A DNA stretch of 35,947 nt from Dehalococcoidia bacterium (lineage in GTDB: Bacteria > Chloroflexota > Dehalococcoidia > E44-bin15), in NCBI GenBank assembly GCA_004376075.1, contig SOJQ01000083.1, positions 1-35,947 of the forward strand, in the 5' to 3' direction. The notes under the pieces are model-generated. The model was not told where the DNA came from. It did not search any database and was given only the letters and a program-made list of their open reading frames with translations. Positions 1-35,947 of this stretch are shown in pieces (positions within the stretch are counted from its first letter, which is position 1; every line of letters begins with the position of its first letter). A program made the translations under genes and the position numbers.

Positions 1-183
1 ACTCCCACCCCCTCTGTTTCCCCGACCCCTACGCCTACACCGACACCCACGCCGACGCCGACACCTCAGCTACCAGCGGAGACTCCCCCCTCCCCCGGAA
101 TGGGCTTGCGCGCTGTTCTTATCATACTAGCGATAGCTTCCTTTGGAATTGTTCTCTTGCTTAGAAGGTGGCGAAGAGGCTAA
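1..183 (+). CDS. 3' end (partial) of an upstream gene: Pro/Thr-rich linker, then a C-terminal hydrophobic helix and a basic tail, as in a surface or secreted protein anchor
   Basis: Frame 1 is open from base 1 to TAA at 181-183. It reads TPTPSVSPTPTPTPTPTPTPTPTPQLPAETPPSPGMGLRAVLIILAIASFGIVLLLRRWRRG*. A (PT)n linker, a roughly 20-residue hydrophobic segment and RRWRRG is the layout of C-terminal membrane-anchor or sorting signals. It is absent from the ORF track because its start lies outside the window. Confidence 0.5.
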   Translation, partial: TPTPSVSPTPTPTPTPTPTPTPQLPAETPPSPGMGLRAVLIILAIASFGIVLLLRRWRRG

Positions 184-229
184 AATAATTGCCTTGCGCC
201 TCTGCCTAAGATATAATTTAGGCAAGGCA

Positions 230-898
230 ATGCCAAAGCCATCGATGATCGCTATAGATGGGCCGGTTGCTTCGGGGAAAAGCACCATTGGCAGGCTTCT
301 GGCCCAGAGGCTGGGATACCGCTTTGTGGATACGGGAGCGATGTATCGGGCTTTGACCTGGAGGGCGATAAAGCTCAGCATCGATCTTGAGGACGAAGGG
401 GAGCTCAGCCGACTTGCTGCTAGCACCAAGATCGAGTTCGCACCGCCTGAGGACTATAGTTCTGTTTTTGTCGATGGTCATGATGTTACCAGGGAGATCC
501 AGGATTGGGAGGTAGAGGCTGGCGTCTCCTTGGTAGCAAGGGTGGCAGGGGTTCGAAAGGTGCTCGTGGAACAGCAGCGGGGTTTGGCGCAAAAGGGCAA
601 AATCGTTATGGCAGGGCGGGACATCGGCACCACGGTATTGCCTCACGCTGAACTAAAGGTCTATCTTGTCGCTTCCTTTGAGGAGAGGGCGCGGCGGCGC
701 TACCAGGAGCTGGTGGAACGCGGTGAGGCAGCGGATTATGAGGCCATCCTCGCCGATCTAATAAGGAGGGACGAGATCGACAGCGAGCGTTCTGTTTCCC
801 CGCTACGGCCCGCTCCAGAGGCAAGGATTATCGATACCGATGGTCTTAGCGCTGATCAGGTGCTATCTGAGATCCTGAGCATGATGGGGGAAGGCTAA
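230..898 (+). CDS. cmk: Cytidylate kinase
   Basis: The sequence MPKPSMIAIDGPVASGKSTIGRLLAQRLGYRFVDTGAMYRALTW contains the P-loop GPxASGKST and the typical Cmk N-terminus. I chose the ATG at 230 because the ORF-track start at 143 would overlap the upstream gene that ends at 183. The stop overlaps the plsC start (TAATG). Confidence 0.9.
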   Translation: MPKPSMIAIDGPVASGKSTIGRLLAQRLGYRFVDTGAMYRALTWRAIKLSIDLEDEGELSRLAASTKIEFAPPEDYSSVFVDGHDVTREIQDWEVEAGVSLVARVAGVRKVLVEQQRGLAQKGKIVMAGRDIGTTVLPHAELKVYLVASFEERARRRYQELVERGEAADYEAILADLIRRDEIDSERSVSPLRPAPEARIIDTDGLSADQVLSEILSMMGEG

Positions 899-1569
899 TG
901 GCTCTCTCATACTATTTCGAAAGGATGATTGCCAGGATCTTGTTCACCCTTTTTGCCCGGCGGCGGGTCAGGGGGAGGGAAAACATCCCTGATCGGGGTC
1001 CTTTGATCGTGGTTGCCAATCATGTTAGTCTTGCCGATCCTCCGCTGCTCAGCCTCTGCATGCGGCGGAGGATCGTCTTCATGGCCAAGGAGGAGGTCTT
1101 TAAGCATCCCTTGGAAGGTCCTCTGGCGCGTGGTTACAAGGCTTTTCCGGTGCGCGGGGGGCGACTGGATAGGGAGGCCTTGCGTCAGTCGCAGCGGGTA
1201 TTGGAGGAGGGGCTGGCATTAGGGATGTTTCCTGAGGGAACGAGGAGCCGCACCGCTCAATTGCAGCAGGGTTACTCGGGGACCTCTCTTCTCGCCTTAC
1301 GCTGTGGTGCTCCCATCCTCCCCGTGGGGATCGCAGGGACGGAAAGGATAAAGGGCATAACTTTCCTGCTTCGCCGCCCTACCATAACGGTGAACATTGG
1401 TGAGCCCTTCAAACTCCCCCCCTTTGATGGCAGGCTGACCAGGTCTCAATTAGACTCTGCCACCGACTTAATCATGGGGCGTATCGCTGAGCTTCTCCCG
1501 GAAAGCTACCGAGGGGTATATGGAGGAGATAAAGAAAGCGCCCTTGAGGAGGGTGGGATTGGAGATTGA
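898..1569 (+). CDS. plsC: 1-acyl-sn-glycerol-3-phosphate acyltransferase
   Basis: It carries the acyltransferase motifs NHVSLAD (H-x4-D) and FPEGTRS. The cmk-plsC order is common in bacteria. Confidence 0.85.
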   Translation: MALSYYFERMIARILFTLFARRRVRGRENIPDRGPLIVVANHVSLADPPLLSLCMRRRIVFMAKEEVFKHPLEGPLARGYKAFPVRGGRLDREALRQSQRVLEEGLALGMFPEGTRSRTAQLQQGYSGTSLLALRCGAPILPVGIAGTERIKGITFLLRRPTITVNIGEPFKLPPFDGRLTRSQLDSATDLIMGRIAELLPESYRGVYGGDKESALEEGGIGD

Positions 1570-2401
1570 AAAGGCTGCCGAGCTAGGGTTTTGCACCGGG
1601 GTGAGGCGGGCGATCGATATCTTGGAGCGGGCAGCCAGGGAAATTGGCCCGCTCCAGACCCTGGGACCGGTAGTTCATAACCAGCAGGTAGTGGAGGGTC
1701 TCGCTCGATCCGGCATCAAGGCAGTAGAGAGCTTGGACCATCTTCAGGGGAATATCCTGGCGATCAGCTCCCACGGGGTGAGCCCCCAGGTGCTGGAGCA
1801 GATAAGGGATCGCGGGCTTCAAATAGTAGATACCACCTGCCCCTTTGTTCGCAGGGCCCAGGTCGCCGCAAGGAGATTGGCTCAGGCAGGTTTTCTTGTG
1901 ATCGTTTTTGGTGAGGAGAGTCATCCTGAGGTGCAGGGTGTACTAGGTTGGGCTGAGGGGAAAGGCCTTGCTACCCTCGAGCCTCCTAGATTTGATAAGA
2001 TGCCGCGGCGAATCGGCATAATTTCCCAAACCACACAGAGCTACTCTGGCTTTGCTCGCTTCGTAGCCTCATTTATCGGTTCCGATCTCGCCACCCTCTC
2101 AGAGCTACGGGTAGTTAACACCATATGTGATGCGACGAGGGAACGTCAGCAGGCAGCCCTTGAGCTGGCAAGCAGGGTAGACCTGATAGTGGTGGTTGGT
2201 GGGCGTAACAGTGCCAATAGCCGTGGCCTTGCCGAAATATGCGCCGCCGCTGGTGTAGAGACCTATCATATTGAAAGGGCCGGGGAGATCGATCCTGCTT
2301 GGCTTCGCAATCACCGCCGCGTTGGGGTGACCGCAGGAGCCTCCACTCCAGACCAGGCCATCGAGGAGGTGATCGCCAAACTCAAGCATCTAGACCGATA
2401 G
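1520..2401 (+). CDS. ispH: 4-hydroxy-3-methylbut-2-enyl diphosphate reductase (IspH/LytB)
   Basis: The three conserved Fe-S cysteine contexts are present (GFCTGV, TTCPFV, NTICDAT), along with VVGGRNSANS. The start is uncertain. ATG 1520 overlaps plsC by 50 nt, while TTG 1559 lies 7 nt after a GAGGAGG Shine-Dalgarno and matches the usual IspH N-terminus better. Confidence 0.9.
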   Translation: MEEIKKAPLRRVGLEIEKAAELGFCTGVRRAIDILERAAREIGPLQTLGPVVHNQQVVEGLARSGIKAVESLDHLQGNILAISSHGVSPQVLEQIRDRGLQIVDTTCPFVRRAQVAARRLAQAGFLVIVFGEESHPEVQGVLGWAEGKGLATLEPPRFDKMPRRIGIISQTTQSYSGFARFVASFIGSDLATLSELRVVNTICDATRERQQAALELASRVDLIVVVGGRNSANSRGLAEICAAAGVETYHIERAGEIDPAWLRNHRRVGVTAGASTPDQAIEEVIAKLKHLDR

Positions 2402-2415
2402 AGCTGGAGGAAATC

Positions 2416-2610
2416 ATGCAGGAGAGGTTTGGCATCTATCTTAACACTAAAGAGCTAAAGGTGGCGCGGATCAATTCTCCCTACTGGATCCCTTCGGAAC
2501 CTGATTGGGTCTTCCTTACCCCCGAGGTTAATATGACCCTTTTGAAGATCCGCGACCTCGCCCGCGAGAAGAGGCTCGTTGGCGAGCCTGAAAAGATCGT
2601 CTGGACCTAG
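2416..2610 (+). CDS. Small hypothetical protein (64 aa)
   Basis: ATG 2416 is preceded by GGAGG (2406-2410). The product MQERFGIYLNTKELKVARINSPYWIPSEPDWVFLTPEVNMTLLKIRDLAREKRLVGEPEKIVWT has an ordinary composition, but I do not recognise a family. Confidence 0.4.
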   Translation: MQERFGIYLNTKELKVARINSPYWIPSEPDWVFLTPEVNMTLLKIRDLAREKRLVGEPEKIVWT

Positions 2611-2671
2611 ATCGCTAACATTTTGATTTTTGGAGGGGTTACCTTAAGAGGCTTGGGAAAAGCCTAAAGGT

Positions 2672-2699
2672 TTGAAAAAGGGCCTTCGCGTGGTATAAT
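2672..2699 (+). promoter_or_regulatory. Putative sigma70-type promoter for the pps-remnant/ppdK unit
   Basis: The elements are TTGAAA (2672-2677), a 16-nt spacer and TATAAT (2694-2699), with a TGg extended -10 immediately upstream. It sits in the 115-nt gap before the next ORF. This is a sequence match only. Confidence 0.4.
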
Positions 2700-2749
2700 T
2701 AGGGATTACTAAGACTATAAATAGCTTGACCGAGGAGAGGATCGTTGCC

Positions 2750-3256
2750 ATGGATGAGGAGCGGAGGGTTGTCTGGTTTGAAGATGTAGGCAAGGAGGAT
2801 ATCTCCTTGGTCGGTGCCAAAGGGGCAAACCTAGGGGAGATGACTAAGGCTCATATTCCAGTGCCCCCTGGTTTCATCCTTACTGCTCAAAGCTATTTCT
2901 ATTTTTTTGAAAAGTCCAATCTCAGCGGCGAAATTCGCACTCTTGTCTCCTCTTTAGACCCCAATGATAGTGGGGAGCTGCAAAGGGTTGCCTCAAAAAT
3001 CAAGGAGGCAATTAATAGTTCTCCCATGCCCAAAGAGATCGCTCAAGAGATAGGGGAAGCTTACCGGAAAATGGGTGCTGGCTTGGTTGCGGTGCGTTCC
3101 TCAGCCACCACCGACTACCCAGAGCTCACCGAAAAGCTCGTTGAATGGGGGATCACATCGGTCTCGGTGATTCCTGATGACATCGAGCGGACCAGAGAGC
3201 TCATCGCCAGGGTTGAGGGGAGATTAGCCAGACCTTCCCTTTGGAGGCGTTCATGA
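2750..3256 (+). pseudogene. Internally deleted PEP synthase (PpsA-like; pyruvate, water dikinase) remnant, still an intact 168-codon ORF
   Basis: The N-terminal ~125 aa look like the PpsA ATP-grasp start (VGAKGANLGEM...PVPPGF...VAVRSSATT). This runs straight into a PpsA C-terminal tail (DYPELTEKLVEWGITSVSVIPDDIERTRELIARVE). The swivel phospho-His domain and almost all of the TIM barrel are absent. ATG 2750 follows GAGGAGAGG. The stop TGA 3254-3256 overlaps the ppdK ATG 3253 (ATGA). Confidence 0.6.
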
Positions 3257-6048
3257 GGATAGAGGCAAAAAAGTGGGTCTATTTTTTCTCCGAGGGAAAC
3301 GCCGGCATGACCGACCTGCTGGGTGGAAAGGGTGCCCATCTTGCTGAGATGGCGAACGTGGGGTTTCCCGTGCCACCGGGATTCGTTATTTCTACTGAGG
3401 CATGCAACGAGTACTACGCCGCAGGCGAAGAATTCCCCCCAGCCCTCTGGGACCAGGTACTGGAGGCGCTGCGAAGGATGGAGAAGGAGACGGGCAAGAG
3501 GTTCGGTGATCCAAGGAACCCGCTCCTGGTTTCGGCCCGCTCCGGGGGTAAGGTCTCCATGCCAGGCATGATGGAAACCGTGCTCAATCTTGGCCTCAAT
3601 GAAGAGCCGGTGAGGGGGCTGGGTGATGTGACGGGCACTGAGCGTTTTGCCTATGACCCCTACCGTCGTTTTATCGGGATGTTCGGGAGGACGGTGCTGG
3701 GCATAGATTCCTCCCATTTCGAGGCGGTCCTGGAGCAATTCAAACTCAAGGCTGGCGCCCGGCTCGATGCCGACCTAGGCTCCGAGGACCTTAAAGCGAT
3801 CGTCTCGGAGTCAAAGAGGCTGGTTAAGGCGGAGACAGGCAAGGAATTCCCCGACGATCCCTTAGAGCAATTGAGATTATCGATAGAGGCGGTGTTTGAG
3901 AGCTGGAACGGTAGGCGTGCCATCAACTACCGAAACTTCCACAAGATTCCCCATGACCTGGGCACTGCGGTTAGCATTATGGCGATGGTTTTTGGCAACA
4001 TGGGCGACGATAGCGGCGCCGGGGTGGCCTTTACCCGCGATCCTGCCACAGGGGATAAAACCCTCTATGGGGAATATCTGGCAAATGCCCAGGGCGAGGA
4101 TGTGGTAGCGGGGATCCGCACTCCCCAAAAGGTCGAACTTCTTCAACTGGAGATGCCTGAGGTTTATCAGGAATTGGTGGATATCTCAGATCGCCTGGAA
4201 ACCCACTATCGCGATGTTCAGGATATAGAGTTCACCGTGGAACGGGGCAAGCTATATATATTGCAGACCAGAACTGCCAAGCGCACCGCAAAGGCAGCGG
4301 TGAAGGCTGCGGTGGATATGGTGAAGGAGGGTCTTATCACCAAGGAGGAGGCTCTAAAGCGCATTGAACCCGGCGAGCTCCTCTACTCTCTGTTCCCCAG
4401 GTTCGATGAAGGGGCGAAGGAAGAGGCCAGAAGCCAGGGTGACCTGCTGGCTAGGGGGTTGAATGCCTCCCCGGGGGCAGCGACAGGAAAGGCGGTTTTT
4501 GATGCTGACAGGGCGGAACAGTTAGGTTCCAGGGGGGAGAGCATCATATTGGTTCGCCCCGAGACCAGTGCTGAAGATGTCCATGGTATGTTGGTGGCAG
4601 CGGGCATCCTGACGGCGCGGGGCGGTGTGACAAGCCATGCCGCGGTTGTTGCCCGTGGTCTGGGTAAGCCCTGTGTTGCCGGTTGCGAAGAGCTGAGGAT
4701 CGATCTTGAAAGGCGCTACCTCACTGCCGGTGGCAGGGTCATTGAGGAGAATGAAGAGATAAGCATAGACGGCAGCACCGGCGAGGTCTTCGCCGGGCGT
4801 ATCCCAACCATCGTGCCCAAGTTGTCGGAGGAGAGCGATTTGATAGCGCTTCTGGGCTGGGCCGATGAGGTGAGGAGGCTGGGTGTTTGGGCCAATGCCG
4901 ATTACCCCAGCGATGCTGCCCGGGCCCTTGAGTTTGGAGCGGAGGGCATCGGGCTTTGTCGCACCGAGCACATGTTCTTTGAGGAGGAGCGCCTCCCCAT
5001 CGTCCAGAAGATGATCCTGTCAGCGGCCGAGGCGACTGCTCTTCAAAACGAATTGATCCGTTTGCAAGAAGAAAAGGATAGGCGGGGGAAGCTAGAGGAG
5101 AGGCTAGCCGAGGTGCAAAGGAGATATGATACCTCAGCCGCAGCAGCGGACTACCGCAGCGCCCTGGCTGAGCTGATGAGATTTCAAAGGGAGGACTTCA
5201 AGGGCATCTTCAGGGTGATGGCTGGTAAGCCTGTGGTTATCAGACTCGTCGACCCCCCGCTCCATGAATTCTTGCCCAGTTATGAGAGGGTGCTGGTAGA
5301 AACCACTGAATTTCGCATTAGGGGCAATGACCCAGTCAAGCTGGCGGAGAGCGAAAATTTGCTCCGCGCTATCGAGAGCATGCGTGAGACAAACCCTATG
5401 CTTGGGCTGCGCGGCTGTCGGCTAGGCTTGATGTTCGGCGATATCTACGAGATGCAGGTGCGCGCCATCTTAACCGCCGCCTGCGGGTTGGCAAAAGAGG
5501 GCATCGATGTTCGCCCTAAGATAATGATCCCCCTTGTCGGTCACCCAAACGAGATGAGGGTTCTTCGGGAAAAAGTGGAGAAAGTAGCGAGGGAGGTTGA
5601 GGCGGAGATGGGCACGATGGTTGATTACAAAATCGGCGTCATGATCGAGCTCCCCCGCGCTGCCCTCACCGCTGATGAGATCGCCCACTATGCCGAGTTC
5701 TTCAGCTTTGGCACCAACGACCTGACACAGACTACCTTCGGCTTCAGCAGGGACGATGCCGAGGGCAAATTCCTTTTGCAATATGTAGAAAGGGGGATCT
5801 TACCTGAGAACCCGTTTCAGGTGCTTGACCGCGACGGTGTGGGAAGGTTGATTAAGGTCGCAGTGGAATTAGGTCGCAAGACCAGGCCAGATATAGAGCT
5901 GGGCATCTGTGGTGAGCATGGCGGGGATCCATCGAGCATCCATTTCTGCCATCAAGTGGGGTTGGACTACGTGAGCTGCTCCCCCTTCCGAGTACCCATT
6001 GCTCGCCTTGCCGCGGCCCAGGCAGCACTGTCGGCAGGGGAGGGGTAG
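3253..6048 (+). CDS. ppdK: Pyruvate, phosphate dikinase
   Basis: Matching segments are MRIEAKKWVYFFSEGNAGMTDLLGGKGAHLAEM, SARSGGKVSMPGMMETVLNLG, the catalytic-His motif GGVTSHAAVVARGLGKPCV, and the C-terminal CGEHGGDPSSIHFCHQVGLDYVSCSPFRVPIARLAAAQAAL. The start at 3253 lies 5 nt after GGAGG (3243-3247). Confidence 0.95.
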   Translation: MRIEAKKWVYFFSEGNAGMTDLLGGKGAHLAEMANVGFPVPPGFVISTEACNEYYAAGEEFPPALWDQVLEALRRMEKETGKRFGDPRNPLLVSARSGGKVSMPGMMETVLNLGLNEEPVRGLGDVTGTERFAYDPYRRFIGMFGRTVLGIDSSHFEAVLEQFKLKAGARLDADLGSEDLKAIVSESKRLVKAETGKEFPDDPLEQLRLSIEAVFESWNGRRAINYRNFHKIPHDLGTAVSIMAMVFGNMGDDSGAGVAFTRDPATGDKTLYGEYLANAQGEDVVAGIRTPQKVELLQLEMPEVYQELVDISDRLETHYRDVQDIEFTVERGKLYILQTRTAKRTAKAAVKAAVDMVKEGLITKEEALKRIEPGELLYSLFPRFDEGAKEEARSQGDLLARGLNASPGAATGKAVFDADRAEQLGSRGESIILVRPETSAEDVHGMLVAAGILTARGGVTSHAAVVARGLGKPCVAGCEELRIDLERRYLTAGGRVIEENEEISIDGSTGEVFAGRIPTIVPKLSEESDLIALLGWADEVRRLGVWANADYPSDAARALEFGAEGIGLCRTEHMFFEEERLPIVQKMILSAAEATALQNELIRLQEEKDRRGKLEERLAEVQRRYDTSAAAADYRSALAELMRFQREDFKGIFRVMAGKPVVIRLVDPPLHEFLPSYERVLVETTEFRIRGNDPVKLAESENLLRAIESMRETNPMLGLRGCRLGLMFGDIYEMQVRAILTAACGLAKEGIDVRPKIMIPLVGHPNEMRVLREKVEKVAREVEAEMGTMVDYKIGVMIELPRAALTADEIAHYAEFFSFGTNDLTQTTFGFSRDDAEGKFLLQYVERGILPENPFQVLDRDGVGRLIKVAVELGRKTRPDIELGICGEHGGDPSSIHFCHQVGLDYVSCSPFRVPIARLAAAQAALSAGEG

Positions 6049-6063
6049 AGGGCCCTTCAATCG

Positions 6064-7110
6064 ATGATGCTTATGGTTCACTATGAGATACGGCAGCGAC
6101 TGGAGGAAAGGGAGGAGAGCCTTTCCCCTTATGCCATGAGGAGCAGGTATGCACAAAGGGAGCGCCCGGAAGAGCCCTGCCCGATGCGCACCGCCTTCCA
6201 GAGAGACCGCGACCGTATTATCCATTCTAAAGCTTTTCGACGGCTCAAGCACAAAACCCAGGTCTTTATCGCTCCGACCAGTGACCATTATCGGACACGG
6301 CTGACCCATACCTTGGAGGTATCGCAGATCGCTCTCTCTATAGCGCGGGCTCTAAACCTAACTGAGGACCTAGCCGAGGCCATCTCCCTGGGTCACGATC
6401 TGGGGCACCCCCCATTTGGTCATGCGGGCGAGGAGATCCTCGATGAATTGTACCCCCAGGGCTTCACTCACGCTCAGCAAAGCCTGAGGGTGGTCCAGTA
6501 TTTGGAAAAGGATGGTCAGGGGCTCAACCTCACCTGGGAAGTGCGCGATGGAATCCTGAAACATTCGAAGCCCCGCGCAGACATCTTTTCCGAAGAAGGT
6601 GGCATTGCTGACACTTTGGAGGGCCAAATATGCAAATTGGCCGATGCTGTTGCTTACATCAACCATGACATTGACGATGCTATAAGAGCCGAAATCATCG
6701 CGGAAGATAGCATACCTATGGAGATTAGGAGAGTTCTTGGGACCTCCCATCGGGAACGGATTAATACCCTAGTCTGTGACATTATCAACCATTCCTGGGC
6801 AGCGAGTGGCGCTTGTGATGGCGCTCAGAGACCGCTTATCAGCATGAGCCATGAGATTTCAGAGGCAGTAAATAGCCTGCGTAGTTTCCTTTTCAATACT
6901 GTATATCTTGCCCCCTCGATGGTAGAGAGAAAGGAGAAAGGGAAGCGAATTCTCCGAATGCTTTATGAATATTATTGTGAAAATCCAGACAAGCTTGAGC
7001 CAAAATACTTACCACTAATAGGCGAAGTCGAACGCACGGTGCTTGATTACATTTCAGGCATGACCGATCGGTTTGCATTACAGCATTTTGAAGACTTGTA
7101 TTTGCCTTAG
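6064..7110 (+). CDS. dgt: dGTP triphosphohydrolase-like HD-domain protein
   Basis: It has FQRDRDRIIHSKAFRRLKHKTQVF, DHYRTRLTHTLEVSQIA and GHDLGHPPFGH (HD motif). It lies upstream of dnaG-rpoD, as in many bacteria. Confidence 0.85.
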   Translation: MMLMVHYEIRQRLEEREESLSPYAMRSRYAQRERPEEPCPMRTAFQRDRDRIIHSKAFRRLKHKTQVFIAPTSDHYRTRLTHTLEVSQIALSIARALNLTEDLAEAISLGHDLGHPPFGHAGEEILDELYPQGFTHAQQSLRVVQYLEKDGQGLNLTWEVRDGILKHSKPRADIFSEEGGIADTLEGQICKLADAVAYINHDIDDAIRAEIIAEDSIPMEIRRVLGTSHRERINTLVCDIINHSWAASGACDGAQRPLISMSHEISEAVNSLRSFLFNTVYLAPSMVERKEKGKRILRMLYEYYCENPDKLEPKYLPLIGEVERTVLDYISGMTDRFALQHFEDLYLP

Positions 7111-7120
7111 TTAAGGGATT

Positions 7121-8959
7121 GTGACCATGAGCGTTATCGATGAGATAAAACAGAGGCTGGATATTGTAGATGTGGTCTCCGACTATGTGGCCCTGAAAAA
7201 ATCGGGGCGTAACTTTAAGGCACTATGTCCCTTTCACCAGGAGAAGACCCCCTCCTTCTTCGTCTTCCCCGAGAGGGGGAGCTGGCACTGCTTCGGCAGT
7301 TGTGGCAGCGGCGGCGACATGTTCTCCTTTGTGATGAAAAAGGAGGGTATGGACTTTGGCGAGGCGCTCAGGCTCCTCGCCGATAGGGCGGGGGTAACCC
7401 TGATGCCGAAAGGGAAGGAGAGGGCCGAGGATAAACAGATCGAAGGGCTCTATCAGATAAACGAGGCTGCGGCTCATTATTACCATCATCTCCTCTTAAA
7501 TGCAAAAGCCGCTGAGATGGCGCGAAGCCATCTCAGCGGGCGGGGCGTCTCCCAGGAGATAATGGAAAGCTTCCAACTGGGCTTCAGCCCTGATAGCTGG
7601 GACGCCCTGCGCCAGCACCTCCTAGACAAGGGCTATGGGGAGGATGAGCTGATGGCGGCGGGCCTGGTCATCAAAAAAGAGGGTGGGGGAAGCCGTGACC
7701 TATTTCGAAATCGTCTCATGATTCCGATAAGGAATGATGGGGGGAGGGTTGCTGGCTTTGGCGCCCGCGCCCTCGATGATACCATCCCCAAATACCTCAA
7801 CTCACCCCAGACGGCGATCTTCGACAAGAGCGGCATCCTTTACGGCATCGACCGAGCCAAGGGGGCGATCAGGGAGCGGGGTTTGGCGATAATTGTGGAA
7901 GGCTATATGGATGTCCTCGCCGCCCACCAATGTGGCATGGCAAACGTGGTTGCCTCTATGGGCACCTCCCTTACCCAGAAACAGGTAGCAATTATTAAGA
8001 GGCTGACCAAAAACCTGACCCTGGCCCTGGATGCCGACGCCGCCGGGGATGAGGCGACCCTTCGCGGTCTTGAGCTTGCAAGGCAGGCCTTCAGCGAGAG
8101 GCTCACCTCAATGCCCGACTGGCTAGGGGGGACCTCTAAGCTTAGAGGGAACCTAAGAATTATCCTCCTGCCCAGGGGTAAAGACCCCGATGAGGTGATC
8201 AGGGAGGACCCCGAGGCCTGGCAAAGGCTGGTTGATGAAGCCTCGCCTCTGGTGGACTACTTCTTTAAGGCGGTTACCTCAAGATTGGACCTGACCAAAG
8301 AGGAGGACAAAGCGGTTGCTGCGGAGCAGCTCTTGCCCCTCATTTCGGAAATAGAGGATGGTGTGGAGCGGGCGCTTTATTTGAAAAGGCTCGCTGGCCT
8401 GGTGGGGGTGGATGAGAAAGCCCTGCGGGATCAATGGGCTGAGCGGCGACGTACAAAGAGGGAAAAGGCCGGGCAGAAGGTATCTCTTCCCTCAGACAGT
8501 TCAATGCGCCATCCCCTGGAGGAATACTGCCTCTCCCTGCTACTTCAGCACCCGGAGCTGAGGAGCAAGGGCAGCGAGCTTTTGCCCGACTATTTCGAAG
8601 GTACGGAAAACCGTGAGCTTTTCCTTGCCTGGCGCCACTGCCCCAGTGTGGAGATGCTCCACCAGAGCCTTGATGCTAACCTTCATGAGCATCTCGACTC
8701 CTTGATGAAAAGGGTGCTTCCCCCTGCCAGCGAGAGGGAACATGAGACCGCCCTCGCTGATTGCCTTCGGCGCTTGGGGGAGCAAAGGTTGAGAAGGCTG
8801 AAGGCGCTGGAGGAGATGCTGATTTCTGAGGCGGAGTCTGAGGGCGATAAAAACCTAATAAAAGAACCGGTGGAAACGCTACTTCAAAAGGCATTAGAAC
8901 CAAGTACCCAGCTAAAAGACGTGTTCGAAAAAGGAAAGAGGAGAGGAGCGCAACAATGA
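7121..8959 (+). CDS. dnaG: DNA primase
   Basis: It has the zinc-finger region [31 protein letters not shown] and the TOPRIM segment [10 protein letters not shown]...[10 protein letters not shown]. The start is GTG 7121 or ATG 7127. The stop overlaps the rpoD start (ATGA). Confidence 0.92.
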
Positions 8960-10512
8960 CCTTGGGCGAGAACGAAGATCTAAGGGGGCTTTTTATCAAA
9001 AGGAGGAGGGAAAGCTCGGAAGACCTCCCTGACCTGGCGCCGGAACAGGATATAGATCAGATGTGGGATATCTACAGCGCCCTATCCGGTAGGGACATAA
9101 TTATCGAGGAAGTGAAAAGGCCAGCCCAAGCATGGCCAGAGCAGGAGGCAGCCGAACTTGAGGAAGGGGAGGAGGAGCCAAAGCCTAGGATTGAACCTGA
9201 GATTGAGCTGGAAACGGCGCTGGAACCGGAGGAGGAGGTCATTGATGACCCGGTGCGCATGTACCTTCGTGAGATCGGCAGGGTATCCCTGTTAACTGCT
9301 CAGGATGAGAAGAACCTGGCAAGCAAAATGGAGCTGGATAGACATGTAAGGAGGATCGAGGAGGATTGGTTCACCAAATTTGGCAACACCCCCTCAGCGG
9401 CTGATATCATGATTGCCATCCTGGAGCGGCTTTGTCAGTCTTCCCCTCTCATCGATATGCTAGCGGAGGAGCTTGGCTTACCTCCGTCAGTGAGCCTCTT
9501 GGATAGGATCTCTGACCCAAGGTTTCGTGCTGCCATTAAGGGCGTGATTGACCAGCGACTAGTAAGGGCTATCGCTGAGAGAACAGGAGGAGATTTGGTC
9601 GATGTAGAGCACGCAATAGTGAAGCTCTCGCTGGATAGCTGCTTCTTGCCGCCGGGGATTCTGGAGGCTATTGAGGGCAAATCCCTCACCGAGGTAGGGA
9701 CTCTATTACATGAGCCCGACTTCCTTTCCTCCCTACATGCTAAAGAAAAGGAATTCGAGGCATATCTTGAGGTGATCGATCGGGAGGCGGCCAAGGCGGA
9801 AAGGCACCTAACTGAGGCTAACCTCCGCCTCGTCGTCAGCGTGGCTAAGAAGTATATCGGCAGGGGGATGTCTTTCCTCGACTTAATACAGGAGGGCAAT
9901 ATAGGGCTGATCAGGGCGGTGGAGAAGTTCGATTATAGGAAGGGTTACAAATTCAGCACCTACGCCACTTGGTGGATCAGGCAGGCGATCACCAGAGCCA
10001 TCGCAGACCAAGCGCGCACCATCCGTATCCCTGTTCATATGGTGGAGACCATCAACAAGCTTCTTCGAATCAGCCGACGCTTGGTCCAGGAGTATGGAAG
10101 GGAGCCCACCAGCGAGGAGATCGGCGAAGGGATGGAGATCACCCCGGAGAAGGTGAGGGAGATCATCAAGGTATCCCAGGAGCCGGTATCCCTGGAGACC
10201 CCTGTTGGGGAGGAGGAGGATAGCCACCTCGGTGACTTCATCGAGGATCGGGCCGCAATGGCACCCCCTGAGGTGGCCTCTCACCAGCTTCTTAAAGAGC
10301 AGATCGAGGATGTACTTTCCTCCCTCAATCCCCGGGAGCGGCGGGTGCTTCAACTGAGATTTGGCCTTGAGGACGGGCGGAGCCGCACCCTTGAGGAGGT
10401 GGGCGTGGAGTTTGGGGTCACTAGAGAGCGCATTCGCCAGATCGAGGCCAAGGCGCTGCGGAAGCTGCGCCACCCCAGCCGCTCCAAGAAGCTCAAGGAT
10501 TACCTAGAGTAA
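8956..10512 (+). CDS. rpoD: Primary RNA polymerase sigma factor (sigma70 family)
   Basis: Region 2 ([54 protein letters not shown]), regions 3 and 4 ([29 protein letters not shown]) and an acidic N-terminal region are all present. Confidence 0.95.
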
Positions 10513-10520
10513 GGTAAAAA

Positions 10521-11108
10521 TTGAACATAATAAGAAGCCTTTTCCTTTTTCTGGGCGCTGTCTTTGCCTTATTGTTAATCATTGTCGGCGTCGGTGGCTA
10601 TTTAGTCACAGGTCCAGCGCCTATGGAGGCGGGAACCACCCCAGTGCCGGTGACCGATGAGGCGGCAGAAAGTTTCGACCAGAACATCGAGGATTTCGAG
10701 CAGGAGATAGCGCAAGCTTACCCTGGAGAAGAGGTGACCTTGGTCATCACCGAGGAGGAAGCCACCTCAAAGCTAGCCGAGCTCGCTGCTGCTGGCCAGC
10801 TCCCCCTGGAGATGAATCGCGTTCAGATCCACTTCGATGAGGGTATGGTATGTGGTTTTGCCATAGTAGATGTTGGCACCGATGTGCAAGTAGCCCTTCA
10901 AGCTAGAATTGAGGCTGAAGACGGGAAACCTAAAATAACAATTGAGAGCCTCAACTTTGGTAGGCTTCCCATCCCCAGCACGTTAGTGGACCAGGTGATG
11001 GTCGCTATTATGAGGCAGCTAGGGGAGCGATGGGAGAGCGTCCCCGTGGAGTTGCATGATATTACCATTAAGGACGGAAAGCTGACCGTTATTGCGGTAA
11101 CAAAGTAG
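10521..11108 (+). CDS. Hypothetical membrane-anchored protein
   Basis: It has a TTG start. An N-terminal hydrophobic helix (IIRSLFLFLGAVFALLLIIVGVGGYLV) is followed by an acidic soluble domain. I do not recognise a family. Confidence 0.5.
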   Translation: MNIIRSLFLFLGAVFALLLIIVGVGGYLVTGPAPMEAGTTPVPVTDEAAESFDQNIEDFEQEIAQAYPGEEVTLVITEEEATSKLAELAAAGQLPLEMNRVQIHFDEGMVCGFAIVDVGTDVQVALQARIEAEDGKPKITIESLNFGRLPIPSTLVDQVMVAIMRQLGERWESVPVELHDITIKDGKLTVIAVTK

Positions 11109-11117
11109 CCTGTTTGC

Positions 11118-12443
11118 CTAATGGAGCATTGGCCATAGCTTTCTTCCCCGTGCTGAGGCCATCTGCTTCACCAGCTTTCGTGTCTGGCGCAATTGGTTCA
11201 GCAGTTGATTGACATCTTGCGGCGTTGTCCCACTACCTTGGGCGATGCGACGCCTTCTGCTGCCATCGATGATGTCCGGGTTGCGACGCTCCTCAGGGGT
11301 CATGGAAAGGATAATCGCCTCGGTCTGTTTAAGTTTCTTTTCATCTACCGCCTGAGGGGCGCGGCGCGCTATCGAGGAGAGCCCCGGGATCATCTCCACC
11401 AATTGACTCAAAGGCCCCATCTTCTGCATCTGCTGGAGCTGCCATAGAAAGTCCTCAAGGTCGAGGGTGGCATGGCGCAGCTTCCTCTCCAGCTCCCTTG
11501 TCCGCTCCTCGTCAAGGGTCTTCTCCGCCCTTTCGATAAGGGTAAGCATATCCCCCATGCCCAGGATGCGCGATGCCAGCCGGTCGGGGTGGAAGGTTTC
11601 AAAGGCGTCCACCTTCTCACCGGTTCCGATGAACTTAATAGGCACCCCGGTGACCGATTTGATGGAGAGGGCTGCCCCACCATGAGCATCGCCATCCATC
11701 TTAGTGAGAATCAGCCCGGTGAGCCCTGCTTTAGCATGGAACTCCTCGGCGGCACGCACTGCATCCTGCCCGGTCATCGCATCGACCACTAATAGCACCT
11801 CGGAGGGTTTAAGCTCCCTCTTCATGGCCGCCATCTCCTCCATCATCGCCTCATCGATGTGGAGGCGACCCCCGGTATCGGCGATAACCCAGGTAGCAGC
11901 CAGCTCCCTGGCGCGCTTCATGGCGTGGGCACAAATAGAAACAGGTTTTGATGAGACGTCTTCCCTATAGACGGGTATGTCATGCTGCTTGCCAAGGACA
12001 ACTAGCTGCTCGATAGCGGCAGGTCGGCGAAGGTCGGCGGCAACGAGCAAGGGGCGGTATCCTAAGCTCTTCAGGTGGAGGGCTAGCTTTGCCGCTGTGG
12101 TTGTTTTCCCTGAGCCTTGGAGACCGACGAGCATCACCATTGTCGGGGGATGGCTCGCCGGCACGAGGTGACTGGGATCCCCTCCCAGAATGGCGATAAG
12201 CTCCTCATTAACGATCTTCACAACCTGCTGCGCCGGGGTTAGGCTCTCCATAACCTCAGCACCCAGGGAGCGCTCCCGCACCTTGGCGATAAAATCCCTT
12301 ACCACCTTGAAGTTGACATCGGCCTCCAAAAGCGCCAGCCTCACCTCCCTGAGCGCCTCATCGATATCCCTTTCGCTGAGCCTGCCCTTGCTGCTCAGCT
12401 TTCCAAAAACGCCGCCCAGTTTTTCCGACAAGACCTCGAACAT
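11118..12443 (-). CDS. ffh: Signal recognition particle protein Ffh
   Basis: The N and G domains carry GLQGSGKTTTAAKLA, DTGGRLH and TKMDGDA. The M domain is Met-rich with a C-terminal basic tail. Confidence 0.95.
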   Translation of the reverse strand: MFEVLSEKLGGVFGKLSSKGRLSERDIDEALREVRLALLEADVNFKVVRDFIAKVRERSLGAEVMESLTPAQQVVKIVNEELIAILGGDPSHLVPASHPPTMVMLVGLQGSGKTTTAAKLALHLKSLGYRPLLVAADLRRPAAIEQLVVLGKQHDIPVYREDVSSKPVSICAHAMKRARELAATWVIADTGGRLHIDEAMMEEMAAMKRELKPSEVLLVVDAMTGQDAVRAAEEFHAKAGLTGLILTKMDGDAHGGAALSIKSVTGVPIKFIGTGEKVDAFETFHPDRLASRILGMGDMLTLIERAEKTLDEERTRELERKLRHATLDLEDFLWQLQQMQKMGPLSQLVEMIPGLSSIARRAPQAVDEKKLKQTEAIILSMTPEERRNPDIIDGSRRRRIAQGSGTTPQDVNQLLNQLRQTRKLVKQMASARGRKLWPMLH

Positions 12444-12558
12444 GCGCCACCTCAGGCATCACTATTTTAATCGGCATAGCCCTAATGGTCAAGCGAGCTA
12501 GGAGCCATTGGCTCGATCGTGATAGAATAAAGGCGAGCTATTTTAAGGGGGGTTAATC

Positions 12559-14043
12559 ATGCCTTCACTAACCTTTTATGGTGGGGTGGGGGAAATCGGT
12601 GGCAACAAAATTCTCCTCGAGGACGAGCGCAAAAGGATCTGGTTTGACTTTGGCATGAGTTTCGCTCAGTCAGGAAGGTATTTCGCTGAATTCTTGCAGC
12701 CCAAGAAATATAATGGTGTTCTCGACTTCTTGGAGATGGACCTCCTGCCCGGGCTGTCGGATATGGGTGGTTTTTATCGGGAGGATTATCTTTCCCACGC
12801 CGCTATGGAGACCTGGGACAAGGCAGCATACGATGCCGTTTTCTTAAGTCATGCCCATGCCGATCATTCCTTCTACATCCACTTCATAAGGAGGGAAATT
12901 CCCATCTACGCCTCTGAGGTAACCAGGCAGATTCTGGCAGCTATTGAGACCACCTCCACTTCAGGCTTTACCGACTTTTTGACCTTTAAGGAGACCTTTA
13001 AGCTGACGTCAAAGAAAAGGGGTGAAGGGCAGACGAGGCTCATCGGCGAAAAGGCGAAGGTTCCCCGGGATTTTAGGGTGATCGAAGAAGGGGGAAAAGT
13101 CCTTATTGGCGACATAGCAATTGAGGCGCTAGCGGTAAATCACTCCCTTCCCGGAGCGCTGGGCTTTATCATCCATACCTCTCGGGGCGCTATAGCCTAT
13201 AGCGGTGACCTTAGATTTCATGGCTATGGCGGCGGTCTAACCAGAAGGTTTGTGGAGAGGGCAGCTGAGGCTGAGCCCATCGCCCTGATTTGCGAGGGGA
13301 CGCGCATCAACGAAACCGAGAGCCTTACCGAGCAGGATATTCAGGATAGAGCGGGGAAGGTAGTTCAACAGACGAAGAATTTAGCCATTGTAAATTATCC
13401 GTGGAAGGATATAGAGCGAATGAGGAGTTTTTATGAGGTGGCCAGGGCTAGTAAGCGCAGGCTAGTAGTCAGCTTGAAGCAGGCGCATTTGCTCAAAATG
13501 CTGGAGGGCACCGATGCCCAAGCACCCCCTCTAGATGATGATCATATAGCCATTTACATCGATAGAAAAAATTGGGGCCTGGTGACAAAGCTCGACTATC
13601 CAAGGAATATCATAGAGCAGGACTATGAGAATTGGGAGCGCGAATTTTTGGATCACCCAAATCGGGTCACCTGCGAGGATATTCGTCGTCATCCAAGCGA
13701 TTTCATCATCAGGATCGATTTCTTTGCCCTGGCGGACCTCATCGATCTCAGGCCTGCGGAGGGCTCCTGCTATATTCGCTCGATGACCGAGCCACTGGAT
13801 GAGGAGGCGGAGATTGAATTGTGGCGGGTGGAAAACTGGCTGAGGCATTTCGGGCTTTACCCCTATGAGCAGATTCACGCCTCGGGGCATGCCTCGGGGT
13901 CGGAGATCAAAAGGCTGATAGAGGATATCGATCCAAAGCTAGTTTTCCCCATTCATACAGAGCATCCGGAGCAGTTTCAGGAGATCGTCCCCAGAGGGAC
14001 AAAGGTAGTTATCCCGGAGAGGGGGAGGGAGTATAGAATTTGA
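12559..14043 (+). CDS. MBL-fold beta-CASP ribonuclease, RNase J-like
   Basis: Motifs present are GGVGEIGGNKILLE (RNase J-type N-terminus), SHAHADHS (HxHxDH), NHSLPGA, YSGDLRF, beta-CASP motif A (CEGT), motif B (HASGHAS) and motif C (PIHTEH). A His at motif C is typical of the RNA-acting members. Confidence 0.7.
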   Translation: MPSLTFYGGVGEIGGNKILLEDERKRIWFDFGMSFAQSGRYFAEFLQPKKYNGVLDFLEMDLLPGLSDMGGFYREDYLSHAAMETWDKAAYDAVFLSHAHADHSFYIHFIRREIPIYASEVTRQILAAIETTSTSGFTDFLTFKETFKLTSKKRGEGQTRLIGEKAKVPRDFRVIEEGGKVLIGDIAIEALAVNHSLPGALGFIIHTSRGAIAYSGDLRFHGYGGGLTRRFVERAAEAEPIALICEGTRINETESLTEQDIQDRAGKVVQQTKNLAIVNYPWKDIERMRSFYEVARASKRRLVVSLKQAHLLKMLEGTDAQAPPLDDDHIAIYIDRKNWGLVTKLDYPRNIIEQDYENWEREFLDHPNRVTCEDIRRHPSDFIIRIDFFALADLIDLRPAEGSCYIRSMTEPLDEEAEIELWRVENWLRHFGLYPYEQIHASGHASGSEIKRLIEDIDPKLVFPIHTEHPEQFQEIVPRGTKVVIPERGREYRI

Positions 14044-14086
14044 GGAGGGTGACAATGGGGCAGGAGCTTTTTAGAGGAGGCGAAAG

Positions 14087-16663
14087 ATGATCCCGATTAA
14101 GCTGGCGCTGAGAAACTTCATGTGCTATCGAGAAAACGTGCCACCCCTTTCCTTCGATGGTATTCATGTGGCCTGCCTTTGTGGCGACAACGGCAATGGA
14201 AAGTCGGCACTCCTCGATGCGATGACCTGGGCGCTTTGGGGGGAGGCAAGAGGTGTCGAGCGCAAGAACTCCGACAACCTTGTGCATCTAGGCCAGAGGG
14301 AGATGAAAGTGGAGTTCGAGTTTCTTGCTGGTCCCAATCGATACCGCGTCCTTCGCGGGTGGACCAAATCAAGCCCAACGCGCAGGGGTGGCGGTCACCT
14401 GGAACTACAGCTTGCCACAGAGGCCGGCTTTAAGCCCATCACAGGCAACACGATGGACGAAACGCAGCAGAAGATCACCGAAATCCTGCGCATGGACTAT
14501 GATACCTTCATTAACAGCGCCTTCCTCCTCCAGGGTCGCGCTGATGAGTTCACTGTTAACTCGCCCTCGAAGCGGAAGGAGATCCTGGCCGATATCCTGG
14601 GCCTTTCCTTTTACGATGAGTTGGAGGAGCGAGCAAGAAATTATGCCAGGGAGAGGGAGCGAGACAAAAAGGAGCTGGAGAGCGACATCAAAGATATAGA
14701 CGATGAGCTGGTCCACAGAGAGGAGTATGAGATTCAGCTTAGGGGGGTGATGGAGGCAATCGGTGAATTGGAAAGGGAGTCGGAAAAACAGGAGGGCAGG
14801 GTCAATGCATTGCAAAAGCAAAAGAACGAACTCGATCTAAAGAGGGAGCAATTAGCGGAGGTGGACAGGCGCATTGTCCAGGCGGAGGGAGAGCTTTCCT
14901 ACCTTATGAGCCAGGTCTCAAACCAGCGTCGCCGCGTGGAAGAATATGAAAAAGTCATCGCAGAGCGGATGGCGATAAGGGGAGGATTTCATCAGCTCCT
15001 TGAAGTAAAGAGGGAAAACGAAGAGCTAAACAATAAACTTAGGGCACTGCTTAACATAAATGAAAGGAAAGCCAGGCTGCAGCAGCTGGTGGAAAAGGCA
15101 AAGGGCGAATTGGTCGCCGAGAAAAGGATTGGGGGAAGCAAAATTGAGCAACTGGAGCCCAAGGTCAATATGCTGGCGAGATTTGAAGAGGAGTTAACCG
15201 AGGCAAGGGGGCGACTCGATGAGGTGGTGGGATGGGAGGAGGAGCTTCTCAAGAAGAGGCGCCTTTCCCAGGAGCTTTCAAGCCAAATCAGCCTCCTCGA
15301 GTCCAGGGGTGCCCAGCTTGAGGAGGAGATAAAGACGCTGGAGGAAAAGCTTGACCTGCTCTCCCAAGAGGAGGCGAGATGCCCCTTATGCGAGACGGAG
15401 CTTGGCGTCGAGGGGCGCGACAGGATCGTGGCCAAATATGAAGGTGAGAGAAGGGTGAAAGCGGATGCCTATCAGGCAAATCGGCAGGAGATTGACCGGG
15501 GAAGGAAAGAGCACCGCTCTTTGGAGGGAGAGGTTATCAATTTGGAGGGAAGGATAAAAAGGGAGCGAGCAGCGGGGGAGGGTCGGGTGGTCACCTTGGA
15601 AAGCAAGATTGCCGAGGCGAGGCAGGCTAAACTGGAGATCGCTGAGGAAAGGGTGCGCCTCAGCGAGGTTGAGGAGCGCCTAGCGAAGGGGGAGTTCGCC
15701 CTTTCCGAGCAGGAGGAGCTTAGGGAGGTGCTGAACCAGCTAGAGGAGCTGGCATACCACCCAGAGAGACATCGGGAGGTGCAGCACCGCTTGGCTGAGC
15801 TTGAAGGTTATGAGGAATTACATCGGCGGCTTGAGGAGGCTGAAAGCCTTATCTGGAGAGAGAGGGAGAGCCTGGCACAGGCGGAGCGGGCTGCCTCCAC
15901 TAAGCAAAGAGACCTCTGGGAGGATGTCCAAAGGAGGGAGGCCTTATCTATGGAACTTGCTGCCCTCCCCGAGCTGCTAAGTAGCCTGAGCAGTGCCCAG
16001 CAAGTCCTTGAGGAACTGCTCCAGCGCCAGCGCAACGGGCGTGATAGATTGGTGGAGCTTCAAACAAGGCTTGAGCACCTCGCCTCTCGGGAGCGGATCA
16101 GGGCGGAAAAGGAAGAGGCATTGCTCCAGGCCTCCAGGGAAAAGGGGATTTATGAGGAGTTGGCCGCTGCCTTTGGCAAGAAGGGGATTCAGGCTTTGAT
16201 CATCGAAACGGTGCTCCCTGAGATCGAGGAGGAGGCGAACAGGCTCCTTTCAAGGATGACCGATAACAGGATGCATATAAAGATGGAGCCCCAGCGTGCC
16301 TACAAGACCAGGAAAGGGGAAGAGGAGACCCTGGATATAAACATATCGGACGAATTAGGCACCCGCTGCTACGAGATGTATAGCGGCGGCGAGGCCTTTC
16401 GCATCAACTTCGCCCTGCGCATCGCCCTCTCCAAGCTCCTGGCGCGGCGGGCGGGGGCTCCATTGCCGACATTGATCATCGATGAGGGATTTGGCACCCA
16501 GGACACCGGCGGCAGGGAGAAATTGGTCGAGGCCATAAACTCCATTCAGGACGACTTTGAGAAGATCCTGGTCATCACCCACATCGAGGAGCTCAGGGAC
16601 GCCTTCCCGGTGCGCATCGAGGTCACCAAAACCGCCGAGGGCTCGATGATCGAGGTGAGCTAG
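14087..16663 (+). CDS. sbcC: SbcC/Rad50-family SMC-like ATPase with a zinc hook
   Basis: It has Walker A (CGDNGNGKSALLDAMTWALWG), a very long E/L/R-rich coiled coil with a central CPLC hook (ARCPLCETEL), the signature motif YSGGEAFRINFALRIALS and Walker B (LIIDEGFGTQD). GGAGG lies 6 nt upstream of the ATG. Confidence 0.85.
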   Translation: MIPIKLALRNFMCYRENVPPLSFDGIHVACLCGDNGNGKSALLDAMTWALWGEARGVERKNSDNLVHLGQREMKVEFEFLAGPNRYRVLRGWTKSSPTRRGGGHLELQLATEAGFKPITGNTMDETQQKITEILRMDYDTFINSAFLLQGRADEFTVNSPSKRKEILADILGLSFYDELEERARNYARERERDKKELESDIKDIDDELVHREEYEIQLRGVMEAIGELERESEKQEGRVNALQKQKNELDLKREQLAEVDRRIVQAEGELSYLMSQVSNQRRRVEEYEKVIAERMAIRGGFHQLLEVKRENEELNNKLRALLNINERKARLQQLVEKAKGELVAEKRIGGSKIEQLEPKVNMLARFEEELTEARGRLDEVVGWEEELLKKRRLSQELSSQISLLESRGAQLEEEIKTLEEKLDLLSQEEARCPLCETELGVEGRDRIVAKYEGERRVKADAYQANRQEIDRGRKEHRSLEGEVINLEGRIKRERAAGEGRVVTLESKIAEARQAKLEIAEERVRLSEVEERLAKGEFALSEQEELREVLNQLEELAYHPERHREVQHRLAELEGYEELHRRLEEAESLIWRERESLAQAERAASTKQRDLWEDVQRREALSMELAALPELLSSLSSAQQVLEELLQRQRNGRDRLVELQTRLEHLASRERIRAEKEEALLQASREKGIYEELAAAFGKKGIQALIIETVLPEIEEEANRLLSRMTDNRMHIKMEPQRAYKTRKGEEETLDINISDELGTRCYEMYSGGEAFRINFALRIALSKLLARRAGAPLPTLIIDEGFGTQDTGGREKLVEAINSIQDDFEKILVITHIEELRDAFPVRIEVTKTAEGSMIEVS

Positions 16664-16741
16664 AGATTGACAGCGGGGAAGAAGCTTTTGCAAAGCAAAA
16701 ATTTCGGTGAGTGCCATAAGGCACAAACCTTTTATGCTGTG

Positions 16742-18046
16742 TTATGTGCAGTGCTGTATATTCGAAGCCTTCCATGATTCTCTATTCTTTTTTTTATCGA
16801 AAGATGGAATTGCATCAAAACTAACTTCATTTCCATCTGTTATATCAGGTGGCAAATCTGACTTATAACAGAAAAAGGATTGCTCGTCTTTTGCAATAAT
16901 AAAACAGAATGGACGGTCGCTCCGACCTAAACTTACTTTACCAACAAGTCCCTTTTTTACTTTGCGTTTCTTATATGACAAGTTCTTTAAGTTGTTCTCT
17001 TTACCCAGTAGTTTGCTCCACTCAGTTCGGCAAATACTCAATGCTTCTTTTAGAGAAGATGGCTCCTTGTTATTGCCAATAATTTTATTTAAATCATCAA
17101 CAGTATTTATTATAGGCTCAGGTACAGTCCATCCCTTTTCATTTCTAACGTATTTGCATAGGACAAGGTGGGCTCTGGCTTCTTCGTAATTTCCCAGCTC
17201 CTTGCAGAGGATTCCAATATCTACAAATAGGGATACCATAGATTCAAGTTTTGAATGACCACTAGCAGCTTGGTACATTAATTTTAAAGCGTCTTCTCTG
17301 CGGCCTATATCTCTAACTACTTTTGCATACTCATGAAGCATCCACCAGTCAGGCTTATAATCACTACTTAGATTTTGATAAATCCTTTCTGATTCAGGAA
17401 GGTTGCCAAGAAGATGGTTTGCTAAGGCCTTAAGTCGCAGGAGGAATTTTCGTTGTCTAGGGAATCGTTCTAGAATTTCATCGACTATACTTATTGCTTC
17501 TTTTGCATCCCCTTTTTCAATGAGCCCGTTTATACGGTAGTTATACCAGAGAGATTGATCACTCCATCCTTCCCTACCTGTATCATCTATCATAGGGTTC
17601 GTACTAAGAGAATCCGGAGCAATTTTAACCACCCATTCATTAACAGTCTCCCAATGATTAGAAGACTTGGCTGATTTTAACACTTTAAAAACTGTTAGCT
17701 TTGCAGCTAAACCGGTGGGGTTCAAGCTCATTATTCTGTTGGCTGTCTCTACTACCCTTTCAAGAGATTCTTCCTCGCCTAATTTATTAAGTACTCCTTG
17801 GATGTAAACCCATATAACTTCATTTCGGCACCATTCAAAATCAGGATATTTAGCGATCAGTTCATCGGCAAGAACGATTGCCTCATCAAACAATTCTAGT
17901 TTTCTAAGACAGTGAAGAAGCCCAGCACCATCAAACTCATCTCCTGTTTCTTTCCATAAATCTTTGTAGAGTAGGAGAGCTTCTCTGAAATTCTTTACTT
18001 TTCTAAGTTGATTAGCTTTCTGTTTCTGTTCTGTTATGTCAGCCAT
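16742..18046 (-). CDS. TPR-repeat protein with a C-terminal degenerate cold-shock/OB-like domain (island gene C)
   Basis: About 350 aa consist of helical-repeat sequence with TPR-like A/L/Y/W periodicity (e.g. FREALLLYKDLW, FDEAIVLADELIAKYPDF, AKEAISIVDEILERFP, REDALKLMYQAA, YEEARAHLVLCKYV). The last ~70 aa (GKVSLGRSDRPFCFIIAKDEQSFFCYKSDL...GNEVSFDA...SWKASNI) align with the Csp at 20452-20655. Confidence 0.7.
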   Translation of the reverse strand: MADITEQKQKANQLRKVKNFREALLLYKDLWKETGDEFDGAGLLHCLRKLELFDEAIVLADELIAKYPDFEWCRNEVIWVYIQGVLNKLGEEESLERVVETANRIMSLNPTGLAAKLTVFKVLKSAKSSNHWETVNEWVVKIAPDSLSTNPMIDDTGREGWSDQSLWYNYRINGLIEKGDAKEAISIVDEILERFPRQRKFLLRLKALANHLLGNLPESERIYQNLSSDYKPDWWMLHEYAKVVRDIGRREDALKLMYQAASGHSKLESMVSLFVDIGILCKELGNYEEARAHLVLCKYVRNEKGWTVPEPIINTVDDLNKIIGNNKEPSSLKEALSICRTEWSKLLGKENNLKNLSYKKRKVKKGLVGKVSLGRSDRPFCFIIAKDEQSFFCYKSDLPPDITDGNEVSFDAIPSFDKKKNRESWKASNIQHCT

Positions 18047-18060
18047 ATTCTATATCTCAG

Positions 18061-19002
18061 CTATTTATTAAGAACCTCAGCAGTGATCTTGAAATGCAAT
18101 TTTGCCACCTTCCGGAGCTCCTCTCTCCCATGTACATCGGCAAACCTCTTTGCATTTTCCACAACCGCCTGTGATGCACCTTTAGGCAAGTCAATTTTAT
18201 ATTCATTTGATAGTTTAGACAGTTTTTCTAAAAACCTTGCTCGGGCTAGAATCGATGCCGCTGCAACAGCTATATGCTGTTCTGCTTTATGCATTTGTAT
18301 TAGTTTAATCCTTTTACCTTTTTCCTGAAGTTTGCTTTGGATAAAGCTTTCATCGGCAAATTGGTCAGCAATTGCAACTTTGCAATCTACTCTAGAAAGA
18401 ACTTCTTCTATCGCTTTTGCATGTCCCCAAGCAAGTAATGTATTTAAATTCTTCTTTTCCCTTTTAAATTGCTCGTATAAGTCATTATACTTTTCTGGAG
18501 ATATTTCAATAATCGCAAAACGCCCCTTACATATTTTTGCTACTTCCCGAGCAAGCTCTAAGTTCTTACTATCGCTAAGTTTCTTGCTATCCTTGACACC
18601 ACATTCAATCAAATCTGTCGCAGATCGCTCATCTACATAGACACCAGCGCTAACTAAGGGCCCGAAATAATCACCTTTGCCAGATTCATCTGTACCAATT
18701 ATGGGTAATCCTAATGCAACATCTTTCTTGCTTGATTTTTTTGAATCGGATGATATTCCTTTATCTTCTATCAAAGTTTGGATTTTTATACCATTTACTC
18801 CACCTTTAAGTTGCGAATAATCAATTTTCAAAATACCTTTTTTGTTCTGATAGATTCTAATTACTCCTGACCAGTCAAGAATAGATACGGTAAACTGCAA
18901 ACCATAATCAATCAATTTATAGTCAGAGACATTGATATTGTCAACTTTCAGTATCGATTTTATATGTTCATACACTTCAAGAAGTCTATTTCCTTGTTCC
19001 AT
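18061..19002 (-). CDS. rnhC: RNase HIII (island gene B)
   Basis: The type-2 RNase H core matches RNase HIII as I remember B. subtilis RnhC: IIGTDESGKGDYFGPLV (D/E codons at 18685-18690), VKDSKKLSD, IADQFAD, HKAEQHIAVAAASILARARF, DLPKGAS and AKLHFK. It also has an N-terminal DUF3378/TBP-like domain (VIRIYQNKKGILKIDY). I prefer ATG 19002, which lies 8 nt after AAGGGG; GTG 19011 is the ORF-track start. Confidence 0.85.
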   Translation of the reverse strand: MEQGNRLLEVYEHIKSILKVDNINVSDYKLIDYGLQFTVSILDWSGVIRIYQNKKGILKIDYSQLKGGVNGIKIQTLIEDKGISSDSKKSSKKDVALGLPIIGTDESGKGDYFGPLVSAGVYVDERSATDLIECGVKDSKKLSDSKNLELAREVAKICKGRFAIIEISPEKYNDLYEQFKREKKNLNTLLAWGHAKAIEEVLSRVDCKVAIADQFADESFIQSKLQEKGKRIKLIQMHKAEQHIAVAAASILARARFLEKLSKLSNEYKIDLPKGASQAVVENAKRFADVHGREELRKVAKLHFKITAEVLNK

Positions 19003-19014
19003 GTAACTCACCCC

Positions 19015-20118
19015 TTATTTTGGAAGTAAAGGATAAAAGCCATTAAAATAGTCAAATATTTCTTTTGTATCTTTAAATATGGTGTTGACCTTTTCCTCTG
19101 CCCCTTCTTGCGAATCAACTTTGGTAATTTTACTCTCGTCACTGTGCATCATAAAATGACGGCTCATATCAAGACATAAACTTATTTTTTTAAGCATCGT
19201 GTCTCCGTACTTTTCTTTATCGCAAATGGCCTTTCTTTTCAAATGTGTGCGATCACTCAGAGTGGAAAAATTGGCATTTTTTGTCTTAAAATGATCTGTC
19301 TCAAAAAGTCCTATATCAATAAGAAGTTTTTTTGCAAAACCCTCAAAAGCCTTAGAAGCAGGCATCACTAAAGGAGAGAACTCCGGTAGAGGAATTTTGG
19401 TTAAGCAAAGGCATTCGGATGCTACAAACCATTTTCTGTCGTAAGGTTCAAGATAGTCATAGACATCCCCTATTTTTTCTTTTACCTTATTCTCCGCTAT
19501 AACTATAAGTTGAGGCGTATATTTAGCAGCAAAAATTTCCAAATTCTTTTCATCGCTTGATATAAATCTGGCTATTACTTCCTTATCTGATGGGCTGGCA
19601 ATTCTTTCGACCAGGTCACAGCTATCATTAAAAAGCTTGTCCGTTTTACCTTGAAGCAATAAAGTGCCATTATTAAACTGCGTCAAGGTTAAAGAAGAAC
19701 CATTTCTGGTAGTTTTAGCTCTATATTCGATAACAGAGGTTGAACTTTCAGTAATTTCTACTGTTGCTTCAAGCGTATTTAAAGCCTCTTTTATTTCTGT
19801 TCTGAATTGAGGTAGCATAATGTCATACCTTGTTGTACATGCTTTTATTTCTGATGTCTCGTGTCCAAGAAAAGACAGCGGATTGGCTTCAAACTCCCGT
19901 TTTAATTTCTCCATCTCAGCCTTCAATGAGTTTTGTTTGCCTTGAAGCTGCACTGTGCCATTATAATATATTTTAACTATTGTTCTTTCAGATAAGTTTG
20001 ATATATCAATTCTCAAGTTGTTTGATTCTTCAGATTGCTCGACCTGGTAGCTTCTACTATCACAGTAATCTGTAAACACTTTTGCTCTTTCATAAGTATT
20101 GGGAATAGATTTAGGCAT
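19015..20118 (-). CDS. RnlA/LsoA-like HEPN endoribonuclease toxin (island gene A)
   Basis: It has two TBP-like repeats (IVKIYYNGTVQLQGK and LTLTQFNNGTLLLQGK) resembling the RnlA NTD/NRD and the RNase HIII N-domain. The C-terminal domain carries the HEPN R-x4-H motif RHFMMH (residues 320-325, nt 19144-19161). E. coli RnlA has ERHSLFH at almost the same position, as I recall it. AGGGGG lies about 10 nt upstream of ATG 20118. Confidence 0.7.
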   Translation of the reverse strand: MPKSIPNTYERAKVFTDYCDSRSYQVEQSEESNNLRIDISNLSERTIVKIYYNGTVQLQGKQNSLKAEMEKLKREFEANPLSFLGHETSEIKACTTRYDIMLPQFRTEIKEALNTLEATVEITESSTSVIEYRAKTTRNGSSLTLTQFNNGTLLLQGKTDKLFNDSCDLVERIASPSDKEVIARFISSDEKNLEIFAAKYTPQLIVIAENKVKEKIGDVYDYLEPYDRKWFVASECLCLTKIPLPEFSPLVMPASKAFEGFAKKLLIDIGLFETDHFKTKNANFSTLSDRTHLKRKAICDKEKYGDTMLKKISLCLDMSRHFMMHSDESKITKVDSQEGAEEKVNTIFKDTKEIFDYFNGFYPLLPK

Positions 20119-20146
20119 CTCTTAAACCCCCTAAAGTATTTCTATG

Positions 20147-20175
20147 ATATAACCCCTTTCATTACTTGCTTCCAA
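20147..20175 (-). promoter_or_regulatory. Putative promoter of the island operon
   Basis: On the minus strand: TTGGAA (20175-20170), a 17-nt spacer and TTATAT (20152-20147), about 30 nt upstream of the gene A start. It is a weak -10 match and a sequence match only. Confidence 0.25.
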
Positions 20176-20451
20176 AGGCATTTCATATAACATCGTATTA
20201 GACGAACTCGCTTGCCCAGAGCGGGACTGGAAACCGGCCAACCTACAGCCCCAGCTCCTCACTGCCTTCACATCATCGGAAACTTCAACGGGGGGTGATC
20301 CGCTGATTCAGCTCTGGAACTCATGTATCAGGAGCAAGCTCCGATATGGTGAAACCTGCACCTTCAGGTGTTTCCTGGTGATCGATAACCAATCCGTCTA
20401 GCGCTGGGGCTAAATCAGGCCCTATAGGTAATACCTTGATACCCCCTTGCG

Positions 20452-20655
20452 CTAAGCTTCTATCATCCTTATATTCTCTGCCCGGAGGCCTTTAGGTCCT
20501 CTCCCCACATTGAACTCCACGCTGTTGCCCTCTTCTAAAGCGTCAAAATCTATCCCCTCCAAAGCTGAGCGGTGGAAAAAGATCTCTTGCCCATCTTCGG
20601 CACTGATGAAACCGAAGCCCCGGTCCCGGATAACTCTCTTTATCTCTCCTTTCAA
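20452..20655 (-). CDS. csp: Cold-shock protein (CspA family)
   Basis: The 67-aa product carries RNP1-like RGFGFI and RNP2-like IFFHRS (MKGEIKRVIRDRGFGFISAEDGQEIFFHRSAL...). It has a TTG start 8 nt after AAGGAGG. The G+C content is host-like. Confidence 0.9.
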   Translation of the reverse strand: MKGEIKRVIRDRGFGFISAEDGQEIFFHRSALEGIDFDALEEGNSVEFNVGRGPKGLRAENIRMIEA

Positions 20656-20708
20656 GTCTTCACCTCCTTACAGCTATATAGACAAACTCTGGGTTAGCCT
20701 AACCCGCT

Positions 20709-21260
20709 TCACAGCCCCAATTCCGCGGCGATGCCTTGCATCGCCTCAAGACCCAGGGCGATGAATTCCTCAAGCTCAAGCTCGAACTCGCTGCACTTTG
20801 CCATCTGCTCTCGATTTGCCCCTGCGGCGAATCGCTTCTCGCCAAAGCGCTTGATCAGGGACTGAGCGGTGAGCCCAGCGAGCTTTTTATCGGGGCGCAC
20901 CAGGGCGCCAGCAACGATCAAGCCGGTAAGAGGGTCGGTGCAGCAGAGGGCCTTTTCGAGCAGGGTTTCACAGGGGACGCCATGGGCCTCATTGTGGCAG
21001 AGGATGGCGCGAGCCATCCCCTCACTGGCGCCCAGCTCTGTGGCGATGTCCGCCCCTAGCTTGCTGTGGGAATGCATGTCGCCCTCGGTGAGCTCCACAT
21101 CGATGTCGTGGAGGAGCCCGGTAAGCCCCCACACCTCCTCATCCTCGCCAAACCTTCTTGCCAGCGCCCTCATGATGGCCTCAGTGGCCAGCATGTGGTT
21201 AATGAGGTTCCGATTCTCCACATTGGCCCTGACGGAGGCGAGGGCATCATCTCTGGTCAT
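20709..21260 (-). CDS. HD-domain metal-dependent phosphohydrolase
   Basis: Matching segments are NHMLATEAIMRALARRFGEDEEVWGLTGLLHDIDVE (HD motif) and NEAHG. I chose ATG 21260 (MTRDDAL...) with GGAGGA upstream, because the longer ORF-track start would overlap the end of uvrA. Confidence 0.8.
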   Translation of the reverse strand: MTRDDALASVRANVENRNLINHMLATEAIMRALARRFGEDEEVWGLTGLLHDIDVELTEGDMHSHSKLGADIATELGASEGMARAILCHNEAHGVPCETLLEKALCCTDPLTGLIVAGALVRPDKKLAGLTAQSLIKRFGEKRFAAGANREQMAKCSEFELELEEFIALGLEAMQGIAAELGL

Positions 21261-21261
21261 A

Positions 21262-24144
21262 TTAATTTCCTCCTGCCTGAGCAGCCACGCCCACCCTGTC
21301 GCCATCGTGTTTCGCCAGCTTCCCCTTCAGGTATTGCCCGGTGAAGGACCCCTCTTGTTGAGCTATCTCCTCGGGGGTTCCGGTGGCGATGACATATCCC
21401 CCGCGATCGCCTGCTCCAGGACCGAGGTCGATGATGTAGTCGGTGTTCTTGATCATGTCGAGATGGTGCTCGATGAGGATCACTGTATTTCCCGAATCAA
21501 CCAGGCGATGCAGCACTCGAAGCAGCGCTGCCGCATCCTCGAAGGAGAGCCCTGTAGTGGGCTCATCGAGGATGTAAAGGGTCTTTCCCGTTGCCCGTTT
21601 GGAGAGCTCGGTGGAGAGCTTCACCCGTTGCGCCTCGCCACCAGAGAGGGTGGTTGCTGGCTGCCCCAGCTTGATGTAGCCTAAGCCAACATCCTTCAGT
21701 GTCTCTAGCTTGCTTCTCACTTTAGGGAAATGCTCGAAGAACGAAGAAGCCTCCTCAACGCTCATCTCCAGTATCTCGGCAATGTTCTTCCCCTTAAACC
21801 GAATCTCCAGCGCCTCGCGATTGTAGCGTTTCCCCTTGCAAACCTCGCAGGGAACGGTGACATCGGGTAAGAACTGCATCTCGATCTGGATATAGCCCTC
21901 GCCGCGGCAGGCCTCACAGCGCCCTCCCTTGACATTGAAGGAGAAGCGCCCTGGAGGATAGCCGCGCATGCGTGCCTCTGGCACCGTGGCAAAGAGCTCT
22001 CGAATGGGGGTGAAGGTGCCGGTGTAGGTCGCCGGGTTTGAGCGCGGGGTGCGACCGATGGGCGACTGGTCGATATTAACCACCTTATCGATATGCTCCA
22101 GCCCCTCGATGCCATCGCAATCGCCGGGGCGCTCCCTGGATTTATAGAATATCTGGGCCAGCTTCTTATAGAGGATCTCGTCGATGAGGGTGCTCTTGCC
22201 ACTGCCGGAGACGCCGGTGATGCAAACGAATCTCCCCAGGGGGATATGGACATCGATATTCTTCAGATTGTTCTGGCGAGCCCCCTTTATCACCAGCTCA
22301 CGCCCCGAGCCGGGGCGGCGTCTTCTGGGAAGGGGAATCTCCTTGGCTCCGCTGAGATACTGACCTGTTATAGAATCAGGGCAGTTCATGATGTCCTCGA
22401 TGGTCCCGGTGGCCACGATCTCGCCACCGTGCTCCCCGGCGCCGGGACCCATGTCGATGATGTGATCGGCAGCCCTCATCATCGCCTCATCGTGCTCCAC
22501 CACCAGGATGGTGGTGCCCAGGTCGCGGAGCTTCTTCAGGGTATCGATGAGGCGATAGTCGTCAGCGGGATGCAAGCCCACCGTGGGCTCATCGCAGATA
22601 TAAAGCACCCCCATGAGTCCACTTCCGATCTGGGTGGCTAAGCGAATTCGCTGTGCCTCGCCGCCGGAGAGGGTGCTTGAAGGGCGGAGAATGGTGAGGT
22701 AATCCAGTCCCACGTCCTTAAGGAAGCCGAGGCGGGCGCGAATCTCCTTGAGGATCTGGCTGGCGATGATAAGCTCGCGCTGGCTGAGCAAGGGCTTTCT
22801 TTTCCCCTCACCATCGAGCAGCCCGATCCACTCCAGCGCCTGATCCACGGATAGTGCGCTCACCTGAGCGATGTTCTTATCGCCGATGGTCACCGCCAGC
22901 GATTCGGGCTTCAGCCTTTTTCCTTGGCAAGCGGGGCAGGGGCGGGAGGACATATAGCGCTCGATGTCAAAGCGGGTATGGTCGGACTCGGTCTCCCGGT
23001 AGAGGCGCTCCAGGTAGGGGATCACCCCCTCGTAACTGGTGAAATACTCCCGAATTCGGCCATAGCGATTTCGATATCTTATCAGCTCTCCCTCCTCCCC
23101 ATAGAGGATGAGGTTAAGATGGCGCTCGCTTAGCTCTTTAACGGGAACGTGAAGCGAAAAACCATGATATCGAGCCATACTCTCCACTTGGCTGGAGTGC
23201 CAGGAAAACCATCCCCAAGGACGAATAGCTCCTTGGGCTAGGGTGAGTTCTTTATTGGGAATGATCAAATCGGGGTCGATCTCCATCTTCACGCCGAGGC
23301 CGGTGCAGGCAGGACAGGCACCATGGGGGCTATTGAAGCTGAAAGTTCTGGGTGCCATCTCCCCCAGGCTGATGCCGCATTGCACGCAGGCAAAGTGCTC
23401 CGAGAAAAGAAGCTCCTCTCCTTCAATTACGGAGACCAGCACCACCCCAGCACCCAACTTCAGCGAGGTCTCCACGGAATCGGCGAGGCGACTTGCCTGT
23501 TCCCTCCCCTCAATGATCAGCCTGTCGACCACCGCCTCGATGGTATGCCGCTTATTCTTTTCTAGGTCGAAATCCTCGGAGAGGTCGTGGAGGCGCCCAT
23601 CGACCCTAACCCGCACATAGCCCGCCTTCCTCAGGTCCTCAAAAACCCCCTGATGCTCCCCCTTGCGATCCTTGATCAGGGGGGCCATGATCATTATCTT
23701 GGTCCCTGTGGGGAGCTCGAGGAGGGCATCCACGATCTGCTGCACCGTCTGCTGCGTGATCTCCCGTCCACAATTGGGGCAATGAGGGTGGCCAACCCGA
23801 GCAAAGAGCAGCCTGAGATAGTCATAGATCTCGGTTGCCGTGCCCACCGTGGAACGGGGATTTCTTCCCGGTCCCTTTTGGTCGATGGAGATAGCAGGGC
23901 TTAGCCCCTCGATGTAGTCTACGTCAGGCTTCTCCATCTGACCGAGGAACTGACGGGCATAAGCGGATAACGACTCGACATAACGGCGCTGCCCTTCGGC
24001 ATAGATGGTATCGAAGGCTAGGGAGCTCTTCCCTGAGCCGGAGACGCCTGTGATCACCACCAGCTTATCTCTAGGGATAATAACATCTATGTTCTTGAGG
24101 TTGTGTTCTCGGGCGCCTTTGACAAATATTGAATCCAAGGGCAT
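21262..24144 (-). CDS. uvrA: Excinuclease ABC subunit A
   Basis: It has two ABC ATPase modules ([14 protein letters not shown] and [13 protein letters not shown], with LSGGEAQR twice), zinc-finger Cys pairs and the N-terminus [22 protein letters not shown] prefer the start at 24144 over the ORF-track start at 24213. Confidence 0.95.
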
Positions 24145-24184
24145 CGCCTTCACCCCTATGGGCAGCATTTTCGGGTGATATTTT

Positions 24185-24213
24185 ATTTTAACACGGGATG
24201 GAAAGCCAAACAA
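24185..24213 (-). promoter_or_regulatory. Putative uvrA promoter
   Basis: On the minus strand: TTGTTT (24213-24208), a 17-nt spacer and TAAAAT (24190-24185), about 40 nt upstream of ATG 24144. This is a sequence match only. Confidence 0.3.
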
Positions 24214-24229
24214 GGGTGCTATATAGCGA

Positions 24230-24258
24230 TTGCATTTACTAGGCGACTAGGATATACT
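24230..24258 (+). promoter_or_regulatory. Putative promoter for the zinc-ribbon gene (or a leader RNA)
   Basis: The elements are TTGCAT (24230-24235), a 17-nt spacer and TATACT (24253-24258). This would give a leader of about 150 nt before ATG 24413. Confidence 0.35.
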
Positions 24259-24261
24259 AGG
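24238..24261 (+). repeat. Three direct ACTAGG hexamers overlapping the promoter spacer and -10
   Basis: ACTAGG occurs at 24238-24243, 24246-24251 and 24256-24261. A fourth copy lies at 24396-24401, next to the Shine-Dalgarno of the zinc-ribbon gene. Confidence 0.5.
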
Positions 24262-24412
24262 CATAGGGTGTAGCCTGGATTCGGTGCCGTTTTTCAGGAT
24301 CGCGGCCCAGGCAAAGTAGGGTTTGCGTAAGATTTTTGGCAATCCGACAGACAGGGTCTTGAGGCGCAAGCTGCATCGGCAAGGGCAACTACCCAACTAG
24401 GAAGGAGGTTGG

Positions 24413-24712
24413 ATGATGGCTTTGGCGGACAAGACTCTGGTATGTCGCGATTGTGGCCGGGAGTTCGTCTTTACTGTTGGTGAGCAGGAATTCTACGAGT
24501 CTCGCGGACTGGAGAGTGAACCCACTCGGTGCCCGGAATGTCGAGCCGCCAGGCGACGCAGTCGCTTCGGTGACTATGAGCGGGGTCCTCGTGAGATGTA
24601 TCCTGCAATCTGCGCCGCTTGCGGCAAGGAGACCGAGGTCCCCTTTCAACCTAGGAGTGGGCGGCCGGTATACTGCGGAGAGTGCTTTGCCAAGATGAGA
24701 GATCGTCGTTAG
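24413..24712 (+). CDS. Zinc-ribbon protein with two CxxC...CxxC modules
   Basis: The first module is LVCRDCGREFVFTVGEQEFYESRGLESEPTRCPECR and the second is AICAACGKETEVPFQPRSGRPVYCGECF. This matches the small duplicated zinc-ribbon family common in several bacterial phyla. GGAGG lies upstream. Confidence 0.8.
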   Translation: MMALADKTLVCRDCGREFVFTVGEQEFYESRGLESEPTRCPECRAARRRSRFGDYERGPREMYPAICAACGKETEVPFQPRSGRPVYCGECFAKMRDRR

Positions 24713-24733
24713 CGCTCCTACTCTTTGAAAAGG

Positions 24734-24779
24734 CGAGACGCCCTTGACAGCTCTTTCTTTTAAGACGTCTCGGCTTTTT
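24734..24779 (+). terminator. Possible hairpin plus T-run between the zinc-ribbon and DUF503 genes
   Basis: CGAGACG (24734-24740) pairs with CGTCTCG (24766-24772) and is followed by GC TTTTT (24775-24779). The 25-nt loop is large for an intrinsic terminator. Confidence 0.25.
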
Positions 24780-24794
24780 GCTCTCGGTGGTGTT

Positions 24795-25088
24795 ATGAAT
24801 ATTGGCGTCTGCAAGGTGAGACTTCGCCTGCCGGAGAATCAAACGCTTAAGGGTAAGCGGCAAATTCTAAAGTCGATCACCGAACGGGTGAAAAATAGGT
24901 ATAACGTTTCCATAGCCGAAGTCGGTGACCAGGAGCTTTGGCAGTTGGTCACCCTGGGGATAACCTGCGTCAGCACCAGCGCTCAACACGCTAACCAAGT
25001 CTTATCAAAGGTGGTGGATTTTATCGAGAAGAGCAGGTTTGATGTGGAACTGCTCGATTACGAGATAGAAATCCTCCACGCCCTTTAG
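24795..25088 (+). CDS. DUF503 (YlxP-like) protein
   Basis: The sequence MNIGVCKVRLRLPENQTLKGKRQILKSITERVKNRYNVSIAEVGDQELWQ fits the DUF503 pattern (SLKxKR, fNvSvaEv). I prefer ATG 24795 over the ORF-track start at 24744. Confidence 0.75.
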   Translation: MNIGVCKVRLRLPENQTLKGKRQILKSITERVKNRYNVSIAEVGDQELWQLVTLGITCVSTSAQHANQVLSKVVDFIEKSRFDVELLDYEIEILHAL

Positions 25089-25099
25089 CGGGAATCATA

Positions 25100-27391
25100 A
25101 TGGATACCTTAGCCTTCTTGGACCACATTAGAACACTTCCCTCATATAACAGCCAGATCGTCCATATCGAGCAGGTGCCAAGCCGCAAGCCAAGCTATGG
25201 AGAGCTGGAGGAGCCCCTCCACCCCGCCCTTCATAGCTGTCTTGAGGCTTCGCAATTGCTCCCCGTCTATAGCCATCAGGCGGCAGCGATAAACGCCGCC
25301 CGCAGGGGGAGGAACGTCTTTGTGGTCACCCCCGCCGCCAGCGGCAAAACCCTTTGCTACAATGTTCCCGTCCTGGATAAGATATTAAGGGAAAAGGGGG
25401 GTCGCGCCCTCTATATTTTCCCCACCAAGGCGCTGGCACAGGATCAACTTAGGGGCCTGAGAGAGCTTGCTGGGTCTCTTGGGATGGACTGCGCCACCTT
25501 CGATGGCGATACCCCGCTGGAGGAGCGTGCTGAGATAAAGAGGTCAGCCCAGATAGTGCTTACCAATCCCGATATGCTCCACCTGGGCATCCTGCCCAAC
25601 CATCAGTCCTGGTCCCGGTTTCTTCGCCGGCTGAATTACGTGGTGGTGGATGAGGCCCATATTTACCGGGGAATCTTTGGCTCCCACGTTGCCAATGTGC
25701 TCCGCAGGCTAAGGCGCCTCTGTGCTCGCTATGGGGCAAGCCCTCAATTTATCTGCTCATCGGCCACCATCTCAAACCCCAGGGAGCATATCGAGAGGCT
25801 GGTTGGCCTCCCCTTCGAGGTCATTGATGAGGACGGCTCACCCTACGGAGGGAAGGGTTTCGTCTTTTGGGATCCCCCTCTCATTGACCAGGCAAAGTCG
25901 ACGAGGCGCAGCGCCAACACTGAGGCAACCTTCCTTTTCACTGAGCTGGTGAGAGGTGGGCTTCGCACCATCACCTTTGCCAGGTCGAGAAAGCTCACCG
26001 AGCTTATCTACATCTACGCTAGAGAGCAACTGGCTAAGGAAAAGCCGGAATTTGCCCGAAGGATCAAGCCCTATCGTGCTGGCTATCTCCCTGAGGAGAG
26101 ACGCCTCATCGAGCGGGAGCTCTTCGATGGCCAGCTTCTTGGGGCGGTGGCGACTACGGCCCTGGAGCTTGGCGTAGATATTGGCAACCTCGATGCCACG
26201 GTGCTCACCGGATACCCGGGGAGTATTACCAGCGCCTGGCAGCAGGCGGGGCGGAGCGGGAGAAGGGGGGAAAGGTCTTTAAGCTTTCTCATTGGTCTCG
26301 ATAACCCTCTGGACCAGTATTTCATGCGCCACCCTGAGGCCTTCTTTGGCAAGAGCTTTGAAAATGCCCTCATAAACCCAGAAAACCCATATATCGTGAA
26401 GCCCCATCTCCTATGTGCTTCATGGGAGCATCCCTTAACCGATGAAGATGAGGGGATGTTTGGCGAGAGCTTCGCCAAGGCAAGAGCGGAGCTGGAGGAG
26501 CAAGGTTTGCTTAAGGATCGGGGTGGTCGATGGTACCTCTCGCCAAACATCCCCTATCCCGCTGAGGATGTGAACATCCGCTCCACCTCCCGCGATCGCT
26601 ACACCGTGGTCGACGCCTCCCAAGGATACAGGGAGCTGGAGACGGTGGAGGCAACGGTTGCCTTCTTTCAGATCCATTGCGGTGCCATCTATCTTCATCA
26701 AGGGGAAGCTTATCTCGTTACCGAGCTCGATCTCATGACGCATACCGCTTATGTGATGCCTACAGATGCCGATTACTATACCCAAACAAAGGACATCACC
26801 GACCTCAGCATTGTTGAGGTGAATCAGCAGAGGGATATAGGGAGGGTAAAGGTCTATTTGGGCGAGGTGGAGGTGACCACCAGGGTGGTGGGCTTCAGAA
26901 AGAAGAGGCAGTTCACAGAGGAAGTCATCGGAGAGGAGCCCCTAGACCTGCCACCCTACTCCTTCCAAACTGTGGCTTTCTGGTTCGATATAGCGGAGCA
27001 AACCGCTCAAGAGCTCGCCATAACCGAGCTCGATTTCGCTGGGGGGCTTCATGCCACGGAGCACGCCGCCATCGCCCTCTTGCCCCTTTTCGCCCTTTGC
27101 GATAGAAACGACATCGGTGGTCTCTCCACTCCGGCCCACGCCGACACGGGGAGGCCACAGATATTTATCTATGATGCCTATCCTGGTGGCATCGGCATTG
27201 CTCAGAAGGGTTTCGAGCTTGTTGAGGAGCTTTGGCAGGCAACGCTGAAGGCGATCTCGGAGTGCCCCTGTGAGGCTGGCTGCCCCAGTTGCATCCAATC
27301 GCCCAAGTGTGGCAATAACAACGAGCCTTTGGACAAGAAGGCGGCAGAGCTCATTCTTCAGGGTCTTCTTGAGATGGTTGCTAGTTTCTGA
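25100..27391 (+). CDS. DEAD/DEAH-box helicase with a C-terminal DUF1998/MrfA zinc domain (YprA/MrfA-like)
   Basis: It has motif I TPAASGKTLCY, motif II VVVDEAHIY, motif VI QQAGRSGRRG and a C-terminal four-Cys cluster CPCEAGCPSCIQSPKCGNNNEPLDK. Confidence 0.85.
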   Translation: MDTLAFLDHIRTLPSYNSQIVHIEQVPSRKPSYGELEEPLHPALHSCLEASQLLPVYSHQAAAINAARRGRNVFVVTPAASGKTLCYNVPVLDKILREKGGRALYIFPTKALAQDQLRGLRELAGSLGMDCATFDGDTPLEERAEIKRSAQIVLTNPDMLHLGILPNHQSWSRFLRRLNYVVVDEAHIYRGIFGSHVANVLRRLRRLCARYGASPQFICSSATISNPREHIERLVGLPFEVIDEDGSPYGGKGFVFWDPPLIDQAKSTRRSANTEATFLFTELVRGGLRTITFARSRKLTELIYIYAREQLAKEKPEFARRIKPYRAGYLPEERRLIERELFDGQLLGAVATTALELGVDIGNLDATVLTGYPGSITSAWQQAGRSGRRGERSLSFLIGLDNPLDQYFMRHPEAFFGKSFENALINPENPYIVKPHLLCASWEHPLTDEDEGMFGESFAKARAELEEQGLLKDRGGRWYLSPNIPYPAEDVNIRSTSRDRYTVVDASQGYRELETVEATVAFFQIHCGAIYLHQGEAYLVTELDLMTHTAYVMPTDADYYTQTKDITDLSIVEVNQQRDIGRVKVYLGEVEVTTRVVGFRKKRQFTEEVIGEEPLDLPPYSFQTVAFWFDIAEQTAQELAITELDFAGGLHATEHAAIALLPLFALCDRNDIGGLSTPAHADTGRPQIFIYDAYPGGIGIAQKGFELVEELWQATLKAISECPCEAGCPSCIQSPKCGNNNEPLDKKAAELILQGLLEMVASF

Positions 27392-27438
27392 GATTATGGT
27401 AAAATAGATAGGAAATCCCCTTAGCTAGGTGAGGCGAT

Positions 27439-28383
27439 ATGAGTGTGGTAGGCAAAAAGGAGGAACAACTAAATGTAGAGTGGATCAAGTGGGGCAGGAT
27501 CACCTGGGTCAACGTCGAAAAGCCTACGCCAAAGGAAATCGAGTATCTGGCCAAGAACTACCTCTTTCATCCCTTGGACTTGGAGGACTGTCGCAGCAGG
27601 ATCGAACTCCCCAAGATTGATGAGTATGAGAACTATCTCTTTCTGGTGCTCCACTTCCCTGTATTCAGCAAGGAGGCTCGGGTAACCACCCCAAGCCAGG
27701 TCTCCATCTTTATCGGCGAGGACTATGTGGTCACGGTGCATTCCGGCGATCTGAAGCCACTGTCGAAGCTGTTTGATGATTGCCAGCAGAATGAGCGGGC
27801 CAGGGAGGATAACATGGCCCGAAGCTCGGGCTATCTCCTTTACCGCATCCTCGATCGGCTGGTAGACTATTGCTTCCCGATCGTGAACAAGATCATCGCC
27901 AATGTGGAGGCGGTGGAGGACAGGCTTTTCAGCGAGGTAACCCGTGACACGGTACAGGAGATCTCCCTCCTCGGGCGCGACATCATGGCCTATCGCCGCA
28001 TTATTCGCCCTCAGCCTGCGATCCTTAAGTCTCTGGAGGAAAAGGATTACCCCTTCCTCAGGGAGGACCTCGATGTCTACTTTGGCGACATCGGCGACCA
28101 CATCGGTAAGATCATCGAGACCCTGGATGAATATAAGGAGGTGGTGGAGGGACTTTATAAGAGCAACGATTCCCTCTTCTCTCACCGCACCAACGACGTA
28201 ATGAAGATGCTCACCATCCTGGGCACCATTCTGCTCCCCCTGCTGCTGGTTGCCAGTCTTTATGGTATGAACGTCCCCCTCCCCTTTGAGGATAGCTCCC
28301 TTGCCTTTACCGTCATCATACTAATATCGTTCGCTATCTCCGGGGGCATGCTTTTCTACTTCCGCTTCAAGCGATGGATATAA
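27439..28383 (+). CDS. corA: Magnesium/cobalt transporter CorA
   Basis: It is 314 aa with a cytoplasmic domain followed by two C-terminal TM helices flanking the signature YGMNV (LYGMNVPLPF). Confidence 0.9.
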   Translation: MSVVGKKEEQLNVEWIKWGRITWVNVEKPTPKEIEYLAKNYLFHPLDLEDCRSRIELPKIDEYENYLFLVLHFPVFSKEARVTTPSQVSIFIGEDYVVTVHSGDLKPLSKLFDDCQQNERAREDNMARSSGYLLYRILDRLVDYCFPIVNKIIANVEAVEDRLFSEVTRDTVQEISLLGRDIMAYRRIIRPQPAILKSLEEKDYPFLREDLDVYFGDIGDHIGKIIETLDEYKEVVEGLYKSNDSLFSHRTNDVMKMLTILGTILLPLLLVASLYGMNVPLPFEDSSLAFTVIILISFAISGGMLFYFRFKRWI

Positions 28384-28423
28384 AGAGGTGCCCCTTATCA
28401 CCCTTTGACCAGGGGAAAGGTCG
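28384..28423 (+). promoter_or_regulatory. Candidate preQ1-I-like hairpin/pseudoknot that could sequester the yhhQ-like Shine-Dalgarno
   Basis: AGAGG (28384-28388) pairs with CCUUU (28402-28406). The loop CCCC (28391-28394) is complementary to GGGG (28412-28415), which lies in the SD region. The 5' half resembles the B. subtilis preQ1-I aptamer as I remember it, but the A-rich tail is missing. See the finding for details. Confidence 0.25.
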
Positions 28424-29029
28424 GTGACCATCCTACTTATTGGCATTTATATCGCCTGCGAGATAATTGCCAATGTTACCGCCTCCAAGCCTGTAGCGAT
28501 GGGCAGTATTGTGGTGCCGGCCGCCGTTTTCATCTATGCCCTGACCTTCACCCTCATCGACCTGATCAACGAGAGGCTGGGCAAGCAGAGGGCGCGGCAG
28601 GTGATCTACGCTGCCTTTGCCGCTAACTTCCTCCTCGCCATCTATTGCCAGTTTGCCATTGCCCTGCCCCCTGCCCCCTTTTACCAGGGACAGGAGGCCT
28701 TTACCGCGGTGCTGGGCTCCACCGGGCGCATCGTTATCGCCAGCCTCACCGCCTATCTGGTGGCCTCCCTCATCGATGTCGAGGTCTTCGCCTGGTGGCG
28801 GCGAAGAATAGGAGGATATAGGTGGGCCAGGGTACTGGCGAGCAATACCATCTCCACCCTGGTGGATAGCGTTGTTTTTATTAGCATCGCTTTTTGGGGC
28901 ATCTATCCGTTGCTCCCTATGATCGGGGGCCAATACATGGTGAAGATGGGGATTGCTCTAATAAGCATCCCCTTGATATATCTGGTGCGGGCAAGACCCT
29001 TGAGGATGGAACCGGAAAGGGTGGTGTAA
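28424..29029 (+). CDS. yhhQ: Queuosine-precursor (VUT/YhhQ family) transporter
   Basis: It has a GTG start and is a multi-TM protein. The pattern SLTAYLVASLIDVEVFAWWRRR...WARVLASNTISTLVDSVVFISIAFWG parallels the E. coli YhhQ C-terminal half (ILDVHVFNRLR...STLFGNVSDTLAFFFIAFW). Confidence 0.75.
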   Translation: MTILLIGIYIACEIIANVTASKPVAMGSIVVPAAVFIYALTFTLIDLINERLGKQRARQVIYAAFAANFLLAIYCQFAIALPPAPFYQGQEAFTAVLGSTGRIVIASLTAYLVASLIDVEVFAWWRRRIGGYRWARVLASNTISTLVDSVVFISIAFWGIYPLLPMIGGQYMVKMGIALISIPLIYLVRARPLRMEPERVV

Positions 29030-29030
29030 G

Positions 29031-29801
29031 ATGGAAATTCGGATCCTCGGTGCCCATAACTGCGAGTCCCGTGACACCAGGCTGGTCTCCCTCCTTATCG
29101 ACCAAACCCTGGCTATAGATGCGGGAAGCCTCACCTCGAGCCTTTCCATCGCCGAGCAGCAACATCTTAAGGCTGTGCTCATCACCCATCATCACTTCGA
29201 TCACATCAGGGACCTGGCCACTCTGGGCATGAATATCTACCCCGGGGGCACCATTGAGCTCTACGCCCTCGATAGCGCTCTGAGCATGGTCTCTAGTCAC
29301 CTTTTCACTGAGGAGATCTATGTGGATTTTCGCAAAAGGCCTAGCCCTGAAAGGCCCACCTTCAAATTATGCCCCTTGGAGCCATATAAGGAGGTGATCA
29401 TCGGGGGATATGCCGTTCTGCCCCTCCCGGTGAGCCATAACGTACCCGCGGTGGGTTATCAGATCACCTCCCGGGATAATAAGTGTATCTTCTTCAGCGG
29501 CGATACAGGAAGGAATCCCTCATCTCTTTGGCAGGCACTCTCACCCCAGCTTCTGATCATCGAGGTCACCATGCCCAACAGGCTTGAGATGGTGGCTACC
29601 TCCTCGGGGCACCTCTGCCCTCGGCTGCTTAAGGAGGAGCTTGGGGAGTTCAGAAAAATCAGGGGATACCTACCCCCTATCGTCACCGTTCACATGGGCC
29701 CCCAGTTTGAGGGCGAGATCAGGGAGGAGGTGGAGCGCATCTCCGGGGAGCTGGAGGCGGAGATCACCCTGGGTTATGAGGGGATGAAGATTCTTCTTTA
29801 G
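29031..29801 (+). CDS. MBL-fold metallo-hydrolase (class-II cyclic-nucleotide phosphodiesterase-like)
   Basis: It has ITHHHFDHIRDL (HxHxDH), SHNVPAVGY and FSGDTG. The substrate cannot be assigned from sequence. Confidence 0.7.
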   Translation: MEIRILGAHNCESRDTRLVSLLIDQTLAIDAGSLTSSLSIAEQQHLKAVLITHHHFDHIRDLATLGMNIYPGGTIELYALDSALSMVSSHLFTEEIYVDFRKRPSPERPTFKLCPLEPYKEVIIGGYAVLPLPVSHNVPAVGYQITSRDNKCIFFSGDTGRNPSSLWQALSPQLLIIEVTMPNRLEMVATSSGHLCPRLLKEELGEFRKIRGYLPPIVTVHMGPQFEGEIREEVERISGELEAEITLGYEGMKILL

Positions 29802-29810
29802 AGAGCAGAA

Positions 29811-30287
29811 ATGAGACCTAGGTTTATTGTTGATACCAATGTTGGCCGGTTGGCGCGTTGGCTGAGGATGATGGGCTATGATGCCCTCTTCATCAATAGG
29901 ATCGATGATGAGGGGCTGATCGCTATCGGCTTAAAGGAGAACAGGGTGCTACTCACCAAGGACACCCAGATCATGAGGAGGCGGGTGGTCACCAGTGGAA
30001 AGCTCAAAGCCCTTCTCATCGAAAGTGACAACCACAAGGCTCAACTGCATCAGGTGGTGAAGGCAATGAACTTGGACTTTGAGGGGAGGCAGTTCACCCT
30101 TTGCCTGGAGTGCAACGAGCCTTTGATCCCGAGGAGAAAGGAAGAGGTCCGTGATCTGGTGCCCCCCTACGTTTTCCAGACGCAGAGCCACTATGTGGAG
30201 TGTCCTCGCTGCCACAGAATCTATTGGCGGGGCACCCATTGGCAGAGAATGAAAAGGGAGCTGGAGACGCTTACGGAGGGTGAATGA
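29811..30287 (+). CDS. Mut7-C (DUF82) PIN-like RNase-domain protein with a zinc ribbon
   Basis: It has FIVDTNVGRLARWLRMMGYDA, then C-x2-C...C-x2-C (LCLECNEPL ... VECPRCHRIYWRGTHW). The stop overlaps the next gene's ATG (ATGA at 30284-30287). Confidence 0.75.
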   Translation: MRPRFIVDTNVGRLARWLRMMGYDALFINRIDDEGLIAIGLKENRVLLTKDTQIMRRRVVTSGKLKALLIESDNHKAQLHQVVKAMNLDFEGRQFTLCLECNEPLIPRRKEEVRDLVPPYVFQTQSHYVECPRCHRIYWRGTHWQRMKRELETLTEGE

Positions 30288-31414
30288 GAAAGGGAGCCTT
30301 TATTTATGAGCAGGCCCAATCGACCTATTTCCTCAGGGAGGATCATGTGCTCACTCCCACCCGCCTTCAGTTAACCTGTGAACTGCTCCAATTTTATGGT
30401 GCCTTCGATGAGCCCTCCTCCCGGTTGCTGGCCCCAAGGCAGGCCGAGGAGGAGGAGATCCTCTCCTTCCACACCAGGGAGTATCTGGAGGCGGTTAAAA
30501 GCCTCAGCCTGGGGGAGGAGCGCTTCGATCCTGCCGCCTTCAATTTCAGCGCTGAGGGCGATAATCCCCCTTACCGGGGGATGTATGAGGCCTCGGCCTT
30601 GGAAGTGGGGGCCTCCCTGGTTGCCGCTGAGCTGGTGGAAAGCGGGGAGGTGGATGTTGCCTTCAACATCTCTGGGGGGCTGCACCACGGTGCGCCAAAC
30701 TATGCCTCCGGCTTTTGTGTCTTTAATGATGTGGTCATTGCCCTTATCTCCCTGGTGAGGAAGGGGCTCAGGATAGCCTATATTGACATCGATGCCCATC
30801 ATGGCGATGGGGTTCAGCACGCCTTCTACCAAAGCGATAGGGTGCTCAACATCTCCTTTCACGAGTGGGGGCGGTACCTCTTCCCTGGCACAGGCGGGGT
30901 TAGCGAGATGGGCAAAGGTCCTGGCATGGGCTATTCGGTGAACCTCCCCTTCTTCCCATATACCGACGACCAGATTTACCTCTGGGCCTTCAAAGAGATC
31001 GTGCCCCCCTTGGTGGAAAAATTCAACCCGGACATTTTGGTCACCCAGTTGGGCTGCGATACCCATTATTTGGATCCCTTAACCCATTTTGTGCTCACCA
31101 CCGAGGGCTATACTGAGGTGATAAGGGAGCTTGGAAGGCTTGCTCCCAGGTGGATCGCCCTGGGTGGCGGCGGCTACGATATGGGTGTGGTCGCCAGGGC
31201 TTGGACCCTGGCCTATGGGGTGATGATCGACCGTGATTGGCCCGATGATATCCCCTCAGAATTTCAAGAGCGCTACGGGCTGAAGAAGCTGAGGGACCAC
31301 GCCGAGCTCACCATCGATGGCAAGATCAAGGAGCAGGCGCGTCTCTTCGCTGAGAGGGGGGTTGAGGAGATCAAGAGGACCATCTTCCCTCTTTTTTCAC
31401 TTTTTTCGCCCTAA
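30284..31414 (+). CDS. Histone deacetylase-family enzyme (AcuC/acetylpolyamine amidohydrolase-like)
   Basis: It has the motifs SGGLHHG, DIDAHHGDGVQHAFY and GGGGY. Confidence 0.85.
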   Translation: MRKGAFIYEQAQSTYFLREDHVLTPTRLQLTCELLQFYGAFDEPSSRLLAPRQAEEEEILSFHTREYLEAVKSLSLGEERFDPAAFNFSAEGDNPPYRGMYEASALEVGASLVAAELVESGEVDVAFNISGGLHHGAPNYASGFCVFNDVVIALISLVRKGLRIAYIDIDAHHGDGVQHAFYQSDRVLNISFHEWGRYLFPGTGGVSEMGKGPGMGYSVNLPFFPYTDDQIYLWAFKEIVPPLVEKFNPDILVTQLGCDTHYLDPLTHFVLTTEGYTEVIRELGRLAPRWIALGGGGYDMGVVARAWTLAYGVMIDRDWPDDIPSEFQERYGLKKLRDHAELTIDGKIKEQARLFAERGVEEIKRTIFPLFSLFSP

Positions 31415-31462
31415 TCTCCTTTTTTCGTACTTCAACCTGAATCCGATGAGAGCGAGGCTTAG

Positions 31463-32470
31463 GTGCTTAGAGAGGCGCTTTTATATCAGAAGCTAGAGGG
31501 CGAAAAGGTGAGATGCAACACCTGCCCTCGCCATTGCGTCCTTGGGGAGGGGAGGAGGGGCTTTTGCTTCACCCGCCAGAACCAAGGGGGGAAGCTTTTT
31601 AGCCTGATCTACGGTGAGGTCGCCTCCCTATCGATAAACCCCGTAGAGAAGAAGCCGGTATTTCATTTCTATCCGGGGAGCCGCTGGCTTTCCCTGGGGG
31701 CGCTGGGGTGCAACTTTCGCTGCCCCGGCTGCCAGAACTGGGAGCTCTCTCACTCTAGGGGTGGAACTGCCAACTACCTCTCGCCCGAAGAGCTCGTTTC
31801 CCTGGCAAAGCGGCATCGTTGCCTGGGCATCTCCTGGACCTTTAACGAACCCACCATCTGGCTGGAATACACCATCGATGGTGCCAAATTAGCCAAGGAG
31901 CAGGGTCTCTATACCAACTACGTTACCAATGGCTACATCACCGAGGAGGCCCTGGATGCTATTGGACCCCATCTCGATGTCTATCGGGTGGATATAAAGG
32001 GCTTTTCACGAGGTTCTTACGGCAGGACCGCTCACATAGCAGATTTTGTTCCCATCCTAGAGGCAGCCAAAAGGGCGAAGGAAAAGTGGGGGATGCATGT
32101 GGAGCTGGTGACCAACCTTACCCCTGGATACAACGACGATGAGAAGGAGCTTAGGGGGATCGCCAATTGGATATGCCGGGAGCTGGGAGCCTATACCCCC
32201 TGGCATATCACCCGCTTCTTCCCCCATCTAAAGCTGTCCCACCTGGAGTCCACCCCGTTAGCCACTCTGGAAAGAGGGCGAAGGATCGCTCACGAAGAGG
32301 GGTTGTATTATGTATATTTGGGCAACCTCCCCGGACACTCCGGTGAGAACACCTATTGCCACCAGTGCGCTAGGCTTCTCATCGGAAGACACGTCTTCGA
32401 TGTTATTGAATATAACCTCACAGAGGGGAGATGCCGCTATTGTGATACCCCTATACCGGGAAGGTTTTAA
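31463..32470 (+). CDS. amrS: AmmeMemoRadiSam-system radical SAM enzyme
   Basis: It has an N-terminal Cys cluster (RCNTCPRHCVLGEGRRGFCFTR), NPVEKKPVFHFYPGS and the radical-SAM motif GCNFRCPGCQNWELS. It has a GTG start. Confidence 0.8.
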   Translation: MLREALLYQKLEGEKVRCNTCPRHCVLGEGRRGFCFTRQNQGGKLFSLIYGEVASLSINPVEKKPVFHFYPGSRWLSLGALGCNFRCPGCQNWELSHSRGGTANYLSPEELVSLAKRHRCLGISWTFNEPTIWLEYTIDGAKLAKEQGLYTNYVTNGYITEEALDAIGPHLDVYRVDIKGFSRGSYGRTAHIADFVPILEAAKRAKEKWGMHVELVTNLTPGYNDDEKELRGIANWICRELGAYTPWHITRFFPHLKLSHLESTPLATLERGRRIAHEEGLYYVYLGNLPGHSGENTYCHQCARLLIGRHVFDVIEYNLTEGRCRYCDTPIPGRF

Positions 32471-32494
32471 ACCAATTTTCGGCGGGAGAATACT

Positions 32495-33238
32495 ATGTTA
32501 TTTGACCAAAAGAATGAAAAAGAGTTTAGGAGGAAACAGGGGATCGAGGAGTTGGGAGGCTACGATGCGGTCATCTTTCGTTTGGGTTTGAGTTTTGAAG
32601 GGCTGCCAAATTTCCCCCCACCTGAGCCTGAGGTCTATGGGCTGGAATCCCTTAGTGGCTCCAAAATCTATAAGGGGAGTAGGGGAGGAAAGGAGATACT
32701 CTTTGCTCCAACCCTGATGGGCGCACCGGCAGCCAGTTTCAATATAGAAAGGTATTTGTGTCATTCCCCTGCCTCTGTGGGGATAGGGCTTGGTTATTGT
32801 GGTGGACTGAAAGCGGAGATTGAAATAGGGAGGATAATCATCCCCGCTAAAGCCATAATCGGCGAGGGGACCAGTAAATACTACGGCAAAGGTGAGATTT
32901 CAAGCGCCGACCAGAGCCTGGTGAGAAGGCTTGTCGATGTGACGCGACGTTTCGGCTATGAACCGCTGGTTGGGGAAATCTATTCCATCGATGCCCCCCT
33001 TATGGAGACACCAGACCTTATTAGCGAATTGTCCCAGCAGGGGATCCTGGGGATCGATATGGAAACCTCGGCTCTATTTTCCATCGCCGAATATCATAGC
33101 AAAAGGGTAGCCGCTATTTTGGTGGTCTCCGACAAACCCTACGAAGGCTCTGTTTATGACTTCCCTCCCCCTCTCCAAGCAATTGAAGGAGTTACCGAGG
33201 ATGTCATCAAAATCTGCATCGAAGCCCTAACAGGTTGA
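32495..33238 (+). CDS. Nucleoside phosphorylase-family (PNP_UDP_1-like) protein
   Basis: GIDMETSALFSIAEYHSKRVAAILVVSD and the overall length fit the PNP/UDP phosphorylase superfamily. The specificity is unknown. Confidence 0.65.
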   Translation: MLFDQKNEKEFRRKQGIEELGGYDAVIFRLGLSFEGLPNFPPPEPEVYGLESLSGSKIYKGSRGGKEILFAPTLMGAPAASFNIERYLCHSPASVGIGLGYCGGLKAEIEIGRIIIPAKAIIGEGTSKYYGKGEISSADQSLVRRLVDVTRRFGYEPLVGEIYSIDAPLMETPDLISELSQQGILGIDMETSALFSIAEYHSKRVAAILVVSDKPYEGSVYDFPPPLQAIEGVTEDVIKICIEALTG

Positions 33239-33314
33239 AAAGACTATTAGGGGATTCCAACCCCGTAAACATTCATAGCCTGCGATTACCCCGGTGGTAA
33301 ATTTCGCTATAAAA

Positions 33315-33407
33315 GGGTGAAATTGCGAAAAATTGTGGTGATGACAGGCAACTTGACCTCAGCTTCATCTTGTCCCCAGCAGACGGGCAAAAATCGCAAT
33401 TTCACCC
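33315..33407. repeat. Perfect 14-bp inverted repeat with a 65-nt spacer
   Basis: GGGTGAAATTGCGA (33315-33328) is the exact reverse complement of TCGCAATTTCACCC (33394-33407). It lies in the 272-nt convergent spacer between the phosphorylase-like gene and cutA. Confidence 0.6.
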
Positions 33408-33418
33408 CTCTGACACCC

Positions 33419-33484
33419 TTTTTGCTCTGCCCTGCGGTTTCTTTTCCCTATTAGAGAGGAGCGCCATATTATGGAGAGCAAAAA
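33419..33484. repeat. Perfect 10-bp inverted repeat with a 46-nt spacer
   Basis: TTTTTGCTCT (33419-33428) is the exact reverse complement of AGAGCAAAAA (33475-33484). It sits immediately next to the first inverted repeat. Confidence 0.55.
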
Positions 33485-33510
33485 CTTAATCGGCTGCTGC
33501 GGGGGGATAA

Positions 33511-33837
33511 CTATTTCAGCGATGTCACTTCATCGATCCATTTCAGGTAATCGGGATTGCCTCCTAATATGGGTAGGGCGACAACCTCAGGAACCTCATA
33601 ACTATGATTTTCCTTGACCAATCTAACGAGCTCATCCAGTAGCGATGCCTTGGTCTTGACTATAAGTAAGGCCTCATCGGCGGAATCGATCTCGCCCTGC
33701 CACCAGAATTTCGAATGCACCCCGGGCACGATGTTCACACAGGCAGCCTTCCTCTCGGCAACGAGGATATGGGCTATCCTGCCAGCCTCTTCGGTAGTGC
33801 CCGCAGTTATGAAAACCACTAAATAATTTTTCTTCAT
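33511..33837 (-). CDS. cutA: Divalent-cation tolerance protein CutA
   Basis: The 108-aa product has AACVNIVPGVHSKFWWQGEIDSADEALLIVKT and HSYEVPEVVALPI, both typical of CutA1. Confidence 0.9.
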   Translation of the reverse strand: MKKNYLVVFITAGTTEEAGRIAHILVAERKAACVNIVPGVHSKFWWQGEIDSADEALLIVKTKASLLDELVRLVKENHSYEVPEVVALPILGGNPDYLKWIDEVTSLK

Positions 33838-34050
33838 CTTCCCTCCAGGCTGGAGATTTTTACCTCGCCCCAGACCCCCATCTTACCCCTCATTCCCCAT
33901 TACTCCAGGGGCAGATTGACCAGCTATCTATTATACTAGTCCAGCTTCGAAAAGGGTAGAGAGAGGGTGAGCATCGCCACCAGTAGGCAAGAGATGAGGG
34001 AAACGCTGCATAGAGGGGGGAGACCAGGCATACCGCCAAAAGGAGGAAGA

Positions 34051-34890
34051 ATGATAAAGCTAACAGAATTGGAGCAACTAATTGAAGTAACGCTGTTCAC
34101 GGGTTGGATAAAGGACGAAAGGCCGGTAAGTCTGATAATTATCGCTGAGCCAGAATCGGGCAAAACCGAGCTGGTGAAGAAGGCACAGAGGGTGAAGGGA
34201 GTCCCCTATCTCACAGATGCTACAGCTTGGGGAATCGTTGACAACTATTGGGACAAGATAGAAAAAAGGGTGGTGTGCCACATTATTATCCCCGACTTGA
34301 CCGTCCCTCTGGGAAAGCAAACAGAAACGAGAAAAGCCTTTACCAGGTTTCTCTCGGCCCTGATTGAGGAAGGCGTAGTCGAACTCCAGTCCTATGCCGT
34401 CCAAAAAACAGCAAAGGTTGAAGACTTGAGGTGCGGGCTTATCACGACCATTACCCCCGCCGCCCTGAGAGACCAGCGAGGTGGCTGGAGAAAGTTCGGG
34501 TTTATGTCGGGGCTTCTTCCGGTATCCTATTCCTATAGCCAGGGGACAATTAGAGAGATATTCCAATCAATACTCAGGCACCAGTACCGGCGGGAGCAAC
34601 CCTTCGCAACAAAGGTCCCAGACCAGGATCTAGAGGTGCACTTGCCAGAAAACTTTGCTGGGGAGATACAATCCTATGCCATAATATTCGGCCAAGCTCA
34701 GCAACTGTATGGTTTCAGGCTTCAAAAACAGCTTCAAACGCTGATGATGGGAAGTGCCCTGTATCACGGCAGGGACGAAGTAAATCAGGAAGACTTCGAT
34801 TTTGTCCGTAACATGGTTTTGGACTACTTTGGCCGTTTTCTGGGACTGAATATGGCAACAAATTATAGCTTCTTAAGCTCGAATTCTTAA
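34051..34890 (+). CDS. Hypothetical P-loop NTPase-like protein
   Basis: I chose ATG 34051 (preceded by AAAGGAGGAAGA) over the ORF-track start at 33967. It has a Walker-A-like IIIAEPESGKTELV and a possible Walker B VVCHIIIPDL. I do not recognise a family. Two sampled lines give about 42-43% G+C, lower than the core genes. Confidence 0.5.
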   Translation: MIKLTELEQLIEVTLFTGWIKDERPVSLIIIAEPESGKTELVKKAQRVKGVPYLTDATAWGIVDNYWDKIEKRVVCHIIIPDLTVPLGKQTETRKAFTRFLSALIEEGVVELQSYAVQKTAKVEDLRCGLITTITPAALRDQRGGWRKFGFMSGLLPVSYSYSQGTIREIFQSILRHQYRREQPFATKVPDQDLEVHLPENFAGEIQSYAIIFGQAQQLYGFRLQKQLQTLMMGSALYHGRDEVNQEDFDFVRNMVLDYFGRFLGLNMATNYSFLSSNS

Positions 34891-34902
34891 AAAGGTAGGA
34901 GC

Positions 34903-35493
34903 GTGCACGTGTTCTTCAAGAAAAAGTACAAAAATCGCCAGGTCTTCGGGTTTCTGTGTGACAGGGCCTTGGCCTTGCGCATCAAAATGCTGGCCGGTGT
35001 CATCAAAGTGCCCATCTATTGCCTATGTGAGCACCTGCTGCAGCTCGGTCTGGCGCATATCAGCGCCGAAATCGGCAGCAATCTTGAAAACCTGGAGCCA
35101 ATGGAGGAGGAGCTCCGGGAGCATTTGCTCAGCCAGCACCTGCTGGTAGAAAGATTAGACGATGAGGGATATGAGCAAAACCTCATCGTGAAACATGCAG
35201 GGCTCACCTCGGATGAAGAGAAGCTGGCCAAAGCAGTTATCGACCTTGTCAAAAGGTTCGAGGATGAGGGAATCCCACACGGTCTGGCTATCGAGATTAT
35301 ACAGGAACTGGCAACACGGCTCGAGAGGCGGCGCAAGGTGCAGCAAATGGAGCGAGAGCTCCGGCGGCAGATCGACCTCGAGACGCTACAACAGATCAAC
35401 GAGAGGTTCCCAGGATTAATACCTGGGCTGCTGAAGTTGATGGCCAAATATCCAACGGAGGACCTGGAACGCGCCGTGTCTCCGATCAGGTGA
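34903..35493 (+). CDS. Hypothetical protein: possible N-terminal ribbon-helix-helix, helical acidic C-terminus
   Basis: The N-terminal pattern of a beta-strand and two helices (QVFGFLCDRALALRIKMLAGVIKVPIYCLCEHLLQLGL) is RHH-like. The remainder is E/L/R-rich. The start is uncertain: GTG 34903, or GTG 34909, which has better spacing from AGGAG (34897-34901). Confidence 0.45.
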   Translation: MHVFFKKKYKNRQVFGFLCDRALALRIKMLAGVIKVPIYCLCEHLLQLGLAHISAEIGSNLENLEPMEEELREHLLSQHLLVERLDDEGYEQNLIVKHAGLTSDEEKLAKAVIDLVKRFEDEGIPHGLAIEIIQELATRLERRRKVQQMERELRRQIDLETLQQINERFPGLIPGLLKLMAKYPTEDLERAVSPIR

Positions 35494-35582
35494 TAACCCA
35501 TCGTCATCTTCGCAGGCTCAGGCTCGGTGCCCGGTTGTTGGCCATCTTGTCCCGACGCTGAGGAACTTTATGGAATTCGGTA

Positions 35583-35762
35583 ATGTATGGGTGGCAACTT
35601 GTCAAGAAAAGCGGAATTGTTGCTATGGATGGAGGAATGCTCGCTGCATTCCTAGCTGACCATGACGTTGGCCTTATTGTGGATGAACAGGGCGCAAGAC
35701 AATTCTCCAGAGACGCCTTATTTGAGTGGTTGACGAAACCCGCTGTCGATTCATCCACTTGA
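35583..35762 (+). CDS. Possible small ORF (59 aa), not in the ORF track
   Basis: The product is MYGWQLVKKSGIVAMDGGMLAAFLADHDVGLIVDEQGARQFSRDALFEWLTKPAVDSST*. Its composition is more protein-like than the overlapping 84-aa minus-strand ORF (35504-35758), and it is co-directional with its neighbours. I see no clear Shine-Dalgarno. Confidence 0.25.
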   Translation: MYGWQLVKKSGIVAMDGGMLAAFLADHDVGLIVDEQGARQFSRDALFEWLTKPAVDSST

Positions 35763-35947
35763 GTAGCAGGAGTGCCGCCTTGCTTCTGAATTCAATGACT
35801 GTGCTCAACCGTTGGACTTGTGCCGCAATCCGCTGCTAGACATTTCGTCAGAAAGTGCAATCGCCTCTACTTTTAGCATGAAGCCATGCATCACGTGGAA
35901 GGTATGATTTCCACATAATTGGGATTATCTGCCTAACCTGTAGATTG

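Follow-up and report, generated by a model that had tools for sequence, protein, structure and literature searches.

The HEPN protein RnlA is an endoribonuclease that acts on mRNA, and RNase HI modulates its activity. RNase HIII is known to bind hybrids through a TBP-like N-terminal domain. It has already been noted that the RNase LS HEPN domain occurs fused to RNase H as well as to the TBP-like domain of RNase HIII, and such fusions were inferred to target RNA within DNA-RNA duplexes (Anantharaman et al. 2013, PMC3710099). A 2025 preprint (PMC12458937), citing Aravind, Iyer and Burroughs 2022, describes TOTE systems as a TPR-OB protein together with TBP-domain effectors, often with RNase H domains. 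Among bacterial and archaeal integron cassettes, toxin-antitoxin (TA) modules are the commonest annotated function (Ghaly et al. 2022, PMC9668308). Here we compare these systems with an AT-rich block of three genes, A, B and C, in a Dehalococcoidia contig of 35,947 nucleotides, the whole of which we call the window.

A foreign cassette with an attC-like site

Genes A, B and C are tightly packed on the minus strand (Table 1) between a Rad50/SbcC-like gene and csp, in the operon-like arrangement anticipated by the original prediction, with gaps of 3 nt between A and B (12 nt if B starts at its ATG) and 14 nt between B and C. The compositional break that it described is equally clear, as the block has 36.7% G+C overall and 30-40% per 300-nt segment, against 54.7% in the left flank and 57.9% in the right, both of which hold housekeeping genes. 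Nucleotide similarity to 93 related loci ends sharply at ~20191 (20208 in a few loci) and at ~16679-16681, and throughout the related loci the cassette holds at 30-40% G+C while its flanks range from 29 to 61%. This contrast in G+C, with the sharp ends of similarity, identifies the island as foreign and horizontally acquired, as had been suspected.

Table 1. Features of the A-B-C cassette in window coordinates
Feature	Position	Strand	Description
Foreign cassette	16680..20191	-	leader, A, B, C and truncated attC-like site; defined by similarity ends and G+C
5' cassette boundary	20185..20191	-	GTTATAT, GTTRRRY-type core site; from comparison with other copies
Leader 5' of A	20119..20184	-	GAAATGCCTTTGGAAGCAAGTAATGAAAGGGGTTATATCATAGAAATACTTTAGGGGGTTTAAGAG; kept in many loci despite unrelated upstream flanks
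Gene A	19015..20118	-	RnlA/LsoA-like, 367 aa: TBP-like repeat 1, TBP-like repeat 2, HEPN
TBP-like repeat 1 of A	19870..20103	-	~aa 6-83; alpha/beta unit, pLDDT ~90; motif NGTVQLQGK
TBP-like repeat 2 of A	19600..19842	-	~aa 93-173; motif NGTLLLQGK; PF15935 at residues 132-167
HEPN domain of A	19042..19584	-	~aa 179-359, all-helical; PF19034 at residues 208-325
Rx4H catalytic motif of A	19144..19161	-	RHFMMH, R320-H325; invariant in 34 homologues
Gene B	18061..19011	-	RNase HIII, 316 aa; GTG start, in-frame ATG 9 nt further downstream
Gene C	16742..18046	-	434 aa: TPR solenoid aa 1-347, disordered linker 350-359, beta-barrel 364-432
OB / S1-CSD-like barrel of C	16751..16957	-	C-terminal, five strands; PF22707 at residues 401-430
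Truncated attC-like site	16680..16747	-	R'' ACATAAC 16741-16747, overlaps the stop codon of C
L'' of attC-like site	16729-16739	-	CAGCATAAAAG
Inner hairpins of attC-like site	16711-16724 and 16684-16696	-	

The position of the 5' core site reads GTTAGGT, GTTATGT, GTTATAT or GTTAGCG in other copies of the cassette, and in four loci (L002, L022, L005 and L031) this core is the tail of a preceding attC-like element. The leader that follows it holds a ribosome-binding site and a possible cassette-borne promoter (TTGGAA, 17 nt, TTATAT). A promoter predicted at 20147-20175 does fall within the 73 nt of leader that many copies conserve, but a scan with the sigma-70 consensus did not call it, and promoter-like sites in the region are not commoner than in shuffled sequence; a promoter role for the leader is put forward as a candidate. 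At the 3' end, the CM R1 match covers 16643-16754 with 88.7 bits. The attC-like site of the window lacks the L' and R' arms and in the alignment departs from 18 full copies past ...GCTTCTT, and with its 3' arm lost the cassette would now be trapped. Pair cells of the attC-like palindrome are paired in 83% of cases versus 32-50% in slid controls, the assignment to attC being that of our own model and not of IntegronFinder. In several loci the attC-like elements form same-strand arrays, and L050 encodes an integron integrase, detected as TIGR02249 in three fragments that together score ~318 bits. Within the 36-kb window neither an integrase nor a second attC-like site was found, and a search for plasmid or phage copies of the cassette found none. 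Judged by its sequence features, the triad is a discrete integron-type cassette of ~3.5 kb, which is a new point.

The neighbours of the cassette in the window encode a Rad50/SbcC-like protein, an MBL/RMMBL nuclease, an HD protein and UvrA, which belong to DNA repair and not to defence, and this proximity, together with a score of B above the rnhC equivalog cut-off, could be read as the sign of a housekeeping or repair role, in which the module would clear R-loops or RNA primers and B would be the RNase HIII of the cell. We consider this very improbable, as none of the other loci examined keeps the repair neighbourhood, and their varying flanks often hold defence genes instead; the foreign composition comes with sharp ends that are identical in hosts of 29-61% G+C; homologues with 70-90% amino-acid identity are common to Dehalococcoidia, ANME and Aenigmarchaeota archaea, Petrotoga and others; and members of the family are rare, forming 190 clusters at 50% identity in a set of 1.84 billion representatives. 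The defence-island setting that the original prediction asked about is found at other loci, where R-M types I, II and III, AbiU/AIPR, DRT, NsnA/PD-T4-2, HicAB and SIR2 genes lie near the cassette, but not in the window.

Domain composition of the three proteins

The domain identities proposed from the letters alone, an RnlA/LsoA-like HEPN protein, a full-length RNase HIII and a TPR protein ending in an OB/cold-shock-like domain, were all upheld. A scores 32.3 bits against Pfam RnlA-toxin_DBD (cut-off 27), with weaker matches to RnlA_toxin, HEPN_RnaseLS and DUF3378, and the best ten PDB matches that Foldseek returned for its AF2 model (pLDDT 77) are all RnlA or LsoA over the full length (E 5e-11 to 1.5e-5). 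In sequence A resembles solved RnlA only marginally (E 0.98), with 15-17% identity in the structural alignment, and the link between A and RnlA is based on the predicted fold and Pfam PF19034. Matches of TBP-like repeat 1 to TBP folds in Foldseek are weak, and the two TBP-like repeats account for an internal direct repeat in gene A (D1, 29 nt, spacing 291 nt). K256, E259, R320 and H325 are each invariant across the 34 homologues, and the Rx4H motif is retained in relatives at 43% identity and reads RCKEMH in the L090 fusion described below. By motif and position R320/H325 were assigned to R318/H323 of RnlA, and K256/E259 stand opposite its R255/E258 in an alignment to 6y2s with an inferred 15-residue offset to native numbering.

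B passes the equivalog cut-off of NCBIfam TIGR00716 rnhC (201.5 bits, cut-off 161.2) and matches Pfam RNase_HII (E 1.6e-33) and the RNase HIII structures 4py5 (1.6e-31) and 2d0a (5e-25). Its divergent N-terminal domain (aa 1-95) has no Pfam match and weak similarity to the repeats of A, and is followed by a type-2 RNase H catalytic domain (aa 101-313) in which the DEDE active site is intact, D108, E109, D216 and E244 aligning opposite D97, E98, D202 and E232 of Geobacillus RNase HIII (Bst).

The AF2 model of C (pLDDT 91.5) comprises a solenoid and a five-stranded barrel (strands 364-372, 380-385, 390-394, 407-417 and 422-432), the latter without BLASTP similarity to the canonical Csp of the adjoining host gene. 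C passes the Pfam cut-offs for TPR_14 and TPR_19 and matches PADLOC PDLC01170 ('TPR ... fused to cold shock-like domain') over nearly its full length (E 1.4e-23). The window protein falls below the Pfam cut-offs for DUF7017 (25.3 bits, cut-off 27.5) and S1CSD-TOTE-2 (18.6 bits, cut-off 27), models that are matched by 21/21 and 15/21 members of its family, respectively.

Co-inheritance, fusion and decay

In all 11 genome loci that were seeded with A and are long enough, A-B-C keep their order and strand, even where identity in A falls to 43%, and they do so across Sumerlaeota, Spirochaetia, Dehalococcoidia, Bacteroidota, Planctomycetales, Ignavibacteriales, Syntrophaceae and ANME archaea. Of the 64 metagenome loci seeded with C that extend far enough upstream of it, 59 hold the triad. 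B-like and C-like genes are conserved beside A in unrelated genomes, a point that the original prediction had proposed to examine. At one locus (L090) a single 610-aa protein combines TBP, TBP, HEPN and RNase HIII, and all ten long A relatives tested are A-B fusions that end in a domain of the RNase_HII family. This strictly kept neighbourhood and repeated fusion indicate that A, B and C are functionally linked. Chance adjacency of unrelated cargo genes, for which only the prior that islands gather such genes can be cited, is refuted by the order conserved in so many independent loci, by gaps of a few nucleotides and by the recurrence of A-B fusions, and we give it virtually no credence.

The triad could instead be a type II TA (addiction) cassette, with A as an RnlA-like toxin and C, or B, as its protein antitoxin, which would mainly stabilise integron arrays or genomic islands with defence as a secondary effect. 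The full RnlA/LsoA architecture of A with its catalytic residues intact would suit such a role, as would the NCBI name 'type II toxin-antitoxin system RnlA family toxin' on some A homologues, the rank of TA as the top annotated function in integron cassettes (PMC9668308) and the HicAB pairs that adjoin the cassette in L018. However, as the original prediction had observed, there is no small RnlB/LsoB-like ORF between A, B and C, where there is no room for one and none is conserved, and B, the alternative candidate for the antitoxin, is an enzyme whose catalytic residues are intact and which is repeatedly fused to A. Furthermore, C has decayed in cultured Petrotoga (a ~45-codon remnant) and in two MAG/metagenome loci (frameshifted in L007, interrupted in L079), while A and B retain full-length similarity to the window proteins and A of Petrotoga is called as a full-length ORF; a broken A occurs in one locus only. 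An essential antitoxin predicts the opposite pattern, which weakens the suggestion that C is the antitoxin and makes it unlikely to be an essential one. C-like proteins also partner unrelated effectors, namely a CAP12/Pycsar-type TIR protein with a TBP-like repeat motif at its N-terminus (L096, L097) and a fusion of Lon-like, TBP-like and RNase HIII domains (L093, L099), a pattern more in keeping with a shared sensor or adaptor than with a cognate antitoxin. An addiction cassette is thus a possible but rather doubtful account of the island.

A model for the cassette

We propose, with moderate confidence, that the island is a trapped integron-type cassette of ~3.5 kb encoding a TOTE-class conflict (anti-invader) system. 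A pairs its two TBP-like repeats with an RNase domain of the RnlA HEPN type, B joins a type-2 RNase H catalytic domain to an N-terminal domain of RNase HIII type, and C has a TPR scaffold with a small OB (S1/CSD-like) barrel, the three presumably acting as a complex. A and B are probably a paired, two-headed RNase, in which B would cut the RNA strand of RNA:DNA hybrids and the HEPN domain of A would cut single-stranded RNA. C probably senses or scaffolds, its OB domain binding single-stranded nucleic acid and its TPR solenoid docking the effectors via their TBP-like repeat motif. The nuclease would be licensed only upon detection of nucleic acid from an invader, for instance hybrids formed in replication or transcription, resulting in destruction of invader RNA or in abortive infection. 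That B and/or C license the RNase, as was first suggested, is a plausible role.

Comparison with described systems

The claim that no named TA or defence system matches the triad, and with it the claim to novelty, fails, as TOTE (PMC12458937), TOTE-named Pfam models and a near-full-length PADLOC HMM already cover this architecture. By sequence, the triad fits this computationally named class and is not undescribed, its apparent membership resting on a secondary citation and the names of database models. As in TOTE, an S1/CSD-type OB-fused TPR protein is encoded with TBP-like-effector proteins, RNase H being a common effector; the C family matches a TOTE-named Pfam model; and the effectors around C-like proteins vary, from HEPN with RNase HIII to TIR and Lon-like with RNase HIII. 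Unlike in TOTE, compared here through the citing paper and Pfam names, C of the window lies under the cut-offs of the TOTE-associated models. No experiments on the triad or on any TOTE system were found in the searchable literature. TALON (PMC12458937) and the PADLOC candidate PDC-M16 also have a TPR-CSD protein, TALON with TBP proteins as well, and C matches PDC-M16B models (1e-10 to 4e-7); A and B have no match among the PDC-M16 models, and the YprA helicase and NERD nuclease core of TALON is absent from the triad.

With RnlAB/LsoAB, the type II TA systems of E. coli directed against T4, the triad shares the three-domain fold of A (two TBP-like domains and HEPN), in which each of the four catalytic or substrate residues has its equivalent, and the functional link to an RNase H recalls the report that RNase HI stimulates RnlA. 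In place of RnlB/LsoB, however, it has RNase HIII and the TPR-OB protein, both large and conserved. The A-B fusions are of the same kind as the 'two-headed' RNases of RNase LS (PMC3710099), although the partner there is a caulimovirus-like type-1 RNase H, whereas here a type-2 RNase HIII domain takes that place, either on a separate gene or fused, and the TPR-OB gene is obligatory as a third member.

Most integron cassettes are a single short ORF, whereas the triad has three genes in 3.5 kb, and the window copy, whose attC call comes from our own model, sits outside any integron with its 3' arm lost. In common with integron cassettes, including archaeal ones (PMC9668308), the triad is a discrete unit with GTTRRRY cores followed by an imperfect-palindrome attC-like site, and it occurs in same-orientation arrays next to intI and as near-identical copies in Bacteria and Archaea.

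The island and its neighbourhood

The three minus-strand genes of the AT-rich island, A (RnlA/LsoA-like), B (RNase HIII) and C (TPR plus a small OB-type barrel), hereafter the triad, very probably constitute a conserved conflict module of the TOTE type (TPR, OB, TBP, Effector). All three ORFs described in the original prediction are present and our ORF calls agree with it; the abrupt drop in base composition that it reported was also borne out, with 36.7% G+C across the block (30-40% in 300-nt windows) against 54.7% and 57.9% in the flanks. The genes are separated by 3 nt (12 nt if counted from the ATG of B) and 14 nt, and the database record for protein A describes a hypothetical protein of a Dehalococcoidia MAG. 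The flanking genes are of the housekeeping kind, encoding an MBL/RMMBL nuclease, a zinc-hook Rad50/SbcC-like ATPase, a 67-aa CSD protein, an HD protein and UvrA. These repair-gene flanks were rejected as functional partners of the triad because the neighbourhood is not conserved, and B as a housekeeping RNase HIII was rejected on the same ground.

Searches around the island for flanking direct or inverted repeats, tRNA genes and consensus terminators or promoters gave nothing above chance, and an Rfam search returned no match. The leader upstream of A is kept in many of the related genomic and metagenomic loci (L numbers) although their upstream flanks are unrelated, with an internal deletion of about 29 nt in L018, and may represent a cassette-borne promoter.

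Coordinates of the window genes and of features in related loci
Locus	Feature	Coordinates	Strand	Description
Window	Gene A	19015..20118	minus	367-aa ORF
Window	Gene B	18061..19011	minus	316-aa ORF from GTG; in-frame ATG three codons on
Window	Gene C	16742..18046	minus	434-aa ORF
Window	Leader upstream of A	20119-20184		about 66 nt; TTGGAA, 17 nt, TTATAT; GGAGG-type ribosome-binding site
Window	5' end of cassette	20185-20191		GTTRRRY-type core, GTTATAT
Window	3' end of cassette	16680-16754		truncated attC-like site; inverse core ACATAAC
L017 (Petrotoga sp. HKA.pet.4.5, JGVT01000003.1)	Remnant of C	12040-12300		about 45 codons with in-frame stop
L096	TIR protein	5116-5955		279 aa
L097	TIR protein	2394-3233		279 aa
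L093	Lon-like fusion	3539-5842		about 768 aa
L099	Lon-like fusion	3645-5954		about 768 aa
L098	Lon-like fusion	3645-5954		split in two
L024	Cassettes downstream of triad	7395-11348		attC-like copy after each
L050	Integron integrase	1560-2307	minus	divergent, in three reading frames
L012	IntI-like C-terminal fragment	3354-3524	as cassette	short
L042	IntI-like C-terminal fragment	32-271	as cassette	short
L002	IntI-like C-terminal fragment	4734-4937	as cassette	short
L040	IntI-like C-terminal fragment	656-841	as cassette	short

Domain architecture of the three proteins

The domain reading offered by the original prediction proved accurate for all three proteins. Protein A scores 32.3 bits against the Pfam RnlA DBD/HEPN domain (PF19034, cut-off 27), with weaker matches to the RnlA N-terminal repeat (PF15935), HEPN_RnaseLS and the RNase HIII N-terminal domain DUF3378 (PF11858). 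As a profile search of PDB sequences reached RnlA only marginally (E 0.98), a fold comparison was needed. The AlphaFold2 model of A (pLDDT 77, near 90 in the first repeat and most of the HEPN domain) retrieved RnlA and LsoA from the PDB as its ten best Foldseek matches, as had been expected, at probability 1.00, with all three domains covered and E-values ranging from 5e-11 for RnlA to 1.5e-5 for LsoA; TBP itself appeared among the weak matches. The layout of an RnlA-type toxin (NTD, NRD and HEPN with Rx4-6H) is present in A, and the TBP-like domain expected of a TOTE system is seen in the Foldseek matches to RnlA and LsoA, proteins with two TBP-like domains at the N-terminus, in the matches to PF15935 and PF11858 and in a 29-nt repeat inside the gene, whose copies, 291 nt apart, mark the two TBP-like repeats. 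K256 and E259 of A align with R255 and E258 of RnlA, by way of an inferred 15-residue offset between the 6y2s chain and native numbering, and motif and position equate R320 and H325 (RHFMMH) with RnlA R318 and H323; these four residues of A do not vary among 34 homologues. Relatives of A number 190 among 1.84 billion cluster representatives, 46 of them at E <= 1e-30, and a tblastn search of A against plasmids gave no match. The first TBP-like repeat (residues 20-77) weakly matches the PADLOC single-gene candidate PDC-S35 (E 1.2e-4), which may carry a TBP-like N-terminal module too.

Protein B has the make-up of an RNase HIII, a type-2 RNase H catalytic domain with DEDE residues preceded by the N-terminal domain that binds substrate in such enzymes. 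It scores 201.5 bits against the NCBI rnhC equivalog TIGR00716 (cut-off 161.2) and matches solved RNase HIII structures. D108, E109, D216 and E244 align with D97, E98, D202 and E232 of the Geobacillus enzyme (Bst), its catalytic DEDE residues. The first 95 aa are present, divergent and free of Pfam matches, and bear only a weak similarity to the repeats of A, so that for B by itself a TBP-like domain is no more than possible.

In the AF2 model of protein C (pLDDT 91.5), a TPR solenoid spans aa 1-347 and a five-stranded barrel aa 364-432, with a disordered linker between them. Pfam TPR_14 and TPR_19 match above their cut-offs, and over nearly its full length C matches the PADLOC model 'TPR repeats containing protein fused to cold shock-like domain (OB-fold)' at E 1.4e-23. 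Within the family of C, DUF7017 is matched by 21/21 members (best E 7.7e-14) and S1CSD-TOTE-2, the 'S1/CSD-like domain 2 of the TOTE conflict systems', by 15/21, the window protein itself lying below the Pfam cut-off for both. The PADLOC phage-defence-candidate models PDC-M16B also match C; a literature search on PDC-M16 and on the wording of the PADLOC model PDLC01170 yielded nothing useful. Foldseek of the whole model against the PDB returned generic TPR proteins only, a comparison in which the small barrel is not resolvable. A canonical cold-shock domain was considered for the barrel and set aside, because BLASTP gave no alignment between it and the neighbouring host Csp. A tblastn search of C against phages found no match. 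The human proteins SAMD9 and SAMD9L are described with a 'TPR-OB' module in a recent preprint (bioRxiv 10.64898/2026.02.02.703423), and their combination of TPR scaffold and OB fold in an antiviral effector may be seen as a parallel to C.

Conservation, fusions and effector exchange

The original prediction had proposed examining whether B-like and C-like genes are conserved neighbours of A homologues, and they are. When one genome per species was taken, A seeded 16 loci, 5 of which are cut by contig ends, and the order A-B-C on one strand was found in 11/11 loci with enough sequence, down to 43% identity in A. The hosts are Sumerlaeota, Spirochaetia, Dehalococcoidia, Bacteroidota (including the cultured Reichenbachiella agariperforans), Planctomycetales, Ignavibacteriales, Syntrophaceae and ANME or methanogen-related archaea. 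A second set, seeded with C, held 80 metagenome loci; 64 of these have at least 2.1 kb upstream of C, and 59 of the 64 contain the triad. Intergenic gaps are almost always below 25 nt across loci. In unrelated genomes the triad lies in defence islands, where neighbouring genes include a type III R-M system and UvrD in Petrotoga, two HicAB pairs, RtcA and SIR2 in L018, a type I REase and AbiU/AIPR in L024, a DRT reverse transcriptase and a type II R-M system in L012, and NsnA/PD-T4-2 with a type III MTase in L023.

The five C-seeded exceptions carry the most divergent C proteins (44-50% identity). Two of them, L096 and L097, have A and B replaced by a protein directly upstream of the C-like gene with a CAP12/Pycsar-type TIR domain and a TBP-like repeat motif at its N-terminus. 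L093 and L099 carry upstream of C a protein that joins a Lon-like (Lon_C/ChlI-like) domain, TBP-like repeats and an RNase HIII domain, and L098 carries the same gene split in two. Fusion is also found closer to the triad, as L090, counted among the 59, encodes A and B as one 610-aa protein that retains Rx4H, and all ten long relatives of A tested (585-774 aa) are fusions of RnlA-like and type-2 RNase H domains. The A repeats share the motif sGTLxLQGK with the Lon-like and fusion proteins and with the TIR protein, where it lies at the N-terminus. From the conserved neighbourhood, the fusions and the effector variants we conclude that A and B are functionally one unit and that C-like proteins stay constant while the effectors bearing the TBP-like repeat motif are exchanged around them.

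A conjugative element is suggested for L096 and L097 by genes further upstream, which encode a RuvC-like protein and a TrwB/TraG-like ATPase. Ahead of the Lon-like variant lies a gene for a dnstrm_HI1420 'antidote'-like protein and, in L099, one for a Fic-domain protein as well.

The role of C

If the triad were a toxin-antitoxin system, with A as the toxin and C as the antitoxin, loss of C while A stays intact would be the opposite of what is predicted, and yet this is the direction of the decay observed. In the cultured Petrotoga sp. HKA.pet.4.5, where only a remnant of C is left, both A and B are intact and adjoin the type III R-M system and the UvrD helicase; C is likewise frameshifted in L007 and interrupted in L079, both with full-length matches to A and B, and a broken A is found in L049 only. 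These cases of C loss are few and some of the breaks may be assembly errors. Together with the swapping of effectors around C-like proteins, they make a toxin-antitoxin pairing unlikely, and C, which had been put forward as a possible antitoxin, is probably not an essential one. We favour C as a sensor or adaptor needed for activation, on account of both the direction of loss and the effector swapping.

Probable mobility as an integron-type cassette

The G+C content of the unit is 30-40% in hosts whose flanks span 29-61%, and the nucleotide similarity of the window to 93 loci stops sharply at about 20191 and about 16680. At its 5' end lies a GTTRRRY-type core, which elsewhere reads GTTAGGT, GTTATGT or GTTAGCG. 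In full copies the 3' end consists of ACATAAC, which overlaps the stop codon of C, followed by A, CAGCATAAAAG, variable hairpins, CTTTTATGCTG, GGAAC and GTTATAC. This layout, R''-L''...L'-R', resembles attC and marks the element as a candidate attC site. Among 19 distinct copies 83% of pair cells are paired, compared with 32-50% in slid controls, and the inner hairpin shows compensatory changes.

Detection depended on the method. An exact 9-mer inverted-repeat test found the element in 11/85 loci only; a first heuristic attC detector was too strict (7 sites, with the cassette's own site missed in all of the 15 loci listed), and a relaxed version reported 19 sites against 2 in shuffles, missing most copies because the arms are asymmetric. 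A covariance model built on the element, R1, was used to find further copies, and it locates the element after C in about 35 loci. Four R1 copies stand in a row on one strand of L024, and one or two further ORFs precede each of three of them; a second copy lies downstream on the same strand in L028, L043, L078 and L023, and a copy ends just upstream of A in L002, L005, L022 and L031. Arrays of same-orientation sites separating ORFs are thus a feature of other loci and are absent from the window. In the additional cassettes of L024 a GNAT acetyltransferase and a PmbA/TldD-like peptidase come first, then another GNAT, and last a DUF6998 protein.

An integron integrase lies about 640 nt upstream of A in L050, its pieces scoring 66, 110 and 142 bits against TIGR02249 (cut-off 265), well above XerC/D, with 48-60% identity to IntI1, which served only as a probe. 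Broken across its reading frames, it may be a pseudogene or an assembly error. The IntI-like fragments of four other loci, of which those in L012 and L042 are weaker matches than the L050 integrase and end just upstream of A, may reflect an inverted-integrase layout or remnants. Known carriers of integrons include Chloroflexota, Spirochaetota, Planctomycetota, Bacteroidota and Archaea, and TA and restriction functions are common among their cassettes (PMC9668308).

The window retains only the 5' half of the attC-like site. The L' and R' arms are missing: the match to full copies breaks off after ...GCTTCTT, which leaves 17 nt to the stop codon of the SbcC-like gene. No integrase or second attC-like site was found in the 36 kb that make up the window. 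This copy is best read as a cassette that was inserted outside an integron and then fixed, which accounts for the abrupt AT-rich island.

A model for activation of the triad

We propose, tentatively, a sensor-scaffold mechanism for the triad. The OB barrel of C would bind single-stranded nucleic acid, and its TPR groove would dock the effectors via their TBP-like repeats. On meeting RNA:DNA hybrids or single strands from an invader, the system would license the pair of A and B, with RNase HIII cutting the RNA of hybrids and the HEPN domain cutting free RNA, and the outcome would be either the loss of invader transcripts or primers or an abortive infection. Two established facts are in keeping with this model: RNase HIII binds hybrids through its TBP-like domain, and the activity of RnlA is modulated by RNase HI. 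The analysis itself shows the domain identities, the intact active sites, co-inheritance, the A-B fusion, the modular effectors around C and the mobility of the unit. In its broadest form the proposal is possible, if doubtful: a TPR-OB protein acting, unlike in RnlAB, as a positive sensor that unleashes a physically coupled HEPN and RNase HIII pair through TBP-like adaptors, in a system passed between Bacteria and Archaea as a three-gene integron cassette. If true, it would rank among the clearest examples of an immune system shared recently across domains via integrons.

A compact prototype of 3.4 kb is available in this locus and its roughly 100 relatives: the catalytic sites are intact, and A-B fusions and losses of C that occur naturally provide handles on the system. 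Cloning the triad would address control of a HEPN-RNase H nuclease pair by a TPR-OB sensor, and the Petrotoga variant, being from a cultured strain, is a directly testable natural loss of C. Such work would also bear on why RnlA-type toxins are tied to RNase H and on what TBP-like domains do in immunity. As a putative multi-gene defence unit the triad has been exchanged between distant bacterial phyla and archaea at 70-90% protein identity, probably moving as an integron-type cassette.

Relation to RnlAB and to TOTE conflict systems

RnlAB and LsoAB, type II toxin-antitoxin systems of E. coli, have a small RnlB or LsoB antitoxin next to the toxin, whereas here the gene downstream of A encodes the 316-aa RNase HIII. 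Neither B nor C has an RnlB-type family match in Pfam, NCBIfam or PADLOC, and the original observation that the triad lacks a small RnlB-like ORF holds, as gaps of 3-14 nt in nearly all loci leave no room for one. The triad is therefore not an RnlAB system. Association of the two nuclease types has a precedent, in that HEPN domains of RNase LS have been recorded in fusion with RNase H and with the TBP-like domain that RNase HIII carries (Anantharaman et al. 2013, PMC3710099).

The original prediction had further held that the architecture matches no named system. It very probably matches TOTE, a class described computationally, to which a Pfam and a PADLOC model matching C also point. According to Bell and co-workers (PMC12458937), who refer to Aravind, Iyer and Burroughs 2022, TOTE is defined by its TPR-CSD and TBP genes, and RNase H domains are often part of these systems; the filing draws on this secondary description, on the model names and on the architecture tests made here. 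The TPR protein with a C-terminal OB (S1/CSD-like) domain that characterises TOTE is present as C. The effector domains that TOTE systems carry on TBP modules, exchangeable between loci, are here a HEPN domain with Rx4H and an RNase HIII with DEDE, both intact, with TIR and Lon-like plus RNase HIII proteins as the alternatives accompanying C-like proteins, and the components share the conserved neighbourhood expected of the class. TOTE systems have so far been a computational prediction, we found no experimental test in the searchable literature, and the triad of the window is a well-preserved new example of this computationally described class.

What the first reader, a model, noticed from the sequence alone, without database searches (positions are those of the whole stretch)
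18061..19011. A catalytically intact-looking RNase HIII sits in the 'antitoxin position' of an RnlA-like locus
SEEN: Gene B retains every RNase HIII landmark I can recall: GTDESGKGDYFGP (Asp/Glu codons at 18685-18690), DSK, ADQFAD, KAEQHIAVAAASILAR, LPKGAS and KLHF. It therefore looks like an enzyme rather than a decayed domain. Its likely start (ATG 19002, with the SD AAGGGG overlapping the stop of A) indicates translational coupling to the toxin gene. It shares the low G+C of the island, so it is unlikely to be the host's housekeeping RNase H. ESTABLISHED: RNase HI stimulates RnlA in E. coli, and RNase HIII cleaves the RNA strand of RNA:DNA hybrids. INFERENCE: The RNase H link of RnlA may be hard-wired into the operon here. 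B could be an activator, a hybrid sensor or a co-effector. Alternatively it could neutralise A through TBP-like domain mimicry.
Basis: partly seen in the sequence, partly recalled or inferred. Interest (0 to 1): 0.6.

Follow-up and report, generated by a model that had tools for sequence, protein, structure and literature searches.

The report
Accessory RNase HIII in TOTE defence cassette
The gene is a real, intact RNase HIII, but it is not a housekeeping enzyme or a simple antitoxin: it is the middle gene of a horizontally acquired three-gene cassette (RnlA-like RNA-cutting toxin, RNase HIII, TPR/cold-shock-domain protein) that fits the computationally named "TOTE" anti-invader class, for which I found no experimental test in the papers I could search.

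Summary
Gene B (18061-19002, minus strand) scores above the curated rnhC cut-off. Its four catalytic residues, D105, E106, D213 and E241, are invariant in 202 homologues. It starts 12 nt after the stop of gene A, behind a Shine-Dalgarno site that overlaps that stop.

B is accessory. The genome also encodes RNase HII and an RNase HI-like protein, and none of 40 relatives has rnhC. B lies in a 3.5-kb, 37% G+C block (16679-20191) that the closest relative found with the same flanks lacks.

B never travels as an A-B pair. A, B and the TPR+S1/cold-shock protein C are co-inherited in distant bacteria and archaea. [quoted passage not shown]

In Bacillaceae the same partners occur as rnhC-TPR/CSD-RnlA-RnlB, so RNase HIII coexists there with a true RnlB antitoxin. 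They also occur as TPR/CSD with an RNase HI::RnlA fusion and RnlB.

RNase H therefore looks like a hard-wired partner of RnlA-type toxins. I favour a role as activator, hybrid targeter or co-effector over antitoxin. This is inference only, with no experiment behind it.

I class it as a new member of a known, predicted kind, of moderate interest.

The parts
16679..20191 (-). Horizontally acquired cassette block holding A, B and C plus about 73 nt upstream and 63 nt downstream.
   Evidence: It is 85-86% identical in DNA to cassettes in unrelated flanks (L009, L011, L014). G+C is 0.367 here and 0.366-0.369 in those three close copies, whatever their flanks. The relative G005, whose flanks are 93% identical, lacks it.
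19015..20118 (-). Gene A: RnlA-like HEPN RNase of 367 aa, built as TBP-like 1, TBP-like 2 and a HEPN domain.
   Evidence: Pfam RnlA-toxin_DBD scores 32.3 bits, above the cut-off of 27. A profile of the A family hits E. coli RnlA at E 1.2e-7. The AlphaFold model (pLDDT 83) has RnlA 6y2p (E 6e-13) and LsoA as its best PDB matches. R320-x4-H325 is invariant in 125 homologues.
18061..19002 (-). Gene B: RNase HIII of 313 aa, with a TBP-like N-domain (1-90), a disordered linker (84-94) and a type-2 RNase H catalytic domain.
18685..18690 (-). Codons for catalytic D105 and E106 of B (D108 and E109 if counted from the GTG at 19011).
   Evidence: Both are invariant in 126 cassette-linked and 76 solo homologues.
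18364..18366 (-). Codon for catalytic D213 of B.
18280..18282 (-). Codon for catalytic E241 of B.
19003..19020 (-). A-B junction: the TAA stop of A, the overlapping Shine-Dalgarno site AAGGGG, and the 12-nt spacer before the ATG of B.
   Evidence: The same layout is conserved in homologous cassettes.
19144..19161 (-). HEPN motif R320-x4-H325 of A.
16742..18046 (-). Gene C: TPR repeats plus a C-terminal S1/cold-shock OB domain, 434 aa.
   Evidence: PADLOC PDLC01170 ('TPR fused to cold shock-like OB fold') matches end to end at E 1.4e-23, and PDC-M16B also matches. DUF7017 matches 30 of 31 family members and S1CSD-TOTE-2 matches 18 of 31, the latter below Pfam's cut-off.
16679..16745 (-). 3' tail of the cassette. 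It is the proximal arm of an attC-like imperfect palindrome that overlaps the stop of C. The distal arm is missing in this genome.

Best explanation
What is shown:
- B is a catalytically competent, accessory RNase HIII.
- It is the middle gene of a mobile three-gene TOTE-type conflict cassette. A is an RnlA-like HEPN RNase with two TBP-like domains. B is a TBP-like domain plus an RNase HIII catalytic domain. C is a TPR plus S1/cold-shock OB protein.
- The three genes are co-transferred, tightly packed and under purifying selection.

What is inferred:
- B is the built-in RNase H partner of the RnlA-type toxin. It would play the role that housekeeping RNase HI plays for E. coli RnlA, where RNase HI binds the TBP2/NRD domain and is required for activation.
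- B would bind RNA:DNA hybrids, such as invader replication or transcription intermediates, through its TBP-like domain, and cut their RNA strand.
- Through this it would target or license the HEPN RNase A. It would act as activator, hybrid sensor or co-effector, not as an RnlB-like antitoxin.
- C would be the nucleic-acid-sensing scaffold or regulator that holds the two TBP-bearing nucleases in check until an invader is detected.
For: B is an intact enzyme.
- It passes the rnhC cut-off.
- The DEDE residues are invariant in 202 homologues.
- It has the lowest dN/dS of the three genes, 0.14-0.18.
- Its predicted fold is RNase HIII.

B is accessory.
- The genome has its own RNase HII (C132) and an RNase HI-like gene (C16).
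- Of 40 relatives, none has rnhC above the cut-off.
- The 37% G+C island is absent from relative G005.

The three genes are linked.
- A-B-C lies in unrelated flanks in L009-L016.
- C follows B in 17 of 19 metagenome loci with enough sequence downstream.
- Divergent A-B-C copies occur in Bacteroidota and a Deltaproteobacteria MAG.
- In the tree, cassette RNase HIII sequences fall in one mixed-taxon clade.

The architecture varies around the same parts.
- Bacillaceae and a Bacillus plasmid carry rnhC-TPR/CSD-RnlA-RnlB.
- Other Bacillaceae carry TPR/CSD, then a Cauli_VI + RNase HI + RnlA fusion, then RnlB.
- A Chloroflexota locus carries a TBP + kinase + RNase HII-fold fusion next to TPR/CSD.
- The 50%-identity representative library holds predicted A-B fusions (P0369, P0422) and a B-C fusion (P0368).

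Literature.
- E. coli RNase HI is required for RnlA activation and binds its NRD domain (PMC5308261).
- RnlA TBP1 and TBP2 resemble the RNase H3 N-domain, and free RnlA rests as an inactive dimer (PMC8266594).
- RnlA-family HEPN domains are often fused to RNase H or TBP-like domains (PMC3710099).
- TOTE is defined as TPR, OB, TBP, Effector, and TOTE systems are said often to include RNase H domains (PMC12458937).
Against: - There is no experimental evidence for this cassette or, in the papers I could search, for any TOTE system.
- This version has no RnlB in the island or the genome. Something must restrain A, and B or C could be that factor.
- At least one locus (L181) seems to have A followed directly by C, without B. 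B may therefore be dispensable in some variants.
- The TOTE-specific Pfam domain models match only below threshold.
- I could not check the fusion proteins at the DNA level.
- I could not read the original TOTE description (Aravind et al. 2022).
Confidence: 0.68

Rival explanations
1. B is the antitoxin or neutraliser of A in this RnlB-less version, alone or together with C. It would dock on the TBP or HEPN domains of A, for example by TBP-domain mimicry, while perhaps keeping its enzymatic activity.
For: There is no RnlB in the island or in the genome. B sits just downstream of A and is translationally coupled to it. B and A share TBP-like modules, weakly by profile comparison (hhalign E about 6e-4) and by Foldseek hits of the B model to RnlA. 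In E. coli, RNase HI also helps RnlB to inhibit RnlA (PMC5308261).
Against: An antitoxin has no need of an invariant DEDE active site. In the four-gene Bacillaceae versions RNase HIII coexists with RnlB and is the first gene, not the one after the toxin. Free RnlA rests in an inactive dimer, so an antitoxin may not be required (PMC8266594).
Confidence: 0.17
2. The cassette is not an anti-invader system. It would be a selfish addiction or stabilisation module of a mobile cassette array, or an accessory RNA/R-loop housekeeping module, with B simply removing RNA:DNA hybrids.
For: The boundaries look like those of an integron cassette. Neighbours include toxin-antitoxin pairs such as HicAB and FitA/PIN. 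No phage-defence test was found in the papers searched.
Against: C matches PADLOC models for defence-associated proteins. Related loci sit beside restriction-modification genes and among Tn7-like cargo. RnlA and LsoA are proven anti-T4 effectors (PMC5308261, PMC8266594). The domain logic matches the predicted TOTE and TALON immune systems (PMC12458937).
Confidence: 0.12
3. B is the organism's ordinary, vertically inherited RNase HIII and lies next to a toxin gene by chance.
For: Close solo homologues (51-63% identity) occur in a Nitrospirae MAG (L017), an unclassified bacterium (L018), a cyanobacterium (L022) and Methanomicrobiales. None has A or C alongside at the BLAST threshold used.
Against: The genome has RNase HII and an RNase HI-like gene. 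None of 40 relatives has rnhC. B sits in a foreign low-G+C block that the closest relative found lacks. Linkage with A and C is strict.
Confidence: 0.02

Closest known systems
TOTE (TPR, OB, TBP, Effector) conflict systems. [quoted passage not shown]
   Same: A TPR protein ending in an S1/cold-shock OB domain is encoded beside proteins that join TBP-like domains to nuclease effectors. RNase H domains are said to be frequent. Distribution is sporadic and mobile.
   Different: The TOTE-specific Pfam domain models match only below threshold here. I could not read the original paper, so I cannot say whether the exact RnlA-like / RNase HIII / TPR-CSD arrangement without RnlB is listed there. I found no experimental characterisation.
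E. coli RnlA-RnlB and LsoA-LsoB, a type II toxin-antitoxin and anti-T4 defence (RNase LS).
   Same: A has the same TBP1-TBP2-HEPN architecture. It keeps the catalytic equivalents K256, E259, R320 and H325, which correspond to RnlA R255, E258, R318 and H323. E. coli RnlA depends functionally on an RNase H.
   Different: There is no RnlB gene here. The RNase H partner is an operon-encoded RNase HIII, not the host's RNase HI. A third gene, the TPR-CSD protein, is obligatory. Sequence identity to RnlA is about 16%.
Housekeeping bacterial RNase HIII (rnhC; Bst-RNase HIII 2D0A, Thermovibrio RNase H3 4PY5).
   Same: The fold, the DEDE active site and the TBP-like N-terminal hybrid-binding domain are the same. 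The rnhC model is passed above its cut-off.
   Different: The N-domain is a divergent subtype: TIGR00716 aligns only from position 71 onward. The gene is accessory, horizontally transferred and operon-locked. Cytobacillus carries it in addition to a canonical rnhC.
RNase H-fused RnlA-family proteins (Anantharaman et al. 2013, PMC3710099).
   Same: They pair an RNase H activity with an RnlA-type HEPN RNase.
   Different: There the RNase H is type 1, has a Cauli_VI hybrid-binding domain and is fused in cis. Here it is type 2 (RNase HIII) and a separate, translationally coupled gene.
[quoted passage not shown]
   Same: They share the TPR-CSD and TBP genes. I found them in the same phylum (L105, L108).
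   Different: TALON adds a YprA helicase and a NERD nuclease, and it lacks RnlA and active RNase HIII.

Membership tests
RNase HIII (rnhC, TIGR00716) | The whole-protein score exceeds the curated equivalog cut-off. | tested here: met
   201.5 bits against a cut-off of 161.2. PF01351 matches at 1.6e-33.
RNase HIII (rnhC, TIGR00716) | The four acidic catalytic residues (DEDE) are present. | tested here: met
   D105, E106, D213 and E241 align with Bst D97, E98, D202 and E232. They are invariant in 202 homologues.
RNase HIII (rnhC, TIGR00716) | There is an N-terminal TBP-like substrate-binding domain. | tested here: met
   The AlphaFold model (pLDDT 90.8) aligns over 303-313 columns with Bst-RNase HIII, N-domain included. 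At sequence level the N-domain is divergent: TIGR00716 matches only positions 71-283.
RNase HIII (rnhC, TIGR00716) | The protein cleaves RNA:DNA hybrids. | not testable with these tools
   This needs an enzyme assay.
TOTE conflict systems | A TPR protein is fused to an S1/cold-shock OB domain. | tested here: met
   PADLOC PDLC01170 matches end to end at 1.4e-23. DUF7017 matches 30 of 31 members. S1CSD-TOTE-2 matches 18 of 31 members, below Pfam's cut-off (21.7 bits for the isolated C-terminal piece, 18.6 for whole C, against 27).
TOTE conflict systems | TBP-like domain proteins are encoded alongside. | tested here: inconclusive
   The TBP-like fold is supported by structure. The A model matches RnlA and, weakly, TBPs. 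The B model matches RNase HIII over its full length. The Pfam TBP-TOTE model itself matches only weakly: E 0.048 for B, and 1 of 46 family members.
TOTE conflict systems | A nuclease or other effector domain is attached to the TBP module or adjacent to it. | tested here: met
   A has the HEPN R-x4-H motif. B has the RNase HIII active site.
TOTE conflict systems | The components are linked in a conserved operon across unrelated genomes. | tested here: met
TOTE conflict systems | The system has anti-invader activity. | not testable with these tools
   I found no experimental report.
RnlA-RnlB type II toxin-antitoxin | The toxin is RnlA-type, with TBP1-TBP2-HEPN architecture and an R-x4-6-H motif. 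| tested here: met
RnlA-RnlB type II toxin-antitoxin | An RnlB antitoxin gene (PF15933) lies adjacent. | tested here: not met
   There is no RnlB-like ORF in the island or the loci or in the genome, which is 93% complete. The conserved block has only 12-14 nt between genes and no spare ORF.
Integron gene cassette (side issue) | The 5' boundary lies at G|TTRRRY and an attC imperfect palindrome sits at the 3' end. | tested here: inconclusive
   Homology starts exactly at GTTATAT, GTTAGGT or GTTATGT. In L014 the upstream neighbour ends in an attC-like site (GCCTAAC, an 11-bp stem, then G|TTATGT). The 3' palindrome folds with z -4.9 to -5.3 in L014 and L011, but it is truncated in the window (z -1.3). 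No integron integrase scores above the cut-off in the genome.

The most novel reading that the evidence does not exclude
RNase H would be an obligatory and evolutionarily interchangeable component of RnlA-family immunity. It could be supplied in trans (E. coli RNase HI), in cis (an RNase HI::RnlA fusion) or in the operon (RNase HIII). Together with the TPR-CSD protein it would form an immune sensor for RNA:DNA hybrids. Binding or cleavage of invader hybrids, such as replication primers, R-loops or reverse-transcription intermediates, by the TBP-bearing RNase HIII would switch the RnlA-like HEPN dimer from its resting form to its active form. An RnlB-type antitoxin would then be unnecessary.
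Probability: 0.3. Interest if true: 0.7.

Novelty: new member of a known kind. Interest (0 to 1): 0.45.

Why it matters
For E. coli it has long been puzzling that the anti-phage toxin RnlA needs housekeeping RNase HI both to become active and to be inhibited. This cassette and its relatives show that the RnlA-RNase H partnership is built into operons and fusion proteins across bacteria and archaea, always beside a TPR/cold-shock-domain protein.

That gives a compact three-gene system of about 3.5 kb, with no RnlB, in which the partnership can be dissected genetically. It also offers a way to test a TOTE system experimentally; I found no such test in the papers I could search. It warns annotators that an 'rnhC' call in a low-G+C island can mark a defence module and not DNA-replication housekeeping.

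Tried and rejected
- **False A-B fusion in L019.** The apparent fused ORF in Gilvibacter was a bug in my ORF-extension script. A real TAA lies at 3995-3997.
- **Programmed read-through of the A stop.** A and B are in frame in the window and in many loci. This follows from the fixed 12-nt spacer that holds the Shine-Dalgarno site. The L014 spacer contains further stops. By my own reading of the tblastn frames, only about 13 of 30 divergent loci are in frame, against a chance expectation of one third.
- **Promoter and terminator scan of the island.** It gave no more hits than shuffled sequence.
- **Terminal repeats.** I found no direct or inverted repeats at the ends of the island and no tRNA.
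- **Profile comparison of the B N-domain with the TBP modules of A.** It is weak (E about 6e-4, probability about 30%). I use it only as supporting evidence.
- **TOTE-specific Pfam models.** TBP-TOTE and S1CSD-TOTE match only below threshold.
- **Phage and plasmid records.** C has no match in 50,697 phage records. The phage and plasmid hits to B are ordinary rnhC genes or look like host DNA.
- **Sources and tools I could not use.** The Aravind 2022 review is not in the library. The tool that finds sequencing runs was closed, so I have no expression or co-transcription data.
Full report
**1. The observation**

The minus-strand ORF at 18061-19011 exists.
- The Asp and Glu codons are at 18688-18690 and 18685-18687, as stated.
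- B scores 201.5 bits against the NCBIfam rnhC equivalog, whose cut-off is 161.2.
- By sequence it hits Thermovibrio, Bacillus stearothermophilus and Aquifex RNase HIII structures (E 1.6e-31 to 1.7e-19).
- The alignment with Bst-RNase HIII places D105, E106, D213 and E241 on that enzyme's four catalytic residues. I number from the ATG at 19002.
- These four residues are invariant in 126 cassette-linked and 76 solo homologues.
- An AlphaFold model built on 46 sequences has mean pLDDT 90.8.
- Its best PDB matches are full-length RNase HIII structures, N-terminal TBP-like domain included (E about 1e-19, 297-313 columns).

The A-B junction reads AAA TAA GGGGTGAGTTAC ATG.
- The Met at 19002 is the start shared by most of the 120 listed homologues.
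- The stop-overlapping TAAGGAG/TAAGGGG and the 12-nt spacer recur in most homologous cassettes.
The GTG at 19011 is probably not used.

**2. B is accessory and foreign**

The assembly is 1.26 Mb and 93% complete.
- It encodes a canonical RNase HII on contig 132 (235 aa, with DEVGRGPLAGP).
- It encodes an RNase HI-like protein of 135 aa on contig 16.
- None of 40 relatives in the same genus, family, order or class has an rnhC match above the cut-off.
- A, B and C lie in a 37% G+C block inside DNA of 53-57% G+C.
- DNA homology to cassettes in unrelated contexts runs from 16679 (16671 against L009) to 20191, or to 20142 against L011.
- A relative from the same family, G005, has flanks 93% identical. 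Between sbcC and csp it carries a GyrI-like gene and an IscA-like gene in place of the cassette. Only a remnant of the IscA-like gene survives in the window, at 20314-20453.
B is not the genome's only type-2 RNase H, and it does not group with vertically inherited enzymes of related taxa.

**3. What B travels with**

Homologues of B at 78-89% identity are abundant in metagenomes.
- In every long contig I fetched, the order is RnlA-like (366-368 aa), RNase HIII (313-316 aa), then a TPR protein (434 aa), in differing flanks.
- Source names attached to cassette proteins include Dehalococcoidia, candidate division WS2, Spirochaetota, Syntrophaceae and Petrotoga. Archaeal sources include Methanophagales, Methanogaster and Aenigmarchaeota.
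- Divergent A-B-C copies occur in Gilvibacter, Reichenbachiella and a Deltaproteobacteria MAG (A 43-49%, B 52-55%, C 38-40% identity).
- Of 19 further metagenome loci with at least 900 nt downstream of B, 17 have a C homologue there.
- The three close copies with DNA in hand keep 36.6-36.9% G+C in flanks of 35-51%, as does the window's copy (36.7%) in 54-57% flanks. More divergent cassettes range from 32% to 45%.
- All three genes are under purifying selection. dN/dS is 0.19-0.31 for A, 0.14-0.18 for B and 0.20-0.31 for C.
- In a maximum-likelihood tree, the cassette-linked RNase HIII sequences fall in one mixed-taxon clade. A few solo genes are interleaved there: a Nitrospirae MAG (L017), an unclassified bacterium (L018), a cyanobacterium (L022), a candidate division KSB1 MAG (L028) and a Methanomicrobiaceae archaeon (L024). 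The clade is separate from the large Nitrospira and Bacillota groups.

**4. The partners**

Gene A:
- A passes the Pfam RnlA-toxin_DBD cut-off.
- A profile of its family hits E. coli RnlA at E 1.2e-7. In that alignment A's K256 and E259 fall on RnlA R255 and E258.
- R320-x4-H325 is invariant in 125 homologues.
- The AlphaFold model (pLDDT 83) has RnlA as best PDB match (6y2p, E 6e-13, about 375 columns). LsoA follows, and then TATA-binding proteins, weakly.
- A therefore has the TBP1-TBP2-HEPN architecture.
- A 29-nt direct repeat spaced 291 nt apart marks the duplicated TBP module.

Gene C:
- C matches the PADLOC model 'TPR repeats containing protein fused to cold shock-like domain (OB-fold)' end to end (1.4e-23), and also PDC-M16B.
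- Of 31 family members, 30 match DUF7017 and 18 match S1CSD-TOTE-2, the latter below Pfam's cut-off.

**5. The known class**

The Pfam names led me to TOTE. PMC12458937 defines it, citing Aravind, Iyer and Burroughs 2022.
[quoted passage not shown] The cassette has all four parts.
- TPR and OB are in C.
- TBP-like modules are in A (two) and B (one).
- The effectors are the HEPN domain of A and the RNase HIII domain of B.

I reached this reading before seeing any follow-up note from the scan. Those notes report the same conclusion for the same cassette in other genomes. They are not independent evidence.

**6. Variants that bear on the role of B**

I searched the phylum (401 genomes) and Bacillaceae (269 genomes) for the TPR-CSD model. 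Including the query genome in each set, 5 genomes per set had a full-length match, so the distribution is sporadic. The contexts are informative.
- A Bacillus plasmid (NZ_CP152438), a Bacillaceae genome (L134) and Cytobacillus oceanisediminis (L027) carry rnhC, TPR/CSD, RnlA, then RnlB. The RnlB genes are genuine (PF15933, 1e-24 to 4e-28).
- Cytobacillus keeps its housekeeping rnhC as well (317 bits, against 201 for the cassette copy).
- Two other Bacillaceae loci (L132, L133), next to Tn7-like genes, have TPR/CSD, then one 482-aa protein made of a Cauli_VI hybrid-binding domain, RNase HI, the RnlA NRD and HEPN, then RnlB.
- A Chloroflexota locus (L106) has TPR/CSD beside a 767-aa protein made of a TBP-like domain, a Ser/Thr kinase and an RNase HII-fold domain with intact DEDE.
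- TALON loci (YprA helicase, NERD nuclease, TBP, TPR-CSD) also turned up.
- The 50%-identity representative library holds predicted fusion proteins. P0369 and P0422 are A-B fusions, with both HEPN and RNase HIII motifs intact. P0368 is a B-C fusion. I could not inspect their DNA.

**7. Interpretation**

TPR-CSD is the constant element, and an RNase H accompanies the RnlA-type HEPN toxin in three interchangeable ways.
- In the operon, as RNase HIII.
- In cis, as fused RNase HI.
- In trans, as the host's RNase HI, as known for E. coli.

In E. coli, RNase HI binds the NRD/TBP2 domain of RnlA and is required for its activation. It also helps RnlB to inhibit RnlA (PMC5308261).

The evidence argues against reading B as a stand-in for RnlB.
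- RnlB and RNase HIII coexist in the four-gene version.
- In that version B is the first gene of the operon.
- The active site of B is under the strictest constraint of the three genes.

This genome and island have no RnlB. What restrains A is therefore open. Free RnlA rests as an inactive non-canonical dimer (PMC8266594), so no antitoxin may be needed. Alternatively C or B may hold A in check.

I put 0.68 on B being an activator, hybrid targeter or co-effector within a TOTE-type system. I put 0.17 on a role as antitoxin or neutraliser. All steps of mechanism are inference.

**8. How the cassette moves (side issue)**

- Homology between contexts starts exactly at GTTATAT, GTTAGGT or GTTATGT, which resembles the integron core site G|TTRRRY.
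- In L014 the upstream neighbour ends in an attC-like site.
- The 3' end of the cassette overlaps the stop of C. In L014 and L011 it forms a long imperfect palindrome (z -4.9 and -5.3). Its distal arm is missing in the window (z -1.3).
- No integron integrase passes the cut-off in this genome.
- This partly agrees with an earlier scan note. It suggests that the window's copy is now immobile.

**9. Limits**

- I found no experiment on any TOTE system in the papers I could search.
- The 2022 review could not be read.

**10. Verdict**

This is a new member of a known, computationally predicted kind, and its interest is moderate (0.45). The most useful product is the comparative argument that RNase H is a built-in partner of RnlA-family toxins, together with a compact, RnlB-less three-gene cassette in which to test it.

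Noticed in passing
window 20185-20191 and 16679-16745; L014 6729-6805 and 10255-10352: The cassette boundaries look like those of an integron cassette. The 5' edge lies at GTTATAT, GTTAGGT or GTTATGT. In L014 the upstream neighbour ends in an attC-like site. A 3' imperfect palindrome overlaps the stop of C, and its distal arm is missing in the window. No IntI scores above the cut-off in this genome.
   Followed up: partly
window 20199-20254: A 56-nt stretch next to the island is 100% identical to a stretch in relative G005 (L117 3540-3595). There it lies elsewhere, between a hicB-like gene and a CoA-transferase gene. The sbcC-csp interval appears to be a rearrangement hotspot.
   Followed up: partly
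window 20314-20453: This is a remnant of the 3' part of an IscA/HesB-like gene that is intact in relative G005 (L117 2376-2669). The island seems to have replaced that gene's 5' part and a GyrI-like gene.
   Followed up: partly
G000 contig 16 (L003 66-1902): The genome's only RNase HI-like gene (135 aa) sits 8 nt downstream of a 473-aa protein that, from its sequence, looks like a large serine recombinase. It may itself belong to a mobile element and not be housekeeping.
   Followed up: no
L027 10-2822; L132 7620-13197; L133 4262-7161: In Bacillaceae the TPR-CSD/RnlA cassettes lie directly beside Tn7-like transposition genes. TniB and TniQ were confirmed by Pfam in L027; the L132 and L133 neighbours are judged by size and sequence only. 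The cassettes would be transposon cargo.
   Followed up: partly
L106 7023-15031: This Chloroflexota locus has a TPR-CSD gene, a 767-aa TBP-like + Ser/Thr kinase + RNase HII-fold fusion, and a 1467-aa kinase + SNF2 helicase + NOV_C protein. It is a large TOTE-like variant whose kinase domain resembles PD-T4-6.
   Followed up: partly
window 19002-20118 and homologous loci: A and B are in the same reading frame, separated by one stop codon and a 12-nt spacer. A single stop-codon loss would fuse them, and the protein library holds such a fusion (P0369). Read-through seems unlikely, because the L014 spacer has extra stops.
   Followed up: partly
L181 3-1503: In this metagenome contig the 3' end of an A-like gene is followed after 70 nt by a C homologue, with no RNase HIII gene between them. 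The 5' part of A is cut off, so a fused RNase H cannot be excluded.
   Followed up: no
L136 (MW495066.1 231102-237734): The record named 'Microcystis phage MaAM05' has an rnhC flanked by gatA, coaE and sasA. This stretch looks like bacterial chromosomal DNA and not phage DNA.
   Followed up: no
window 16742-20118 compared with L009, L011 and L014: Synonymous divergence falls along the operon: dS is 0.48-0.77 for A, 0.40-0.52 for B and 0.24-0.36 for C. This could reflect recombination within the cassette or differing codon constraints.
   Followed up: no
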